Source of the DNA: Clostridia bacterium
GTDB taxonomy: Bacteria > Bacillota > Clostridia > Oscillospirales > CAG-272
NCBI GenBank assembly: GCA_017503105.1
Contig: JAFVTS010000014.1
Coordinates: 18,032 to 82,031, forward strand
Direction of reading: 5' to 3'
DNA: 64,000 bases
The position numbers and the translations under genes were made by a program. Numbering within the stretch: position 1 is the first letter of the stretch; every line of letters starts with the position of its first letter. Under the pieces are notes generated by a model. That model searched no databases, had not been told where the DNA came from, and saw nothing but the letters and a program-made list of their open reading frames with translations. Below, one piece after another: positions 1 to 64,000 of this stretch.

Positions 1-654
1 GGGGTGCGGCGCAAGATAGGGGCAGTCGGTTTCAATAAGAACGCACTCCCTCGGTATCGCGGCGGCGACCTCCTTCGGTTTCCTTGCGTTTTTGAAGGTA
101 AGCGTGCCCGAGAACGAGATCATCCAACCGAGCTTTACAAGCTCCTTCGCCATTTCGGATGAGCCCGAGAAGCTATGCAAAACTCCGCGCACGGAGGGGT
201 GGCGCCTTATGACGTTCATAACGTCCTCGTGCGATTCTCTGTCGTGGATGCAAACGGGGATATCAAGCCTTCCCGCAAGGCGCATCTGCTCATCGAAATA
301 ACGCATCTGCCGCTCGCGGTCGGTGTCCTCGTAGTGGTAATCAAGACCTATCTCACCGAGCAGGACGCACTTGCTCTCGGGAGCTTTTATAAGGCTCTCG
401 ATCTCGGAAAGCTCTCCGTCCATATCGGAGAGAAAACGCGTGTCCGACGGGTGTATTCCCACCGCGGTATACATATTTTTATGTTTCTGCGCTTGTTTAA
501 TTGCCGATTTTGAAGTTTCGGGCGACGTGCCGACGTTGACGATGCCCGAGACGGAATTATTAAGGAGAGTGCCGATAAAGTCATCGACACTCTCCGAAAG
601 CTCTTCCGAAAACCTCTCATCGTAATAATGCGCGTGAGAGTCGAAGTAAGTCAT
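1..654 (-). CDS. tatD: TatD family metal-dependent hydrolase/DNase (3' end cut by window edge)
   Basis: Minus-strand translation from the ATG at 654-652 reads MTYFDSHAHYYDERF...GEIGLDYHY...PVCIHDRESHED...HSFSGS...TFKNA...LIETDCPYLAPHP with no stop down to position 1. These are classic TatD/YabD motifs. The start overlaps the metG stop (TGATG). It is absent from the ORF track because it runs off the window. Confidence 0.85.
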   Translation of the reverse strand, partial: MTYFDSHAHYYDERFSEELSESVDDFIGTLLNNSVSGIVNVGTSPETSKSAIKQAQKHKNMYTAVGIHPSDTRFLSDMDGELSEIESLIKAPESKCVLLGEIGLDYHYEDTDRERQMRYFDEQMRLAGRLDIPVCIHDRESHEDVMNVIRRHPSVRGVLHSFSGSSEMAKELVKLGWMISFSGTLTFKNARKPKEVAAAIPRECVLIETDCPYLAPHP

Positions 655-2591
655 CAGTGTATACGGTCTCCGTTCTTTGCCGAAGGATCGAGGAACACGA
701 CCTTTACGTCCTCCTCACCCGATGCGAGAAGCATTCCGTAGCTCTCGACACCGCAGAGCTTCGCGGGCTTCAGGTTCGCGACGAGTATAACCTTTTTACC
801 GATAAGCTCCGAGGGCTGATAGAACTTAGCGATACCCGAAACGACCTGGCGCTTTTCATATCCGAGGTCGACCTTGAGCTTCAAGAGCTTCTTTGCCTTT
901 GGAACGGGCTCGCACTCAAGTATCTCGGCAACGCGAAGCTCGACTGCGCCGAAGGCTTCAATGCCTATCTCTGCCTCGTGCTCAGGCTCCTCCACGGGTG
1001 CGGCTGCCGCTTCTGCCGCCGCGCGCTTTGCCTCTATTTCCTCAAGGAACTTCTTTTCATCTATTCTTGCAAAGAGAGTGTAAGCCTCACCAAGGGGCTT
1101 TTCCGCAAGAAGCGCGCCGAAGGTGGCAACCGTCGCGTATTCGCGCTTATCCGTGCCGAGCTGAGCGAAGATAGCCTCAGCCGTCGCGGGGATATAAGGC
1201 GAGAGAAGGACGGCACCGATTCGGATGACCTCAAGGAGGTTGTAGATGACCGTCGCAAGACGAGGCTTATCCTCCTCGGATTTCGCGAGCACCCACGGCA
1301 TAGTTTCGTCGATATACTTATTAGCGCGGCGAAGCATTGAGAATATGACCTCAAGCGAATCGGCGACTCTGTAAGCGCCCATAAGCTCTCGCGCCTCTCT
1401 GATAGACTCGGCAACGACCGCCTTCAGCTCGGCGTCAAGCTCCGTTTCCGCGGTCGGTGCGGGAACCGTGCCGCCGAAGTACTTCTTCGTCATCGCGTGA
1501 GTGCGGCTGACAAGATTTCCGAGATTGTTTGCAAGGTCGTTATTATATCTTGTGATAACGCTTTCGTAAGTGATGGAGCCGTCGGAGCCGTAGGGCATCT
1601 CGGAAAGAGCGTAGTAGCGCACTCCGTCAACGCCGAAGGTCTCGGCAAGCTCGTCGGCAAAGACGACGTTGCCCTTGGATTTCGACATTTTATCGTTACC
1701 GAAGTTGAACCAGGGGTGACCGAAGACCTTCTTCGGAAGCGGAAGTCCGAGCGCCATTAAGAAAATGGGCCAATAGATCGTGTGGAAGCGAAGGATATCC
1801 TTGCCGATGATATGAACGTCGGCGGGCCACCACTTCTTGAATTTCTCGCTTTGCTCGTCAAAGGACTTGTCGGGGTCGTAGCCGATGGCGGTGATATAGT
1901 TGGTAAGAGCGTCAAGCCATACGTAAACGACGTGCTTATCGTCAAAATCTACGGGCACGCCCCACTTGAAAGAGGTCCTTGAAACGCAAAGGTCCTGAAG
2001 CCCTGCCTTCAAGAAGTTGTTCACCATTTCCTTCTTACGGCTCTCGGGCTCGATGAAGCCCGGGTTCTCTTCAATGTGCTTTACAAGGCGGTCGACGTAG
2101 TTCGACATCTTGAAGAAGTACGCCTCTTCCCTTGCCTGGCTGACGGGTCTTCCGCAGTCGGGGCACTTGCCCTCCTCTACCTGCGTTTCGGTGAAGAAGG
2201 ACTCGCAGGGGGTGCAGTACCAGCCCTCGTAATAGCCCTTATATATATCGCCCTGATCGTAGAATTTTTTGAATATCTTCCTGACAGCCGCCTCGTGATA
2301 ATCGTCCGTGGTCCTTATGAAGTGATCGTACTTGACGTTCATAAGATCCCAGATGCCCTTTATCTCGTCGGCAACCTTGTCAACGTACGCCTTGGGGCTG
2401 ATGCCCGCCTCGGCTGCAAGATTTTCGATCTTCTGACCGTGCTCGTCCGTTCCCGTGCAAAGGAAAACGTCCTTGCCCATCTGACGCTGAAAACGCGCGA
2501 AGGCGTCGGTCATAATGATCTCGTAGGTGTTGCCGAAATGCGGCTTGCGCGACGCGTACGCTATCGCTGTTGTCAAATAAAACTTTTCCAT
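654..2591 (-). CDS. metG: Methionine--tRNA ligase with C-terminal tRNA-binding (Trbp111/EMAP-like) domain
   Basis: MEKFYLTTAIAY...PHFGNTYE (HIGH-like), KMSKSKGN (KMSKS), a CPDCG zinc knuckle, and a C-terminal LRVAEI...KLKVDLG...IVSGIA OB-fold. The ORF extends to 2651, but the conserved N-terminus and an AAGGAG site favour the ATG at 2591. Confidence 0.93.
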   Translation of the reverse strand: MEKFYLTTAIAYASRKPHFGNTYEIIMTDAFARFQRQMGKDVFLCTGTDEHGQKIENLAAEAGISPKAYVDKVADEIKGIWDLMNVKYDHFIRTTDDYHEAAVRKIFKKFYDQGDIYKGYYEGWYCTPCESFFTETQVEEGKCPDCGRPVSQAREEAYFFKMSNYVDRLVKHIEENPGFIEPESRKKEMVNNFLKAGLQDLCVSRTSFKWGVPVDFDDKHVVYVWLDALTNYITAIGYDPDKSFDEQSEKFKKWWPADVHIIGKDILRFHTIYWPIFLMALGLPLPKKVFGHPWFNFGNDKMSKSKGNVVFADELAETFGVDGVRYYALSEMPYGSDGSITYESVITRYNNDLANNLGNLVSRTHAMTKKYFGGTVPAPTAETELDAELKAVVAESIREARELMGAYRVADSLEVIFSMLRRANKYIDETMPWVLAKSEEDKPRLATVIYNLLEVIRIGAVLLSPYIPATAEAIFAQLGTDKREYATVATFGALLAEKPLGEAYTLFARIDEKKFLEEIEAKRAAAEAAAAPVEEPEHEAEIGIEAFGAVELRVAEILECEPVPKAKKLLKLKVDLGYEKRQVVSGIAKFYQPSELIGKKVILVANLKPAKLCGVESYGMLLASGEEDVKVVFLDPSAKNGDRIH

Positions 2592-2726
2592 ATCTCTGCT
2601 CTGCTCCTTACATCCACCCGCGGCTAATGGAACCGCAGGATGTTTTTTCATTTTTACATTATAACATATTTTTTCGGAAAATACAATGTTTTTTCCATTC
2701 TTTTTATTTTTTTCAAGTTTCTTTCC

Positions 2727-2755
2727 TTGACTTTTTTATAATTTAATGATAAAAT
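2727..2755 (+). promoter_or_regulatory. Putative sigma-A promoter for holB operon
   Basis: TTGACT (2727-2732), a 17-nt spacer ending in TGa, then TAAAAT (2750-2755), about 30 nt upstream of the holB start. Confidence 0.45.
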
Positions 2756-2784
2756 ATAAATTGGGATAGAATTTTTGAGAGGAG

Positions 2785-3831
2785 ATGCGTTTGGTGAACG
2801 GTATATTCGACGGCCTTTTCGGCAACGATGCGACGAAGGTGCGCCTTGGCACTGCCATAAGGACGGGGACGCTTCCGCACGCATTCCTCATAGACGGACC
2901 GCGCGGCTCGGGTAAGAGTACGCTGGCTTTTGAGATAGCGGCGGCGCTTGGCTGTGAAAACCGAGAAAGCGCGACGGGTCCCTTACCCTGCCGCAGGTGC
3001 AACACCTGCAGGCGAATATTCGAGGGTACCTTTACTGACGTGAAGGTGCTTGACAAGCCGAAGGACAAGGCGACGATAGGCGTTGAGTCCGTCAAGGAAT
3101 TCAAGGAGGATATGTTCCTCTCTGCGGGTGAATCGGACGTCAAGATCTACATCGTCAAAAACGCGCATCTGTTGACTCCGCAGGCGCAAAACGCGCTTCT
3201 TACGGTTATGGAAGAGCCGCCGAGCGGCGTGTTCATTCTGCTTCTTTCGGAATCGGCTGACAAAATACTGACGACTATAAAAAGCCGCGCACAGTACGTG
3301 GCGATGGAGCGCTTCTCAAGGCAGGCGCTTGAATCTTATCTTTTGGATAAGGTGCCCGAGGCACGCACAAGACGCACGTCTGACCCCGAGGGCTTCGGCG
3401 CGTTGCTCATACGCTCCGAGGGTTACATCGGACGGGCGACCGAGCTCTTTGACCCGAAGGAATCCGAAAGGATAAAAGCTGAGCGCGAGACTGTCAAAAA
3501 ATTCATCGCGGCACTTGACGTGCGAGCGCCCTACTCCGCCCTTTACGCGGTGATAACGGAGCTGCCGACCGTGCGCGCGGAGCTTCTTCTCTCGCTTGAG
3601 GAGATAGGACGGGCTCTTGCGGATATGATAAAATCAAAAAGCACCGACGGGTTCGTCACGACGGAATTCTTCTTAGACGCGGACGAGGCGCGAAGGACGG
3701 CGAAGAGCCTTTCACAAAAAAGGCTGCTTGCGATCTCGGGCATACTCCTAGAAACGCACGACGCCATAAGTAAAAACGCTATGACCGCCGCGGCTTTGGC
3801 GAGCCTTGCGGCAAAAATAAAACTGATATAA
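2785..3831 (+). CDS. holB: DNA polymerase III delta' subunit
   Basis: LPHAFLIDGPRGSGKSTLA P-loop, CRRCNTCRRI zinc module, an SRAQ-type box (KSRAQYV), and the holB-ricT synteny typical of Firmicutes. Confidence 0.8.
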   Translation: MRLVNGIFDGLFGNDATKVRLGTAIRTGTLPHAFLIDGPRGSGKSTLAFEIAAALGCENRESATGPLPCRRCNTCRRIFEGTFTDVKVLDKPKDKATIGVESVKEFKEDMFLSAGESDVKIYIVKNAHLLTPQAQNALLTVMEEPPSGVFILLLSESADKILTTIKSRAQYVAMERFSRQALESYLLDKVPEARTRRTSDPEGFGALLIRSEGYIGRATELFDPKESERIKAERETVKKFIAALDVRAPYSALYAVITELPTVRAELLLSLEEIGRALADMIKSKSTDGFVTTEFFLDADEARRTAKSLSQKRLLAISGILLETHDAISKNAMTAAALASLAAKIKLI

Positions 3832-3849
3832 TTTTAAGGAAAAGTAAAG

Positions 3850-4755
3850 ATGGAAAACGAAAAGAATACGGACTTAGAGCCCACTCTCAGCGCGGCAAAC
3901 GTCGAGATCGTCGGCGTCAGCTTCCGCGAGGCGGGAAAGATATATTACTTCTCCCCCGGTGTGTTCAAGCTCACTTTGGGTGATAGAGTCATCGTCGACA
4001 CGGCGAGAGGAACGGAGATAGGAACGGTAAAGCTCGGCAACAAGATAGTGCCGAGGAGCGAGATAGTAACGCCGCTTAAAAGCATAAAGCGCATAGCGAC
4101 TGCCGCTGACCTTGAGAGGGACGCGAAGAACCGCGAGCTTGAGATGGACGCGGCTCTGATATGCAAGAAGAAGATCGCGGAGCACAGGCTCGGAATGAAC
4201 CTCGTTTCCGTTGAGTATACGTTTGACAATTCAAAGCTCATATTCTACTTCACCTGCGAATCGAGAGTCGACTTCAGAGAGCTCGTAAAGGACCTTGCCT
4301 CCACCTTCAGAACGAGGATAGAGCTTCGCCAGATCGGCATACGCGACGAGGCGAAGATGATGGGCGGTCTCGGCATTTGCGGCAGAAAATACTGTTGCGC
4401 GGGATTTCTCTCCGACTTCGTACAGGTGTCGATAAAAATGGCGAGGGAGCAGAACTTCGCTCTCAACTCGTCGAAGAGTTCGGGAGCTTGCGGAAGACTT
4501 ATGTGCTGCCTGCGCTACGAGCACGAAACGTACGAGGAGGCGATAAAAAGACTGCCTCCGCACGGTGCCGTCGTTATGACGCCCGACGGTCAGGGCACCG
4601 TTACCGAGGTGCGCCCGCTTGCCGAAGAGCTTAAGGTCAGGATAGAGGACAAGGAAAAGGACGCGATAAAGCTTTACAAGGCGACGGAGCTGAAGGTTCT
4701 CAAGCTTCCGAAAAACAAAAAGGCAGCCGAAGACGAAGAGGACGTCGAGGAGTAA
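3850..4755 (+). CDS. ricT: PSP1-domain regulatory protein RicT/YaaT (stage 0 sporulation protein family)
   Basis: PSP1 C-terminal signature with a Cys-rich block (GICGRKYCCAGFL...CGRLMCCLRYE). It lies directly downstream of holB, as in Bacillus. Confidence 0.8.
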   Translation: MENEKNTDLEPTLSAANVEIVGVSFREAGKIYYFSPGVFKLTLGDRVIVDTARGTEIGTVKLGNKIVPRSEIVTPLKSIKRIATAADLERDAKNRELEMDAALICKKKIAEHRLGMNLVSVEYTFDNSKLIFYFTCESRVDFRELVKDLASTFRTRIELRQIGIRDEAKMMGGLGICGRKYCCAGFLSDFVQVSIKMAREQNFALNSSKSSGACGRLMCCLRYEHETYEEAIKRLPPHGAVVMTPDGQGTVTEVRPLAEELKVRIEDKEKDAIKLYKATELKVLKLPKNKKAAEDEEDVEE

Positions 4756-4802
4756 TTATTTTAATAAATTCGGGATTTTTTCAGTTTTTTTCAAAAATAC
4801 TA

Positions 4803-4830
4803 TTGATTTTTTTCGCAAATGTGATACAAT
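4803..4830 (+). promoter_or_regulatory. Putative sigma-A promoter (extended -10) for ferredoxin gene
   Basis: TTGATT (4803-4808), a 16-nt spacer, then TGaTACAAT (4822-4830). Confidence 0.5.
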
Positions 4831-4866
4831 AGTATGTGGAAATACTACTTCAGGAGGTACTTTAAC

Positions 4867-5037
4867 ATGGCATACAAGATTTCCGACGATTGCATCGCAT
4901 GCGGCGCTTGCGCTGATGCGTGCCCCACCGGTTGCATCTCCGAGGGTGACGGCAAGTACGTTATCAACGCTGACGAGTGCGTAAGCTGCGGTTCTTGCGC
5001 AGACGCGTGCCCCGTTGCTGCTCCCGCTGAGGAGTAA
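4867..5037 (+). CDS. fdx: Clostridial-type 2x[4Fe-4S] ferredoxin (56 aa)
   Basis: MAYKISDDCIACGACADACP...CVSCGSCADACP contains two CxxCxxCxxxCP motifs. An AGGAGG RBS sits 7 nt upstream of the ATG at 4867. The track ORF begins earlier, at 4834. Confidence 0.9.
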   Translation: MAYKISDDCIACGACADACPTGCISEGDGKYVINADECVSCGSCADACPVAAPAEE

Positions 5038-5073
5038 TCAATACACGGGCATACCGGTATACATTTTGAAAAG

Positions 5074-5099
5074 GCGGAGCGTGAGTTCTCCGCTTTTTC
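5074..5099 (+). terminator. Rho-independent terminator after ferredoxin
   Basis: GCGGAG (5074-5079) pairs with CTCCGC (5088-5093), followed by TTTTT. Confidence 0.7.
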
Positions 5100-5135
5100 T
5101 ATACCAAAACTCACACCGATCGGAGTTAAGCACTT

Positions 5136-5936
5136 ATGCAAACGAACGAAGAAAAAAGCGCGCGGACTCTTCTTGAGAACGAGCGAATAGATAAAGTAAA
5201 CGACGACATAGAGCTCATTCAGAGGACGGACGGTCTTACCTTCGGCACCGACGCCCTGTTGCTTGCGGCTTTCATTGACGGGGGCTCGGTAAGAGCTCTT
5301 GAGATAGGCGGCGGCACGGGGATAATTTCCTTGCTATGCCTTACGCGAAACAAGTTTGACACGGTCGAGTGCTGCGAGGTGCAAAGGACCTTCGCGGATA
5401 TTATATCGAGGAACGCCGTCATCAACCGTCTTGAGAAAAGACTGACCGTACGCCACGCCGACGTGCGCACGCTCGTGACGGACAAGCCCTTCGACGCGGT
5501 ATTCACGAATCCGCCCTATATGACCCCCTCAAGCGGCAGAGCCAACGAAAACAGCGGAAAGAACGCCGCACGGCACGAGATAAACGGCGGCATTGCTGAT
5601 TTTTGCCTCTCTGCAAAACGGCTTTTGAAATTCGGCGGCAGCTTTTTTGCGGTATACAGACCCGACAGACTCGCGGACCTTATCGCGGCAATGAAGGGCG
5701 CGGGAATAGAGCCGAAGAGAATGACCTTCGTTCACGCGGATGCGGAAAGCGAGCCTTCTGTGGTGCTGACCGAGGGCAGAATGGGCGGCAAGGGCGGAAT
5801 GAGAGTCACAAGACCCCTTATAATATATAATGATAAAACGCACACGGAGGAAAGCCGTGATATGAAATACATACTTGATAACGGCTCCTTCCCCGAGGAT
5901 TTTTCGAACAGGAACAGAGGACGGAAAAATGGCTGA
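5136..5936 (+). CDS. SAM-dependent methyltransferase, YabB/TrmN6-like (tRNA m6A37 family)
   Basis: EIGGGTGIISL SAM-binding motif and the FTNPPYM (NPPY) motif. It occupies the yabB position upstream of rsmI. Confidence 0.7.
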   Translation: MQTNEEKSARTLLENERIDKVNDDIELIQRTDGLTFGTDALLLAAFIDGGSVRALEIGGGTGIISLLCLTRNKFDTVECCEVQRTFADIISRNAVINRLEKRLTVRHADVRTLVTDKPFDAVFTNPPYMTPSSGRANENSGKNAARHEINGGIADFCLSAKRLLKFGGSFFAVYRPDRLADLIAAMKGAGIEPKRMTFVHADAESEPSVVLTEGRMGGKGGMRVTRPLIIYNDKTHTEESRDMKYILDNGSFPEDFSNRNRGRKNG

Positions 5937-6795
5937 AAACGAAAAGAATAAGATCGAAGGCGGCGCGCTTTACTTGGTCGGAACACCGATAGGCAACCTT
6001 GCGGATATATCCGAAAGAGCGAAAAAGGTGCTCTCGGAGGTTGATTTCATTGCCGCCGAGGACACGAGAAATACGGCAAAGCTCCTCCTCTGCCTCGGAA
6101 TACGCGGAGAGCTTGTGAGCTACTTCGAGCACAACAAAAAGGCAAGCGGAGAGCGTATTATAGAAAGACTTCTTTCGGGAGAATCCTGCGCACTCGTTAC
6201 CGACGCGGGAATGCCAGCGATAAGCGACCCCGGGGAGGATATAGTAAGGCTCTGCGCCGAGGCGGGAGTCAGAGTGCTCGTCGTTCCGGGTCCTTGCGCG
6301 GCGGTGAGTGCCCTTGCCCTCTCGGCTCTTCCCACGGGTAAATTCGTATTTGAGGGATTCCTCTCGGCAAACAAGGGCGAGCGGCGCGCAAGGCTACTTG
6401 AGCTCACCTCCGAGTCAAGAACGCTCATATTCTACGAAGCTCCCCACAAACTGAAGACTACCCTTTCGGATATGGCGGATGCTTTCGGCGAGGAAAGAAG
6501 GGTCTCACTTTGCCGCGAGCTTACGAAGATCAACGAGGAGGTCATACGCACGACGCTCGCCCGCGCTTTGGAATACTATACCGAGCACGAGCCGAGAGGC
6601 GAATACGTCCTTGTTATCGAAGGAGCAGACGGGTGCGCCCGAAAAGAAGAAAACCCGCTTCTCACACTCACCCCCGAAGAGCATGTTGCCCACTACGAAG
6701 CCGAGGGCTTGAAGAGAATGGACGCGATAAAAAAGGCGGCAAAAGACCGCGGACTTTCAAAGTCGGAGCTTTACAATTCGCTTATCGAAAAATAG
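5929..6795 (+). CDS. rsmI: 16S rRNA (cytidine1402-2'-O)-methyltransferase
   Basis: LYLVGTPIGNLADIS...AEDTR...SDAGMPAISDPG...FYEAPHK are tetrapyrrole-methylase-fold RsmI motifs. The ATG at 5929 overlaps the stop of the preceding gene. The track ORF starts at 5875. Confidence 0.9.
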   Translation: MAENEKNKIEGGALYLVGTPIGNLADISERAKKVLSEVDFIAAEDTRNTAKLLLCLGIRGELVSYFEHNKKASGERIIERLLSGESCALVTDAGMPAISDPGEDIVRLCAEAGVRVLVVPGPCAAVSALALSALPTGKFVFEGFLSANKGERRARLLELTSESRTLIFYEAPHKLKTTLSDMADAFGEERRVSLCRELTKINEEVIRTTLARALEYYTEHEPRGEYVLVIEGADGCARKEENPLLTLTPEEHVAHYEAEGLKRMDAIKKAAKDRGLSKSELYNSLIEK

Positions 6796-6843
6796 TTTTT
6801 TGTAATAATCCCGATAAAATTTGCGGCAGAACAAGTTTACGTC

Positions 6844-6875
6844 AAAAAAGCAGGACAAACCGTCCTGCTTTTCTT
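6844..6875. terminator. Bidirectional rho-independent terminator between convergent rsmI and M20 peptidase genes
   Basis: AGCAGGAC (6849-6856) pairs with GTCCTGCT (6862-6869), flanked by an A-run and a T-run. Confidence 0.7.
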
Positions 6876-6905
6876 GTAATTATTCAAAATTATTGTTCTG
6901 CCTTG

Positions 6906-8054
6906 TCAGCAAAGCGCTAACGCGATCTTGATACCTAATTCAAGTCCCGTCATCAAGGATTTCTTATCAAGCCATTCGGAGTATGTGTGCATTCCGCCGC
7001 CCGCGCAAGTACCGAGGCATACTGCAGGAACGCCAAGTGACAAAGGAACGTTGGCATCGGTCGATGCAGAGCATCTCGGAGGCTTGCTTCCCACCGTTTC
7101 GCAAATCGCTTTTTCACAGATAGTAATAAGGCTTTCGTGTTCATCGGGATCAAGCTTGCCCATACACGGTCTTTCTCCAACGAGCGTGACGGAAACCTCA
7201 ACGTCATCTGCTTTCGCTTTTTCAAATATCATCTCAAAGCTTTTCTTCATTATGTTAAGGCTTTCACGGTCATCGGAACGATATTCGCAAAGCATAGACG
7301 CCGATTCCGGTATAGTGTTGACGGACGTGCCGCCCGTAATAAGACCTACGTTATAGGTAGTTTTGCTTCCGTTGTTTTTAGGCGGTGTTATAGAGTATAT
7401 ATCGTTTATAATTTTCGACAATTCAAACACCGCGCTCTTGTTTCCGAAAGCACCGTATGAATGTCCGCCCTTCGTCTTCACGGTAAGCTCATACCTATGT
7501 GAGCCGACGCATTTATCCGCTATGCCACCGAACGTTCCGTCAAAGGTAACGAAGCGAGCTATTCTCCCTGAAAAGTCTTTGAATATCTGCCTTGTTCCCG
7601 CCAAATTTCCAAGTCCCTCTTCCGAAGAATTGCACACGAACAAAAGCCCAGACGGCGCCTGCACCCTGCTCTCGATTACAAACCTTGCGCTCATCATAAG
7701 AACCGCGAGATTTGCCGTGTCGTCACAAATACCGGGGCACCTTATAATCTCTCCGTCATCGGAATACTCCATAGGCTCCATATCGGGAAAGACCGTGTCT
7801 GTGTGTGCAAAAAGTGCTGTTATCTCGTTTTTCCCCTCGCACTGATACGGGAAAACCACGTTCTTTTTTTCATCTATATAAACGCCCTCAGCTCCCACGG
7901 ATTCAAGCCACTTCTTGCAAAATTCAGCCCGTTTCTCCTCGTTACCCGTAGGTGCGGGGATCAGCGCAAGCTCTCGCAAAAGCAAGTAAAGTTCGTCAGA
8001 ATGCTTTTTTATATAGCTGTCAGTCATATAAAACATATTATTTTTCTCCATCAA
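6906..8054 (-). CDS. M20/M25/M40 family metallopeptidase (ArgE/DapE/PepT-like)
   Basis: ALIPAPTGNEEKRAEF, FAHTDTVFP, CDDTANL and SSEEGLGNL are metal-ligand-type motifs of the M20 family. The start ATG overlaps the polC stop (ATGA). Confidence 0.75.
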   Translation of the reverse strand: MMEKNNMFYMTDSYIKKHSDELYLLLRELALIPAPTGNEEKRAEFCKKWLESVGAEGVYIDEKKNVVFPYQCEGKNEITALFAHTDTVFPDMEPMEYSDDGEIIRCPGICDDTANLAVLMMSARFVIESRVQAPSGLLFVCNSSEEGLGNLAGTRQIFKDFSGRIARFVTFDGTFGGIADKCVGSHRYELTVKTKGGHSYGAFGNKSAVFELSKIINDIYSITPPKNNGSKTTYNVGLITGGTSVNTIPESASMLCEYRSDDRESLNIMKKSFEMIFEKAKADDVEVSVTLVGERPCMGKLDPDEHESLITICEKAICETVGSKPPRCSASTDANVPLSLGVPAVCLGTCAGGGMHTYSEWLDKKSLMTGLELGIKIALALC

Positions 8055-11000
8055 AAGAACGTTATCTGATTCGTTTCGCTAAGACCGTCAAGAACTCCGT
8101 TTTTGCGAAGTATCTCTATCACGGCCTTGGAAATTCCCGTCCTGCGGCGCAGCTCGTCGATAGAGTCAATATCGAACGCCTCTCGCGCCTCGACTATCTT
8201 ATCGGCGGCAGTATCGCCAAGCCCGGGAAGAGAGTTTAAGGGCATTCTTATTCTTCCGTTTTCGGGAAGGAACGCCTTTGCGTCGGACTTTTTAAGATCG
8301 ACCTTCAAGAAAACGACGCCTCTTGCCAAAGCCTCTCTGACCATATAGAGAGTCTGACAGGTTTCGTTGTCCTTTGCGGTCGCCTCGTTGCCCTTGCCCT
8401 CAAGCTCCGTTATCGCGGCGTTCACGCCCTCGTAACCGCGCGCGACGATCTCCGCGTCAAAGCCTCCCGGAGCCACCGTCAGGAATGCCGCGTAAAACTC
8501 CATAGGATAGTATATCTTGTACCACGCAAGACGTATCGCCGACATAACGTAAGCCGCGGCGTGAGCCTTCGGGAACATATACTTTATCTTCTTACACGAC
8601 CATATATACCAATCGGGCACGCCGTGGGCGAGCATTTCCGCCTCCCACTCGGGGGTGAGCCCCTTGCCCTTTCTGACGCTTTCCATTATCTTGAAGGACA
8701 TAGAGTTGTCAAGCCCCTTTTGGATAAGGTAAAGCATTATACCGTCACGCGTTCCGACGACCTCCGAAATCGTACAGGTTCCCTGTTTTATGAGCTCCTG
8801 CGCGTTGCCGAGCCACACGTCCGTTCCGTGTGTAAGACCCGATATCTGAAGAAGGTCGGCAAAGTTCTTCGGCTTTGCCTCTATCAGGACCTGCTGTAAA
8901 AATCTCGTGCCGAACTCGGGGATACCGAAGGTGGCAAGCTGGCTGCCGCCTATCTGGTCGGGAGTTATGCCGAGAGGCTTCGTGGATGCGAAGAGCTCGT
9001 ATATCGTCTTGTCGTTCATCTTGACGTCGAGAACGGAGGTATTAGTATACTTTTCAAGCATCTTATACTTCGTCGGCATATCGTGTCCGAGCTCGTCGAG
9101 CTTCAGTATGGTGTCGTGAAGATACGAGAACTGGAAGTGCGTTGTTACCGTGTCGGCGTTAGGGTCGTCGGCGGGGTGCTGTATCGGGGTAAAGTCGTAT
9201 ATATCGTATTCGTTGGGAACGACTATGATACCGCCCGGGTGCTGTCCCGTCGTCTTTTTTATTCCCATTACGCGGGTGACCATATGCGCGATCTCCGCTT
9301 TTGGTATCTTTATCCTGCGCTCCTCAAGGTACTTGTTTATGTAGCCCCAAGCCGTCTTGTCCGCAAGTCCCGTGATGGTTCCCGCGCGGAAGACGTGCCC
9401 CTGTCCGAAGAGCTCCTCGGTATACTTATGCACCTTGCCCTGCACGTCACCCGAGAAGTTTAAGTCTATATCGGGGGATTTATCGCCGTAGAAGCCGAGG
9501 AAGGTCTCAAACGGTATATCGTGTCCGTCCTGGTAAAGCTCCTCACCGCAGACGGGGCACTTTTTGTCGGGAAGGTCAAAGCCCGAGCCGACAGAGCCGT
9601 CGGTGAAGAACTCGGAATATTTGCACTTAAGGCAACGGTAGTGCGGCGGCAGAGGGTTGACCTCGGAGATACCCGACATCGTCGCAACGAACGAAGAGCC
9701 GACGGAGCCTCTTGAGCCAACCTGGTAGCCAAGGCTCTCCGAGTAAGCAACGAGCTTTACCGCTATCATATAAAGAACGGCAAAGCCGTTTTTGATAATG
9801 GACGTCAGCTCCTTTTCAAGCCTCTTTTCCACGATCTCGGGAAGCTTTTCACCGTACCAATCGTGCGCCCTTTTCCAACAAGAGCTCTCAAGCTCCTCCT
9901 TCGCACCGGGAAGGTCGGGCTCGTATCTGCCCTCGGGAATAGGACGGATATACTCGCACATATCCGCTATTTTATTCGGGTTTTCTATAACTACCTCGCG
10001 GCAGAGCTCCTCTCCGAGATACGAGAACTCCGCGAGCATTTCTTCGGTATTTCTGAGATATATCGGCGTCGGCTTATCCGCGTCGGCAAATTTCATTCCC
10101 GCAAGGAGAATGCGTCTGTATATCTCGTCCTCCTCGTTTACGAAGTGCGCGTCACAGGTGGCGCACACGGGCTTGCCGAGCTTTTTACCGAGCTCGCAGA
10201 TCTGCCTGTTAATATCCTTTAAAACTTCCTCGTTTGCGACCTTTCCGTCGGCTATCAGGAAGCGGTTGTTGCCAAGTGGCTGTATCTCAAGGTAATCGTA
10301 GAAGGACGCTATCTCCTCGATCTCCTGATTTGAGCGTCCGTCAAGTATCGCCTTGTAAAGCTCGCCCGCCTCGCACGCGGAGCCTATGATAAGCCCCTCA
10401 CGGTACTGCTCTATCACAGACTTCGGCATACGGGGAAATCTTTTATAATAATTAAGATAGCTGAAGGAGATGAGCTTGTAAAGATTTTTAAGTCCCTCCT
10501 TGTTCTTCGCGAAGATTATCATATGATAATAAGGAAGCTTCAAGGGATCGGACTTCTCACTCATCGCGTCAAGCATACGCGAGAAGGTGTCTATACCGTC
10601 GCTTCGCATTCTCTCGACCATAACGAAGAATATCTTTGAGAGCACCTCCGCGTCGTCGGAGGCTCTGTGGTGGTGGAAGTCGTCAAGGTCGTAGTATTTC
10701 GCTATCGTATCAAGCTTGTGGTTTTTAAGGTCGGTGTTGACGAACTTAGAAAGCCCGACGGTGTCAAGGTAGGTGTTGGTAAACTCAAAGCCCTGCCTCT
10801 CGCACGCCACTCTTATAAAGCCTATATCGAAGGCGGCGTTATGGGCTATGAGCATAGAATCCCCCGCAAAAAGGAGGAATTTCTCCACCGCTTCCCTCTC
10901 CTTCGGTGCGCCCTTCACCATCTCGTCGGTGATGGACGTAAGACGCGTTATCTCCTCGGGTATCGGCTCTTCGGGATCAACGAAGATATCCATACGGTCG

Positions 11001-12466
11001 ATGACCTCGCCGCATTTCACCTTTACCGCGCCTATCTCTATTATCTTGCAGGTCCTGTTTGAAAGTCCCGTCGTTTCTATATCGAAAACGACCATTTCGT
11101 CCTCAAACTCGGGGTGCTTCGTTCCGAAAACGCACCTTGCCGTGTCGTTAACAAAATAGCTCTCTATGCCGTAGAGGATCTTAAGTTCCTTGTTGCCCGA
11201 TTTTTCAAGCGCGAGCATAACCTCAGGGAAGCTCTGAACGTTTCCGTGGTCGGTGACCGCTATTGCCTTATGCCCCCATCTTATCGCCGTGTTCACTATT
11301 TCCGCAGGAGTTATAACGGCGTCCATCTGGGACATATTTGAGTGAAGGTGGAGCTCGACGCGCTTTTCGGGCGCGTCGTCCATACGCTCAAGCTTTTTTA
11401 TCTTTTTTCCGCCCCTCGGAATAACGTACGGCTCGTTGTCAAACTTATCGCGCCCAACTCTGCCGAGCACGGCGATATGCGTGCCGGGCTTGAGCCCCTT
11501 TACCCAACCCATCTCCTCGGGGGTGTACGCCTTCTTCAGATACGTCGCGCAAGCACCGTCGGAAATACCTACGGTGCAGTTGAATTTATCTCCCGAGCGA
11601 GTCTCCTTCGTCGTTACCTCAAAGACCGTGCCGAGGAATATCGTATTGCTCCTCACTCGCTCAAGCTCCGAGAGGGGCGTCGGCTCGATAAGGTCGAAAT
11701 CATCTCCGAAAAGAAGCTCAGCACCCGAGGTGTCGTAGGTGGAGGCACCCATTCTGAAAACGCTCTCGCTTATCGCCTCGTTTGAGCCCGCTAAGGACGA
11801 AAGACCCACGCGCGCCTCAAAATCGTAGTGCGGGTCGGCAGCACGCGCTTCGTCCTCTCTTTTTTGGCGTATAGCCTCTCTTTCTCTCAAGAACTGCTCG
11901 CGCCCTTCTCTTTCCGCGTCGGCAAGAAGCTTTTCTCTGTATTCAAGAACGCCGCTGTGCCTCTCCTCGTATCCCGTGCCCGAGGCTATTTCTATTCGCC
12001 GCCTTACTCCGTAGCGGCTCTCAAGTATACGCGAGAGGATATCTTCCGTACCGCTCACCTTAACGAAGGTCGCTCCGTACTCATCGAACGGGATAGACAC
12101 CCTGACGGTCGCGCCGTCGTCATCGTACTTCGCTCCTCTGAAAAATCCCTCCGTTACAGCTCCGCAAAGAGATGCCTCAAGCGCTATCTCACCGAAGCGC
12201 TCTACGCCGTATTCCGAGCTCGGAAAATGCGGAAGTATCTTAAAGGATTCCGCGGAGTAAAGCTCGCGGCACTCGTCCTCTATCTCGTATATCAGCTCGG
12301 CGTCCTCGTGAGCGTCAAAGCTAAGCTCGACCTCGACGCGCATCGGGTCCTTTGAGTATCGGAACGCGGCGTCCCTTGCACGCTCAAGAAGCGCGCGCTT
12401 CTTTTGGTCGGGGTTATATCGCTTGAAAACGCCGAGAAACGTCTTCTTCTGTTCGCTGTTTTCCAT
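8051..12466 (-). CDS. polC: DNA polymerase III PolC-type alpha subunit (with intrinsic 3'-5' exonuclease)
   Basis: 1471 aa. It has a PHP domain (VELHLHSNMSQMD), an exonuclease domain (VVFDIETTGL...HNAAFD...HHRASDDA), the polymerase core, and a C-terminal HhH (LNSLPGLGDTAADKIV). Confidence 0.97.
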   Translation of the reverse strand: MENSEQKKTFLGVFKRYNPDQKKRALLERARDAAFRYSKDPMRVEVELSFDAHEDAELIYEIEDECRELYSAESFKILPHFPSSEYGVERFGEIALEASLCGAVTEGFFRGAKYDDDGATVRVSIPFDEYGATFVKVSGTEDILSRILESRYGVRRRIEIASGTGYEERHSGVLEYREKLLADAEREGREQFLREREAIRQKREDEARAADPHYDFEARVGLSSLAGSNEAISESVFRMGASTYDTSGAELLFGDDFDLIEPTPLSELERVRSNTIFLGTVFEVTTKETRSGDKFNCTVGISDGACATYLKKAYTPEEMGWVKGLKPGTHIAVLGRVGRDKFDNEPYVIPRGGKKIKKLERMDDAPEKRVELHLHSNMSQMDAVITPAEIVNTAIRWGHKAIAVTDHGNVQSFPEVMLALEKSGNKELKILYGIESYFVNDTARCVFGTKHPEFEDEMVVFDIETTGLSNRTCKIIEIGAVKVKCGEVIDRMDIFVDPEEPIPEEITRLTSITDEMVKGAPKEREAVEKFLLFAGDSMLIAHNAAFDIGFIRVACERQGFEFTNTYLDTVGLSKFVNTDLKNHKLDTIAKYYDLDDFHHHRASDDAEVLSKIFFVMVERMRSDGIDTFSRMLDAMSEKSDPLKLPYYHMIIFAKNKEGLKNLYKLISFSYLNYYKRFPRMPKSVIEQYREGLIIGSACEAGELYKAILDGRSNQEIEEIASFYDYLEIQPLGNNRFLIADGKVANEEVLKDINRQICELGKKLGKPVCATCDAHFVNEEDEIYRRILLAGMKFADADKPTPIYLRNTEEMLAEFSYLGEELCREVVIENPNKIADMCEYIRPIPEGRYEPDLPGAKEELESSCWKRAHDWYGEKLPEIVEKRLEKELTSIIKNGFAVLYMIAVKLVAYSESLGYQVGSRGSVGSSFVATMSGISEVNPLPPHYRCLKCKYSEFFTDGSVGSGFDLPDKKCPVCGEELYQDGHDIPFETFLGFYGDKSPDIDLNFSGDVQGKVHKYTEELFGQGHVFRAGTITGLADKTAWGYINKYLEERRIKIPKAEIAHMVTRVMGIKKTTGQHPGGIIVVPNEYDIYDFTPIQHPADDPNADTVTTHFQFSYLHDTILKLDELGHDMPTKYKMLEKYTNTSVLDVKMNDKTIYELFASTKPLGITPDQIGGSQLATFGIPEFGTRFLQQVLIEAKPKNFADLLQISGLTHGTDVWLGNAQELIKQGTCTISEVVGTRDGIMLYLIQKGLDNSMSFKIMESVRKGKGLTPEWEAEMLAHGVPDWYIWSCKKIKYMFPKAHAAAYVMSAIRLAWYKIYYPMEFYAAFLTVAPGGFDAEIVARGYEGVNAAITELEGKGNEATAKDNETCQTLYMVREALARGVVFLKVDLKKSDAKAFLPENGRIRMPLNSLPGLGDTAADKIVEAREAFDIDSIDELRRRTGISKAVIEILRKNGVLDGLSETNQITFF

Positions 12467-13551
12467 TACTGCTCCGATCTCATTTTCTTTATTTCATCTA
12501 TAAGCTCGTCTATAAGCCTGTCCTCTTTTATCTTCCTTACGGGCACGCCCTTTTTGAAGAGGAGTCCCTCTCCGACGCCGCCCGCAATACCGATATCTGC
12601 CTCCCTTGCCTCGCCAGGGCCGTTTACCACGCAGCCCATAAGCGCGACCTTCAAGGAAAGACGGTCAAGCCCCTCGGCTTTTATTCTGTCCTCAAACTCC
12701 GAAAGAAGCTTTATCAGGTTTATCTTAGTCCTTCCGCAGGTGGGGCAGCCTACTATCTCTATGCCGCCGTCAGCCGTGAGCTTCAGCGCCTTCAATATTT
12801 CACGCGCCGCCGAGACCTCCTTTATCGGGTCGTCGGTAAGAGAAACTCTGACGGTGTCACCTATCCCCTCGGAAAGAAGCGTGCCGATGCCTATGCTGCT
12901 CTTCACGAGCGCGCTGTCCCTTGCCCCCGCCTCAGTGACCCCGAGGTGTATGGGATAAGAGGTCTTTTCGGCTAAAAGTCGGTTAGCCGCTATCATAGTG
13001 GGAACGTCGGACGCCTTTACCGAAACCGCTATATCGTGGAAATCAAGCTCCTCAAGAAGCGACGCGTGGTAAAGAGCGCTTTCAACGAGAGCCTCCGCCG
13101 TCGGAGCGCCGTGCTTTTCAAGAATGCTCTTCTCAACGGAGCCCGAATTTACGCCTATTCTGATAGGAACACCGTGTGCCGCGCAGACTTCGGCAACCGC
13201 GGCGACCTTGTCCCCCGAGCCTATATTGCCGGGGTTGATTCGGATCTTGTCAGCTCCCGCGAGAACGGAAGCTATCGCCGCCTCGTGGCTGAAATGTATA
13301 TCGGCAACGAGAGGGATCCCCACGCCTCTTTTTTTAAGCTCCCCGAAAATCGGCGCCGCGTCTGCGTGCGGAACGGTTATTCTGACTATATCGCACCCCG
13401 CTTCCTCAAGCGCCAAGACTTGGCGATACGTCGCCTCTTTATCATAGGTATCGGTGTTCGTCATCGACTGAATGCTGATGGGAGCTCCGCCGCCAATTTG
13501 AACTCTGCCAAGCTTTATTCGGTTAGTTTCGCGTCTTTTAACAAAATCCAT
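12466..13551 (-). CDS. ispG: 4-hydroxy-3-methylbut-2-en-1-yl diphosphate synthase (MEP pathway)
   Basis: VQIGGGAPISIQSMTNTDT, RINPGNIG and CPTCGR...GCVVNGPGE are IspG/GcpE signatures. Confidence 0.95.
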   Translation of the reverse strand: MDFVKRRETNRIKLGRVQIGGGAPISIQSMTNTDTYDKEATYRQVLALEEAGCDIVRITVPHADAAPIFGELKKRGVGIPLVADIHFSHEAAIASVLAGADKIRINPGNIGSGDKVAAVAEVCAAHGVPIRIGVNSGSVEKSILEKHGAPTAEALVESALYHASLLEELDFHDIAVSVKASDVPTMIAANRLLAEKTSYPIHLGVTEAGARDSALVKSSIGIGTLLSEGIGDTVRVSLTDDPIKEVSAAREILKALKLTADGGIEIVGCPTCGRTKINLIKLLSEFEDRIKAEGLDRLSLKVALMGCVVNGPGEAREADIGIAGGVGEGLLFKKGVPVRKIKEDRLIDELIDEIKKMRSEQ

Positions 13552-13563
13552 TGTTCTTCCTCT

Positions 13564-14640
13564 TTAAATGATAAGTTGTATTACGTCCTTTACGAGTATC
13601 ACCGCGGAGAGCGAGAGCAGAAGAGCGAGCCCCACGAAATTGATCATACTCTCCACCTTTGCGGGTATGCGCTTTCCCGTTATCATCTCGGCAGTAACTG
13701 TAATAAGCCTTCCGCCGTCAAGCGCGGGGAACGGGATAAGGTTCATAATTCCGAGATTTATGCTTATCAAGGCGATGATATAGAGCAGATTAAGAGCGCC
13801 CTCCGACGCCGCCTGACCTATCGCCGTTGAGATCCCGACGGGTCCCGAAACGGCGGCAAAAGTGTATCTGCCCGTGAACAGGTCTATTATAGACTCCCAG
13901 CACATACGCACGATAAGGCACGACTTGCTCCACGAATAAGTCATAATGCTGCCAAAGGATTTTTCTTCTTTTCCAACGCTGAAATCGCGCGCTCCGAAGA
14001 CCTGACCCGAGTCGGAAACGGTGGGAAAGACTACGTTCTCAAGCGTAATCTCCTCTCCGTCCCTTATAACCACGACGTCTACGGGCTCAATACCGCGCCT
14101 CATAATTTCATAAGAAAGCTCGTCAAGAATATCGACCCTCTTACCGTCCACCGAAATTATCTCGTCACCGACCAATATCTGCTCGCGCGTAGTTATGTCG
14201 GTGCCAAGCTCCTCGGGCGTGTAGGTTTTGGTGACGGTCGTGCCGCCGATGTCGATGAAGAAGCTGAGTATCATAACGGCAAGAAAGCCCGCCACGATAT
14301 TTATAACTGCCCCCGCCGCGGTTATTATGAACCTCTGCCACGCGGGCTTTTTGTCAAAGGTGTTGGGGTCCCTTTGCCACTCCTCGTATTCGGGCGTGCC
14401 CTCTTCCGCGGCGCTCTCGCCCGCCATTGCGACGAATCCTCCGATAGGAAGTGCCGCGACGGAATATTTGATATTGGTCTTCTTTGAAGTACGGGTGAAT
14501 ATCCTCGGCCCCATACCGATGGAAAACTCGTTTACCGTTACTTTAAAAATTCTCGCGAAGATATAGTGCCCAAACTCGTGAATGAAAATAAGAAAGCCGA
14601 AAACAAGCACTGCGCTGATTACGGTTACAATTACGTTCAA
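13564..14640 (-). CDS. rseP: RIP site-2 metalloprotease RseP/RasP (M50, PDZ-containing)
   Basis: IHEFGH zinc motif in TM1, a central PDZ-like segment (GDEIISVDGKRV), and NLIPFPALDGG near the C-terminus. Confidence 0.9.
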   Translation of the reverse strand: MNVIVTVISAVLVFGFLIFIHEFGHYIFARIFKVTVNEFSIGMGPRIFTRTSKKTNIKYSVAALPIGGFVAMAGESAAEEGTPEYEEWQRDPNTFDKKPAWQRFIITAAGAVINIVAGFLAVMILSFFIDIGGTTVTKTYTPEELGTDITTREQILVGDEIISVDGKRVDILDELSYEIMRRGIEPVDVVVIRDGEEITLENVVFPTVSDSGQVFGARDFSVGKEEKSFGSIMTYSWSKSCLIVRMCWESIIDLFTGRYTFAAVSGPVGISTAIGQAASEGALNLLYIIALISINLGIMNLIPFPALDGGRLITVTAEMITGKRIPAKVESMINFVGLALLLSLSAVILVKDVIQLII

Positions 14641-15800
14641 TATCTCTTTTCTCCTATAAATTTCTCAGAGAGAAGCCTTGCTTCTCTGTCAAAGGCTACG
14701 ATCGCGTCAAGCTCTTTTGCCTCCGCGGCTCTTTTTTCAAGCTCAAGGTAAACAGCCTCCACGACCTCGGATATTCCGAGGAAGGAAAGCCGCTCCTCAA
14801 GGAATGCCGCGACCGCTATCTCATCCGCCGCGTTAAGAAGAGCGGGTGCCGCACCGCCCGTGAGCATTGACCGCCTCGCGAGCGCAAGAAGCGGAAAGGC
14901 GGACTCGTCGGGTCTTTGGAAGGTGAGCTTTCCGATTTTGAAAAGATCAAGCTCCTCGGAGGCTGTGGGCATCCTGTCGGGATAATCCACCGCGTACTGC
15001 ACGCACATACGCATATCGGGAACGGAAAATTCACCGATTACCGCGTTATCAATATATTCAACAGCCGAGTGAAGTATACTTTCCCTGTGCACGGTGACCT
15101 CGATATTATCGGCGCTGACGCCGAAAAGATGCGCCGCCTCTATGACCTCGAAGCCCTTATTCATAAGGGTGGCGCTGTCAACGGTTATTTTCTTGCCCAT
15201 CTTCCACGTCGGATGCGCGAGAGTGTCAGCGAGCGTAACACTCCGAAGCTCCTCACGACCGCGCCCGAAGAAGGGACCACCCGAGGCTGTGAGTATTATT
15301 TTCTTTATCTCGGACGTTCTGCCCGATTTTAAAGACTGAAAAATCGCACTGTGCTCGCTGTCGACGGGAAGTATCTGGGCACCGCGCTCACGCGCCCTTT
15401 TCATAACGATCTCGCCCGCTATAACGAGCGACTCTTTGTTTGCAAGGGCAAGGCGCTTGCCCGCTTCGATGACGGCAAGGGTCGGCTTCAGCCCCGCCTC
15501 ACCTATTATCGAATTGACCGCGCACTCCGATTCGGAAAGCGAGATGCCCTCAAGTATTCCCGCCTCACCGAAAAGGAGCTTGACGTCCGTGTCGGCAAGA
15601 CGCGTCTTCAGATCGGAATAAGCGTCGGGATTCTCGACGGCAAGATACTTTACCTTAAATTCCCGCGCCGCCGCTTCTGCGACTGCCGCGTTTTTTCCAA
15701 CGCTTATAAAATCTATCTCATATCCCCTGCTCCTCGCGACGTCGAGCGCCTGAGTGCCGACGGAGCCGCTTGCGCCGAGGACCGATATTTTCTTATTCAT
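14637..15800 (-). CDS. dxr: 1-deoxy-D-xylulose 5-phosphate reductoisomerase
   Basis: ISVLGASGSVGTQ, LANKESLV and PVDSEHSAIFQ are Dxr motifs. A GGAG RBS sits 5 nt before the ATG at 15800. The track ORF extends to 15845. Confidence 0.95.
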   Translation of the reverse strand: MNKKISVLGASGSVGTQALDVARSRGYEIDFISVGKNAAVAEAAAREFKVKYLAVENPDAYSDLKTRLADTDVKLLFGEAGILEGISLSESECAVNSIIGEAGLKPTLAVIEAGKRLALANKESLVIAGEIVMKRARERGAQILPVDSEHSAIFQSLKSGRTSEIKKIILTASGGPFFGRGREELRSVTLADTLAHPTWKMGKKITVDSATLMNKGFEVIEAAHLFGVSADNIEVTVHRESILHSAVEYIDNAVIGEFSVPDMRMCVQYAVDYPDRMPTASEELDLFKIGKLTFQRPDESAFPLLALARRSMLTGGAAPALLNAADEIAVAAFLEERLSFLGISEVVEAVYLELEKRAAEAKELDAIVAFDREARLLSEKFIGEKRY

Positions 15801-15873
15801 AAAAACTCCATTTTTGTCAGCAATACCGCCACGCCTTAAAATCATTAGCGGCGTGACGGTAATACGTTATTTT

Positions 15874-16716
15874 TTAAAAAACGGACGGAAGAGCAAACGA
15901 GAGGAACATAAGCACAAGAGAGATCGGCATCATTGAGTCGAATCTGTCAAGCACTCCTCCGTGCCCCGGGAAAAGTCTTCCGTAATCCTTCACGCCAAAC
16001 TCACGCTTGATAAGCGACGCTATGAGATCTCCGAACTGTCCGACGATGGCGAGGACGAGTCCGTAGACGGCGAGAATGGGATAATTGACCGAAACGCCTG
16101 CGGCTCCCGCCTTCGAGAGGATGAAGCCGTAAAGCAAAAGCGCAAGAAGCGCGAACACCGTGCCTCCGACAGCGCCCTCAACGGTCTTCTTCGGGCTTAT
16201 TTCGGGAATGAGCTTATGCTTGCCGAAAAGATATCCCGTGAAGTACGCGAAGACGTCGCAGACGCAAGAGGATATAAAAACTATAACGAAAACGTATACG
16301 CCGTTTTCTATATACCTGAGTCCCGCAAGAGCCGTGAACGACGCGAGTATATAAGCTATCGCCGTGAAAGCGCCCGACACGCGGGAGAAAGGAAGCTTCG
16401 CGCGGCGTATTACCGCGAAGAACAGAAGATAAAGTAAATAAAACGCCATCGCAAGAGCTAAGAGGGAGAAGTACGACTTCATACCGCCGAACGTCCCGAC
16501 GGCAAAATACGTTCCGAGAGGGAGCGCCGCCGCCAAAAGGTACGACGGCAAGGAAACGCCTATGCTTTTTTCAAGTCCGAGCACGCGCAGCATCTCGAAT
16601 ACCGCCATCACGCAAAGAAGCGCGATGACTATCGGATAGACGATATATTCCGAGAATATGCACGGCACGGCGAAGAGCGCCGTTATCACGGCACCCGTTA
16701 TGGTTCTGACCTTCAT
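15874..16716 (-). CDS. cdsA: Phosphatidate cytidylyltransferase
   Basis: Multi-TM protein carrying the C-terminal CdsA signature SLIKREFGVKDYGRLFPGHGGVLDRFDS. Confidence 0.9.
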   Translation of the reverse strand: MKVRTITGAVITALFAVPCIFSEYIVYPIVIALLCVMAVFEMLRVLGLEKSIGVSLPSYLLAAALPLGTYFAVGTFGGMKSYFSLLALAMAFYLLYLLFFAVIRRAKLPFSRVSGAFTAIAYILASFTALAGLRYIENGVYVFVIVFISSCVCDVFAYFTGYLFGKHKLIPEISPKKTVEGAVGGTVFALLALLLYGFILSKAGAAGVSVNYPILAVYGLVLAIVGQFGDLIASLIKREFGVKDYGRLFPGHGGVLDRFDSMMPISLVLMFLSFALPSVF

Positions 16717-16733
16717 TTTTTGCCCCTTAAAGC

Positions 16734-17468
16734 TTATTTTTCTTCCTCAACTCCGCCAAAGCGACGCTTTCTCGAATAGAATTCCTTAACTGCGTCGTTT
16801 ATCGCGTCCCTGTCAAAATCGGGGAACAGCGTGTCGGTGACGACTATTTCGGAATAAGCGCACTGCCAGAGAAGGAAGTTCGATATACGGAAATCTCCGC
16901 CCGTTCTTATTATAAGATCGGGATCGGGAGATTCGCTCGTGTACATATATCTTGTGAGTATCTCCTCCGTGATCTCCGTGTGTCCCGCCTTTATCGCCTC
17001 GTTTGCGGCGTGAACGATCTCCGCTCTGCCACCGTAGTTGAGTGCGACGTTACATATGTAATCGGAATCGGGGTTAAGCCCTTCAACCTCAACGCACTTT
17101 GCCCTGAGTCTTTCGGGGAGCGCGGATTTATCGCCGAGGAAGTGGACGCGGAAGTTCTCGCCCGCCTCGATCTTCTTCATAACGACGTCCTGAAGATAAG
17201 TGAAGGTCAGCTCCATCAGAGCCTCGACCTCCTCGCGCGGACGCTTCCAATTCTCCGTTGAGAAGGCGTAAATGGTGACGTGATGCACGCCCATCTCACG
17301 GAAGGTCATAAGCATCTTTTCAACGTTCGCGGCGCCTGCCTTGTGCCCCGCCGTTCTCGGAAGCAAACGCTTTTTCGCCCATCTTCCGTTACCGTCCATT
17401 ATAACGGCAACGCTCTTAAGATGCTCGTCCGCCTTTATAAGCTCGTTTTCTTTTATCTTTTTTGCCAT
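16734..17468 (-). CDS. uppS: Isoprenyl transferase (undecaprenyl diphosphate synthase)
   Basis: VAVIMDGNGRWA, YAFSTENWKRP and IRTGGDFRISNFLLWQ are UppS signatures. Confidence 0.95.
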   Translation of the reverse strand: MAKKIKENELIKADEHLKSVAVIMDGNGRWAKKRLLPRTAGHKAGAANVEKMLMTFREMGVHHVTIYAFSTENWKRPREEVEALMELTFTYLQDVVMKKIEAGENFRVHFLGDKSALPERLRAKCVEVEGLNPDSDYICNVALNYGGRAEIVHAANEAIKAGHTEITEEILTRYMYTSESPDPDLIIRTGGDFRISNFLLWQCAYSEIVVTDTLFPDFDRDAINDAVKEFYSRKRRFGGVEEEK

Positions 17469-17492
17469 TATAAAACCTCTTCTCGGGGAGAA

Positions 17493-18047
17493 TCAGATCT
17501 CCATTATCTCCTTGGTCTTTGCGGCTGTAACCGTGTCGATCTCCTTGACGTACTTGTCGGTGAGATCCTGAATGGACTTGTCGGATGCCTTTGCCTCGTC
17601 CTCGGTCATCTCGGAATCCTTCTTCATTGCCTTGATCTTATCGTTCGCGTCGCGGCGGATGTTTCTTACCGCAACCTTAGCTTCCTCGCCCATCTTTGAG
17701 ATCTGCTTGGAAAGATCGCGTCTTCTCTCCTCCGTCATCGGGGGGAAGGAAAGACGGATGCACTGACCGTCGTTCTGGGGATGGATGCCGAGGTCGGAGG
17801 TGAGTATAGCCTTTTCTATACTCTTCATCGCGGACTTATCCCAAGAGTTGATAAGAAGCGTTCTCGCGTCCTCAACCTTGATCTCGGCGATGGAATTTAT
17901 GGGTGTGGGGCTTCCGTAATAATCTACGTTGATCTTCTTAAGAACGTCGGGAGTAGCTCTTCCCGCTCTGATAGTAGAGAGGTTTTCGCTGTAAGCCGCA
18001 ACGCTCTTCTTCATTTTTGCTTCAAAATCCTTAGTATCGAGTTTCAT
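17493..18047 (-). CDS. frr: Ribosome recycling factor
   Basis: 184 aa with TIRAGRATPDVL and PPMTEERRRDL motifs. AAAGGAG RBS. Confidence 0.95.
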   Translation of the reverse strand: MKLDTKDFEAKMKKSVAAYSENLSTIRAGRATPDVLKKINVDYYGSPTPINSIAEIKVEDARTLLINSWDKSAMKSIEKAILTSDLGIHPQNDGQCIRLSFPPMTEERRRDLSKQISKMGEEAKVAVRNIRRDANDKIKAMKKDSEMTEDEAKASDKSIQDLTDKYVKEIDTVTAAKTKEIMEI

Positions 18048-18094
18048 TTTCTAAAATCTCCTTTATGTATGATATTTTTATTTTTTAGCTATTT

Positions 18095-20056
18095 TTAATT
18101 CTTTGAAAACGGATAGAGCTCTACCCCGTAGACCGTTACGGTATGCTCGGTATCCTCGCGCTTAACGAAGCTGACGTTCGTGATACGCTTTTGCGGATAA
18201 GGATTTTTCAAGTAAGTCTTGCAAATAAGCTTATCTTCCTTGAATACGGGGATAACGTCACCTGCCAAGGACGAGAGCGTCAGATCGAGCCTGACTCGCT
18301 CGACCCCCGGATCTCCGTCGACCTTTTCAGCCCGCTTCTCCGCCCCTTTTCTGTAAGACGGCGTAGACTCGGAGGCAATATGCTCACCGTAAAAGACGTC
18401 GGCGAGGTGCTCCGTGCCGTCGTCGTAAGAGATGAGATACTGACCGACGAGGTACTTCTTCCGAAATTCCTCACCCTCGGGGAATACTCCGTCAACGAAC
18501 TCACGGTAAGGAACGCTCATATCCGTGCTGTGAGTGATCTCTACGAGCTCCCTCATATCCTTTTTGTGCCTGTACTCAAACAGCGCCCTGAACACTCTGT
18601 CCATCCGCTCGGGATATTCCGTGCCCGAATTGTCGTCGTACTCCGAGTCCCAATAATAGACATCGTTGTACGCAACGGCTGACAAGACGTTGTTGCGTCT
18701 GAAGTAAATATCCGTCGCGGCACCCCAGTTGGAGCATATGGCACCCGAGGTATTGTTCCCCGCCCGTCTTTTGAAGTTTCTGAACGAGAACTGCCCCTTG
18801 AAGTTTCCGAAAACCACGGGGAACTCGCGAAGCTGCGAATCGTATTCCTCACCGAAGCCCGTATACCAATTAAGGCATATCACGTCCTTAGGTATCATAT
18901 TCCGCGCCTCCCAGGTCGGACGAAGCACGGCGAGCAGATCCTTCGTCGGATCCCACTCAAAATATATATAGCTGAGAGCTCCGCCATAGCCCGCGTCACG
19001 CTCGACGTTCATAAGCTTGTCGCACCAGAGCATAGTTTTAACGCCCCGCTCGGCAAGGTATGCGTGGATCTTATTTATATCCTCGGCGAGGAGCTCGGCG
19101 TTCGTCATAAGACGCTTTCTGCATCTGTCGCAGATATTTATGGAATAATATTCGTCGTGACCGATATTGATAATTTCGGGTCTGAAGAGCTCTATTACCT
19201 CGTCGAATATATCAAAGAGCAGCTTATACGACTCGGGATTCGACGGGCAGAAGGTGTCAGGATAAGGATCCTCGCACCGTTCGGCAAGCTCGGGATGCCT
19301 CGTGAGCATATAATCGCAGTGGCTCGTCGACGGTATCTCGGGAATTATCTTAACGTTTCTTGATTTACAGTACTCTATAAGCTCGCGAAGAGTCTCCTTC
19401 GTCAAAAACGAGCCGCCCCCGTTATTGCAGTGAATGGAATTCTTTCGCCACGGGAAGGTGCGCTCTTGGAGGTCGATAGTCTTGCCCGAGTATTCGCTCA
19501 TAAAGGCGCAGTACTCGACCCAGCCCTCGTTTATCTCGGGATGGCGCTCGTATTCCATAGCGCCGCCGATCTCGATCATCAAGGTGTTGTGGCGGAAGAA
19601 CGCCATAGTGTCAACGAAGCGCTTGAACTCCTCAAGCTCATCCTTGGCGGGCATAAGTATTTTAACGCCGCGAAGAGGACACACGGGATGATCGTAAACT
19701 ATCTCGTCGTTAAATTCGCCGTCGGAAAGCGAGGCAAGGAAGGTCACGACGCCGTTTTGCCGCCCCTCGGGGTCGTCAGCGAAGACGAAAACGTCATCCC
19801 CCTCCCTTACGATGACGAAGCCGCCCGTCACCGCCTTATATCCGACGCCGCTTTCTTCAGCGACGAGGAGCTTTATCTTCTCGGGCACGGGACTCAATGC
19901 CCTGAGATTCTTGATATAATCGAGGGAAACACCCTCTTTGGCAAAATCGGAAACGGAAAGGCTCTCGTATTCGCTGAGCCCGAAAAGCTTCGTCAAAGAC
20001 GACAGCTTTATTCCCGAAGAGCTGCCTTTTACAAATTTGGGATTCGTTCTTATCAT
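18095..20056 (-). CDS. Cytoplasmic GH20-like glycoside hydrolase (beta-N-acetylhexosaminidase-like), inserted between pyrH and frr
   Basis: 653 aa with no signal peptide. LRGVKILMP, NTLMIEIGG, IIPEIPSTSH and INIGHDEY (D-E pair) resemble the GH20 TIM-barrel pattern. The family assignment is by eye only. Confidence 0.5.
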   Translation of the reverse strand: MIRTNPKFVKGSSSGIKLSSLTKLFGLSEYESLSVSDFAKEGVSLDYIKNLRALSPVPEKIKLLVAEESGVGYKAVTGGFVIVREGDDVFVFADDPEGRQNGVVTFLASLSDGEFNDEIVYDHPVCPLRGVKILMPAKDELEEFKRFVDTMAFFRHNTLMIEIGGAMEYERHPEINEGWVEYCAFMSEYSGKTIDLQERTFPWRKNSIHCNNGGGSFLTKETLRELIEYCKSRNVKIIPEIPSTSHCDYMLTRHPELAERCEDPYPDTFCPSNPESYKLLFDIFDEVIELFRPEIINIGHDEYYSINICDRCRKRLMTNAELLAEDINKIHAYLAERGVKTMLWCDKLMNVERDAGYGGALSYIYFEWDPTKDLLAVLRPTWEARNMIPKDVICLNWYTGFGEEYDSQLREFPVVFGNFKGQFSFRNFKRRAGNNTSGAICSNWGAATDIYFRRNNVLSAVAYNDVYYWDSEYDDNSGTEYPERMDRVFRALFEYRHKKDMRELVEITHSTDMSVPYREFVDGVFPEGEEFRKKYLVGQYLISYDDGTEHLADVFYGEHIASESTPSYRKGAEKRAEKVDGDPGVERVRLDLTLSSLAGDVIPVFKEDKLICKTYLKNPYPQKRITNVSFVKREDTEHTVTVYGVELYPFSKN

Positions 20057-20083
20057 ATCAGTATCTTTTCGGTTAAAATAAAC

Positions 20084-20788
20084 TCAATCCGCAGTTATTA
20101 CGGTTCCGACGCGCTCACCTTTTATCGCCTTTGCGATATCGGCAGGCTCCTTGAGTCCGAAAACGTGTATGGGCATTCCGACGGAGAGGCAGAAGGCGGT
20201 CGCCGTTGCGTCTATCGCTTTAAGATTCATCGCAAGGACCTCGGACGCCTTTACGCGCTCAAGGCGCTTTGCGTCGGGATTCTTCCTCGGGTCGTCGGTG
20301 TATATGTAGTCAATGTTCTTTGCCATAAACATAGCGTCGGCGTCTATCTCCGCCGCGCGAACGGCGCCCGTCGTGTCGGTCGAAAGGAACGGGATACCAA
20401 GCCCTGCGCCGAATATGACGACCTCACCCGAGGCGAGCCTCTTTTTTGCCTCGTCGGCTGAATAAGCCTCGGCAAGCGGCTCCATAGCTACCGCGGTCAT
20501 AACTGACGCCTTAAGCCCCGCGCGGATCAGCGCGTCCTTTAAGCAAATAGCGTTGATAACAGTAGCGAGCATACCCATTCTGTCAGCGCTCGTCCTGTCC
20601 ATCTCGCCGCCCTGTCTTCCGCGCCAGATGTTGCCTGCACCGACGACGAGCGCAAGCTCGTAGCCGTCATCGGCACAATCCTTGATCGCAAGAGCGACTC
20701 GGTCAACAAACGCGTGGTCGTAAAGATCTGAGCCGACGACTCCGTTTTTAAGAGCCTCGCCGGAAAGTTTAATAAGAATTCGTTTCAT
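20084..20788 (-). CDS. pyrH: UMP kinase
   Basis: KRILIKLSGEAL, VVGAGNIWRG and DTTGAVRAAEIDAD are PyrH motifs. Confidence 0.95.
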   Translation of the reverse strand: MKRILIKLSGEALKNGVVGSDLYDHAFVDRVALAIKDCADDGYELALVVGAGNIWRGRQGGEMDRTSADRMGMLATVINAICLKDALIRAGLKASVMTAVAMEPLAEAYSADEAKKRLASGEVVIFGAGLGIPFLSTDTTGAVRAAEIDADAMFMAKNIDYIYTDDPRKNPDAKRLERVKASEVLAMNLKAIDATATAFCLSVGMPIHVFGLKEPADIAKAIKGERVGTVITAD

Positions 20789-20887
20789 ACCGTCATCTCC
20801 CGAAAATACATTTTGTCTATTCTATTTTACAACATTTCGCTTCATTTGTAAACACCTTTTTAAAAAAAATATTATAAATTTATAAAA

Positions 20888-20920
20888 AAGAAAAATACGG
20901 ATTTTTTCTCCGTATTTTTC
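20888..20920 (-). terminator. Rho-independent terminator downstream of the isomerase/DUF4867-like operon
   Basis: TACGGA (20896-20901) pairs with TCCGTA (20909-20914), with A/T runs on both sides. Confidence 0.6.
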
Positions 20921-20929
20921 AGAATTCGA

Positions 20930-21586
20930 TCAGTATTTTATTTTGATATTTTCTCCGAAGATTCCGCCCTTGGCACCTTTTTCGATGAGAGGTACGTTCT
21001 CTACGTGTGCGAGCAGCCACTTGTTTCTTCTGAACAAAAGCCCGTCTTCCGAGGTGCTTGAGAGCGGAAAATTGGTTCCCTCGGGAAGCGCAACGACACA
21101 GCCGAAGCCCTCATCCGATACCTCACACGGACAGAAGTGAAGCGAGGTTGAGAAAACCTCTATCACCGTTCCCTTCGGAACGAAAAATGCTTTGAAGCAA
21201 GAAGAGCCTATCTCACCGTTTTTTATCTGCCACACGTGCGAGAGCAAAAGTACAAGATCGCTAAGAACTATATTAACCTCGGAGGACGCGTGCCATTCCG
21301 TGGCATTCATCATACTGTTTTTACCGTAGCAATACCCTATTTGAGTCGGCAACGTACCAAAAATTTGATCTTTAATTTTTTCGGCATCAGAGAGCGCCTC
21401 AAAAGCAGGGACGCTCGGAACGTAAGCCGAGCCATCCTCGGGCATCGGTATTTCGAGGGCGGCAGAGATAAAGCCGTCTGCAGAGATGCCGTCTATCACT
21501 CTTCCGTAGCTTTCAAACGCTCTGTCGTGAACGCTGTAAATTTCAAGTGACGGGTTTTGGCTTTTTAAATTATCAAAAGTATTCAT
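20930..21586 (-). CDS. Cupin-fold protein, DUF4867-like (ureidoglycolate-lyase-like fold)
   Basis: 218 aa, beta-rich, coupled 11 nt downstream of the isomerase-like gene. The family name comes from memory of similar clostridial proteins and is not verified. Confidence 0.4.
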   Translation of the reverse strand: MNTFDNLKSQNPSLEIYSVHDRAFESYGRVIDGISADGFISAALEIPMPEDGSAYVPSVPAFEALSDAEKIKDQIFGTLPTQIGYCYGKNSMMNATEWHASSEVNIVLSDLVLLLSHVWQIKNGEIGSSCFKAFFVPKGTVIEVFSTSLHFCPCEVSDEGFGCVVALPEGTNFPLSSTSEDGLLFRRNKWLLAHVENVPLIEKGAKGGIFGENIKIKY

Positions 21587-21597
21587 TTACCCTGCCC

Positions 21598-23007
21598 TCA
21601 CGATATGGGAAACGTTTTGTCAAGTGTGATCTCGGGGAAATATTTGCAGAACTCGGATATCTCGCGTCTGAAGTCGCCGCGCATCTCAACAAAGTGATGA
21701 ATATAAGGACCGTCAAGGAGTCTGTCCTCAACCGCCTGAAGATCGTCAAACTCGCCCCAGATATAAGTGCCGTGGGTTTTTGGCCCCTCGGTCGTATGGC
21801 AAAGAAGGGGCAAGACCGTATAATTGCCGTTTTCTCTGTCCATTCTCGCAACCGTATAAGTACCGTCCTTACCTCTCAGCCAAGCTCTTTGGTTGACAAG
21901 GCGCGCCTCTGTTCCCTCCGCCTTTTCCGAAACGGGGAAAGGACCGCAGTGCCAAAGAAGCTCCGCATTTTTATTCTCGGGATGACGGACTGTAAACTCA
22001 CCGAAGAGCGGCCTTCCCTCACCGAGGGTCGCGCACCTAAGAAGTGCCATCGTTATAGCGCAGTGTACGTCACTCTCGCACGAAACGAGATAGCCCATCT
22101 CGTTAAGAAGCCCGTAAAGCGCGCAGGGGGCAAGGCCGTCAAACATAATAGGCGTTGCCGTCCAGCACTCCGCTGACATAACGTCAAGCTTAAACTCCTC
22201 GAACATATGCTTATAAGCCGCAGTCATCGTCGCCATAGCGTTTATATACTTCGGCGTAAGGTCGTCCATCTTATAGTTAAGCCTAAAATATTCCTCGTAC
22301 CTCGCTATCTCCTCGGCATAAAGCTCGGGAGCCGACTTCATCCTTTGCTCCACTATTGCAAAGTTTATGGGAATTATCTTTATACCGAACTTTTCAAGAA
22401 GCTCGCCCTCGTTCCAAATAACCGAATAAAACGGAGCGGGACGGCATCCGATCTGACCTATGCGCATTCCCGTGAAATTCTTGACCATACAAGCCACGCG
22501 AACGAAACGGAGAAACGCCTCACGGAATTCCTCGCTCTCTACCCTGCAAGAGGGCGCGTGTGAAAACGGGATATGTAATCTTTGAAGCTGTCTTGAAACA
22601 CCGAAAAGCCCGCACTGTGAGTCCGTCGGACGCATTCCGTCGACGTAGTATTCATCGTCAAGCGGAGCAAAGATAAGAACGGGCTTGCCTATCGCCTTTG
22701 CTATATCCGCTGCCGCCTCCTCGTTTCCGAAGTTGCAGTTTATTATCATTATCGCATCAACAGCCTCGGATTTGAAGCGCTCAATGACCGCCTCGGCACT
22801 CGCGTCGTCAAAGATCAAGTCCTCGATACCAAGACCCTTGCAGTCGACAAACGAAACGTGCTCATCGGCAAAATTCTCTTCAATGTACTTTACGTTCTTC
22901 TTTCCTCTTTGCTCCGCGGAATACCACGTGAGAAAAGTACCTCTCGGACGGTCGGTGGTGTTTCGCCTCATAGTCACAAGACCGATCTTTACTTTATAAT
23001 CAAGCAT
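21598..23007 (-). CDS. L-fucose/L-arabinose isomerase family protein
   Basis: 469 aa. N-terminal KIGLVTMR...AIMIINCNFGNEE...PVLIFAP resembles the FucI/AraA-like Rossmann-type N domain, and the C-terminal half contains CESDVHCAI. AAAGGAG RBS. Confidence 0.5.
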   Translation of the reverse strand: MLDYKVKIGLVTMRRNTTDRPRGTFLTWYSAEQRGKKNVKYIEENFADEHVSFVDCKGLGIEDLIFDDASAEAVIERFKSEAVDAIMIINCNFGNEEAAADIAKAIGKPVLIFAPLDDEYYVDGMRPTDSQCGLFGVSRQLQRLHIPFSHAPSCRVESEEFREAFLRFVRVACMVKNFTGMRIGQIGCRPAPFYSVIWNEGELLEKFGIKIIPINFAIVEQRMKSAPELYAEEIARYEEYFRLNYKMDDLTPKYINAMATMTAAYKHMFEEFKLDVMSAECWTATPIMFDGLAPCALYGLLNEMGYLVSCESDVHCAITMALLRCATLGEGRPLFGEFTVRHPENKNAELLWHCGPFPVSEKAEGTEARLVNQRAWLRGKDGTYTVARMDRENGNYTVLPLLCHTTEGPKTHGTYIWGEFDDLQAVEDRLLDGPYIHHFVEMRGDFRREISEFCKYFPEITLDKTFPIS

Positions 23008-23155
23008 TTCAAATCTCCTTTGATTTCGGTACTTTCAGTATAACAGGAAAAGCATTTTGAAGTCAAGCGACAGAACGATACAGATTCCGCACTTTTCGCT
23101 ACCGTTTAAGTATAATCGCCGAGTAAATACTCGCTTATTTATCCATTGCATAGAA

Positions 23156-23190
23156 GAAAGCATACGGCAAAATTTTCACCGTATGCTTTC
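23156..23190 (-). terminator. Terminator-like 12-bp perfect hairpin downstream of the 629-aa gene
   Basis: GAAAGCATACGG (23156-23167) pairs with CCGTATGCTTTC (23179-23190). The U-run is only moderate. Confidence 0.5.
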
Positions 23191-23206
23191 TTAGTCTTTT
23201 ATTTTA

Positions 23207-25096
23207 TTACTTTAAGGTTATTTCTTTCTTCTCGCCGAGAGCTCCCGCTCCGAGGACGGAGCCGTCAGCCCCAACGACGCGGAAGCCGTCCTTTTCAACG
23301 AGGACGTCAAAGCGCGAGCCGTGAGCTCTGATATTTTTCAGATAAAGACGGTCAAGCGCCTTCGGAAGATAAGGCTTCAGGGTGAAGGTCTTGAAGCCCG
23401 TCGGCTCCATTCCGAGAAGACCGTCGGTGAGCGCTTTTATAAAGAGCGCCGACTCACCCGAAAGATGGCGTCTTCCGCCCTCGGGATAAGCCTCAACGGG
23501 ATACGGCACGCGCTCGCCGAGCAAGCGGTTTTCCGAATATCTCAAATATATATCGGCGGCGACGTCCGTCATTCCCGAGGCGAATATGCCCCTGATGGCG
23601 TAGAGATTCGATCTGTCCCAGATTATATCGCAGCCCTCGGCGCTTCTGAAGCCGTCGGGGCGCATCATATATTCCGAGAGGAGCGAGGCGACGGTGCCCT
23701 CCGCTCTTTCGAATATTCCGACGGAGAGCGGGATCGCGCTCCAAGAGCGAAGCACCTCACAGCCTTCGTAATATCTATAAGTCTTGAAGCCGTGAATATC
23801 CGCGGAGAAATGCTCGCCTATCGCCTCTTTCAGCTTTTCCGCGCGGCACTCGTATTCCTCGGCAAGCTTAAAGTTTCCGAACTCGCGCTCAAGCGCCGCC
23901 GCGGTACGAAGTCCCGCAAAGGCAAGGCACGAGGTGCAAAGGTTTGCGTCGCCCGACGGGAGCCTTTCCTCCATCTCGTCCGAGTCGGAGGCTATAACGC
24001 CGCGTTCGGTCTTCTTTCTTTCACAGTATTCGGCGCACCATTCGATATAAGGAAGAAGCTCCCTTGCCGCCTCCGTGTCCGCGTTCATAAGAGCAAAGCG
24101 CGAGGCACCGAAAAGATACATCGCGGCATCTCCCCTGTCACCCTTTCCGTGCCAGAAGTCAAGCCCCTCGGCAATTACGGACGACGGAATTGGCTCAAAG
24201 TCATCCGACATAAACGGCATATACATACGGAAGGCGTTCATCGCCGCATCGGCAAGAACGGCGTCGCCCGTGTACGCAAAGTAAGGACCCGCGTATTCGA
24301 CCTCATCGTTACACCACGTCGCGGCGTAGTAGCTAAGACCGCCCGGTGAATGTATCTTTCCGCATTTAGTGTCATAGACAGACTCGCCCACCCTGATCTT
24401 CGCAAAGCGGAAGGCTGTGTCGAGGGTGGGATTGCCCGTTTCAAGAACGAGAGGCGAGCAAAGGCGCTCGACGGTTGCAAGTCTTGCTTCGTAGGCGGCG
24501 GCAAAATCCTCGGTGGGCGGTGCTTCGTTTACCACTCTTCCGAAAATTCCGACGGCGTAGGTATACGTTTCGTTCTTTTTAAGCACGGTAGGAACGAAGT
24601 CCGCCGTGTATTCCATTACGTTATCGCCGAAAGGACCGCGCGTTTTGTCAAGACGCTTGCTTGGCAGTACGGCGTCAAGCGACACCGCCCCTGACGATAC
24701 GTTAGTCACGCTCACGCGCTCCCAGACTATGCGCCCCTCAGCCGACGGGTAAACGGCACGCTCTATTTTAATGCCCTCAGCTTCGGTGAAAAGCCTTAAT
24801 ATTCCGTCGATCTCCACTCTGATAAGCTTCTCCGAAACGGGCTTGCCGTTTTTAAGAAGGCGCGGAAGCTCTTCTCTCCTCACGTCCCTCTGATACGAGG
24901 CGTGAGTGTCGTTCGGGCGCGTTCTCAAGGTCGGGAAAACGGGGTGATGAATAAGAATGAAGCCGCTTTCGTCCGTTCCGTAGGTGACGACGTCAACTGC
25001 GGAAAACCCCGCCATTTCTATATCGTCCGTATGAACGTCGCCGTCCCCGACGAGCCATTCTATGGTCTTTTCATTTTTTATATTCCAGCGTGGCAT
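23207..25096 (-). CDS. Putative (alpha/alpha)6 six-hairpin glycosidase-like protein, family unassigned
   Basis: 629 aa with an AAGGAG RBS. A beta-rich N-terminal half is followed by a helical C-terminal half (YYAATWCNDEVEYAG..., ...DSDEMEER...), which suggests GDE_C/GH63/rhamnosidase-like folds. The coding call is confident. The product assignment is weak. Confidence 0.35.
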   Translation of the reverse strand: MPRWNIKNEKTIEWLVGDGDVHTDDIEMAGFSAVDVVTYGTDESGFILIHHPVFPTLRTRPNDTHASYQRDVRREELPRLLKNGKPVSEKLIRVEIDGILRLFTEAEGIKIERAVYPSAEGRIVWERVSVTNVSSGAVSLDAVLPSKRLDKTRGPFGDNVMEYTADFVPTVLKKNETYTYAVGIFGRVVNEAPPTEDFAAAYEARLATVERLCSPLVLETGNPTLDTAFRFAKIRVGESVYDTKCGKIHSPGGLSYYAATWCNDEVEYAGPYFAYTGDAVLADAAMNAFRMYMPFMSDDFEPIPSSVIAEGLDFWHGKGDRGDAAMYLFGASRFALMNADTEAARELLPYIEWCAEYCERKKTERGVIASDSDEMEERLPSGDANLCTSCLAFAGLRTAAALEREFGNFKLAEEYECRAEKLKEAIGEHFSADIHGFKTYRYYEGCEVLRSWSAIPLSVGIFERAEGTVASLLSEYMMRPDGFRSAEGCDIIWDRSNLYAIRGIFASGMTDVAADIYLRYSENRLLGERVPYPVEAYPEGGRRHLSGESALFIKALTDGLLGMEPTGFKTFTLKPYLPKALDRLYLKNIRAHGSRFDVLVEKDGFRVVGADGSVLGAGALGEKKEITLK

Positions 25097-25105
25097 AAGC
25101 GCTCC

Positions 25106-26464
25106 TTAAACTTGATAGTCTTTATGAATTTCATCCCAACGAGCCTTGCTTAAAACAAGCTCGGAGGACGGCTTCGGTGCAGGTGCTCTTCCGAAGAAAC
25201 GGGCGGTGAACTTTTCCGCCTCGGCGGCTTGAAGCTCGACAAGCTCCTTTGGAGCATCCCCCATAGCGTAGGCGCGAATGGCTACGCCCTCACCGTACGC
25301 AAGTCTTGCCGTTTTGGCAAAGTAATTGCGAAGAAGGAACTGAACGTAATTTACGAAGCGCAAGCTTCCGTACGCTCTGTACTGTGCGGTGTAATCGACA
25401 CCGGTTATCTCAACAGCAACGCTTCTGCCGCATTTTATAGCCTCAATTATCGATTTATCGTTCTTTTCTTCGGCAAACAAAACCGTTCTTTGCCACGGAA
25501 ATTCGGGACTTGATTGCACGGAATGCACGTCGCTCGAGCCTACGACGGGTATGTTTAGTCCCTCCACTCTCAGGTCATTCCAAAACGCAACGGATGCGTT
25601 ATTTTCCTGCTGGCTCATAGCTCCGATGAGCTCGTAAACGTCGAAAAGACCGCTCTTCAAAACGATCGCAGCAAACTCCGTGCTGACGTTGTGATGCTTT
25701 GATTTGTTAGGACGCCAGAATGGGTGGGCAAAAATTGCAAGACCGCCCACGGCGTGAATATGCTCACTTGCCCACATCGCTCTTGCATAGCGTTCACGGT
25801 GCTTTTGCGGCACCGACTCCGGAACTCTTGCCTCGTATTCCAATATCTCCGAATCGAATTCCTCACGCCTTTTTACGTATTGCTCGTTTACCGAAGCCGC
25901 CCCACCGATATGAACCGTGTGAAAGCCCGCTCCCGGTGCGTGAACCTCCTCACCGAGAAGAGTAACAAGCCCCGTCTTTACACCAAAAAGAGCCTCTCTG
26001 ACCTCCTCGGAAGGATAATAACGATGATGATCCGTCATTGCATAAAAATCGTAACCGCGCTCACGCATATACCCTGCAAGAGCAACAGGATCTTGGCGTC
26101 CGTCGGATCTTACGCTGTGACTGTGAAGATCCCCCATCATAGGAAGAAGCGAGTAAAGGTCTTCATCCAAAGAATATACCACCGCCTCGGTTACGCTGCT
26201 CTCGTTCTTGGAAATAACGATCTTATACTCCTGCTCTTCAAGAAACGGATGCACAAAGGAAAGAACGCCGTCCTTTGCCGTTACCGTATAATTCACGGTG
26301 GTTTCCGTTATCGGCTCGGAATCAACCGCGATCACGGTGACCGAATACTCTTCGCCGTCGGCGAATATCGCCGAGCGCTCGCGAGGAACAACGGTCACAA
26401 GGCTCTCTTGCTTAGCGGGAAAAACGGACGGATAGATCTCATATTTGTTTACGACAGGAAGCAT
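25106..26464 (-). CDS. PHP-domain metallohydrolase (CehA/McbA-like) with N-terminal beta-sandwich
   Basis: GDLHSHSVRSDGRQ...AMTDHH...FAHPFW...SSDVH is a PHP His/Asp metal-ligand pattern. A GGAG RBS favours the ATG at 26464. The track ORF starts at 26506 and has no RBS. Confidence 0.6.
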   Translation of the reverse strand: MLPVVNKYEIYPSVFPAKQESLVTVVPRERSAIFADGEEYSVTVIAVDSEPITETTVNYTVTAKDGVLSFVHPFLEEQEYKIVISKNESSVTEAVVYSLDEDLYSLLPMMGDLHSHSVRSDGRQDPVALAGYMRERGYDFYAMTDHHRYYPSEEVREALFGVKTGLVTLLGEEVHAPGAGFHTVHIGGAASVNEQYVKRREEFDSEILEYEARVPESVPQKHRERYARAMWASEHIHAVGGLAIFAHPFWRPNKSKHHNVSTEFAAIVLKSGLFDVYELIGAMSQQENNASVAFWNDLRVEGLNIPVVGSSDVHSVQSSPEFPWQRTVLFAEEKNDKSIIEAIKCGRSVAVEITGVDYTAQYRAYGSLRFVNYVQFLLRNYFAKTARLAYGEGVAIRAYAMGDAPKELVELQAAEAEKFTARFFGRAPAPKPSSELVLSKARWDEIHKDYQV

Positions 26465-26557
26465 ATATTTCTCCGTTCTGCCGATGAATATCGGCGATTT
26501 CTTCATTTTTATATAATTTTAGGAGCAAAGCATTACGCGCCTCGCTCCTATTCGTTA

Positions 26558-27511
26558 TTACTTTTTAAGTGCTATCGCGCGCTTTGCCTTTTCGGCAATA
26601 TTCTTTGCGGTAAGTCCGTAAATTTCAAGAAGCTCGGGAACCTTTCCGCTTCTGCCGTACTGATCCTCAACACCGACGCGAACGACGGGAACGGGACAGC
26701 TCTCGGCGAGTGCCTCGCAAACGGCAGCTCCAAGACCGCCTATCACGTTGTGCTCCTCTGCTGTAACGATAGCGCCGCTCGTCTTCGCCGCCTTAACGAG
26801 TATCTCGGTGTCAAGGGGCTTTATAGTATGTATATTTATAACGCCTGCGTCAATGCCCTCAGCCTTCAGCATCTCACGCGCCTCGAGAGCGAGGTGGACC
26901 ATATATCCCGTTGCAACGATAGTGACGTCCTTGCCCTCGAAATACTGAACGCCGCGTCCAAGCTCAAACTTGTAATCGGGCATCTCTGCCGAGATGTCGG
27001 GAACGGCGAATCTTCCGAAGCGCATATAAACGGGGCCGACGAAATTGATAGCCGCCTCAACAGCCGCGTATGCCTCGGTCGCGTCTGCGGGGTTGATGAT
27101 GGTCATACCCGGAATGGTACGCATAAGCGCGATATCCTCGTTACACTGGTGAGTCGCGCCGTCCTCACCGACGGTGATTCCCGCGTGAGTTGCGCCGATC
27201 TTTACGTTGAGATGAGGATAGCCGATTGAGTTTCTGACCTGCTCAAACGCTCTTCCCGCCGCGAACATAGCGAAGGAGGACGCGAATACGACCTTGCCCG
27301 TCGTAGCGATACCCGCCGCGACGCTCATCATATTGCCCTCGGCGATTCCGCAATCGAAGAAACGCTCGGGGAACTTCTTTTTGAACATACCCGTCTTGGT
27401 AGCCGCCGCAAGGTCAGCGTCAAGAACGAGGAAATCGTATTTTTCGCCAAGGGCGGCAAGTGCCGCGCCGTAGCTTTCTCTTGTTGCCTTTTTATCTGCC
27501 ATTTTACCCAC
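26558..27511 (-). CDS. Transketolase, C-terminal (pyrimidine-binding) subunit
   Basis: 317 aa with FFDCGIAEGNMMSVAAG, THAGITVGEDGATHQ and PVVRVGVEDQYGRSG. Confidence 0.9.
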   Translation of the reverse strand: MGKMADKKATRESYGAALAALGEKYDFLVLDADLAAATKTGMFKKKFPERFFDCGIAEGNMMSVAAGIATTGKVVFASSFAMFAAGRAFEQVRNSIGYPHLNVKIGATHAGITVGEDGATHQCNEDIALMRTIPGMTIINPADATEAYAAVEAAINFVGPVYMRFGRFAVPDISAEMPDYKFELGRGVQYFEGKDVTIVATGYMVHLALEAREMLKAEGIDAGVINIHTIKPLDTEILVKAAKTSGAIVTAEEHNVIGGLGAAVCEALAESCPVPVVRVGVEDQYGRSGKVPELLEIYGLTAKNIAEKAKRAIALKK

Positions 27512-27514
27512 TCC

Positions 27515-28372
27515 TTAACCTATGCTCTCTTCGATCTTATCAAGATCAGCCACAGCGACCTTGTAAAGATCTTCCTTCGGTGCCTGACCGTGCCACTCGC
27601 AGGAGTTTTCCATATAAGAAACGCCCTTGCCCTTTACGGACTTTGCGATTATTACGGTGGGCTTGCCCTTCACGCTCTTCGCCTCCGCGAACGCCGCCTC
27701 TATCGCTTCAAAATCGTGAGCGTCGATGGAGATGACGTGCCAGCCGAAGGCGCGGAACTTTTCATCGTGGGGAGTAGGATTCATAACCTCGGTTACAGGG
27801 CCGTCGATCTGAAGACCGTTCCAGTCAAGAACAGCACAAAGATTGTCAAGCTTATAATGAGCGGCGAACATAGCCGCCTCCCATACCTGACCCTCCTCGC
27901 TCTCACCGTCACCGAGAATGGTATAGACGCGGTAAGCGTTGCCGAAAGCCTTTGCCGAAAGCGCCATTCCGCAAGCGGCGGAAATACCGAGTCCGAGCGA
28001 GCCCGTTGACATATCGACACCCGGCGTTCCCTTCATATCGGGGTGACCTTGGAGATAAGAGTCGGTCTTTCTGAGCGTTTTTATATCTTCCTTGGGAATA
28101 AATCCTCTTTCCGCGAGAACCGCGTAAAGCGCGGGTGCGGTATGACCCTTCGAAAGAACGAATCTGTCGCGGGAATCCATTTTGGGATTCTTAGGATCAA
28201 CGTTCATCTCTTCGAAATAAAGATACGTAATAATGTCTGCTATCGAAAGCGATCCGCCCGGATGTCCGCAAGCGGCGTTGTACACACCTTCGATGATTCC
28301 GCGGCGCACGTTGTTGGCGATGCGGCGGAGCTCTGTCACTTTGGATTTATCCATTTTCTTCTCCTCTGGCAA
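27515..28372 (-). CDS. Transketolase, N-terminal (thiamine diphosphate-binding) subunit
   Basis: 285 aa with GHPGGSLS, SKGHTAPALY and the ILGDGESEEGQVWEA ThDP motif. It lies directly upstream of the C-terminal subunit. Confidence 0.9.
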   Translation of the reverse strand: MPEEKKMDKSKVTELRRIANNVRRGIIEGVYNAACGHPGGSLSIADIITYLYFEEMNVDPKNPKMDSRDRFVLSKGHTAPALYAVLAERGFIPKEDIKTLRKTDSYLQGHPDMKGTPGVDMSTGSLGLGISAACGMALSAKAFGNAYRVYTILGDGESEEGQVWEAAMFAAHYKLDNLCAVLDWNGLQIDGPVTEVMNPTPHDEKFRAFGWHVISIDAHDFEAIEAAFAEAKSVKGKPTVIIAKSVKGKGVSYMENSCEWHGQAPKEDLYKVAVADLDKIEESIG

Positions 28373-28495
28373 TTAAATTCTTAACACCTAATATTTTACA
28401 ATAAAATTGACGCAAAGTCAATAGTAATGTCGAAAAAAGCCCCGTCCTTTTTATATCGGGACGGAGCTTTTGAAAAATATTCACCTTTATTGGAA

Positions 28496-29272
28496 TCAAA
28501 TCTTGTTTTTTTTGTCTTTTTTCAAGCCTTGCAAAAAGCCCTTCACCTTGCCGATGATGCTCTTCAGCGTGTTTTTATCTATTTTCTTCTTTATACGCCA
28601 CCTGAGCTGCACGATAAAGCCGAGTGCGGCAACCGTAAAGAGAATGAGCCTCAGGGTAAGGGTGTAATGCTCAGCCGAGAACGGAATTATCATATTGACC
28701 GCCGCGGCAAAAATATATCCGCCGAGAAGAGCCGTGCCGACGAGCTCAAGCCATTTTAACAAGAACACGAATATAAGCACCGTTAAGATAACCGCCGCAA
28801 AGAAGGCGAAGAACGCTCCGAAATGAAGAAGATTCACCGCTTGATAGTAAAGCACGTAAGACAAGATCGAGAAGAGCGAGATATAATAGAACGGCGTTCT
28901 GAAAACCGAGGAAACCAGCCCTATCGCAACGCCGATGATGAAATGGTCGATCTCTACGATCTTAGTAACCGACGGACCTATGTAAACTGCCCCGATGGCA
29001 AAGCCGAACACGAAAGCGAGAAAGAATTTCTGAACGGAGAAAAATCTGCGTCCGAAAAACGCTATCAGCACACCGATAATAAGGAAAAGGTACGGAAGGA
29101 TTTTATATTTTTCTATAACTGCCGCGAAGTCCGCGTTTTCGCCAAATCGCTCGACCGCAAATTCGCTTTCAAAAAATCTTACCGAAAACTCGTTGAGCCA
29201 TAAAATAAAATCATAAAAATTCGCCTGTGCCGCAACGATGCGCTCCCACATTTTTTCAAGAACTGTCGGCAT
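28496..29272 (-). CDS. Integral membrane protein of unknown function (about 6 TM)
   Basis: 258 aa with a soluble N-terminal ~55 aa, then hydrophobic helices and a lysine-rich tail. A terminator-like hairpin lies downstream (28438-28470). Confidence 0.6.
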   Translation of the reverse strand: MPTVLEKMWERIVAAQANFYDFILWLNEFSVRFFESEFAVERFGENADFAAVIEKYKILPYLFLIIGVLIAFFGRRFFSVQKFFLAFVFGFAIGAVYIGPSVTKIVEIDHFIIGVAIGLVSSVFRTPFYYISLFSILSYVLYYQAVNLLHFGAFFAFFAAVILTVLIFVFLLKWLELVGTALLGGYIFAAAVNMIIPFSAEHYTLTLRLILFTVAALGFIVQLRWRIKKKIDKNTLKSIIGKVKGFLQGLKKDKKNKI

Positions 29273-29366
29273 CCGATCCCTCCTTTCAAAGTAATGACCT
29301 TTCTTTTATTGTATCACAAACGCCGTTTAAAATCAATAGAAAACGAAAATTTTTAAAATAAGCAAG

Positions 29367-29954
29367 CTACTTAAGCTCGGGCGAGAGATTGTAGACCTCT
29401 TTTCCAAGACGCTTCGCCATCCTTACCGTCTGCGACGAGCCGCTGCCGTCACGGTAAAGATAAGCAACGAGAACGTCACCGAGCTCGGCAAGGCGCATAT
29501 TACGCCGTTTCATACAATCTTTAGTATATTCTTCGGAAACGTACTCGACACACTCGGCGTTTCTTAAAACGTAATAATACGCCTCGCGCTGTCTATCGTT
29601 CCAACGCTCGTCCTGATTGACGCACGGAAGAACGAGCCTAAGAGAAACGTCGGGGTGAAGCGTAGCAAAGCGGATCACTTCCCTTGCCGCAAGCGTGTCG
29701 AATCCGAGAGCGCCGCCGCAATAAAAAACGCGACACCCGCGAGAGTAAACGTACTCTACGGCACGCGAAAGCCGCTTTGCGACAAGCTCGACGTGCTCGG
29801 GTCTTACCGTTCTGTGCCCCGTAAACGCACAAGTGCTGACGGGAGCGTCTTCAATTTTTATACACGTCTGCTCTTTGGGCTCCGACCACCACAGCTCATC
29901 GCGTTTTTCCACAGCGCACCTCGCTTCTTTTGTTCCATTATATTTTATCATCAT
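29367..29954 (-). CDS. SLOG-superfamily protein, YpsA/DUF1273-like
   Basis: CAFTGHR...FYCGGALGFDTLAAR...LVLPC...GSGSSQTV matches the Rossmann-like DUF1273/YpsA pattern as I remember it. Confidence 0.6.
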   Translation of the reverse strand: MMIKYNGTKEARCAVEKRDELWWSEPKEQTCIKIEDAPVSTCAFTGHRTVRPEHVELVAKRLSRAVEYVYSRGCRVFYCGGALGFDTLAAREVIRFATLHPDVSLRLVLPCVNQDERWNDRQREAYYYVLRNAECVEYVSEEYTKDCMKRRNMRLAELGDVLVAYLYRDGSGSSQTVRMAKRLGKEVYNLSPELK

Positions 29955-30110
29955 TTAATATCTTTGTCAAGGGAAAGTTTTGGCACGGTTTCCGAAAAAA
30001 ATTACAGAAAATAACGACAGTAAAAGCCGAGCGGTGATATGCCGCTCGGCTTTCGTGTTTTTCATTTTTAACAAGTGCGAAGGTGACGTCAATGCAGAGA
30101 AAACCGATTT

Positions 30111-30980
30111 TCAAGGCTCCTTGCACTGACCTATTTCAAGGTCCTTGGCGTTTTTCATATACTGCGAGGGCGTCATTCCCGTGCGCTTTTTGAAGACCTT
30201 GGAGAAGTAGAGCGGACTTTCGAAGCCGCACATAGCACCGACCTCGGAGATCGAGCCAATGTGCAAGGGGAGCAGATCGCGCGCCTTTTGGATCCTCAGG
30301 TTGTTAAGATAAAGATTGAAGCCGATCGTCATATGCTTTTTGAAAAGAGAAGAAAGGTATTTTTCTGTATACGAAAAGGCGTCGCTCACCTTGCCGAGGG
30401 TCAAGGACGGGTCTGTGTAATTTGCGTCTACGTAATCGACGACGGCGGAAAAGAGAGATTCGGGCTCTCTTGCGCCTATCGTGTCGGGGGGCGCTATTTT
30501 TGCGGCGGCGTAATAGACGAGAGCCTTTGAAAGCAGAGCGCAGTTGTGCTCACCCGATTCGCGGACGGAGGCTTCGAAGAGCTCTGTCAGCTCCCCGTGT
30601 CCGTCAAAGGCAAGTGCGTCACGGCAAACTCCCACGCTCTCAAGCAAGGGTGCGGCACCCGAGCCGAGAAAGGCGACGTAAACGTATCTGAAATCGGGCG
30701 AGCCGTCAAGATAGTACGGCACGGCAGGCAGAGCGAAGAAGAGCGAGCCGCGCGAGAGCTGCCATACCCTCTCGGAGGTCCTGAGCTCAGCCGAGCCCGA
30801 GGTGACGACCCCCACCTTAAAATAAGGCTCGATAAACGGCTGTGAGAATTTTCGGTATTCCGTTTCGTAGACGAACGTGACGGTGCGAATGCCGCCGAGA
30901 TCCTGCTCGGAGGACATAAATTTGCATATACTCTCGGACACTTCTCTTCCCCTTTTCTCGGAAATTTTCTTCTGCTTCAT
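30111..30980 (-). CDS. AraC family transcriptional regulator
   Basis: N-terminal cupin-like sensor and C-terminal double HTH (ISEVGAMCGFESPLYFSKVFKKRTGMTPSQY). A terminator hairpin lies at 30024-30053. Confidence 0.85.
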   Translation of the reverse strand: MKQKKISEKRGREVSESICKFMSSEQDLGGIRTVTFVYETEYRKFSQPFIEPYFKVGVVTSGSAELRTSERVWQLSRGSLFFALPAVPYYLDGSPDFRYVYVAFLGSGAAPLLESVGVCRDALAFDGHGELTELFEASVRESGEHNCALLSKALVYYAAAKIAPPDTIGAREPESLFSAVVDYVDANYTDPSLTLGKVSDAFSYTEKYLSSLFKKHMTIGFNLYLNNLRIQKARDLLPLHIGSISEVGAMCGFESPLYFSKVFKKRTGMTPSQYMKNAKDLEIGQCKEP

Positions 30981-31109
30981 TATATATTATTTTTTGGAAA
31001 AAATCAAGCGTATGCGTATTTTTTTCATATTCTTCGCGAAAAATTGCATTTACTTCAAAAATGTGCTATGATAGAATAAAAGAAAAAAACAGCTAAGCGA
31101 GGATAGAAA

Positions 31110-32189
31110 ATGGACGGAAAAACCGTAAAGCTCGGTATACTCGGCTCAGGGCGCGGAGGCGAGCTCGGATGCGCCGTGATAGGAGAAAAAAACGTAAAGA
31201 TCACGGCTGTATGCGATCTTCACAAGGAGAGGATAGAAAAGCTTCGCGAGGTCTTTGCCAAAAGGGGCTGCACGGATTTTGAGTGCTATTCCGATTACGA
31301 AGCTATGCTAAGGGAGGCGGACGTTGACGCCGTGGTGGTCGCAAGCGCGAAGCCCGATCACGTCAAGCACTGTATTATGGCGCTCAGGGCGGGCAAGCAC
31401 GTTTTGTCCGAGATACCGACGGTCTGCTCGGTCGGGGAGGCAAGGCTCCTCAAAGCAGAGGTCCTGGCGCATCCCGAGCTCGTTTATATGGCTGGCGAGA
31501 ACTGCTGCTATTGGGCTTTCGTGGAAATGTGGAAAAAAATGCGCGAGGACGGAAAGTTCGGTGACGTCGTTTACGCCGAGGGTGAGTATCTTCACGCAGC
31601 CCACCCCGACGAGCTTCCCGACTATAAATACGACTCTTGGCGCGCGGAGAGTCCCGCTATAACCTACTTAACGCACGAGCTCGGTCCCCTGCTCGACATT
31701 ATGGACGACAGGTGCGTGAGCGTCAGCTGTATGGCACCGGACGCGAGCTACAACCCGAAGAGGACGAGGCGCGAAAACGGCGTTGCCATCTTCAAGACCG
31801 CAAAGGGCGCTGTAATAAGAATATTCATCGGCTTCGGCGCCTTCGTCGGATTTGATCACAACTTCGCGCTTTACGGAACGCGCGGAAGCATTACGACCGA
31901 CAGGCGCACGCCGCTTGAAAACGCTCACTCCTTCGCAAAGCTCTACGAGATCCCGGGGTCGATGGAGGGCGCCGTGGAGATCCCCGTCGCCTTGGCTTAC
32001 CCCGGTGAGAGCACCGAGGGGCACGGGGGTGCCGAGCCAAAGATGATGCGCGATTTTATATCCTGCATTCTTGAGGGCAAAAAGCCGAGGCTCGACGTCA
32101 AAGCGGGGATAAGAATGTCCCTGCCCGGCGTTATCGCCGACAGCTCGTCAAAATTGGGCGGCGCACTGCTTGAGATACCCGAAATTTAA
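31110..32189 (+). CDS. Gfo/Idh/MocA family oxidoreductase
   Basis: VKLGILGSGRGG Rossmann N-terminus and the EIP/EKP-type motif (HVLSEIP). It is divergent from the AraC gene. A TTGCAT-17-TGcTATGAT promoter lies upstream. Confidence 0.85.
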   Translation: MDGKTVKLGILGSGRGGELGCAVIGEKNVKITAVCDLHKERIEKLREVFAKRGCTDFECYSDYEAMLREADVDAVVVASAKPDHVKHCIMALRAGKHVLSEIPTVCSVGEARLLKAEVLAHPELVYMAGENCCYWAFVEMWKKMREDGKFGDVVYAEGEYLHAAHPDELPDYKYDSWRAESPAITYLTHELGPLLDIMDDRCVSVSCMAPDASYNPKRTRRENGVAIFKTAKGAVIRIFIGFGAFVGFDHNFALYGTRGSITTDRRTPLENAHSFAKLYEIPGSMEGAVEIPVALAYPGESTEGHGGAEPKMMRDFISCILEGKKPRLDVKAGIRMSLPGVIADSSSKLGGALLEIPEI

Positions 32190-32246
32190 CGAAATACGCA
32201 CCCCGAGCGCCAAGAGTGCCTTCGGAGTGCGTATTTTTATAAAAGA

Positions 32247-34556
32247 TCATAAGCCAAGTGCCGTGCCCACGCCCGACATAACGTCGTTTCCCGCGCCGAG
32301 CATTGCCTCGAACATTATCGGAAGGATAGCGGCGCACAAAGCCACGGCTATAACCGTGCCCGTCAGAAGAGAAAAGAAGACCTCGAAGCGCTTCATCGCC
32401 GATATTTCGCTTTTGCTCATTCCCGAAAGCGCGAAGAGCTCCATCTCGCTTTTTCTTCTTTTATAGCTGTTATAGAGGCTGTCGGCAAGACCTATAACCG
32501 AAAACGTCACGATTATAAACAGAAGCGCGTATCCGCAAGCACCGTAAACCTTTGCGGTGCTTACTTTTTCTCCGAGAAGCTCACTCGTGGGAAGGACCGT
32601 TGCAACGTCCTCCGCTATCGCCGTGCTGACCGCTCGCATAGCCTCGTCGTCCGTGACGCCTTCCGCGCTTATCGGGATAAGCAAATTCGGAGCGATATTT
32701 ACGGCGTCGCAGTCGAACAGAACGAAGGACATAGGTGACGGGACGATATCGCTTATTCTGAGCTTCAAGGGCTTATTATCGCATACGAGCCCTATCTCAT
32801 CGCCCTCCTTCAGCAAAAGCCGCTTCGCTATGCTCCTCGAGATCACGGCGCCGCTTCCTTTCGGAAGCTCGCTTATGCCGAACTCGTCCGACACGACGTC
32901 CTTATTTTTGACTGACATTGCGGCAACCACCGCGCCCTCTTCAAGCTGTGCCGAGGAAAAATATACGTTCTCCACGCTTTTTATCTCTTCACACGAGCTT
33001 ATCTTCTCTTTGCATTTTTGCGTGGCTCCGACGATAACGTGCCCGTTTCTGAAGACGTTCTCGGCGGCTATTATGTTTCCGCCCGAGCCGACGATGACGG
33101 TGGTCGCTATAATTACGACCGCAACGAGCGTTGCCGAAAGCCTTGCCGCGTTATGAAGAATACTGACGGAAATGATATTTTTGACAGCGTAGGTTCGCGC
33201 GGCGCTTTTTCGCGAAGAACGCTCCGCCCTCTCCGAGATAAAGCGCATCACGGAGCAAAGGATCTTCCCGACCGTAACGAAAGTACAAACGAGGGTGAGC
33301 GCCAGTCCCGGGACGGACAGCTTTATCTTCATCGCGGGCGGCACGAACAAGACCGAGAGATCCAGAACGACAGTCAGCGATACGAGGGCGGGCAGAAGGA
33401 GCTTGCTTTTCCTCTTCTTCGCCGCTTTTTTCTTAGAGAGTATGAAGATACCGACGGTCAGAAGCGATACCGCAAGCATTATAGCGGACGCGAACGCCGC
33501 CGTGCCCGCACCGACGCCGAGGACCGAATACCTGAGTCCTACGGCATTGCCCGTCGCACGGGCGAGCGGCACGGAAAGACCGACACCTATCAAGGTGCCG
33601 AATATCCAATAAATAACTACCTCGGCAAGCTGCATAATATTCAAATACGAAGGAGTCGCGCCCGCGTAGGCAAAGCTCTGATTTTCCTCGCGCCTCTCAT
33701 CGCCTAAGATATAAAAGCAACAAAACGTCACGGCAAGGGCGAGCAAGGCAACGAGCACTATCGACATATCGATAGCGATATTCATAGCGTCCACGTTCGC
33801 TTGCCCCTTCGTTACGGACGCCGTATCCGTATACGTCTTTTCCGCGAATGCGGGGTCGGCTTTCAGCCGTTCTATGCATTCTGCCACGGTATATCCCTCA
33901 TTTACGTCGATATACAGCGTGCTCGACGGCATAAAATCCGAACCGAGCGCTGACGCGATAACAGAGCTTTCACTAAGAGCTCTCACCGCGGCGCGTATAT
34001 CCGTAAGGATATTGTATTTTCCAAAGAAGGCGGTTTTGCTTATTCCCCCGACCCGATAAACGAGCTCGTCCGAAAAGAGCCTTGCCGTGAAGCTATCCCC
34101 GACGGAAAGCCCGTGCTCGTCGGCGAAGCTCTCCGTGACGAAGGCGGTCGACGCAAGGTCGCTGTCAGTTACCTCACCGTACGAGGTGAAGGACAGGTCG
34201 AACATTTTATTTATCTCGTAAAGATCAGCAGCCGAGCAGACGTAAGCCTCGTCCCCCTCTCCGAGCGACAGGATCATTTCGTAAGCTCCGAACGCGTATC
34301 CGCTATCTCCAAGGAGGCGGTTTGCGTCACGCGCGAACATAAATCTGTACCTTGACTCACCGTTCAGCGTCACCGTCATTTCCGCCCTGCCGTACTGTGA
34401 CGTCTGCGATACCCGTGCTTCTTCCAAAAGAGCGTCTTTTATCGACAGCGCAAGAGTACACGCGGTTATTGCGATAGAAAGCGTAAGAACCAATATCAGC
34501 GGCTGAAGCGGCTTTTTCCCGACGCTGCGGAAAAGATGCTTAAAAAACAGTTTCAT
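32247..34556 (-). CDS. FtsX/MacB-type ABC transporter permease (769 aa, duplicated FtsX module)
   Basis: N-terminal TM, a large extracytoplasmic domain, a 3-TM bundle, and then a second copy of the same arrangement. It overlaps the ATPase gene stop by 4 nt. Confidence 0.8.
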   Translation of the reverse strand: MKLFFKHLFRSVGKKPLQPLILVLTLSIAITACTLALSIKDALLEEARVSQTSQYGRAEMTVTLNGESRYRFMFARDANRLLGDSGYAFGAYEMILSLGEGDEAYVCSAADLYEINKMFDLSFTSYGEVTDSDLASTAFVTESFADEHGLSVGDSFTARLFSDELVYRVGGISKTAFFGKYNILTDIRAAVRALSESSVIASALGSDFMPSSTLYIDVNEGYTVAECIERLKADPAFAEKTYTDTASVTKGQANVDAMNIAIDMSIVLVALLALAVTFCCFYILGDERREENQSFAYAGATPSYLNIMQLAEVVIYWIFGTLIGVGLSVPLARATGNAVGLRYSVLGVGAGTAAFASAIMLAVSLLTVGIFILSKKKAAKKRKSKLLLPALVSLTVVLDLSVLFVPPAMKIKLSVPGLALTLVCTFVTVGKILCSVMRFISERAERSSRKSAARTYAVKNIISVSILHNAARLSATLVAVVIIATTVIVGSGGNIIAAENVFRNGHVIVGATQKCKEKISSCEEIKSVENVYFSSAQLEEGAVVAAMSVKNKDVVSDEFGISELPKGSGAVISRSIAKRLLLKEGDEIGLVCDNKPLKLRISDIVPSPMSFVLFDCDAVNIAPNLLIPISAEGVTDDEAMRAVSTAIAEDVATVLPTSELLGEKVSTAKVYGACGYALLFIIVTFSVIGLADSLYNSYKRRKSEMELFALSGMSKSEISAMKRFEVFFSLLTGTVIAVALCAAILPIMFEAMLGAGNDVMSGVGTALGL

Positions 34557-35206
34557 AAGACTATCTCTCCGTCGACGAGCCTTATTATCTTTTTGGCGTA
34601 AGCCGCGACCTTTTCACTGTGCGTGACCTGTATCACCGTCGTGCCGAGATCTCGGTTGATCTCGGTCAGGACCCGCATTACCGCCGCCTCGGATTTAGAG
34701 TCGAGCGCGCCCGTCGGCTCGTCAAGAATGACTATCGAGGGCTTATAGACGAGGGCTCTTATAATAGCGGCCCTCTGGCACTGACCGCCCGAGAGTTCTG
34801 TCGGATATTTATCGAGCATTTCCGAAAGACCGAGTCTTTTTATAAGCCCCTCTGCGTACTCCTTCGTTTCGGGGTCCGTCTTTTTGCCGAGCGTTGCCGT
34901 CAGGAATATATTATCTCTTACGTTCAGCGTGGGGATAAGGGCGTAGGATTGGAAAACGAAGCCCAAAACGCTCGAGCGCATTTTTGCCATTTCCCTCTCG
35001 CTGAGTGCCGATACGTCCTTGCCGTCGATAAAGACCGTTCCCGCGTCTGCCTGAATAAATCCTCCGATAATGCCGAGCAGAGTGCTTTTTCCGCTTCCGC
35101 TCTCACCCATTATGGAGACGAAATCGCCCTTTCCGAACTCAAGAGAAACGCCTCTTAACACCTTCTCGGAATTATAGCTTTTTTCAACACCTTTAACCTT
35201 GATCAT
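34553..35206 (-). CDS. ABC transporter ATP-binding protein (MacB/LolD-like)
   Basis: GESGSGKST (Walker A), LSGGQCQRAAIIRAL (signature), IVILDEPTGALD (Walker B). Confidence 0.92.
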   Translation of the reverse strand: MIKVKGVEKSYNSEKVLRGVSLEFGKGDFVSIMGESGSGKSTLLGIIGGFIQADAGTVFIDGKDVSALSEREMAKMRSSVLGFVFQSYALIPTLNVRDNIFLTATLGKKTDPETKEYAEGLIKRLGLSEMLDKYPTELSGGQCQRAAIIRALVYKPSIVILDEPTGALDSKSEAAVMRVLTEINRDLGTTVIQVTHSEKVAAYAKKIIRLVDGEIVL

Positions 35207-36407
35207 TTAACAAATACGATAAAGCAGGAGAAATACCTGCAATATACCCCTCCAAAGTTTTTAAGAAGCCGTCCGTTCCCAAGGATCCGCGCAGCTCTGC
35301 CGCGGTCTTTACGTCGAGCGTTTCAAGATATCTATCAAAATCCTCGCCGAAATATTCCTTGGCTGAATTCGTGTAATCCCCGTCCCTAAGCTCGATGGAC
35401 GAGAGCTCTTCAAGCCACTCCCACCCCTCGTCGTCAAGGGATAAAAGAAGCGCCTCAAGAAGCTTTGCCCCGTCCCTATCTCTTACGAGCTTCATATCGT
35501 CGACACCGAGTGAAGCCTTGAAATCGGAGATGAGCGTTACCGCCGCGTTCATATTCTCCGCGATGGCTGAAACGTCACCGTTTTTCTTTGCCGCCGCGAA
35601 GAGCCTTGAAATATACGAGCCCGTTTCATTCGCGGGAGCATACGACAAGAGCAGCCCCCAGCCGTCGGAGCTTATGCCGTCAATGGCAAAGCTTGCGTTT
35701 TGAATAAGTATTAAAAGCTCTTCGTCCGAAAAGCCGTCAAGCCCGTTTTCTTCGTGCGCGCCCTCAAAGAAGAGCGCCGAGGCGAAATTAAGCGCCTTTA
35801 CCGCATCGGAAAAGCGCTCAGCTCCGATTCCGACGAGCGCTTCCCTCTCCGAATAAAGCACGTCTGCTTCTTCTTTAAGAAATCCGAAGCCGCTCTCTTC
35901 GTAGTCACGCATCTTTTCTTCATATCTGAAATCATAGCTGTAAACGAGGACGTGATACGCCGTGACTCCCGCGTAATCCGCGGTGGCAATATCGGAAATA
36001 TCGGCGTAAAGCTTCAGCGCGGGGTCGTAGTTCTTTTCTTCCGAAAGAATGCCGTCTATCGCCCCCGAGGCGTTTTCTTCAATTATTTCCAATATCCGAA
36101 CGTACTCCACCTCGGATATTGGCGAAAGCCTCGTTACGCCGTATATCTTCTCTGCGTGGGTGCTCAGCGTTTTTTCAAGCTTCGGCGGCACCGCTTCTAC
36201 GCCCGAGGTCTTTTTCGTGTAATATTCAAGCAAGGAATAAATAGCGTCCTTTGCCCGTTTTTCCGTATTTTCGGAGTAGGTCGGCGCCTTGTCCGTTATT
36301 TCTATTCCGTTTTTTATTTCACCGTCTTCCCCGCCGCAGGACGAAAGCGCAAGCAAAAAGCAAGCGGCAAGGACGAGGGGCAAAAACGGTTTTATATATT
36401 TTTTCAA
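35193..36407 (-). CDS. Predicted all-helical lipoprotein of unknown function
   Basis: A TTG at 36407 is preceded by GGAGGAGG and gives M/LKKYIKPFLPLVLAACFLLALSSCGG (lipobox LSSC). The rest is Leu/Glu/Ala-rich. The track ORF starts 12 codons earlier, at 36443. Confidence 0.65.
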   Translation of the reverse strand: MKKYIKPFLPLVLAACFLLALSSCGGEDGEIKNGIEITDKAPTYSENTEKRAKDAIYSLLEYYTKKTSGVEAVPPKLEKTLSTHAEKIYGVTRLSPISEVEYVRILEIIEENASGAIDGILSEEKNYDPALKLYADISDIATADYAGVTAYHVLVYSYDFRYEEKMRDYEESGFGFLKEEADVLYSEREALVGIGAERFSDAVKALNFASALFFEGAHEENGLDGFSDEELLILIQNASFAIDGISSDGWGLLLSYAPANETGSYISRLFAAAKKNGDVSAIAENMNAAVTLISDFKASLGVDDMKLVRDRDGAKLLEALLLSLDDEGWEWLEELSSIELRDGDYTNSAKEYFGEDFDRYLETLDVKTAAELRGSLGTDGFLKTLEGYIAGISPALSYLLNDQG

Positions 36408-36480
36408 GCTTCCTCCTCCGATTTCAGAAAAGCCGAATGGCAAATTGCCAATCGGCTTTTCGTTAAGATTTTTTATAAGA

Positions 36481-39400
36481 TCACGCGATCTTCTCCGCGC
36501 TGAAGGTGATGCCGAAGTCGATTATCGCGTATTTGTCAGACCTTACGGTGACGTCGTTCCATTCGGTTTTTTCATCCGAAGGATACTTACCGTTCGGCGT
36601 CTGGCTTGCGTATTCATCCCCCTCGTCAAAGAGGAACTTGTCAAAATCAACGTCAAGTCTTACCGACGTCTTGTTATCCGCAGCGCTCACCGTTACGAAC
36701 ACGGCTCCGTCCACGTATACCTTGCTCTCATCAGCAAAGAGAATGTCAACTCCCACCTTTTCGCCCTTAACGATAAAGGCGATCTTGCCGAACTCTTCAC
36801 CGTTAGCATCGGTCAGCGTTATAAGAGCGCCGTCTGCGGTCGTTTCGTAGCTTGCGGTGAACATATTCACGAAGATGCTCTTGTCCTCTTCGGTCTCATC
36901 AAGAACGTATCCGTTGACCGTAAGAGTCGCATTCTTTACAGCACCCGCCTCGGTGTTTATCACAAGCTCAGCCAAGGTATCACCCTTATCATAATTGTTA
37001 AGCTGAAGCTTTACGGTATTTTCCGCAGCTTCGATAACTATTTCGGCTTTGTTCGGAAGCTTTACCTTAAAGCTGCCTGCCTCAAAGTTTACGGAAAAGA
37101 CGTTCTGTATGCTGTATTCTACACCCTCACCCGGAGCGCCCTTCTCAGCGACGAGAGCGTTTACTTCAAATCTGAATATTTCGGGCAAGCCGAGCTCGTT
37201 AAGCTTCATTTCAAGGTCGAAGAATTTCACACCGCCAATCTCGTAGTAAATAGTGAGCTCATTCTCGGAAGCAAAAGCGTAGAATTCTGCGGTAGCGGTA
37301 TTGCCCTTTTCATCGGTCACGCTTACGTTTTCGACAAACGTAACGGACTTAACTACGCCGTTTTCCTCTTCTATCTCACATTTGAACGTGCCTTCGCCCA
37401 AAAGCTTACCCGTATTTCCGTCACAAATAACAAGGCTTCCGACGATGCCGTTTTCCGTCACGGTCTCTTCGACTGTTATAGTATACTTTTCCGTTACGGC
37501 ATAAAACTCGCATTTGCCGTTCTCCGAGCCCGTCGCGATGATCGAAATTACGTTAACGATTTCTTCGCCGATGACCGCGTCCGTTTCGGGATCGTATTCC
37601 CTTTTTATGCTCCAGATATCGAAGTCGAACGACTTGAGCATTCCGTTTCCGTGCGTTTCCAAGGAAGCCTGGAACAGAATTACGCCGTTTACTGTAATAC
37701 ACGATGAAATCATATTCGGAGAAATGCTGAAGTTGAACTGCGTCGAATTAGTGACTTCGTTTTGGTCGAGGTCGAAAGCGCGAACGTCGAAGTTGAAATA
37801 AAGCGACTTCAAGACCTCGCCCTCACGCTCGGCGGTAACGATGAGGTCGAGGAAGTAGTGCAAACGCTTACGGGGTATCTCCATATTGACGTCAATTCCG
37901 TTGTCCAAAAGCGTTACGTGTCCGTTAACGAAAATTTTGTCTGTAATTCCGTCAATCATTAAATGGTACCAATACGACGTATCGCTTCCGCGTCCAATAG
38001 AGAGCATAAATAATGTCTCGTATTCTTCCGAGATCTGACCCGTAACGGGGTCGGAGGAGCTTGTAAATCCGCAAACAACTACGGTAAATTTCGAAAGACC
38101 TTTTTCGTCCGTCAAAGCTTCAAATATGAACATATCATATCCGTTATAGCTTACGGTCGCGCTTGTTTCCGTTTCCGTGAGCTTTGCCTCAAGGGAGTAC
38201 GTGTCGTCAAGATCAAGAGTTCCCGAAAGCTCGTATCCCAATACGTTTGCGGTGAGCATTCCCGTGAAGATATCAACGCCGCGTACGTTCACGGTTATCA
38301 GATGTACGCCTTCATCGTTTTTGGTATACTTAACGGAGGCTACGGAAACGTCCGCGTTAAGAGCGACGAGCTCACCATCACCGTTTACGGTAACGGAGAG
38401 ATCCGCAAGGCCCTTAAGTTTAGAGAGCTGATCGAAGATGCTGTAAGGCGCATCCGCACCCTCGGGGGTGAAGTAAGGATTGCCGAATGCGGCGAAATTG
38501 TAGAGCTGCTCAAGTGAAAGGTCGATCACCTGAGGAATGATGGCGTTCATACGCTCCTTTATAGCGCCTATGAACTCGTCGGCCGATACGCCCGGTGCAG
38601 CGAGTTCGCAAACGACCTCACCGAGAGTCTTTTCGTAACGGTTCTCTATCTCGTCACTTACGTCAATCTTAACGTCGGAGGCGAGATAAACGACGTAATT
38701 TATAAGCTCAAATACCGTTTCAAGCTCTACGCCGTAAGCCTTGGAGAACGCGATAGCCTTTACGGCTACGTCCTTAAGCTTCATATCAAAGATTCCGTTT
38801 GCAAAGGCTATAACGGCGTCGGTCGTTCCCTTGCCGTACTGAGCGTCAATGAAGCCCTTGACGGTCACGTTTTTATAGTTAGCGGCAAACTCCGTAACAG
38901 CCTCGATGTCTACGAAATAAACGGTATTGCCGTTCTCGTCAGCCGTCGTGCCGACAAGTGCATCGCCGAACAAAGCGGCAAGAGTCTGAATATTGCCGAC
39001 GAAGTTATCGGGCGTGAGAAGAGCTGCTACGTTTGTCAAAGCTCCTCCGACGAGGGGCATATAGTGAATAAGCTCCTTACCGATATTTACAGCCGCAAGT
39101 ACGAGCTCGGAGTCGATACCTACGACACCCGCGATAGCTTCCGCTATAAGCTCCTTTGCGTTTGCGTTGTATTTCTGCTGAAGTTTTTCGCCGCTTACGC
39201 CGAGAGAGTCAAGCTCCAAAGCGAAGTCGTCGCCGTTTACGTATATGTAAAGCGCGCCGAGATCATCGCTCTTTGCGGGCTCTGCCACGTCAGCGGGAGC
39301 CTTCGTTCCGTCAAGATATTCCGACGCTACGCGGAAGGAGAACTTGACGTGTCCGAGAAGAGCGTCATCCTGCTCTTTTACCATAACTTCCGCAAGCTCT

Positions 39401-39813
39401 ACGGTAACGAAGGTCTTCTTTCCCTTCTCTTCCGTACTGTAATTGTCAAGTTCTTTGACGAGTATTATCTTGGAATCGTCGTCTATCTTTGCCGAAAGCG
39501 CCGTATTCTCAAAGATGGGGGCAATGAGCTTAGTAACGTCGGGCAAGGAAACGGCAAGTGACTCTATCTCCTTGACCTCCTTATAATCACAGCCCGCCAC
39601 AGCGCAGGTGACGGTCTTTGAGCCCTTTTCATTCACGCTCGGATACTTGGTGACCGCGATCCTGAAATCGTGCTCGTGTGTCTCGACTTTGCCCGGTTCA
39701 TTTGCCTGAGGCACATCCGTTTCGTCCTCACCGCCGCAAGAATACAAGCAGAAGCTTACGGCAAGCATAAACACGCACATAAGTACGAGAAACAAACGTT
39801 TCGTGTTTTTCAT
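36481..39813 (-). CDS. Very large (1110 aa) predicted surface lipoprotein of unknown function
   Basis: MKNTKRLFLVLMCVFMLAVSFCLYSCGG is a signal peptide with a lipobox. It has an AGGAGG RBS and its own consensus promoter. The body is beta-rich (V/T/E/G/N) and I recognise no domain in it. Confidence 0.75.
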   Translation of the reverse strand: MKNTKRLFLVLMCVFMLAVSFCLYSCGGEDETDVPQANEPGKVETHEHDFRIAVTKYPSVNEKGSKTVTCAVAGCDYKEVKEIESLAVSLPDVTKLIAPIFENTALSAKIDDDSKIILVKELDNYSTEEKGKKTFVTVELAEVMVKEQDDALLGHVKFSFRVASEYLDGTKAPADVAEPAKSDDLGALYIYVNGDDFALELDSLGVSGEKLQQKYNANAKELIAEAIAGVVGIDSELVLAAVNIGKELIHYMPLVGGALTNVAALLTPDNFVGNIQTLAALFGDALVGTTADENGNTVYFVDIEAVTEFAANYKNVTVKGFIDAQYGKGTTDAVIAFANGIFDMKLKDVAVKAIAFSKAYGVELETVFELINYVVYLASDVKIDVSDEIENRYEKTLGEVVCELAAPGVSADEFIGAIKERMNAIIPQVIDLSLEQLYNFAAFGNPYFTPEGADAPYSIFDQLSKLKGLADLSVTVNGDGELVALNADVSVASVKYTKNDEGVHLITVNVRGVDIFTGMLTANVLGYELSGTLDLDDTYSLEAKLTETETSATVSYNGYDMFIFEALTDEKGLSKFTVVVCGFTSSSDPVTGQISEEYETLFMLSIGRGSDTSYWYHLMIDGITDKIFVNGHVTLLDNGIDVNMEIPRKRLHYFLDLIVTAEREGEVLKSLYFNFDVRAFDLDQNEVTNSTQFNFSISPNMISSCITVNGVILFQASLETHGNGMLKSFDFDIWSIKREYDPETDAVIGEEIVNVISIIATGSENGKCEFYAVTEKYTITVEETVTENGIVGSLVICDGNTGKLLGEGTFKCEIEEENGVVKSVTFVENVSVTDEKGNTATAEFYAFASENELTIYYEIGGVKFFDLEMKLNELGLPEIFRFEVNALVAEKGAPGEGVEYSIQNVFSVNFEAGSFKVKLPNKAEIVIEAAENTVKLQLNNYDKGDTLAELVINTEAGAVKNATLTVNGYVLDETEEDKSIFVNMFTASYETTADGALITLTDANGEEFGKIAFIVKGEKVGVDILFADESKVYVDGAVFVTVSAADNKTSVRLDVDFDKFLFDEGDEYASQTPNGKYPSDEKTEWNDVTVRSDKYAIIDFGITFSAEKIA

Positions 39814-39847
39814 TGTGTTTTCCTCCTAAAAAATTATTTGTACTGTT

Positions 39848-39876
39848 ATTATATCACTTGGCTGAATTGTTGTCAA
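39848..39876 (-). promoter_or_regulatory. Consensus sigma-A promoter of the lipoprotein/ABC operon
   Basis: On the minus strand: TTGACA (39876-39871), a 17-nt spacer, then TATAAT (39853-39848), about 35 nt upstream of the start at 39813. Confidence 0.6.
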
Positions 39877-40005
39877 CATTAAAATGCAAAAATATTTTAA
39901 CATTATTTTTAATTATGTAAAATTTATAGCTATAAAAAGGTGTTTTTACAGCACGGCCCGACGGCGGGATAGCCCCTGTCCGAACGTTTTTTGCTTACAA
40001 TAGTC

Positions 40006-40848
40006 TTAATTTGAGAGTCCGCCCTTTTTATCTTCTGTCGGCGTTTTTCCGAATTTCTTTTTATACGCCTTACAAAAATAGACGATGTCTGAAAATCCGC
40101 ACATCAAAGCCGCATCTTTGACCATTATATTGTTAGAAGTTATAAAAAGATTGCGCGCATACCTAAGCCTTATCTCAAGTATGTATTTGAATATCGGTAC
40201 ACCGTATCTGCTTTTAAAGCTATGACACAGAGTTGACGCCGAAACGCAAAAGTGTTGTGAAAGAGCTGCAAGCGTTATTTTTTTGGAGAAATTTTTATTT
40301 ATGTATTTCGCGATCTCATCAAGCCAATCATCCTCTTCGTTTTTAGCGGATTCAAAAAAATCAACGTAAAACGAATATGCAAGCGAGGAGAGTTTTCCCT
40401 GATCCGCGCCTTTTTGATATTCATATATTATCTGCTTGATCGCAGACAGATATTTTGCAGTATTTGTGTTTTTGTAAAACAGAAATCCGTTATCGGCAAA
40501 ATTATCGTTTAATTCATCCGCAGCACTCCCCGTCACCGTAAGAAAAGCGCTTACGAGCCCGCCCTCGTTTATATACTCCACAGGAGTATGCACTGATGTG
40601 AAAAAAGAGCACCCTTTTTTCAAAGCATACGATTCGCCGTTACAGCGAAGAGTTCCTCTTCCTTCGAGTATAAAAAGTATTTGATGAAACCCGCTCGTTC
40701 CGTCGGGACGTATTACAGTCTCCTGGTTATGCTCTTCTCCCGCACTGAGAAATACTATCGGATATTTGTTTGCGCTGTTGCAAAAAGCATTTATTATCAT
40801 ATTTCCTCCGTTTGCAAGATATTCCAACAAATATGCAATATAATCCAT
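40006..40848 (-). CDS. AraC family transcriptional regulator
   Basis: 280 aa with a cupin-like N-terminal domain and a C-terminal HTH (VKDAALMCGFSDIVYFCKAYKKKFGKTPTE). It is divergent from the GH2 gene and visibly more AT-rich than its neighbours. Confidence 0.85.
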   Translation of the reverse strand: MDYIAYLLEYLANGGNMIINAFCNSANKYPIVFLSAGEEHNQETVIRPDGTSGFHQILFILEGRGTLRCNGESYALKKGCSFFTSVHTPVEYINEGGLVSAFLTVTGSAADELNDNFADNGFLFYKNTNTAKYLSAIKQIIYEYQKGADQGKLSSLAYSFYVDFFESAKNEEDDWLDEIAKYINKNFSKKITLAALSQHFCVSASTLCHSFKSRYGVPIFKYILEIRLRYARNLFITSNNIMVKDAALMCGFSDIVYFCKAYKKKFGKTPTEDKKGGLSN

Positions 40849-40929
40849 TTACTCGCCCGTTTGTTTGCAATATAATCATTATAGCACACAAAAATTAAAA
40901 AATCAACGGCAGAAACGAGAGGTGTATTT

Positions 40930-43332
40930 ATGAAAAAAAGATGTATATCAAAGGATTGGAAATTTAAAAACGTCACTCTTGGCAGCAATTACACGGATAT
41001 AGACCTTCCGCACGATTACCAGATAAAGCAAAAAAGAGATCCGTCGGAATCTGCGGGAATCGGTTTTTATCCCGACACCGAGGGGCGATACGTGAAATAC
41101 ATTTATTTCGACAAAGATCATAAGAACAAGCATTACATACTTGATATAGACGGGGCTTATATGTGCACACACATTGAGTTCAACGAGCATTTTGTCGCTA
41201 TGCATCCTTACGGTTATACCCCGTTTTTAGCCGATATTACCGACCTTATTATAACGAACGTGACGAACAAGCTCGTCATCACAACCTCACCTCTTCCGCG
41301 CTCGTGCAGATGGTATTCGGGTAACGGTATATACAGAGACGTTTTTCTCTGGGAAGGCGGAAGTATTCGTATTGAACCGCGAGATATGTTCATATCGACG
41401 CTGAGTGCCTCTGAAGAAGAGGCGTCGTTAAGTCTTCGCTATACCGTAAGCGCTGACGAAGACGCAGACGCAGACGTTATATTTACCGTTTTCGACCCGG
41501 AAAACAACGCCGTAAAAACCGAAAATGTTTCTACCCGGCTAAAAAAAGGAAAAAACGAATATGAGCACACATTGAATATTCCCCACCCCAAGCTTTGGAA
41601 TATAGACACGCCGAACCTTTGCACGCTCAAAACGGAGATCGTGAAGGACGGAGAAATAACGGATATATCGGAAAACACGTTCGGAATCAGAACCGTTACC
41701 GCCGACTCAGAAAACGGCTTGCTTATCAACGGCAGGTTTGTAAAGCTTCGCGGCGGCTGTATCCACCACGATCACGGAGAATTGGGTGCTGCCGCCTTTC
41801 CCGCTGCCGAGGAACGAAAGGTACGCCTGCTTCAGGAAGCGGGGTTCAACGCTCTCCGTTGCGCTCACAATCCTCCGTCACTTGCGTTCCTCGAATGCTG
41901 CGACCGACTCGGAATGATCGTAATGGACGAGGCGTTCGATGCGTGGAACAAAAGGAAAACGCCATCGGATTATCACCTTTTCTTTAGTGATTGGTGGGCT
42001 CGCGATATATCGTATATGGTAAAGAGGGACCGTAACCATCCTTGCGTACTCAGCTATTCAATAGGTAACGAGATACTTGAGATAGACGGTACCTCGGACA
42101 GCGCCGAGTGGTCAAGAAGGCTGAGCGATGAGATACGCAAATACGATGACACGAGGCTCGTTACGTCGGGAATACAGAAGATCTTTGTAAAAAAGAAGTC
42201 CTTAGAAAGTACGGATCCCGACGACTATAAGGAATACATCGAAAACACCTTTAAAAAGCTTGACCGAACGCAAATCAACAGCGTCACCCTTCCATACGAG
42301 AAAAATCTTGATATAGTTGGCGTGAACTATTATTTTGAAAATTATTCGTTTGAGTGTGAACAGTACCCGGATCGCGTTCTTTGGGGCAGTGAAACTCAGG
42401 CTATACACTTTTACCGCTCGTGGTCGTTGGCGGAAAAAAACAACTGTATTCTCGGTGATTTCACCTGGACCGCCTACGACAATATGGGCGAGGTAGGTGC
42501 AGGAAGAGGCGTTTGGGAGCGCGACGGCGGATACAAGGGTGGGCTTACGCTCGGCAAGTATCCTTGGAGAAATTGTTACCAGGGAGACCTTGATCTTTGC
42601 GGTTACCGACGCCCTCAATCTTATTACCGCGAGGCATTATGGATAGGAAACAAAGAGCCTCGCATCTTTACCACACATCCCGAGCACTTCGGAGAGAATT
42701 ACAGCGGTACTAACTGGCATTGGTATGACGTTCACGAAAGCTGGACTTATGATGACAAATACATCGGCAGACCGATAAAAGCCGAAACGTATACCGACGC
42801 CGATAAAATCGTATGGTTCGTAAACGGGAAAATCGTGGGTGAAAGCGTCCCCGTCGACGGCATAGCGACCGTCAGCACGATATATGAAAAAGGATACATC
42901 CGCGCAGTATCTTATAAGAACGGAAAAGAACACTCCGAATACACGCTTGAAACGACGGGGAGCGCGTGCGCCATCTCTCTCTCTCCCGAAAAAGAGGAGC
43001 TTTGCGCCGACGGAAGAGACCTGTGCTACGTTCGGATAAGTCTTCGTGATAAGAACGGACGCCCCGTCGTGGGTGATGACAAAGAGATAGAATGTTATGT
43101 AAATAACGGAGAATTGCTTGCTTTCTTCAGCGGCGATCCAAAAACCGAGGACGATGCCTCCTCAAACCGTTGCCACACGTTTAACGGATGCGCTTTGGCT
43201 ATAATAAGAACAAAAAGCGCAGGTAATATCTCCGTAACCGTGTGCGGAAAAGAGCTTGCGGGAGAAACAAAAACAGTCGTAGCTAAAGATCTTAATATTT
43301 CATTTATATACGACTGTCGGTGCGACGGGTAA
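40930..43332 (+). CDS. Glycoside hydrolase family 2 protein (beta-galactosidase/beta-glucuronidase-like)
   Basis: 800 aa with NALRCAHNPPS, MDEAFD and RDRNHPCVLSYSIGNE (acid/base NE), plus C-terminal Ig-like/DUF4982-like domains. The last 6 codons and the stop lie inside the repeat described below. Confidence 0.85.
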   Translation: MKKRCISKDWKFKNVTLGSNYTDIDLPHDYQIKQKRDPSESAGIGFYPDTEGRYVKYIYFDKDHKNKHYILDIDGAYMCTHIEFNEHFVAMHPYGYTPFLADITDLIITNVTNKLVITTSPLPRSCRWYSGNGIYRDVFLWEGGSIRIEPRDMFISTLSASEEEASLSLRYTVSADEDADADVIFTVFDPENNAVKTENVSTRLKKGKNEYEHTLNIPHPKLWNIDTPNLCTLKTEIVKDGEITDISENTFGIRTVTADSENGLLINGRFVKLRGGCIHHDHGELGAAAFPAAEERKVRLLQEAGFNALRCAHNPPSLAFLECCDRLGMIVMDEAFDAWNKRKTPSDYHLFFSDWWARDISYMVKRDRNHPCVLSYSIGNEILEIDGTSDSAEWSRRLSDEIRKYDDTRLVTSGIQKIFVKKKSLESTDPDDYKEYIENTFKKLDRTQINSVTLPYEKNLDIVGVNYYFENYSFECEQYPDRVLWGSETQAIHFYRSWSLAEKNNCILGDFTWTAYDNMGEVGAGRGVWERDGGYKGGLTLGKYPWRNCYQGDLDLCGYRRPQSYYREALWIGNKEPRIFTTHPEHFGENYSGTNWHWYDVHESWTYDDKYIGRPIKAETYTDADKIVWFVNGKIVGESVPVDGIATVSTIYEKGYIRAVSYKNGKEHSEYTLETTGSACAISLSPEKEELCADGRDLCYVRISLRDKNGRPVVGDDKEIECYVNNGELLAFFSGDPKTEDDASSNRCHTFNGCALAIIRTKSAGNISVTVCGKELAGETKTVVAKDLNISFIYDCRCDG

Positions 43333-43705
43333 CAAAAAGCACCCGCGAGGGGTGCTTGAAATACAACAAAATCAAACTATTTCGACGGGAAGTCGAACTA
43401 TGCAAATCGCTTTGCGCTTTGCATACGCAGTTTCCCTCGCCGAAAGCGAGGCAAACGTGCGCCGTGTGGGCTGAAGCCCCACGCGCTCTCGCACCTGTCG
43501 GTGCCGCGGGTAACAAAAAGCACCCGCGAGGGGTAAGGTTTTTCTTCGACGGGAAGTCGAACTATGCAAATCGCTTTGCGCTTTGCATACGCAGTTTCCC
43601 TCGCCGAAAGCGAGGTAAACGTGCGCCGTGTGGGCTGAAGCCCCACGCGCTCTCGCACCTGTCGGTGCCGCGAATAACAAAAAGCACCCGCGAGGGGTGC
43701 TTTTT
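43314..43705. repeat. Tandem direct repeat of a hairpin-saturated 154-nt unit (2 full copies plus 1 partial), each ending in a terminator-like hairpin
   Basis: Copies at 43381-43534 and 43545-43698 have a 164-nt period and 3 mismatches by eye. A partial copy lies at 43314-43355. Six helices can be drawn per unit (see finding). Confidence 0.9.
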
Positions 43706-43710
43706 GTTAT

Positions 43711-44077
43711 TGGTGGAGCCGACGGGAATCGAACCCGTGTCCAAAAACCTCTTGATACAACTTTCTTCGCGGACAGTTTGTCTTTTATCCTTCCCCATCG
43801 GGAGCGCCGACAAACAAGCTCGCCTTCAGAGTAGCCCTTTTTTGCTTGATCGGTTCAAGGGCGAAACGCCGATGCAAGTTCACTACTGATTTGACGCACG
43901 GCAGGGGCCGTAGTCCTCCCCTGCGGTACGGGCGGCATTATAGCCGCGACACAGCCTTAGGCTGCAAGAGCAACTCTATTGTTGTCGTTTATTTTTAAGT
44001 TTGGACAGTTTTACGGGATTATCCTGCCCGCCGCGCTTATCATACCTCGGGATCCCTGTCGAAACCATTGCGGCCCC
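43711..44077 (-). ncRNA. ssrA: tmRNA (SsrA)
   Basis: On the minus strand the 5' end reads GGGGCCGCAATGGTTTCGACAGGG and the 3' end reads GGACACGGGTTCGATTCCCGTCGGCTCCACCA (T-arm, acceptor, CCA). The inferred tag frame GAC AAC AAT AGA GTT GCT CTT GCA GCC TAA (43986-43957) gives (A)DNNRVALAA. Confidence 0.95.
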
Positions 44078-44098
44078 ATATTGCTGATAGCAATAATA

Positions 44099-44127
44099 AT
44101 TATACACGCTTTTATTCGCTTTGTCAA
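44099..44127 (-). promoter_or_regulatory. Consensus sigma-A promoter for ssrA precursor
   Basis: On the minus strand: TTGACA (44127-44122), a 17-nt spacer, then TATAAT (44104-44099). The -10 box ends 21 nt before the mature 5' end, which implies a processed leader. Confidence 0.6.
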
Positions 44128-44218
44128 GAAATTTTCATCGCAAAATCTTGCAAAAACCGAGCTTTTGTGATATAATTATAAAATCATATATTTTGTTTAT
44201 ATTTCAAAAAGGTGTTTT

Positions 44219-45217
44219 ATGGATTCTCTGATTTTTGCTTTTAACGCAGTTCTGCCCATCGTCCTCGTCGTGGCGCTTGGGTATTTTATTAAAAGGATAA
44301 AGCTCGTTACCGTGGGCACGGCAAAAGAGCTGAACAAGATAGTTTTCCGCGTTCTTCTGCCTGCCAACCTTTTTTTGAGCGTTTACAAGATCGATTCCCT
44401 TGCGAGCGTCAATCTCACTTTCGTGCTTTTTGCCGTTGTCGCGACCGTAGCTCTTTTCGCTCTCGGGCTTATTTACGTACGCTTTGCCACGAAGGAATAT
44501 TCAAGGCGCGGCGCGCTTTTGCAAGCCGTGTTCCGTTCAAACTACGCACTCATCGGCGTTTCCCTCGTCGTTGAGATATTCGGAGAATCGGGCTCGGGCT
44601 CGGCGGCGCTGCTTGCGGCGTTCATCGTTCCGCTCTTCAACATCCTCGCGGTAATAACTCTCACGGTCTTTGAGCCCGTAGCCGAGGGGGAGGAAAAGCA
44701 TAAGATAAGCGTCAAAAGGATAGTCATCGGAATTTTAAAGAATCCTCTCGCGCTCTCCGTTTTCACGGGTCTTGCGGTGCTCGGAATAAGAGCGTGCTTC
44801 GTCAGATTTGACCTGAGCTTCAGACTCAGCGATCTCTCCCCCGTCAGCTCGGTTCTTGAAATGCTCTCGCGCTCCGCGACGCCCCTCGCCCTCGTTGCCC
44901 TCGGCGCGCAGTTCGAATTTTCCGCTGTTAAGGAAATGAAGCGCGAGATAATCAGCGCGACGGTGGTAAGACTCATTTTCGTTCCTCTTCTCGCCCTCGG
45001 TTCAGCTGTGCTCTTCTTCCGCTTTACAGGACCCGAGTACGCGGCATTGATTGCGGCGTTTGCAAGCCCCGTTGCGGTGTCGAGCGTTCCTATGGCGCAG
45101 GAGATGCGCGGCGACGCGACTCTCGCAGGGCAGATAGTCGTCTGGACGACGCTCTTCTCGTCCGTGTCGCTCTTCCTCTTCATCTTTGCGCTGAGAGCTC
45201 TCGGCGTACTCGTCTGA
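44219..45217 (+). CDS. AEC (auxin efflux carrier) family transporter
   Basis: 332 aa with about 10 TM helices. The N-terminus, NAVLPIVLVVALGYFIKR, is typical of the AEC/malate-permease-like family. Confidence 0.7.
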   Translation: MDSLIFAFNAVLPIVLVVALGYFIKRIKLVTVGTAKELNKIVFRVLLPANLFLSVYKIDSLASVNLTFVLFAVVATVALFALGLIYVRFATKEYSRRGALLQAVFRSNYALIGVSLVVEIFGESGSGSAALLAAFIVPLFNILAVITLTVFEPVAEGEEKHKISVKRIVIGILKNPLALSVFTGLAVLGIRACFVRFDLSFRLSDLSPVSSVLEMLSRSATPLALVALGAQFEFSAVKEMKREIISATVVRLIFVPLLALGSAVLFFRFTGPEYAALIAAFASPVAVSSVPMAQEMRGDATLAGQIVVWTTLFSSVSLFLFIFALRALGVLV

Positions 45218-45221
45218 AAAT

Positions 45222-45291
45222 AAAAAACGGCAAGGCGTCCTTCCCGTCCGAAAAGCATTGCTTTCGGGGTGTCGGAGCTTGCCGTTTTTTT
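45222..45291. terminator. Bidirectional terminator (long compound hairpin) between convergent genes
   Basis: A6 then CGGCAAG (45228-45234), pairing with CTTGCCG (45278-45284), then T7. Inner CCGAAA...TTTCGG pairing is also possible. Confidence 0.7.
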
Positions 45292-45301
45292 AAATTTTAC
45301 T

Positions 45302-46969
45302 TTAGCGTGATACAGCTTTTTTAATCATTTCATTAACCGCTTCGCGCACCGCGAGCATTTCTGCCTCACTTTTTGCACAGCGTTTGAAAGAAATCTCCTC
45401 ACCGAGGACCGCTTCGATAGCGGCGACGACCTCGGCGTGGGAATAATATTTTTCCGCGAGCTTCATCGCGCGATAGTCCTGGAGCGCCTCTTCAAGCGTG
45501 AGCATACGAAGTGACTCAAGAGGCGTGCCGTCCTGTGCGGGATAGACCATAAACGTGTCACCCGCGGGGACCCAATCCTCGCCTCCGAGGTCGATATAGG
45601 GATTTATCGCGTCGCCCGAGCAACGGTTATTATAATAGTTATAGCCCCAATGAAGGAAGCCCGTGATATTCTCATACTTATAAAGTTGGAATCCGAGCGA
45701 GCGCGTGCGCCACGAGGGCATTGCGACGTAGCAGTTGGAATAATCAACGAGCTCACAGCACGCGTAGTACACCCAAAGATCGGGCACACCCGCCTCTATA
45801 AAGGGCATAGCGTGGGTGGTAGTGGGAACGGGATGGGCAAGGATTCCTTCTTTATAAAACTCGAAGTCCGATAGCGCGTCAAGCGTCTTATAGCCCGCGA
45901 GAAGATCTTCGACAGAGGCTTTGACCTTCTTATACTGCTCGATAGTGTCAAGCCCCGGCTCGTCGCAAACGTGATATATGCAACGCTCGTCGTCGCCCCT
46001 TTTCTTCATATGAGCTATAAACGCGCTTAACATAGAGCGAAGGAAACGGACGAACTCACGGTCGCCCGCCTCGGTCTCCCAACCGAAGATGCGCTTATAT
46101 TCACCGTCAACCGTCGCATAAACGTGCGCGGCGTGGTCGGCGTCGTGCTGCTTGAAGAAGTGGGATATTTCAAAATACTTTACCCCTGCTCTGTCGCACA
46201 TCTCGACCCATCTGTCAACGCGTGAGAAATCGAATTCGTATTCACCCGAATTTACGCTGACGCCGACGAGCTGCGCGGGGGTACGGTAGTGCGGCGGCAG
46301 GACGTTCAAAAACGGAGTCAGGAGCGGCGTGTAGAGCACGTTTCTTCCGCGCTTTACGGCAAGCCTTACGAAATTCTCTACTATTTTCCAGTGCTCCTCC
46401 GAGAAGGCTTCGACGTTATAATAAGACGCAAGACAGTCGGGATAGAGCCACTGCGTGAAGAGAAGCTCCTCTTCGGGAAGAGTTGCCGCGATAACGTCGA
46501 TCGCTACCGTATTTACTATATTCTCACCCGAACATTCGATCTCAAGCTCAACGGAAACCTCTGTTCTGCCCGAGAATTTCTTGGGTATTTTTACTTCTAC
46601 CCAAACCGAGCGAAGCTTTTCACGCGAGGGACAGATCTTGCCGCCGTAGCGAAGCGGGGTCAGAAGATCGGGAAAAATCCCCGGCTCTTTTCTTAAATAT
46701 CCGTCGTCGTTTTTTTCGGGATGAACGGGTCTGTCGACGGGAACGAGTCTTACGTCGCGGAGCGTGACATCAAAAGATGGATCGCTCACGGCACTCACTT
46801 TAACAAAAGGTCTTACGGGAAGATAGCCAGGACCTTCATCGACGTAAAGAAGCTGAAAGGAAACGGTCTCACCACCAAGGACGGTGAGTCCCCTACATTC
46901 GAAAAACGAGTCTATCTTATCGTCGAGAAACGCCTTGATCTGCGAGGATACGGTTTTCGTCTTTAACAT
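45302..46969 (-). CDS. DUF4091/GH123-like putative glycoside hydrolase
   Basis: 555 aa, cytoplasmic. FTQWLYPDCLASYY...FSEEHWKIVENF and the overall length recall DUF4091-containing proteins. Assigned from memory only. Confidence 0.4.
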   Translation of the reverse strand: MLKTKTVSSQIKAFLDDKIDSFFECRGLTVLGGETVSFQLLYVDEGPGYLPVRPFVKVSAVSDPSFDVTLRDVRLVPVDRPVHPEKNDDGYLRKEPGIFPDLLTPLRYGGKICPSREKLRSVWVEVKIPKKFSGRTEVSVELEIECSGENIVNTVAIDVIAATLPEEELLFTQWLYPDCLASYYNVEAFSEEHWKIVENFVRLAVKRGRNVLYTPLLTPFLNVLPPHYRTPAQLVGVSVNSGEYEFDFSRVDRWVEMCDRAGVKYFEISHFFKQHDADHAAHVYATVDGEYKRIFGWETEAGDREFVRFLRSMLSAFIAHMKKRGDDERCIYHVCDEPGLDTIEQYKKVKASVEDLLAGYKTLDALSDFEFYKEGILAHPVPTTTHAMPFIEAGVPDLWVYYACCELVDYSNCYVAMPSWRTRSLGFQLYKYENITGFLHWGYNYYNNRCSGDAINPYIDLGGEDWVPAGDTFMVYPAQDGTPLESLRMLTLEEALQDYRAMKLAEKYYSHAEVVAAIEAVLGEEISFKRCAKSEAEMLAVREAVNEMIKKAVSR

Positions 46970-47001
46970 CGGATATACCTCGATTTTTAAACTAAGTTAG
47001 A

Positions 47002-48369
47002 TCAGAAGTTGAAATACGTCTTTGCGTTTTCGTACGCAATGCCCTTTACTATTTTCTCAAGCATATCGTAATTTGCGGGGTACTCGCCCTCCTCTACCCA
47101 CTTGCCGATGAGATTACAGAGTATGCGTCTGAAATACTCGTGGCGAGTGTAGGAAACGAAGGAGCGGCTGTCGGTGAGCATTCCGACGAAGCGAGAGAGC
47201 ATTCCGAGATTGGCAAGCGCCTGCATCTGCGCCTCCATTCCGTCGCGCTGGTCGTTGAACCACCAACCGGAGCCGAATTGGATCTTGCCGGGGGTGGGCG
47301 CCTTCTGGAAGTTACCGAGCATCGTGCCGAGGGTATAGTTATCCTTCGGGTTGAGGGTATAAAGTATAGTCTTAGGAAGAATATCGGCATACTCAAGCTT
47401 GTTCATAAACGCAGAGAGCTTTTCGGCTATCTGAAGGTCGTTTATGGAGTCGAAGCCCGTGTCAGCACCAAGCTTTTCGTACATTCTTCTGTTATTATTA
47501 CGAAGAGCGCCGATATGGAGCTGCATTGCCCAGCCGCGCTTCGTGTATTCCTCCGCGCAAACGGCGAGCAACGCGGTCTTGAAGGAATCTATCTCGCACT
47601 CGGTGAGCTCACCGCCCGCCATACGCTTATTGAAAGCAGCCTCGGCGTCGCCCTCTGCAAACGGGACGTACTCAAGCGCGTGGTCGGAAAGACGGCAGCC
47701 GTAGGAATCGAAGAACGCGATACGGTCCTTTATCCAAGCGACAAGCTCGGAATAGGATTTAACACCGATCTGATTTATATAAGGAAGGAACGTTTCCTTG
47801 CCTATCTCAACCGCCTTATCGGGACGGAAGGTGGGAAGCACCTTGACCTCAAAATCACGAAGCGCCTTGTGATATTCAAGAGTGTCCGCGGGGTCGTCGG
47901 TCGTGCAGATGACCTCAACCCCCGAGCGCTTTATGAGATTTTTTGCGGAATACTCGGGCTTTTCAAGAAGCGCGTTTATCTTATTCCAGATCCTCTCACA
48001 GCTCTCTTCGTTAAGCTCCTCGTCGATACCGAAATATCTCTTCAGCTCAAGGTGGGTCCAATGATACATAGGATTTCCGATAAGAAGAGGCAGAGTCTTT
48101 GCAAACGCCAAGAACTTCTCGTAATCGGGGGCTGAGCCCGTGATATATTCCTCGTCAATTCCGTTTGAGCGCATCTGACGCCACTTATAGTGGTCGCCGC
48201 CGAGGAAGAGGTCGTAAGCGTTCTTGAAGGTGTGATCCTCCGCTATCATCTTCGGAACGAGATGGCAATGGTAGTCGATAATGGGCATATCCTTTATCAT
48301 CGCGTAGAGCTTTTTCGCGGTCTTGCTTTTAAGCATAAAGGATTCGTTTACGATGTTTGGTACTGACAT
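47002..48369 (-). CDS. uxaC: Glucuronate (uronate) isomerase
   Basis: PIIDYHCHL and the WWFND-type motif (GSGWWFNDQRDGM). A GAGGAG RBS precedes the ATG at 48369. The track ORF extends to 48426. Confidence 0.92.
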   Translation of the reverse strand: MSVPNIVNESFMLKSKTAKKLYAMIKDMPIIDYHCHLVPKMIAEDHTFKNAYDLFLGGDHYKWRQMRSNGIDEEYITGSAPDYEKFLAFAKTLPLLIGNPMYHWTHLELKRYFGIDEELNEESCERIWNKINALLEKPEYSAKNLIKRSGVEVICTTDDPADTLEYHKALRDFEVKVLPTFRPDKAVEIGKETFLPYINQIGVKSYSELVAWIKDRIAFFDSYGCRLSDHALEYVPFAEGDAEAAFNKRMAGGELTECEIDSFKTALLAVCAEEYTKRGWAMQLHIGALRNNNRRMYEKLGADTGFDSINDLQIAEKLSAFMNKLEYADILPKTILYTLNPKDNYTLGTMLGNFQKAPTPGKIQFGSGWWFNDQRDGMEAQMQALANLGMLSRFVGMLTDSRSFVSYTRHEYFRRILCNLIGKWVEEGEYPANYDMLEKIVKGIAYENAKTYFNF

Positions 48370-48518
48370 TTTAATTCTCCTCAATGTTTTTATTTTAATT
48401 ATAGCTTCTTTAAAATTAAAAGTCAAGTGAATTGCGGGGCTGTTTTGAAAAATGCGGACGATTTTATAAATTTCTGAAAAAATGTGTACGATTTCTTGAT
48501 TTTTTTAGAAAAAATATA

Positions 48519-48547
48519 TTGAAAATCAAATCGTTGTGTGTTATAAT
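48519..48547 (+). promoter_or_regulatory. Putative sigma-A promoter (extended -10) for ddh
   Basis: TTGAAA (48519-48524), a 17-nt spacer, then TGtTATAAT (48539-48547). Confidence 0.5.
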
Positions 48548-48579
48548 TTTATATCATAAATTTTGGGGAGATAACAAAA

Positions 48580-49566
48580 ATGAAAATAAGAGTCGGTATT
48601 TTCGGTTACGGAAATCTTGCAAGAGGCGCTGAGTGCGCGATAAACGCGAGCCCCGATATGGAGCTTGTCGCCGTTTTTACGAGGCGTGACCCGAAGAGCC
48701 TTAAAATAGCAACCGAGAGCGCCGCGGTAATGAGCGCGGACGACGTTCTTTCAATGAAGGGAAAGATCGACGTTATGATAGTTTGCGGCGGCAGCGCCAC
48801 CGACCTGCCCCATCAGACTCCTATGCTCGCCGAGCATTTCAACGTCATAGACAGCTTTGACACACACGCGAAGATAGGCGAGCACTTCGCCGCGGTCGAA
48901 GGAGCTGCTCGCAAGGGCGGCACGGTCGCGCTCATCAGCGCGGGCTGGGACCCCGGTATGTTCTCCCTCGCCAGACTTTACGCCGAGGCTGTTCTTCCAA
49001 ACGGCAAGGATTACACCTTCTGGGGTAAGGGTGTCAGCCAAGGACATTCCGACGCAATAAGACGCGTCGAGGGCGTTCTTGACGCAAAGCAGTATACAGT
49101 TCCCGTCGACGCCGCGCTTGAGGCTGTCAGAAGCGGCTCGTGCCCCGAGCTCTCGACGCGCGAGAAGCATACGAGAGAATGCTACGTCGTGGCAAAGGAC
49201 GGCGCAGACCTTAAGAAAATAGAAAACGATATAAAAACTATGCCCAACTACTTTGCCGATTATGACACCACGGTCAACTTCATCACCGAGGAGGAGCTTC
49301 GCGAAAAGCATTCGGGCATTCCCCACGGCGGCTTCGTTATAAGAACGGGAAGAACGGGCAAAAACGGTGAGCACAGCCACGTTATAGAATACAGCCTGAA
49401 GCTCGACTCCAACCCCGAGTTCACCGCCTCCGTGATCGCCGCTTACGCAAGAGCGGTCTTCAGAATGGCAAAGGAAGGCTCCGTCGGCTGCAAGTCAGTC
49501 TTTGACGTGCCGCCCGCATATCTTTCCGAGAAGAGCTCGTTTGAGCTTATGACAAGCATACTTTAA
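48580..49566 (+). CDS. ddh: meso-diaminopimelate D-dehydrogenase
   Basis: MKIRVGIFGYGNLARG...SAGWDPG...WGKGVSQGHSDA are Ddh signatures. Confidence 0.85.
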   Translation: MKIRVGIFGYGNLARGAECAINASPDMELVAVFTRRDPKSLKIATESAAVMSADDVLSMKGKIDVMIVCGGSATDLPHQTPMLAEHFNVIDSFDTHAKIGEHFAAVEGAARKGGTVALISAGWDPGMFSLARLYAEAVLPNGKDYTFWGKGVSQGHSDAIRRVEGVLDAKQYTVPVDAALEAVRSGSCPELSTREKHTRECYVVAKDGADLKKIENDIKTMPNYFADYDTTVNFITEEELREKHSGIPHGGFVIRTGRTGKNGEHSHVIEYSLKLDSNPEFTASVIAAYARAVFRMAKEGSVGCKSVFDVPPAYLSEKSSFELMTSIL

Positions 49567-49573
49567 TATTTTC

Positions 49574-49606
49574 ACCGTCCGCGGTACTGCGGGCGGTATT
49601 TTTTAT
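49574..49606 (+). terminator. Rho-independent terminator after ddh
   Basis: ACCGTCCGC (49574-49582) pairs with GCGGGCGGT (49589-49597, one G-U pair), followed by ATTTTTTA. Confidence 0.65.
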
Positions 49607-49711
49607 CGTTACAAAGTAAGATTTCTGAAAGCAAAAAGTAAGATATTGAAAGATTTTCCCCGTTTTTTGTTGTACAATAAAGTAAAAAAACAAAAAAGGA
49701 GCGTTCGGAAA

Positions 49712-51598
49712 ATGGCGAAATACTCGATAGAAAAAGGAATATACAAAAAAGACGGAAAGCCCGTCTTTGCCCTCGGAGTTTCTTACTATGCGTCCTATCA
49801 CGAAAGGAAGGTGCCCGTGCCGCCCGAGGGCGACAGGATAGGTGAAGCCGCGAAGGACGTCGCGGGAATGCGCGATTTCGGCTTCAATATCGTAAGGTGC
49901 GCGGCGCTCGGTGACGTTTATTATAACGATAGGCGCGAGGTCGTGACGGACACGCCCCTGCTTGACGCCATTGCCGAAAAGTGCGAGGAATGCGACGTCG
50001 GTCTTATGCTCCGCCTTCAGGGCTATTCTATGAACCTTTCGGGTTATACCGACACCCCGATGATAGATCAGGACGGAAAGGAAACGGATAAAAGCATTTG
50101 GTTCAACTTCGTGCGCGACTGTCTTTTCCACGAGGAGCTTGGCAAGGATAACGACGCGGGCACTAAGGCACTTGCCGAGCACTTTATGAAATTTCCCGCA
50201 ACCGTCGGCTGGCAGACGTACAACGAGCCCCATTATCCTGCGCGAGGAATATTCGACTATCATCCAAAGACTATTGCGGCGTACAGAAAATGGCTCGTCG
50301 AGCGCGGCTTCAAGACCGCAGAGGAGGCTCGGAACTTTGATCCGCCGAGGGCGCGTCCCGCCACCGACGAGAGTGCCGAGGAATGGATAAGATGGCGCAC
50401 CTTCTCACACGACGCTATGACCGATTTTCTCTGCCACACCTCGGACGTTGCCAAGGGCGCGAGCGGTCTTGAAACTATGACCTGCATCACCTCGGGTCCC
50501 GCGCACACCTTCCTGCCGCTACGCGGCGAGGATTATTTCAGAATCGCCGAGGGAATGGACGCGCTCGGTATTACGCAGTATTTTCTTGTAAGAAAGCCCG
50601 AGGTTTATACGGCGGCTATGAATCTTTCGCTTGCGGAGAGTGCGGCGGCACTGGCGGATAAGCCGCTTTGGATAGTGGAATACGACGCAAAAACGGATTC
50701 ACCGCCCGATTATTTCGCGAGAAACACTTACCTTGCGCTCGGCACGGGAATCAAAGGACTTCTCTTTTATCAGTGGCGCGGAGATCATATTTATCCCGAC
50801 TCTCCCGAAGGTAACGGCTTCGGCATTATAAATTACGACGGGACGAAGACCGTAAAATACGGTGCCGCAAAAAAAGCAGTAGATTTTATTAACGCTCACT
50901 CAGAGCTCCTTCTCGGCGCCGCGAAGCACCGCTCGGGCGTCGGAATACTTCGCTCCTTCCGCGGATTTACCGCCTCCGAGGCAAGGGCAAATCCCGGCTC
51001 TGCGGATATGTGCGAAAAGTGCCCGTGGCTTGAGCGAGAGGTCGCCTTCTTCTCCGAGCTTGCAAAGCGCGGCATCATCTGCGACTTTACAAGAGCCGAG
51101 GATCTTAAAGAAAATAAGCTTGGAATAAAGCTGCTCTATATACCCGATATTGATCTGATTTCAAAAGAAGAGCTTGCCCTTGTAAACGAATTTGAAAGTG
51201 CGGGCGGTAAGGCGGTATATACGAACAGGATCCATCGCTCCTTTATAAGCTCGGCTTACGAGATGAATGACTTTAAAAGAACGAAATTCACGAGCTTCCC
51301 CGACGCCGCGGACGTTCTTTACGTTTGCGGAATCAAGCCCGCTATTTCCTTTGACTCTTGGGAGGAAACGCTCCTTCTTCAAACGCTCGACACAAAGAGC
51401 GGCTACGTCGCGGTTATCACGAATATTGACAACGTCGGGCGTCCCGACGTCGCCCCCACCCTCAGCGTGAGTGATGATATTAAGCGCGCCGTATTTGAAA
51501 GCTTTGATGAAGAAGGCGGTATTGAGCTTCAGATAAAAGACGGAAAGATAAAGCTTCCGACGGTAACGGACGGCTGCTTTGTAAGGCTTATAAAATAA
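49712..51598 (+). CDS. Clan GH-A TIM-barrel glycoside hydrolase, GH42-like beta-galactosidase
   Basis: An AAAGGAG RBS precedes the ATG at 49712. GFNIVRC...WQTYNEPHY is an acid/base NEP motif, followed by a glutamine-amidotransferase-like trimerisation-type middle domain. No signal peptide. Confidence 0.45.
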   Translation: MAKYSIEKGIYKKDGKPVFALGVSYYASYHERKVPVPPEGDRIGEAAKDVAGMRDFGFNIVRCAALGDVYYNDRREVVTDTPLLDAIAEKCEECDVGLMLRLQGYSMNLSGYTDTPMIDQDGKETDKSIWFNFVRDCLFHEELGKDNDAGTKALAEHFMKFPATVGWQTYNEPHYPARGIFDYHPKTIAAYRKWLVERGFKTAEEARNFDPPRARPATDESAEEWIRWRTFSHDAMTDFLCHTSDVAKGASGLETMTCITSGPAHTFLPLRGEDYFRIAEGMDALGITQYFLVRKPEVYTAAMNLSLAESAAALADKPLWIVEYDAKTDSPPDYFARNTYLALGTGIKGLLFYQWRGDHIYPDSPEGNGFGIINYDGTKTVKYGAAKKAVDFINAHSELLLGAAKHRSGVGILRSFRGFTASEARANPGSADMCEKCPWLEREVAFFSELAKRGIICDFTRAEDLKENKLGIKLLYIPDIDLISKEELALVNEFESAGGKAVYTNRIHRSFISSAYEMNDFKRTKFTSFPDAADVLYVCGIKPAISFDSWEETLLLQTLDTKSGYVAVITNIDNVGRPDVAPTLSVSDDIKRAVFESFDEEGGIELQIKDGKIKLPTVTDGCFVRLIK

Positions 51599-51677
51599 GA
51601 GGTTATATAAGAAAACCAAAAGCACGGGGCATCCCCCGAAAACGAAGGATGTCCCGCACTTACGGCGAAGAGTCCTG

Positions 51678-53048
51678 TCAATCGACGAGGCTCTTCTTTT
51701 CTTTTTTATTAAAGCGAGTGTAAACAAAGAGCATAAGCGTTGCCGCGATCCAGCCGACGGGCATTGCGTAGACTATCGGAATAAATGTGTTGGAGATAAA
51801 GTTTGCCATAATGAAAAGATAGAGCTGGCGCACGCCGACGAAGGACGTTATCATTATTATCATAGGGACCTTGGAGTTTCCCTCGCCGCGCATCGCCGCC
51901 GCCATTACCTGATTGTAGCAGCAGACGAGATACATCGGCGTTACCCAATAAACGACCTTGATAGCGATGGAAACTATCTCGGGCGAGTCGTTGAAGAACG
52001 CGCACGCCTCGGGAGCGAAGATGAAGAGCGGTATCATTATTACGGCGGAGGAGATGATAGAGAGAAGCAACGAGGTCCTGACGCCGCGCTTTGCGCGCTC
52101 GTGCTGGCCCGCTCCGATGTTCTGACCGACGAAGGTCGTTGCCGCGATAGAAATGGTCTGCATAGGAAGCAGGAGAAATTGGTCAAGCTTATGGAAGGTC
52201 GTCCACGCGCCCATTGCCATCTTGCCGAAGTGGTTTATGTATCCTTGGACGAAGATGTTCGAGAAGCTCGTGATAGCCATTTGTATAGCGGCGGGAATGC
52301 CGACGCCGATTATCTTGCCGAGCACCTTCATATCGGGCTTCATTCCCGAAAGAGTAAGACGGATGGGGAGCTCCGTCACGAAAAGCGTGATAAAAACGAG
52401 AACGGCTGAGGCACCTTGCGATATTATAGTAGCGTACGCAACGCCCTCAACGCCCATACCGAAGTTTATTACGAAAACGAGGTCGAGCACGGTATTGAGA
52501 AGAGCCGAGACCACGAGGAAATAGAACGGGCGCCTTGAATCGCCTATTGCACGAAGAATACCCGCGCCGATGTTATAAAGAAGAAGACCCGAGATCCCCG
52601 CAAAGTATATGGTCAGATATCTCTCTGCCTCGGGGAATACCGCCTCGGGCGTGTCCATAAGCCTCAAGAAAAGCGGTGTGCCCAAAACGCCGACGGCGGT
52701 AAACAGCAAGCACATCACGAGCGTCATCACCACCGACGTGTGAGAGGCTACGCCGACCTTATCTCTTTTCCCTGCGCCGAAATACTGTGAGATAACTACT
52801 CCCGCGCCGCTGGCAAGCCCCGAGAAGAAGCCGATGAGCATATTTATAATAGGTCCGACGGAGCCGACGGCGGAATAAGCCTCGTCGCTTACGAAATTGC
52901 CGACGACCCAGGTGTCAACGGTATTGTATAAAAGCTGAAAAGCGTTACCGAGCAAAAGCGGTATCGCAAACAAAATTATATGCTTTGTAATAGAGCCCGA
53001 GGTCATATCGACCTGTCGTTTTGCGGTGGTCATTCGTTTTCCTTTCAT
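51678..53048 (-). CDS. MATE family efflux transporter
   Basis: 456 aa with 12 predicted TM helices. The N-terminus, ITKHIILFAIPLLLGNAFQLLYNTVDTWVVG, is typical of MATE. The start may instead be the ATG at 53033. Confidence 0.88.
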   Translation of the reverse strand: MKGKRMTTAKRQVDMTSGSITKHIILFAIPLLLGNAFQLLYNTVDTWVVGNFVSDEAYSAVGSVGPIINMLIGFFSGLASGAGVVISQYFGAGKRDKVGVASHTSVVMTLVMCLLFTAVGVLGTPLFLRLMDTPEAVFPEAERYLTIYFAGISGLLLYNIGAGILRAIGDSRRPFYFLVVSALLNTVLDLVFVINFGMGVEGVAYATIISQGASAVLVFITLFVTELPIRLTLSGMKPDMKVLGKIIGVGIPAAIQMAITSFSNIFVQGYINHFGKMAMGAWTTFHKLDQFLLLPMQTISIAATTFVGQNIGAGQHERAKRGVRTSLLLSIISSAVIMIPLFIFAPEACAFFNDSPEIVSIAIKVVYWVTPMYLVCCYNQVMAAAMRGEGNSKVPMIIMITSFVGVRQLYLFIMANFISNTFIPIVYAMPVGWIAATLMLFVYTRFNKKEKKSLVD

Positions 53049-53142
53049 ATAAAGCGCAAAGTGGGGATTACAGTCTTTTTATTGCCACATTTTTTCTTTC
53101 TTTTTTCGTTTTTTGCCAAAAAACGCGGCGTTTGTGGGGATA

Positions 53143-53928
53143 TTACCCCTTAATTTCATAAAGATACGATCTTCCTTCTTTTCCTTTTTTCTCAATTATC
53201 CCAAGGGACAAAAGAAGCGTTAGCGTATTGTGCGCACGTCGCGGATCAAGCCCCGTCAGGCGCTCGATATCCTTTGCGAAAAAGGTGCTCGGAAGAGCGC
53301 TCGGTAAAAACACGCGATAATCCTCGGGGGAAGAGAGCGTTATCTCACGGGCGACGGATAGAGGGATGCGCTCCACGATATTTTCCGAGGGCTTCTGCCA
53401 CGCTTTTTTATCTGTTTTATACCTTACGTCCTCGAAATTCAGAAAAAGAAGCTTGATACCGAGATTAGGGTCTGGGATAAAGTCAGCTATCTTATAAAGC
53501 TCGCAAGCCGCGCGGTTCACGCGGTCGCACTTCGGGCTTTTGCGTCTTTTCAAGAGCTCACCGCTCTCTCGGTCAACGTAGCTGATGTAAAGCGATTCTA
53601 CGAGCGGATGAACGACGGTAAGGCGGTATTCGGGTAGGAATCTTTTAAGCTTCGGCACGAGCTTTTCAAAGGAATGGGTCTGTATCTCAATTATCTCGCC
53701 GTCGCGAAGAACGTCCGCGACGCTCCCGAGGACGGGGATCTCGTGCTTCTCGGGATCGGGCTCTACGTAAAGCTTCAGCATTCTGTGAAGAAGCTTTTCC
53801 GAAAGCGTTCCTATGCCATCGCTGCCGTAACTGCGCGCTCGCTCGTAAGCTTGCGCAAAAGAGTCGGACATATCGGCGTTAAGATGAGCGGAGATACCGC
53901 ACCCCCGCTCTTTTTCGGTTTTATTCAT
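53143..53928 (-). CDS. PD-(D/E)xK-like (D...E-x-Q variant) nuclease-fold protein with C-terminal winged-helix
   Basis: The ATG at 53928 lies 2 nt after the upstream stop. GSVADVLRDGEIIEIQTHSF resembles the CoiA-type D/ExQ core. The C-terminal TLLLSLGIIEKKGKEGRSYLYEI is wHTH-like. The track ORF (to 54003) would overlap the upstream gene by 73 nt. Confidence 0.5.
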   Translation of the reverse strand: MNKTEKERGCGISAHLNADMSDSFAQAYERARSYGSDGIGTLSEKLLHRMLKLYVEPDPEKHEIPVLGSVADVLRDGEIIEIQTHSFEKLVPKLKRFLPEYRLTVVHPLVESLYISYVDRESGELLKRRKSPKCDRVNRAACELYKIADFIPDPNLGIKLLFLNFEDVRYKTDKKAWQKPSENIVERIPLSVAREITLSSPEDYRVFLPSALPSTFFAKDIERLTGLDPRRAHNTLTLLLSLGIIEKKGKEGRSYLYEIKG

Positions 53929-53930
53929 TT

Positions 53931-54647
53931 TTACTCGTCCGTGAAAACGGAGTCGACGAGCGCACTCTTTGCTACGCGCGCCGCTTCGGGATCCATATTG
54001 CACTCAAGCCTGATGAGCGGAAGCTCTTTCAGAAGTCTGTCCATAAGCGTCATAGTTTTTATGACCGCTACCCTGTTTTTCGGCTTGTATACCTGAGGAA
54101 TAAGACGGGAGAGAGCGTCGGAGGTGTTTATTCTGTACGACCTGTTCTGCACTCCGCGCTCAAGAAAAGCGATGCCGCCGAGAGGCGCCGTTTCGTAAAC
54201 GCCGTACATCTCCTTACCGCGCCAAGGCGTGCCGCAGACGAAAAACTTTCCGTCCTTATATCTTACGACGGGCTTGTCGCCGTTTAAAACGTACGCGTCC
54301 CCTTTAAATTCAGAGAGCCAAAGGCGCGTGTGCGTAGTCTTACCGACGCCGCTTTTTGCGGTGACGATATACGCTTTTTCACCGTACTTTATAACCGAGC
54401 CGTGAAAGACGAACGCGTCAAGAGTCGGAAGCACCTCCGCTATATTACGGTAAGAAACGATGGATTCAAAGTACGCGTCCGAGGCGTCCACCTCGGATTT
54501 AAGACGCTCGTTGGCAATTTCCTCCGCCGAGGCGCGGACGGTAAACGCGGGAGATGCGTCCGTCAGATATTCTGACGCGAGTCGCTCGATATAACCGTAT
54601 TTATTATCAACGGCGACGCAGATGCCGCCTATGTCTATTTTTATCAA
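53931..54647 (-). CDS. HPr-kinase-C-terminal-like / PEPCK-like P-loop protein (HprK-related kinase family)
   Basis: 238 aa with a TTG start. VTAKSGVGKTTHTRLW is a P-loop following a beta-rich N-terminal domain, and LNGDKPVV...CGTPWRGKE follows it. It is much shorter than a genuine HprK and lacks its N-terminal domain. Confidence 0.5.
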   Translation of the reverse strand: MIKIDIGGICVAVDNKYGYIERLASEYLTDASPAFTVRASAEEIANERLKSEVDASDAYFESIVSYRNIAEVLPTLDAFVFHGSVIKYGEKAYIVTAKSGVGKTTHTRLWLSEFKGDAYVLNGDKPVVRYKDGKFFVCGTPWRGKEMYGVYETAPLGGIAFLERGVQNRSYRINTSDALSRLIPQVYKPKNRVAVIKTMTLMDRLLKELPLIRLECNMDPEAARVAKSALVDSVFTDE

Positions 54648-54819
54648 TTTGAAGCAAATGCCTTTCTTTTAAAAATACTTTTACAAATACTATTATACAC
54701 CATAAAAAATATTTTTTCAAGTGGATTTCGGTTTTATTTAAAAGCTGTTCGTTTTTTTGGAATAATTGCTCGTTTCTTAGGGAAAATAATAAAAAATCCA
54801 CTTAAAATGAGGTATTTTG

Positions 54820-55524
54820 ATGATGAAAATAAAAACTGCGGCAGCGCTCTTTCTTTGCTGCCTTGTTATCGGCGTGACGCCCGTGTTCGCTTCGGCGTGC
54901 TTCGGCTCGGGGTGCGGTGTCATAGCCGCGGACGTGAGCCTTGTAAAGACCGCCGTTCGCGGGGAGAAAATATGCTTCCGCGACACCGATTTTAAATGCG
55001 CCCTCGGCATTACGGATTTTAAAAGCATAACGCTCGTTTCCGTGCCGAAGGAAAGCGACGGCATTCTGATATACGCGGGCAGGCGTGCAACGGTGGGACA
55101 GACCGTGAAAAGAAGAACCGTCCCTTCCCTCGTATTCATTCCCGCGTCGGAGAAGGTAAAGGAAGCTCGGTTTTCGTTCAGCGCGGAGGGCTTTGCCGAC
55201 GGTGAGGTGATAGAATGCGTTATGAAATTCAAGAAGAGTCACAGCGAGGCGCCAAGCGCGCTTTTAACGACAGCCGCCCCCGAGAGTGAAGAAAGCTCCG
55301 TGTTCAAAGGCAAGCTCCGTGCCAAAGACCCCGAGGGGGACGCGATAGAGTATTTTATCGCCGCCTATCCAAAGCTCGGCGCCATTTCGGTATCAAAGGA
55401 CGGTGAGTACGTTTACACACCCTCCTCGGATTTCAAGGGCAAGGATTCTTTCTCTTGGGTCGCAAGAGACGAATGGGGAAATTGGTCCGAGGTAGTAAGG
55501 GTCAAAATAAGCTCCGAAAAATAA
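54820..55524 (+). CDS. Secreted protein with C-terminal cadherin/Ig-like (tandem-95/VCBS-like) domain
   Basis: The signal peptide MMKIKTAAALFLCCLVIGVTPVFASA has a GAGG RBS 7 nt upstream. The C-terminus reads DPEGDAIEY...GEYVYTPSSDFKGKDSFSWVARDEWGNWS. Confidence 0.65.
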   Translation: MMKIKTAAALFLCCLVIGVTPVFASACFGSGCGVIAADVSLVKTAVRGEKICFRDTDFKCALGITDFKSITLVSVPKESDGILIYAGRRATVGQTVKRRTVPSLVFIPASEKVKEARFSFSAEGFADGEVIECVMKFKKSHSEAPSALLTTAAPESEESSVFKGKLRAKDPEGDAIEYFIAAYPKLGAISVSKDGEYVYTPSSDFKGKDSFSWVARDEWGNWSEVVRVKISSEK

Positions 55525-55533
55525 AAAAACGGA

Positions 55534-55595
55534 CGGATATTCCGAGCGACAGCAAGATCTGTCGAAGTACACGGAATATCCGCCTGACTTTTCTG
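55534..55595. terminator. Terminator-like compound hairpin between convergent genes
   Basis: CGGATATTCCG (55534-55544) pairs with CGGAATATCCG (55572-55582). An inner CGACAG/CTGTCG stem is also present. Confidence 0.5.
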
Positions 55596-55633
55596 CCCCG
55601 ATATAAACGGCGAAAAAGCGGTTTTTACTCTTT

Positions 55634-57184
55634 TTATCGTTTTTCTGATGCGCGGCCCTGAGTTTTCGCGATCATCCTTGCTATCTCGCGAGGAAGATCG
55701 GAGGGCGTTACTCCGTACGTTGAGAGCTCACGCGCAAGGCTGTCGCCCGCCGCGCCGTGGTAGTAAACACCGAGCGCCGCCGCTACTATCGGCTCTTCGA
55801 CGTAAGCGGAAAGCGCCGCTATGAAGCCCGCGAGAACGTCGCCCGAGCCCGCCTTGGCAAGAGCGGACGAGCCGCTCGTATTTATGTAAACGTCCTTGCC
55901 GTTTGTCACTATCGTGCCCGCGCCCTTTAAAACGAGTATGCATCTGTTCTCTGCCGCAAATCTTATCGCGGTAGCGAGTCTTTTGCGCTGGACGGTTGCA
56001 ACGTCGTGCCCCGAAAGGCGGGCAAATTCAAGCGGATGCGGCGTAAGTATCACGGGGCGTTTTGCGTTCTTTATAAGAACGAGGGCGTTTTCTCTTTCCG
56101 CGGCGATGGAATTTATCGCGTCGGCATCGAGGATCAAGGGTCCGCCCTCCGACGCAAGAAGCGCCTCCGTCAGCTTTGCTACCTCGGGAGTGTTTCCCGA
56201 TCCCGAGCCTATCAGCAAGGATGAGTATTGCGACGAAAGAGCGATCAACTCATCTGCGTTATCACCGCCGTCAATATCAAAGCTCTTGTATATAGCCTCG
56301 GGGAACTCACGGGAATACTCCTCGGTAAGCTTCTCCGCTCCCGCGTAAGCGACAAGGCCGACACCGCCCCGTAAAGCTGCCTCAAGCGTGAGTCTGCCCG
56401 CTCCGCGAAAACGCTCGCTGCCCGTTATGAGAAGCGTTTTTCCGAACGTGCCCTTATTAGAGTTATCGTCTCTTCTCGGCAGATGCTTTTTCGCGTATTC
56501 CTCATCTATGAGCCTGTACTTAAAATCAAATTGCTTTTCTATCCTGTCCTTGGGAAGTCCGAGGTCGTCGTAAATTATCCTTCCGACGAAGGACCTTGCG
56601 GGATATGAAACTATGCCGGGCTTGATGTACGAAAGCTCAACCGTCGCGTGCACCGACGCCGTGGATATATCCACGCTTCCGTCATCGGCGTTTACACCCA
56701 TAGGAACGTCTATCGCTATTTTCTTTGCTCCGACCGCCTCGCTGACGACGGTTGCCAGCTCCTTTACCGTGTCGGGTATCTCTCCGCGAAAGCCCGTACC
56801 GAAAACGGCGTCAACTATGCAGGCGGCGTTTTTGATCTCGTTTTTTTGTTCCGCGGAAAGAGTGAGATCCTCCACCTCACCGTCCATACTCTTAAAAAGC
56901 TCAAGAAAATGTCTGCCCTCGTCGGTCCTCTGCCCCTTGGAAAAGACGTCGAACACCTTTACGCGGAAGTCCTTCATCAGTCTTACGGCGGCGGCATAAC
57001 CGTCACCTCCGTTATTTCCGCAGCCCGCGAGGATGACCACGAATGAGCCGTCCTTGACGTAAGAGCGCACGGCTCCCTCGACAGCGGCACCGCTTCTGCC
57101 CATAAGATCTATCAAGGGCATACCTATGACCTCTGCGGCGTATTTATCTATCTCTGATATTAAAGAAGAAAGCGCAAGCTTCAT
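55634..57184 (-). CDS. nnr: Bifunctional NAD(P)H-hydrate repair enzyme (ADP-dependent dehydratase / epimerase)
   Basis: 516 aa. The N-terminal YjeF_N domain has GCGNNGGDGY. The C-terminal carbohydrate-kinase domain has GKTLLITGS...LDADA...GSGDVLAG. Confidence 0.9.
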   Translation of the reverse strand: MKLALSSLISEIDKYAAEVIGMPLIDLMGRSGAAVEGAVRSYVKDGSFVVILAGCGNNGGDGYAAAVRLMKDFRVKVFDVFSKGQRTDEGRHFLELFKSMDGEVEDLTLSAEQKNEIKNAACIVDAVFGTGFRGEIPDTVKELATVVSEAVGAKKIAIDVPMGVNADDGSVDISTASVHATVELSYIKPGIVSYPARSFVGRIIYDDLGLPKDRIEKQFDFKYRLIDEEYAKKHLPRRDDNSNKGTFGKTLLITGSERFRGAGRLTLEAALRGGVGLVAYAGAEKLTEEYSREFPEAIYKSFDIDGGDNADELIALSSQYSSLLIGSGSGNTPEVAKLTEALLASEGGPLILDADAINSIAAERENALVLIKNAKRPVILTPHPLEFARLSGHDVATVQRKRLATAIRFAAENRCILVLKGAGTIVTNGKDVYINTSGSSALAKAGSGDVLAGFIAALSAYVEEPIVAAALGVYYHGAAGDSLARELSTYGVTPSDLPREIARMIAKTQGRASEKR

Positions 57185-57358
57185 ATTTTATTCCTTTCGT
57201 GAGAAATCAAAAATCTTAATTTCAAGTTTATTTTAAGTTATTGTAGCATATTTTTATAAAAAAGGCAATATTTTTGGCGAAAATTACTTAAAAACTCTTT
57301 ACAAATCCTGTTTTTTTTGCTATAATTGTTGTAATAAAGCTTAACGGAGGTCATATAA

Positions 57359-57988
57359 ATGGCAAAAAAGGTTGTAATCACGATAGCAAGGCAGTACGGA
57401 AGCGGCGGCCGCGAGATAGGTGAGCACGTTGCGGAGCTGCTCGGGATCCCGCTTTACGATAAAGAACTTATAACCGACGCGGCGGCAAAGGGCACGCTCA
57501 ACGAAGAAATTATAAAAAGCGCTGACGAGTCCGCGGCAAACAGCCTGCTCTACACCCTCGCGATGGGCTCAAACGTCCTCGGTACTACTATGAGCTTCGG
57601 TTACAAGATGCCCCTTAACGACAAGCTCTTTATCCTGCAATCGGAGGTCATAAAGGAGTATGCGCAAAAGGGCAGCTGCGTAATAATCGGAAGATGCTCG
57701 GACTACGTTCTTAGAAACGAAAAGAACGTGTTCAGGATCTTCATTTACGGCGATCTTGACCACAGAAAAGAAAGAGTTGCCGAGAGGCACCCCGAGATCA
57801 AGTCGTCTCAGATCATCGACGTTATCAACAAGACCGACAAGCGTCGCGCGTCCTACTACAACTTCTACACGGGAAACAAGTGGGGCAAGTACGACAATTA
57901 CGATATGGCAGTCAACTCCTCTACCCTCGGAATCGAGGGAACGGCGAATATAATCGCCGCGTCGGCAAAGAAGCTGATGGAGGAATAA
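57359..57988 (+). CDS. Cytidylate kinase-like family P-loop protein
   Basis: ITIARQYGSGGREIG at the N-terminus is typical of the clostridial/Bacteroides cytidylate-kinase-like family. 209 aa. Confidence 0.6.
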   Translation: MAKKVVITIARQYGSGGREIGEHVAELLGIPLYDKELITDAAAKGTLNEEIIKSADESAANSLLYTLAMGSNVLGTTMSFGYKMPLNDKLFILQSEVIKEYAQKGSCVIIGRCSDYVLRNEKNVFRIFIYGDLDHRKERVAERHPEIKSSQIIDVINKTDKRRASYYNFYTGNKWGKYDNYDMAVNSSTLGIEGTANIIAASAKKLMEE

Positions 57989-58000
57989 GCAAATAAACGA

Positions 58001-58037
58001 AAGAGGCTCTTCCGCCAAAGAAACGGAGGAGCCTCTT
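58001..58037. terminator. Bidirectional terminator hairpin between convergent genes
   Basis: AAGAGGCTCTTCCG (58001-58014) pairs with CGGAGGAGCCTCTT (58024-58037), followed by ATCTTTT. Confidence 0.6.
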
Positions 58038-58062
58038 ATCTTTTCCGAAGCGATAAAGAATA

Positions 58063-58935
58063 TCACTTCACGGGTCTTGCGGCATCAACGCACGCCGCAA
58101 AGTGCTTTGCGGTGTCAAACATAAACTTAGCCGCGACAGGCTTATATTCATCGGAATAACGGACGAGGAAATTGTCCGCCTCAAGAGTGAAGTCGCCCTT
58201 GTAATCTATCTCACCGAGCGCCCTCGCGACCTCGTAATACTTTATTCTTCCGCACCCAGGGAGAGTGTGAAGATCGTCCTTGTAATCAACGTCGTGAACG
58301 TGAAGTGCGCCAAGGCGGTCGTGACCGAGTATTCTTATCGCGTCCTCGGGCTCTCTTCCGCAAAGAGCAACGTGACCTATATCAAGGCAGACCGTGAAAT
58401 TATCGGGGTCGTTTACGGTGTCGTAATACCTCGCGAGCTCGTGAGGGTCAGCACAAACGTCGTCGACTATGTAGCCCGCTACGGGATGGCGCTGCCACAT
58501 ATTTTCTATCGCTATCTTAACGCCCGTTCTTTTTGCAAGCGGCGCTAAGGAGGTGTAAAACTCCATATTCATCTCGAAGAGCTCCTCTGCTCTTCCGTAA
58601 TACCTTCCGTTCTGAATAGGATGAACGATGATGTTCTTTACGCCGAGCTCTGAGCAAAACTCAAACACGTCGGGAAACTTGGGTATGAGATTTTGAGTAT
58701 AATTGTCGTATCCGCCGCCGAAGGGAGCGTGAGCCTGATTGAAAACGACGCCGCGGTCGCCCGCCATTTTTTTAAGCTTTTTCGCGAGAGCTAAGCCGTC
58801 CGCACCCCGACAAAAGGATATATCGCCGAAAAAGGAATAGTCAATGCCCGTATAACCCGCGTCTATAAGCTTAGTTATACCGTCCTCTATACCGAACGTG
58901 GCGATCATTCTGTGTGTTTGAGTTGAAATAAGCAT
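58063..58935 (-). CDS. Sugar phosphate isomerase/epimerase (xylose-isomerase-like TIM barrel)
   Basis: 290 aa with NIIVHP, KIAIEN, CLDIGH and HVHD metal-ligand-type motifs of the AP_endonuc_2 family. Confidence 0.7.
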   Translation of the reverse strand: MLISTQTHRMIATFGIEDGITKLIDAGYTGIDYSFFGDISFCRGADGLALAKKLKKMAGDRGVVFNQAHAPFGGGYDNYTQNLIPKFPDVFEFCSELGVKNIIVHPIQNGRYYGRAEELFEMNMEFYTSLAPLAKRTGVKIAIENMWQRHPVAGYIVDDVCADPHELARYYDTVNDPDNFTVCLDIGHVALCGREPEDAIRILGHDRLGALHVHDVDYKDDLHTLPGCGRIKYYEVARALGEIDYKGDFTLEADNFLVRYSDEYKPVAAKFMFDTAKHFAACVDAARPVK

Positions 58936-58991
58936 TTTCCGCCTCCGAGTTTTTTACATATTATTATATTACCGACTTCCCAAAAAATCGA

Positions 58992-59222
58992 TCATTTCAC
59001 TATATACTTTTCGATTTTTTCAAAGAGTTCGTCTGCAAAATCGGTGTGAGCGACGAGCGTTATGGGCGAGAGAAGGTCGAGGGAGAAAATTCCCATTATA
59101 GACTTTGCGTCTATTACGTATCTTCCCTGAATAAGGTCAACCTCGTAATCGGTCATTATAACTATCTTGACGAAGTCTCTGATGTCCTGTACGTTGCTTA
59201 ACATAATCTTGGTTTCTTTCAT
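58992..59222 (-). CDS. HPr-like small protein lacking the canonical His15 site
   Basis: 76 aa. IDAKSIMGIFSLDL matches the HPr Ser46 region, but the N-terminal segment (LSNVQDIRDFVKIV) has no His where GIHARPA would be. Confidence 0.55.
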   Translation of the reverse strand: MKETKIMLSNVQDIRDFVKIVIMTDYEVDLIQGRYVIDAKSIMGIFSLDLLSPITLVAHTDFADELFEKIEKYIVK

Positions 59223-59252
59223 TTCTTTTTCCTCTTTTCTATTAAAATTATT

Positions 59253-60503
59253 TTAGTTTTCAAAGCTGTGTGGGTTTACTTCGTATCTGTAATCGTCGTG
59301 CACCGAGCTTAATGCGGGGCCCGTTGACATCCAGAATCTGCGAACCTTTTTATTAAGGTCTATCTCGGCATAAGCCGCCTCAAGGTTTTCATTCGTATGC
59401 GAAAGCTGATTTCCGAGAGGATCGACGATTCTTGTCGGTCCCCAGCCGAAGTCGTTTTCCATATTCATACCGGAAACCGCAAGATAAACACCCGAGTCGA
59501 TTGCAAGCGACATACACGCGTGATGATCGTCACCCGCGGTGGAGATAGCAATTATCTCAGCACCCTCATTTACAAGAGCCTTGGCCGTTTCAGGGAAGAA
59601 TTGATCGTAGCATATAAGAATACCTATTCTGCCGAAATCAAGATCGAACACGGGGAAACCGACACCGGGGGTAAGTCCGCCCTCGTATTCTCCGACGGTG
59701 ATGTGCGTTTTTCTGTAAGTGCCAACGACCTTGCCCGTCCTGTCAATTATAAACGAAGCGTTATAGAAATTCCCTTTCTCCTCTTCTACACCGTTGTATA
59801 TTATGTAGGTGCTGTATTTTACAGCCTTTTCACCAAGTGCTTTGATCATCTCGGGATCGTAAATTCTCGCTCTTTCGGGGTGAGATATACCAAGACCGCG
59901 AGAGTACATTCCTTCTCCGAGGACTATCAAATCTACTCCGCGCTCCCCCACCTTTTCAACGGATGACATAAAAGCTTCGAATTGACTTTCCTTCGTTCTG
60001 CCGACCTCGGCATTCCACTTCATCTGTATCGCCGCAAGTCTGACCGTTCTTTTAGGAAGCGGCTCACCAAGGGTGAGCGTGGGCAGATCCCACTCACAAA
60101 AAGCACCGGAACCCTTGCACCAAAGCTCGATCTCGAGCCTCACGGTTTGCTCGGCAATATCAAGCTTATCGGAAAAACGCAGATATTCTCCGTCGCGAAC
60201 ACAGTCCTTCACGTGCTCACGAATGGGCATTTTGCCCTTTTCGTCAAACTGCGTTATTATAAGATAAGCGTCACACTCGGGGAGCTCCGTTTTGCAGGAC
60301 GCGGAAAAATCGTAAAACGCACCGCCCGAAACGGGCACGGAGCAGATCCACTTACCAACGCCGAAATCGTCCGCAGTTTTTATTGACGCGCTCCGTCCGT
60401 CAGGCGAAACGGAAAACTCCGCATTTTTCTTGTACGGCGGCTCATTCGTGCGCCAAGCGGGGTCGGAAAAGGCGGGGACGAGATTTTCTTTTTTATTTTT
60501 CAT
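59253..60503 (-). CDS. Carbon-nitrogen hydrolase (nitrilase superfamily) with ~150-aa N-terminal beta-sandwich extension
   Basis: RLAAIQMKW...LIVLGEG (Glu), YRKTH (Lys) and GILICYD (Cys) form the catalytic triad pattern. Confidence 0.75.
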   Translation of the reverse strand: MKNKKENLVPAFSDPAWRTNEPPYKKNAEFSVSPDGRSASIKTADDFGVGKWICSVPVSGGAFYDFSASCKTELPECDAYLIITQFDEKGKMPIREHVKDCVRDGEYLRFSDKLDIAEQTVRLEIELWCKGSGAFCEWDLPTLTLGEPLPKRTVRLAAIQMKWNAEVGRTKESQFEAFMSSVEKVGERGVDLIVLGEGMYSRGLGISHPERARIYDPEMIKALGEKAVKYSTYIIYNGVEEEKGNFYNASFIIDRTGKVVGTYRKTHITVGEYEGGLTPGVGFPVFDLDFGRIGILICYDQFFPETAKALVNEGAEIIAISTAGDDHHACMSLAIDSGVYLAVSGMNMENDFGWGPTRIVDPLGNQLSHTNENLEAAYAEIDLNKKVRRFWMSTGPALSSVHDDYRYEVNPHSFEN

Positions 60504-60697
60504 AGCTATTCCGTTTTTTTAATTTTTATTATTTTAATTTTAGCATTTTTACATCTGTTTGTCAACCGAAATCCTAAAAAAACTTAGAAACTGCCTTTTC
60601 GCTTTTTTTTAACGAAGTAAAAAAAGGGCTTTCGCTAGCAAAAGTATTGACAAGCTACAATTTATATGGTACACTTTAAAAAAAACAAGGAGCAGTT

Positions 60698-61294
60698 ATG
60701 AAATACATAAGCCAGCTTGATTACCCACATATCCCCTACCCCACAAGAGTAAAAGATCCCGAATTCGCCCCGAACGGCAAGCCAACCACCGCCAAGAGCT
60801 CCGGTTGCGGACTTTGCTCTGCTTGTATGGCTATTGACATTCTGACCGACACCACTCTTGAGGTCGAAGAGAGTGTTCGTATGTCGATGGAGTGCGGCGC
60901 AAATCACAGCACAGGCACGGATATGAATATTTTTGGGCCTGCATTAGCCGAAAGATTCGGCATTGAATATTCAAAGACGGACGACAAAAACGAGCTTATA
61001 GCGCATCTGCGGGACGGCGGCGTTGCAATTATGCACGCCGGCATTCCGGTTGGAAAAGAGATAAGCCTGTTTGCCAGCACCACAGGACATTATGTGCTTC
61101 TCGTTTCTACGGACGGTAAGGATATTTGCATTCTTGACCCATCTTACAGCCTCGAGAAGTATAATCACCCCGCAAGAATTGGTCGCATCAATATAGCGAA
61201 CGCGCCTTACCTCTACTGCGACATTGATACCGTAGACAGCGAAACCAAGCCGCAAAGAGTAAAATATCACCTTTTCAAAAGAATAAAGAAGTAA
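60698..61294 (+). CDS. Stand-alone papain-like cysteine peptidase domain (C39-like)
   Basis: 198 aa with SSGCGLCSACMAIDIL (Cys) and GHYVLLVSTDG...ILDPS (His/Asp). Confidence 0.5.
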   Translation: MKYISQLDYPHIPYPTRVKDPEFAPNGKPTTAKSSGCGLCSACMAIDILTDTTLEVEESVRMSMECGANHSTGTDMNIFGPALAERFGIEYSKTDDKNELIAHLRDGGVAIMHAGIPVGKEISLFASTTGHYVLLVSTDGKDICILDPSYSLEKYNHPARIGRINIANAPYLYCDIDTVDSETKPQRVKYHLFKRIKK

Positions 61295-61312
61295 AAAGGG
61301 GATATATTTCAA

Positions 61313-61342
61313 ACAGCGAGCCGAAAAAGCTCGCTGTTTTTA
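61313..61342 (+). terminator. Rho-independent terminator
   Basis: CAGCGAGC (61314-61321) pairs with GCTCGCTG (61329-61336), followed by TTTTT. Confidence 0.7.
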
Positions 61343-61376
61343 TATTGACACTTTTCGTCTTTTTTAACGAAATCGC

Positions 61377-61405
61377 TTGACAAAGCTATTCTTTTGTGAT
61401 AAAAT
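61377..61405 (+). promoter_or_regulatory. Sigma-A promoter (extended -10) of thrS leader
   Basis: TTGACA (61377-61382), a 17-nt spacer, then TGaTAAAAT (61397-61405). Confidence 0.6.
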
Positions 61406-61411
61406 ACTTTT

Positions 61412-61645
61412 ATTGGAACACGTTTTTTCGGAAAACGGTCGTAAAAGAGAGCCGCGGGAAGCTGAAAACGCGGACGTCACGCCCGAAAAAATACCGCCCA
61501 TGTGCCGAAGGTTTTTTCGGGACTTACATTTTAATACTAATGAGTTAAACGCTCGGGTGGAACCGTGCGGGACAGCTTTTGTCCTCACCCCGAAGTCGGC
61601 ATTTTAAACGCTGTCGGCTTTGGAGTGGGATTTTTTGTTTTTAAA
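61412..61645 (+). promoter_or_regulatory. T-box riboswitch leader, threonine (ACC) specifier
   Basis: There is an AGAGAG/GA motif near 61445 and an ACC codon followed by G at 61493-61496. The T-box sequence AAACGCTCGGGTGGAACCGTGCGG lies at 61547-61570. In the antiterminator, GGGTGG pairs with TCACCC. In the terminator, CACCCCGAAG pairs with CTTTGGAGTG and is followed by a T-run (61631-61645). Confidence 0.85.
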
Positions 61646-61680
61646 GAAATAATATTTACCATATAAAGGAGAAAAGAAAA

Positions 61681-63624
61681 ATGGCAAAAATCATTTTTGC
61701 AAGCGGCGAGGTATTCACCTCCGACGCCCCCGTCTCCGTTTACGAGGCGGCACGCGAGCTCGGTATCATCTCCCGCGAGGTGATAGCGGCAAAGATCAAC
61801 GGCGAGGCTAAGGAGCTTTCAACCGTTATTGACGGCGAGGCTGACGTCAGGCTTCTTACGTTCGCAGACGAGGACGGAAAGCACATCTTCCGTCACACCG
61901 CGGCACACGTTATGGCGCAGGCGGTAAAAAGACTCTACCCCGAAACCAAGCAGACGATAGGCCCTGCGACCGACACGGGCTATTTCCAGGACTTTGACGC
62001 TCCCGTTTCCTTCACCCCCGAGATCCTCAAGAATATCGAGGCGGAGATGAAGAAGATAGTCAAGGAAAATCTCATAATCGAGCGCTCCGTTCTTTCCAAG
62101 GAAGAGGCTATAAAGCTTATGACCGAGCTTGACGAGCCTTACAAGGTAGAGAGGATAAACGAGCTCCCCGACGACGCGGAGATCTCCATCTACCGTCAGG
62201 GTGAGTACACCGACCTTTGCTCGGGTCCCCACCTTCATTCCACGGGTATGGTAAAGGCGTTCAAGCTGACGCAGTGCACGGGCGCTTACTATAAAGGCGA
62301 CCAGAACAACAAGATGCTCCAAAGAATTTACGGCATCGCCTTCCCCTCAAAGGACGAGCTTAACGCGTACGTCCAGCAGCAAGAGGAGGCGCTCAAGCGC
62401 GACCACAACAAGATCGGACGCGAGCTTGAGTACTTCACGACCGTCGACTCCATAGGACAGGGTCTTCCCATCCTTCTTCCCAAGGGTGCGAGAACTATCC
62501 AGCGCCTTCAGAGATGGGTCGAGGACGTCGAGGAGAAGAGGGGCTACCTTCTCACCAAAACGCCTCTTATGGCAAAAAGAGAGCTCTACAAGATCTCGGG
62601 TCACTGGGACCACTACCTTGACGGAATGTTCGTTATGGGCGATCCTGACGATTACACGAAGGAGTGCTTCGCGCTCCGTCCTATGACCTGCCCCTTCCAA
62701 TACCAGGTATTCCTTAACAAAAAGCGCTCGTACAGAGAGCTTCCTATGCGTCTTGGCGAGACCTCTACCCTCTTCAGAAACGAGGATTCGGGCGAGATGC
62801 ACGGACTTATAAGAGTTCGTCAGTTCACGATCTCCGAGGGTCACCTCGTCCTTCGCCCCGATCAGCTCGCGGAAGAATTCAAGGGCTGTTTTGACCTTGC
62901 GAAATACTTTCTTGAGACGCTCGGTCTTTGGGAGGACTGCTCCTTCCGCTTCTCGCAGTGGGATCCTAACAGAACCGACAAGTACGAGGGCACGCCCGAG
63001 CAGTGGAACGAGGCGCAGGCTATAATGGGCGAGCTGCTTGACACCTATCTCGGCCGCGAAAACTACGTCATAGGTATTGACGAGGCAGCGTTCTACGGTC
63101 CGAAGCTTGACATTCAGTGCAAGAACGTCTTCGGAAAAGAGGACACCATCGTTACCATCCAGGTCGATATGCTTCTTGCAAAGAAGTTCGGTATGGAATA
63201 CGTTGACCGTGACAACACGATGAAGACGCCTTACATCATACACAGAACCTCTATGGGCTGCTACGAGAGGACCCTTGCGCTCATACTTGAAAAGTACGCG
63301 GGCGCTCTTCCCCTCTGGCTTGCTCCCACGCAGGTAACGGTCATCCCCGTCGTTGCCGATTTTGCGGACTACGCGGCGGAGGTCACGAAGAAGCTTGAGG
63401 CACACGGCATTCGCGCGGAGCTTGACGACAGAAACGAAAAGCTCGGTTACAGGATCCGCGAGGCTCAGGTAACGAAGATACCCTATATGGTAGTCGTCGG
63501 TGAGGACGAGATGAATTCGGGCTCGGTAACCGTCAGAGCACGCGTCGAGGGCGAGGGCGGAAAGTTCTCGGTCGACGAGTTCATCGACAAGCTCGTGAAA
63601 GAGATAGAAACAAAAAAACACTGA
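61681..63624 (+). CDS. thrS: Threonine--tRNA ligase
   Basis: 647 aa with a TGS domain, editing-domain HTAAHVMAQA, class II core (FRNEDSGEMHGLIRVRQFT), and an anticodon-binding C-terminus. Confidence 0.96.
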   Translation: MAKIIFASGEVFTSDAPVSVYEAARELGIISREVIAAKINGEAKELSTVIDGEADVRLLTFADEDGKHIFRHTAAHVMAQAVKRLYPETKQTIGPATDTGYFQDFDAPVSFTPEILKNIEAEMKKIVKENLIIERSVLSKEEAIKLMTELDEPYKVERINELPDDAEISIYRQGEYTDLCSGPHLHSTGMVKAFKLTQCTGAYYKGDQNNKMLQRIYGIAFPSKDELNAYVQQQEEALKRDHNKIGRELEYFTTVDSIGQGLPILLPKGARTIQRLQRWVEDVEEKRGYLLTKTPLMAKRELYKISGHWDHYLDGMFVMGDPDDYTKECFALRPMTCPFQYQVFLNKKRSYRELPMRLGETSTLFRNEDSGEMHGLIRVRQFTISEGHLVLRPDQLAEEFKGCFDLAKYFLETLGLWEDCSFRFSQWDPNRTDKYEGTPEQWNEAQAIMGELLDTYLGRENYVIGIDEAAFYGPKLDIQCKNVFGKEDTIVTIQVDMLLAKKFGMEYVDRDNTMKTPYIIHRTSMGCYERTLALILEKYAGALPLWLAPTQVTVIPVVADFADYAAEVTKKLEAHGIRAELDDRNEKLGYRIREAQVTKIPYMVVVGEDEMNSGSVTVRARVEGEGGKFSVDEFIDKLVKEIETKKH

Positions 63625-63708
63625 TTTTGGCAAGAAAAATAAAAGCAGAAATCTCCGTTGCGGCGGGGATTTTTGCTTAAAGATAAAAAACAAACGGAGC
63701 CAAACTAA

Positions 63709-64000
63709 ATGAAAAGGCTTTTAAAATACTTAAAATACTACAAAAAAGAAACAGTTCTCGGTCCGCTTTTCAAGCTGCTTGAGGCAAGCCTTGAATTGAT
63801 AGTTCCGCTCATTATCGCGGCGGTGATAGACCGAGGTATTGCGACGGGCGATACCTCTTACGTCGTAAAGATGTGCCTGCTCCTCGTTTTGCTCGGGGCT
63901 GTCGGACTCTTTTTCTCGGTTACGGCACAGTACTTCGCGGCAAAGGCTTCGGTCGGCTTCGTCACAAGAGTCAGACACGCTCTTTTCGGGCATATGCAAA
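63709..64000 (+). CDS. ABC transporter permease/ATPase fusion (MsbA/multidrug-exporter type), 5' fragment
   Basis: The ATG at 63709 gives MKRLLKYLKYYKKETVLGPLFKLLEASLELIVPLIIAAVIDRGI..., a typical type-I exporter TMD N-terminus. It runs off the window. Confidence 0.75.
   Translation, partial: MKRLLKYLKYYKKETVLGPLFKLLEASLELIVPLIIAAVIDRGIATGDTSYVVKMCLLLVLLGAVGLFFSVTAQYFAAKASVGFVTRVRHALFGHMQ

Follow-up and report, generated by a model that had tools for sequence, protein, structure and literature searches.

The window analysed in this study is a 64-kb stretch of DNA (64,000 nt) from an uncultured gut Clostridia lineage, in which the tmRNA gene (ssrA) and a gene encoding a GH2-family glycosidase converge on a short repeat array (Table 1). 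The last 16 nt of ssrA (43711-43726) form one arm of a long palindrome centred on the loop of hairpin T. This hairpin has the predicted form of an intrinsic terminator, that is, a G+C-rich hairpin followed by a U-run, on either strand, and T is likely the common terminator of ssrA and GH2. The first-pass annotation had placed the last six codons and the TAA (43330-43332) of the GH2 gene inside the first repeat block, and our analysis confirmed this. On the GH2 side of the array lies lineage-specific cargo, whose genes encode AraC, a GFO oxidoreductase, an ABC/FtsX transporter, two proteins without a Pfam family, a further AraC and GH2. Pfam scans of the larger ORFs in the window revealed no integrase, recombinase or other mobility gene between YpsA and ssrA.

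Table 1. Features of the ssrA-GH2 region, with positions in the window
Feature	Position	Strand	Basis or remark
Lineage-specific cargo, ~13.3 kb	30010..43313	.	Bounded by T'' and the conserved YpsA-transketolase block; Pfam; synteny with L008 and L012 by tblastn
GH2-family glycosidase, 800 aa	40930..43332	+	Repeat block encodes the C-terminal DCRCDG and the stop codon
T'', third copy of the terminator block	43314..43357	-	Hairpin 43337-43357 with U-run; good minus-strand terminator (predicted)
Unit 1	43381..43534	-	151/154 identity with unit 2
T', degenerate terminator copy with bulged stem	43515-43534 plus junction 43535..43544		
Inter-unit junction, 10 nt, AAGGTTTTTC	43535..43544	.	Forms T' with 43515-43534
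Unit 2, ssrA-proximal	43545..43698	-	Repeat finding, copy comparison, folds, alignment with relatives
Direct pseudo-copy of ssrA T-loop/3' end, in H1	43547..43562; second at 43383-43398	-	GTTCGAcTTCCCGTCG versus GTTCGATTCCCGTCG in ssrA
H2 palindrome TATGCAAA-N11-TTTGCATA	43563..43589; copy 1 at 43399-43425	.	Both 8-nt arms and flanking AAACTGCG / GTT unchanged in L012
H3 hairpin	43594..43620; copy 1 at 43430-43456	.	Internal mismatch 43616 is the polymorphic site
H4 hairpin	43621..43658; copy 1 at 43457-43494	.	Contains TGCGCCGTGTGG (43622-43633; CCACACGGCGCA in ssrA sense), invariant in 4/4 species
Long imperfect palindrome centred on the T loop	43658..43726	.	Arms 43658-43689 and 43695-43726, 32 nt, 84% complementary
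T, ssrA terminator hairpin AAAAAGCACCC-GCGAG-GGGTGCTTTTT	43679..43705	.	Folds; U-run on each strand; helix extends 43673-43711
tmRNA gene (ssrA), tag peptide DNNRVALAA	43711..44077	-	ARAGORN; Rfam RF00023, 156.5 bits
ssrA promoter TTGACA-17-TATAAT	44099..44127	-	Promoter scan, 12/12 consensus positions; conserved in relatives by alignment

Anatomy and authenticity of the array

Tandem Repeats Finder reported one array at 43381-43698 with a period of 164, 1.9 copies, 98% matches and a score of 615. Direct comparison of the two 154-nt copies gave three differences, at 43452/43616 (C in copy 1, T in copy 2) and 43509-10/43673-4 (GG, AA). The 40-nt block holding the ssrA terminator occurs in three direct copies (43314-43353, 43495-43534 and 43659-43698). 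The partial third copy is identical over 28/28 positions at 43330-43357, and the homology of T'' to the units stops at 43314. The repeats, their period and the partial copy were all as first described. Read in the ssrA sense, unit 2 consists of the terminator block, an inverted pseudo-3' end (H5), H4 with the conserved CCACACGGCGCA, H3, the palindrome H2 and a direct pseudo-3' end (H1). The inter-unit junction differs from the 27-nt spacer ahead of T''.

The duplication could in principle have been produced by assembly. Two Logan contigs terminate within the repeat, as unresolved repeats do, and the data are all short-read, so that the true copy number may be higher than two. However, the two-copy array with the same junctions as in the window was also found in two independent ENA metagenome assemblies, L001 and L002, made from different samples with different assemblers; in strain L002, position 43616 has the copy 1 state. 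In addition, the three terminator copies have three distinct left contexts, and assemblers tend to collapse tandem repeats, not to create them. An artefact is therefore scarcely credible, and the concern raised in the first-pass annotation was not borne out.

Folding and the search for an RNA gene

The array folds into a highly stable structure. Its minimum free energy was -84.6 kcal/mol (z -6.0) as plus-strand RNA, -85.3 kcal/mol (z -6.95) as minus-strand RNA and -55.8 kcal/mol (z -7.5) as DNA, and 0/200 shuffles folded as well. The helices H1 to H6 formed as proposed. It had also been claimed that all three substitutions between the copies are unpaired; this was correct for the internal mismatch at 43616 and incorrect for 43673 and 43674. 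With the ssrA 3' end included in the fold, A43673 pairs with T43711 and A43674 with T43710, which extends the terminator helix. As noted previously, all three terminator copies are terminator-like on the minus strand, where T' and T'' were also flagged by the terminator scan as predicted terminators, and only the last one has a U-run on the plus strand. The two roles suggested from this U-run pattern, serial trailers of ssrA transcription and a structured 3' UTR of GH2, are each compatible with the array, as a by-product only. The ssrA flanks of relatives, which are unrelated in sequence, were equally hairpin-rich (z -4 to -7.7). Hairpin richness is thus a property of the locus and not of this sequence family, and it is largely inherited from palindromic parents, namely the terminator, the T-arm-derived pieces and the inverted ssrA-end copy.

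In agreement with the earlier statement that the array matches no known RNA family, only tmRNA passed Rfam at gathering and permissive thresholds; the best sub-threshold scores were 24.4 bits for tmRNA_permuted (threshold 47) and 19.4 bits for GcvB (threshold 42), and ctRNA likewise stayed below its gathering threshold. The promoter scan detected no sigma-70-like promoter in 43300-43710 on either strand. Comparison of the predicted pairs between the window and L012 gave 2 compensated, 8 one-sided and 9 broken pairs, and the covariation term of RNAalifold was +2.6, where a positive value is penalising, with double changes in 3/21 pairs over four species only. The absence of an Rfam match and of a promoter and the excess of broken over compensated pairs do not support a new structured ncRNA, yet they do not refute it, and the module sequence is more conserved than neutral sites in the four species.

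Other readings of the array were rejected. The 189-aa ORF across it runs antisense to ssrA and reads the two copies in different frames, which agrees with the first-pass view that there is no credible ORF. With the spurious ORF across the unit as a protein query, the module was recovered from the window's species and L012 alone. A group II intron domain V, an omega-RNA and a retron-like element were considered improbable, as their defining motifs and partner genes (reverse transcriptase, TnpB) seem to be absent. Neither the rest of the 64-kb window nor ~330 kb of related loci contained a further copy of the unit, so the search for scattered copies proposed beforehand was negative over this range. 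Blastn against phage and plasmid collections, with the window array and the L031 flank as queries, gave no meaningful match, and exact-pattern scans of viral contigs and JGI metagenomes gave no array match; a viral match to the ssrA 3' 19-mer belonged to an unrelated tmRNA gene. With the Mem_trans protein as query, the genome collection gave only Planctomycete genes of 32% identity. None of the phage, plasmid, viral, JGI-metagenome and genome collections yielded an intact parent element.

Sequences derived from ssrA and their occurrence in relatives

The unit carries ssrA-derived sequence in both orientations, which the first-pass annotation had not noticed. The direct piece, GTTCGAcTTCCCGTCG, is the unit's best match in the whole tmRNA (p 0.002), and its local alignment score of 25 against the last 40 nt of ssrA was reached by 0/2000 shuffles. 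It matches 15/15 ssrA bases save one inserted C; it is short, without the acceptor/CCA part, and its homology begins at the first T-loop base. The T-loop is a reported crossover site for ssrA-specific islands (PMC3146451). The left arm of the palindrome repeats the ssrA 3' end in inverted and decayed form (opposite-strand self-match, nhmmer E 1e-7), and at this position L031 has an exact inverted 15-mer of the ssrA end, CCGTCGGCTCCACCA (0/1000 shuffles). An inverted pseudo-3' end was also found in L029, and direct ones downstream of ssrA in L012 (p 0.003) and L008 (17-mer, p 0.001), the pseudo T-arm of L008 being split within the T-loop.

Two readings of these pieces as a further tmRNA were discarded. 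A degenerate inverted mini-tmRNA on the plus strand, with a 5' end resembling TTTCGACAGGGA, was not upheld because the plus strand has no significant tmRNA match (p 0.7). A second, permuted tmRNA was called by ARAGORN ('tmRNA*') in L012 and L029, but its tag ORF is not conserved and the inverted 3'-end copy explains the calls. A real T-arm and CCA precede sequence complementary to the acceptor 3' strand, and this accounts for the calls and for the 24-bit tmRNA_permuted score, which is a false positive from the inverted copy.

The relatives were reached via exact-protein matches, with several contigs ending before ssrA or without ssrA linkage, and the module is known from four species. L012 has a single-copy homologue with the layout T-X-psi3'-spacer-T''. 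In L029 and L031 the module is limited to T and the first half of X, and H3, H2 and H1, which make up the second half, are missing or replaced. The module is wholly absent in L008 and L009, which share the same ssrA. The identity of the module is 77% between the window and L012, 80% between the window and L029 and 88% between L029 and L031. At four-fold degenerate sites, the identity of the window is 43% and 20% with L012 and 45-52% with L031 and L029, which is near saturation, and a neutral scar predating the split should therefore not be alignable now. This difference from synonymous sites leaves room for a sequence-level function or a recent transfer of the module. T in L012 shows a compensated G-C to A-T change, and H1 and H5 are no hairpins in this species. 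T and T'' carry shared species-specific states in both species, so that gene conversion or independent acquisition is needed.

The content between ssrA and YpsA differs across the window, L008, L009, L012, L029 and L031, which places a synteny break at the ssrA flank. The distance is ~330 nt in L008, ~500 nt in L031 (270-nt insert included), 2.2 kb in L012, with TetR and a cation-efflux (CDF) transporter, and 13.3 kb in the window, with the GH2 cluster. In L009, a type I restriction-modification island starts 4 nt past CCA; despite this island, L009 and L008 have the same ssrA and Mem_trans sequences.

Interpretation and comparison with known systems

We consider, with a probability of about 55%, that recombination at the ssrA 3' flank left this array as non-coding debris, which was recently amplified, and that the array is not an RNA gene. 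The array resembles such debris because it is built from copies of the ssrA terminator and fragments of the ssrA 3' end, and in our best reading only the terminator has a clear function. The first-pass annotation had offered an attachment or recombination remnant at an ssrA integration hotspot as one possibility, and this is favoured by the pseudo-3' ends, the palindrome, the triple terminator block and the variable cargo. It is reported that island ends are marked by a regenerated target gene and a displaced fragment (PMC4383910), and direct repeats of ssrA have been described in tandem arrays (PMC3146451). A displaced fragment is expected to start at a canonical crossover sublocation, namely the T-loop, the anticodon-loop equivalent or the 3' end. 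Of the signs of a tmRNA-gene island boundary, a displaced 3' fragment, a T-loop start and a synteny break were found, and an integrase within the island and foreign genes between the gene and the fragment were not. Only ~115 nt of non-coding DNA separates the gene end from each fragment (T to pseudo-3' end), and the cargo sits beyond T''.

The sequence comparison suggests the following course of events. The basic module, in the ssrA sense, would have been the ssrA T-loop/3' end, the terminator T and a ~115-nt trailer. In the ancestor shared with L012, a second, displaced 3' end and terminator would already have stood behind the trailer (ssrA-T-X-psi3'-spacer-T''), a layout that could be left by entry of DNA at the T-loop of the tmRNA gene when the incoming DNA regenerates the gene end. 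In the window's species, unequal recombination or slippage between the 28-40-nt terminator repeats may then have produced the second, near-identical T'-X-psi3' unit. Separately, differing cargo would have been inserted or exchanged just past T'', and the GH2 ORF presumably came to read into the repeat and gained its stop codon there. Today, T would terminate ssrA and, on the opposite strand, GH2; T' and T'' would serve as back-up terminators in the ssrA sense, and both units would be carried passively in the GH2 3' UTR. Neither a simple unequal crossover of T with T'' nor an integrase crossover in the T-loop reproduces the unit junction. Against this account, the 13-kb cargo is not enclosed by the pseudo-3' ends, there is no mobility gene between ssrA and YpsA, the collections searched yielded no parent element, and the H2 arms and CCACACGGCGCA are unchanged.

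A rival explanation, possible but unlikely, is a conserved, functional cis element linked to ssrA, either a structured RNA or a protein-bound DNA site. Such an element could shield ssrA from convergent transcription as an insulator or a stack of back-up terminators, could be a trailer that base-pairs with the 3' end of tmRNA in read-through precursors, or could be a set of protein-binding sites at the H2 palindrome and the CCACACGGCGCAG block. Identity between species, at 77-88%, stands far above the 43-52% of four-fold sites; CCACACGGCGCA does not vary among the four species, nor do the arms and flanks of H2 between the window and L012. Despite an A-T / C-G exchange and a paired indel, the inner stem of H4 remains paired; the window, L012 and L031 each have a hairpin at the H3 position, with differing stem sequences, and all four species retain the inverted ssrA-end copy, which is perfect in L031. 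Moreover, the module remains with ssrA whichever gene is its neighbour. On the other hand, only four species carry it, and the comparison therefore has no statistical power. Broken pairs outnumber compensated ones (9 versus 2, window versus L012), H1 and H5 are not kept as hairpins in L012, and there is no Rfam match. In the ssrA sense the module comes after a strong terminator, and neither of its strands has a sigma-70-like promoter; its second half is lost or replaced in L029 and L031, and L008 and L009 lack it despite the same ssrA. A related reading, likewise unlikely, is a selected ssrA-linked element of this uncultured Clostridia lineage, composed of the terminator in a 32-nt-arm palindrome that includes the tmRNA 3' end together with invariant CCACACGGCGCAG and AAACTGCGTATGCAAA...TTTGCATAGTT. 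If true, the element may be bound by protein and serve as a landing pad where cargo is captured at ssrA with no resident integrase, or it may act on tmRNA 3' processing or insulation, and the tandem duplication would be a copy-number variant of a functional site.

Mobility offers another route to the same features. A still-active miniature integrative module, like a cis-mobilisable element (CIME), would have att-like bounds, and an integrase encoded elsewhere in the genome would move it, duplicate it or use it as a landing pad; such a module would account for the conservation, through arm-type binding sites, and for the cargo turnover. The 40-nt direct repeats that flank each unit, the pseudo T-loop/3' end at each unit boundary, the conserved palindrome H2 only 1 nt from the pseudo-3'-end core and the turnover of cargo at the same spot in relatives are consistent with this, and non-autonomous elements retaining attL/attR have been discussed for ssrA islands (PMC3146451). 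However, no integrase lies near the site in the 64-kb window, the junctions are not those predicted for a T-loop crossover, and the unit has no second genomic location in the window or ~330 kb of related loci, which makes an active module of this kind improbable. A 164-bp circle is also very small for site-specific recombination. Still less probable is that the array belongs to a dispersed REP-, BIME- or MITE-like family and sits here by chance; the array is indeed hairpin-rich, intergenic and placed between convergent genes, but its six hairpins are mutually unrelated, neither the window nor the related loci contain other copies, the viral and JGI metagenome collections gave no exact-pattern match, and the spurious-ORF protein search did not extend beyond this species and L012.

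If the array is recombination debris, its meaning is mostly one of housekeeping: a hairpin-saturated repeat by a tmRNA gene resolves into terminator copies and gene-end fragments, and it is therefore not for annotation as a new RNA. It would also show that an ORF, here GH2, can gain its stop codon from recombination debris. Within this lineage, the ssrA 3' flank swaps cargo among close relatives, including a glycosidase cluster, a restriction-modification island and a transporter. The wider interest lies in a module conserved far beyond synonymous sites, which would matter if it is a recombination landing pad or a tmRNA-associated regulatory site.

The array shares features with several known systems. 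REP/BIME clusters and other intergenic palindromic repeats also form stable hairpin stacks in the 3' region of convergent genes, whereas our array has no repeated hairpin family or dispersed copies and its parts are ssrA-derived. As in permuted two-piece tmRNA genes, the genuine T-arm and CCA lead into a stretch complementary to the 3' strand of the acceptor; in contrast to them, there is a complete standard tmRNA, the 'tag' ORF lacks conservation and the tmRNA_permuted score is far under the 47-bit gathering threshold. T resembles bidirectional intrinsic terminators in being a 16-17-bp G+C-rich hairpin with A-run and T-run flanks between the convergent ssrA and GH2, but it occurs in three copies and is embedded in a long palindrome reaching into the tmRNA gene. 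In ssrA islands, as described by the Islander principle (PMC4383910) and in Dehalococcoides (PMC3146451), several tandem direct repeats of the ssrA 3' end, starting from the T-loop, lie downstream of an intact ssrA, the region is hypervariable among relatives, and a new gene end and terminator arrive with the incoming DNA, all of which recall our locus. Here, however, ~115 nt without island or integrase lies between the gene end and each fragment, and the cargo is found beyond the last fragment. The two 'mini-islands' of the window are near-identical duplicates, which are not seen in Dehalococcoides (PMC3146451). The best-conserved repeat of the window is the terminator block and not the ssrA end, and an extra inverted copy of that end gives rise to the 69-bp palindrome.

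Organisation of the array and its ssrA-derived pieces

The convergent glycosidase gene (GH2) and the tmRNA gene (ssrA) are separated by one tandem array (table). Tandem Repeats Finder gave a period of 164, 1.9 copies, 98% matches and a score of 615, and direct comparison of the two 154-nt copies showed differences only at 43452/43616 and 43509-10/43673-4, which bore out the tandem repeat of the first-pass annotation. A partial third copy is identical across 28 nt (43330-43357). A 40-nt block, CTGTCGGTGCnRCGnnTAACAAAAAGCACCCGCGAGGGGT, occurs three times in direct orientation, and the first occurrence provides the final six codons and the TAA of GH2, as that annotation had also proposed.

Coordinates of the features in the window
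Feature	Position	Strand	Remarks
YpsA-transketolase block	25109-29954
GH2 ORF	40930-43332	+	Pfam GH2 domains
40-nt block, three occurrences	43314-43353, 43495-43534, 43659-43698		direct orientation
Tandem array	43381-43698
T, terminator hairpin of ssrA	43679-43705		16-17 bp, U-runs on both strands
tmRNA gene (ssrA)	43711-44077	-
ssrA promoter	44127-44099	-	perfect consensus

On the minus strand, the order is the ssrA 3' end, the terminator T, X (a trailer of roughly 115 nt), psi3' (a pseudo-copy of the ssrA T-loop and 3' end), a 10-nt junction, a second terminator copy T', X, psi3', a 27-nt spacer and a third copy T'', followed by 16 nt of X and the antisense end of GH2. The 5' arm of T' is bulged, and T'' is intact in the ssrA sense and without a U-run on the plus strand. 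T is the one part to which a present function can readily be assigned, probably that of a bidirectional terminator shared by the two genes. A43673 and A43674 had been described as unpaired; in our fold they pair with T43711 and T43710, and the terminator helix thereby reaches the last base of ssrA.

The array recurs with identical junctions in two independent ENA metagenome assemblies, so the duplication can hardly be an assembly artefact; two Logan contigs end within the array. The only base in 9.6 kb that distinguishes one of the ENA assemblies (L002) from the window is 43616, which is among the three positions that differ between the copies. In the other (L001), the glucuronate isomerase gene UxaC was called in two pieces of 366 and 106 aa (11073-12403), while in the window it is one 474-aa ORF (47002-48426); a frameshift in that sample or an error in its assembly would explain the split.

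The psi3' sequence, GTTCGAcTTCCCGTCG, differs by a single inserted C from the ssrA T-loop plus 3' half of the T-stem, GTTCGATTCCCGTCG. Nowhere else in the tmRNA does the unit have a better local match (score 25; p 0.002 against the whole gene), and the score against the last 40 nt of ssrA was reached by none of 2000 shuffles. The plus strand did not resemble the tmRNA significantly (p 0.7). X begins with a decayed copy of the ssrA end in inverted orientation: palindrome arms of 32 nt each (43658-43689 and 43695-43726), 84% complementary and centred on the loop of T, take in the last 16 nt of the gene. Of the helices H1 to H6 named previously, H1 is the psi3' fragment, H5 is part of the inverted ssrA-end copy and H6 is the terminator; thus three of the six descend from ssrA or its terminator.

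Related loci and cargo at the ssrA site

The protein names of the window point to an uncultured Clostridia MAG as its source, and its relatives were reached through exact-protein look-ups only. L012 (GCA_045655765.1), whose flanking Mem_trans protein is 71% identical to that of the window, has a single-copy layout, ssrA-T-X-psi3'-spacer-T'', with X 77% identical to the window. L029 and L031 (GCA_054289385.1) have T, the inverted ssrA-end copy, H4 and the start of H3 in common with the window, without H2 and psi3'; the inverted copy of L031 is exact over 15 nt (0/1000 shuffles). The block CCACACGGCGCA is invariant across all four species. The L031 trailer has been moved away from ssrA by an insert of ~270 nt, which directly follows the ssrA terminator and brings one of its own. 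The insert consists of hairpins with UGAAAU spacers and matches the Gut-1 RNA motif below threshold (RF01706; 9530-9598, plus strand; 36 bits, gathering score 50, E ~1e-5). Gut-1 is not known to have a function, and its occurrence at an ssrA insertion site may hint at what carries it.

L008 has a different trailer, in which an ssrA pseudo T-arm (~5390-5470, minus strand), CGGGTTCGA ... ATTCCCGTCGGTTCCA, has its T-loop split by a perfect 48-nt hairpin before ATTCCCGTCGGTTCCA (p 0.001). It can be regarded as a second miniature scar, independent of the one in the window and alike in kind.

The conserved YpsA-transketolase block lies ~330 nt from ssrA in L008 and ~500 nt in L031. From its position in the window, ~13.3 kb of lineage-specific cargo separates it from T'': AraC, GFO oxidoreductase, ABC/FtsX, two proteins without a Pfam family, AraC and GH2. 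The two ORFs that had no Pfam family at a threshold of E 0.001 (36481-39813, 1110 aa, and 35193-36443, 416 aa, both on the minus strand) adjoin the ABC/FtsX transporter pair. At the same site, L012 carries TetR and a cation-efflux gene. L009 and L008 are identical in ssrA and Mem_trans and diverge 4 nt past CCA, where L009 enters a type I restriction-modification island. Here L009 (1-5505) has hsdR, two hsdS and a Phage_integrase-family gene, against only ~330 nt in L008, and the set looks like a phase-variable type I locus. In L013 (1508-2671), a rolling-circle replication gene (Rep_trans) precedes the Mem_trans homologue, and no ssrA was found on this 4.4-kb contig.

Folding and the question of an RNA gene

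The hairpins H1 to H6 form in our folds as first described, and the sequence folds much more stably than its dinucleotide shuffles (z -6.0 for plus-strand RNA, -6.95 for minus-strand RNA, -7.5 for DNA). Unusual hairpin richness is shared by every ssrA flank in the clade (z -4 to -7.7), also by the L008 flank and the L031 insert, which are unrelated in sequence. This indicates that hairpin saturation belongs to the place and not to this sequence family.

A new structured ncRNA had been suggested for the array, and our results gave this no support, which leaves it unlikely rather than refuted. The Rfam scan found no family except tmRNA at threshold, and the promoter scan found no sigma-70-like promoter within the array on either strand. 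A strong terminator precedes the units in the ssrA sense; on the plus strand, only GH2 read-through would reach them, since T'' lacks a U-run there and T has one. RNAalifold recovered T, H5 and H4 with a positive covariation term. When the window fold was mapped on L012, 36 pairs were unchanged and 2 compensated, while 8 had one-sided changes and 9 were broken; H1 and H5 do not form hairpins there, and substitutions affect 20% of paired and 29% of unpaired positions. Structure conservation of the module appears weak among the four species available.

A 24-bit tmRNA_permuted match below threshold and the ARAGORN 'tmRNA*' calls in L012 (5277-5599) and L029 (1328-1716), which overlap the 3' end of the real gene, were rejected as permuted tmRNAs because an inverted acceptor-strand copy follows the real T-arm. 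Such calls appear to be a systematic false positive from this copy downstream of the terminator. A 189-aa ORF over the array was also rejected as a protein: it is antisense to ssrA, covers the two copies in different frames, and its sole homologue covering the units is an equally spurious ORF of L012.

Origin of the module

DNA integration into a tmRNA gene regenerates the gene end from the incoming DNA and displaces the original end (PMC4383910, PMC3146451); arrays of displaced tmRNA-gene fragments are known (PMC4383910, PMC3146451), and a crossover within the T-loop has been described (PMC3146451). The ssrA-derived pieces and the cargo turnover favour the recombination remnant that had been offered as an alternative, and we consider the module to be recombination debris at an ssrA insertion hotspot, with a probability of about 0.55. 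The ancestral layout, kept in L012, would have been one displaced fragment and a second terminator. In the window species, the 28-40-nt terminator repeats may then have mediated a local duplication; cargo would have been exchanged beyond T'', and the array apart from T would be carried along in the GH2 3' UTR. Both the involvement of an integrase and duplication through the terminator repeats are inferred. A T-loop crossover would give a different junction from the 10 nt between the units, and so would a simple T x T'' exchange.

The conservation of X is difficult to reconcile with a neutral scar predating the species split, which should have decayed. Comparison of the window with L012 shows four-fold sites near saturation (transketolase 43% identity, Mem_trans 20%), and their identity to L031 and L029 is 45-52%, while X is 77-80% identical to its relatives; between L029 and L031 the values are 75% and 88%. 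The 8-nt arms of H2 with their flanks, and CCACACGGCGCA, have zero changes, and T and T'' carry common species-specific states both in the window and in L012. The Mem_trans value (44219-45217 against 6001-6999 in L012) is below random expectation, which points to third-position base composition having shifted markedly from one lineage to the other. Three explanations may account for the conservation: more recent acquisition or homogenisation, through transfer, gene conversion or related elements that arrived repeatedly; protein binding, with the H2 palindrome and the CCACACGGCGCAG block as candidate sequences; or an RNA function invisible from four sequences.

A conserved functional element would fit X being 77-88% identical despite near-saturated four-fold sites, but the 9 broken pairs against 2 compensated between the window and L012 speak against it, and we regard it as unlikely. 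A conserved ssrA-linked landing pad or regulatory site is similarly doubtful, and would be of greater interest if true. An active mini-att module is more improbable still, as Pfam found no mobility gene in the window cargo. That the module is a dispersed repeat is very unlikely, as a profile search of the window and of ~330 kb of related loci gave no additional copy.

As recombination debris, the module belongs to a known kind, the integration scars of tmRNA genes; that of the window differs in being miniature, terminator-centred, partly inverted and tandemly duplicated.
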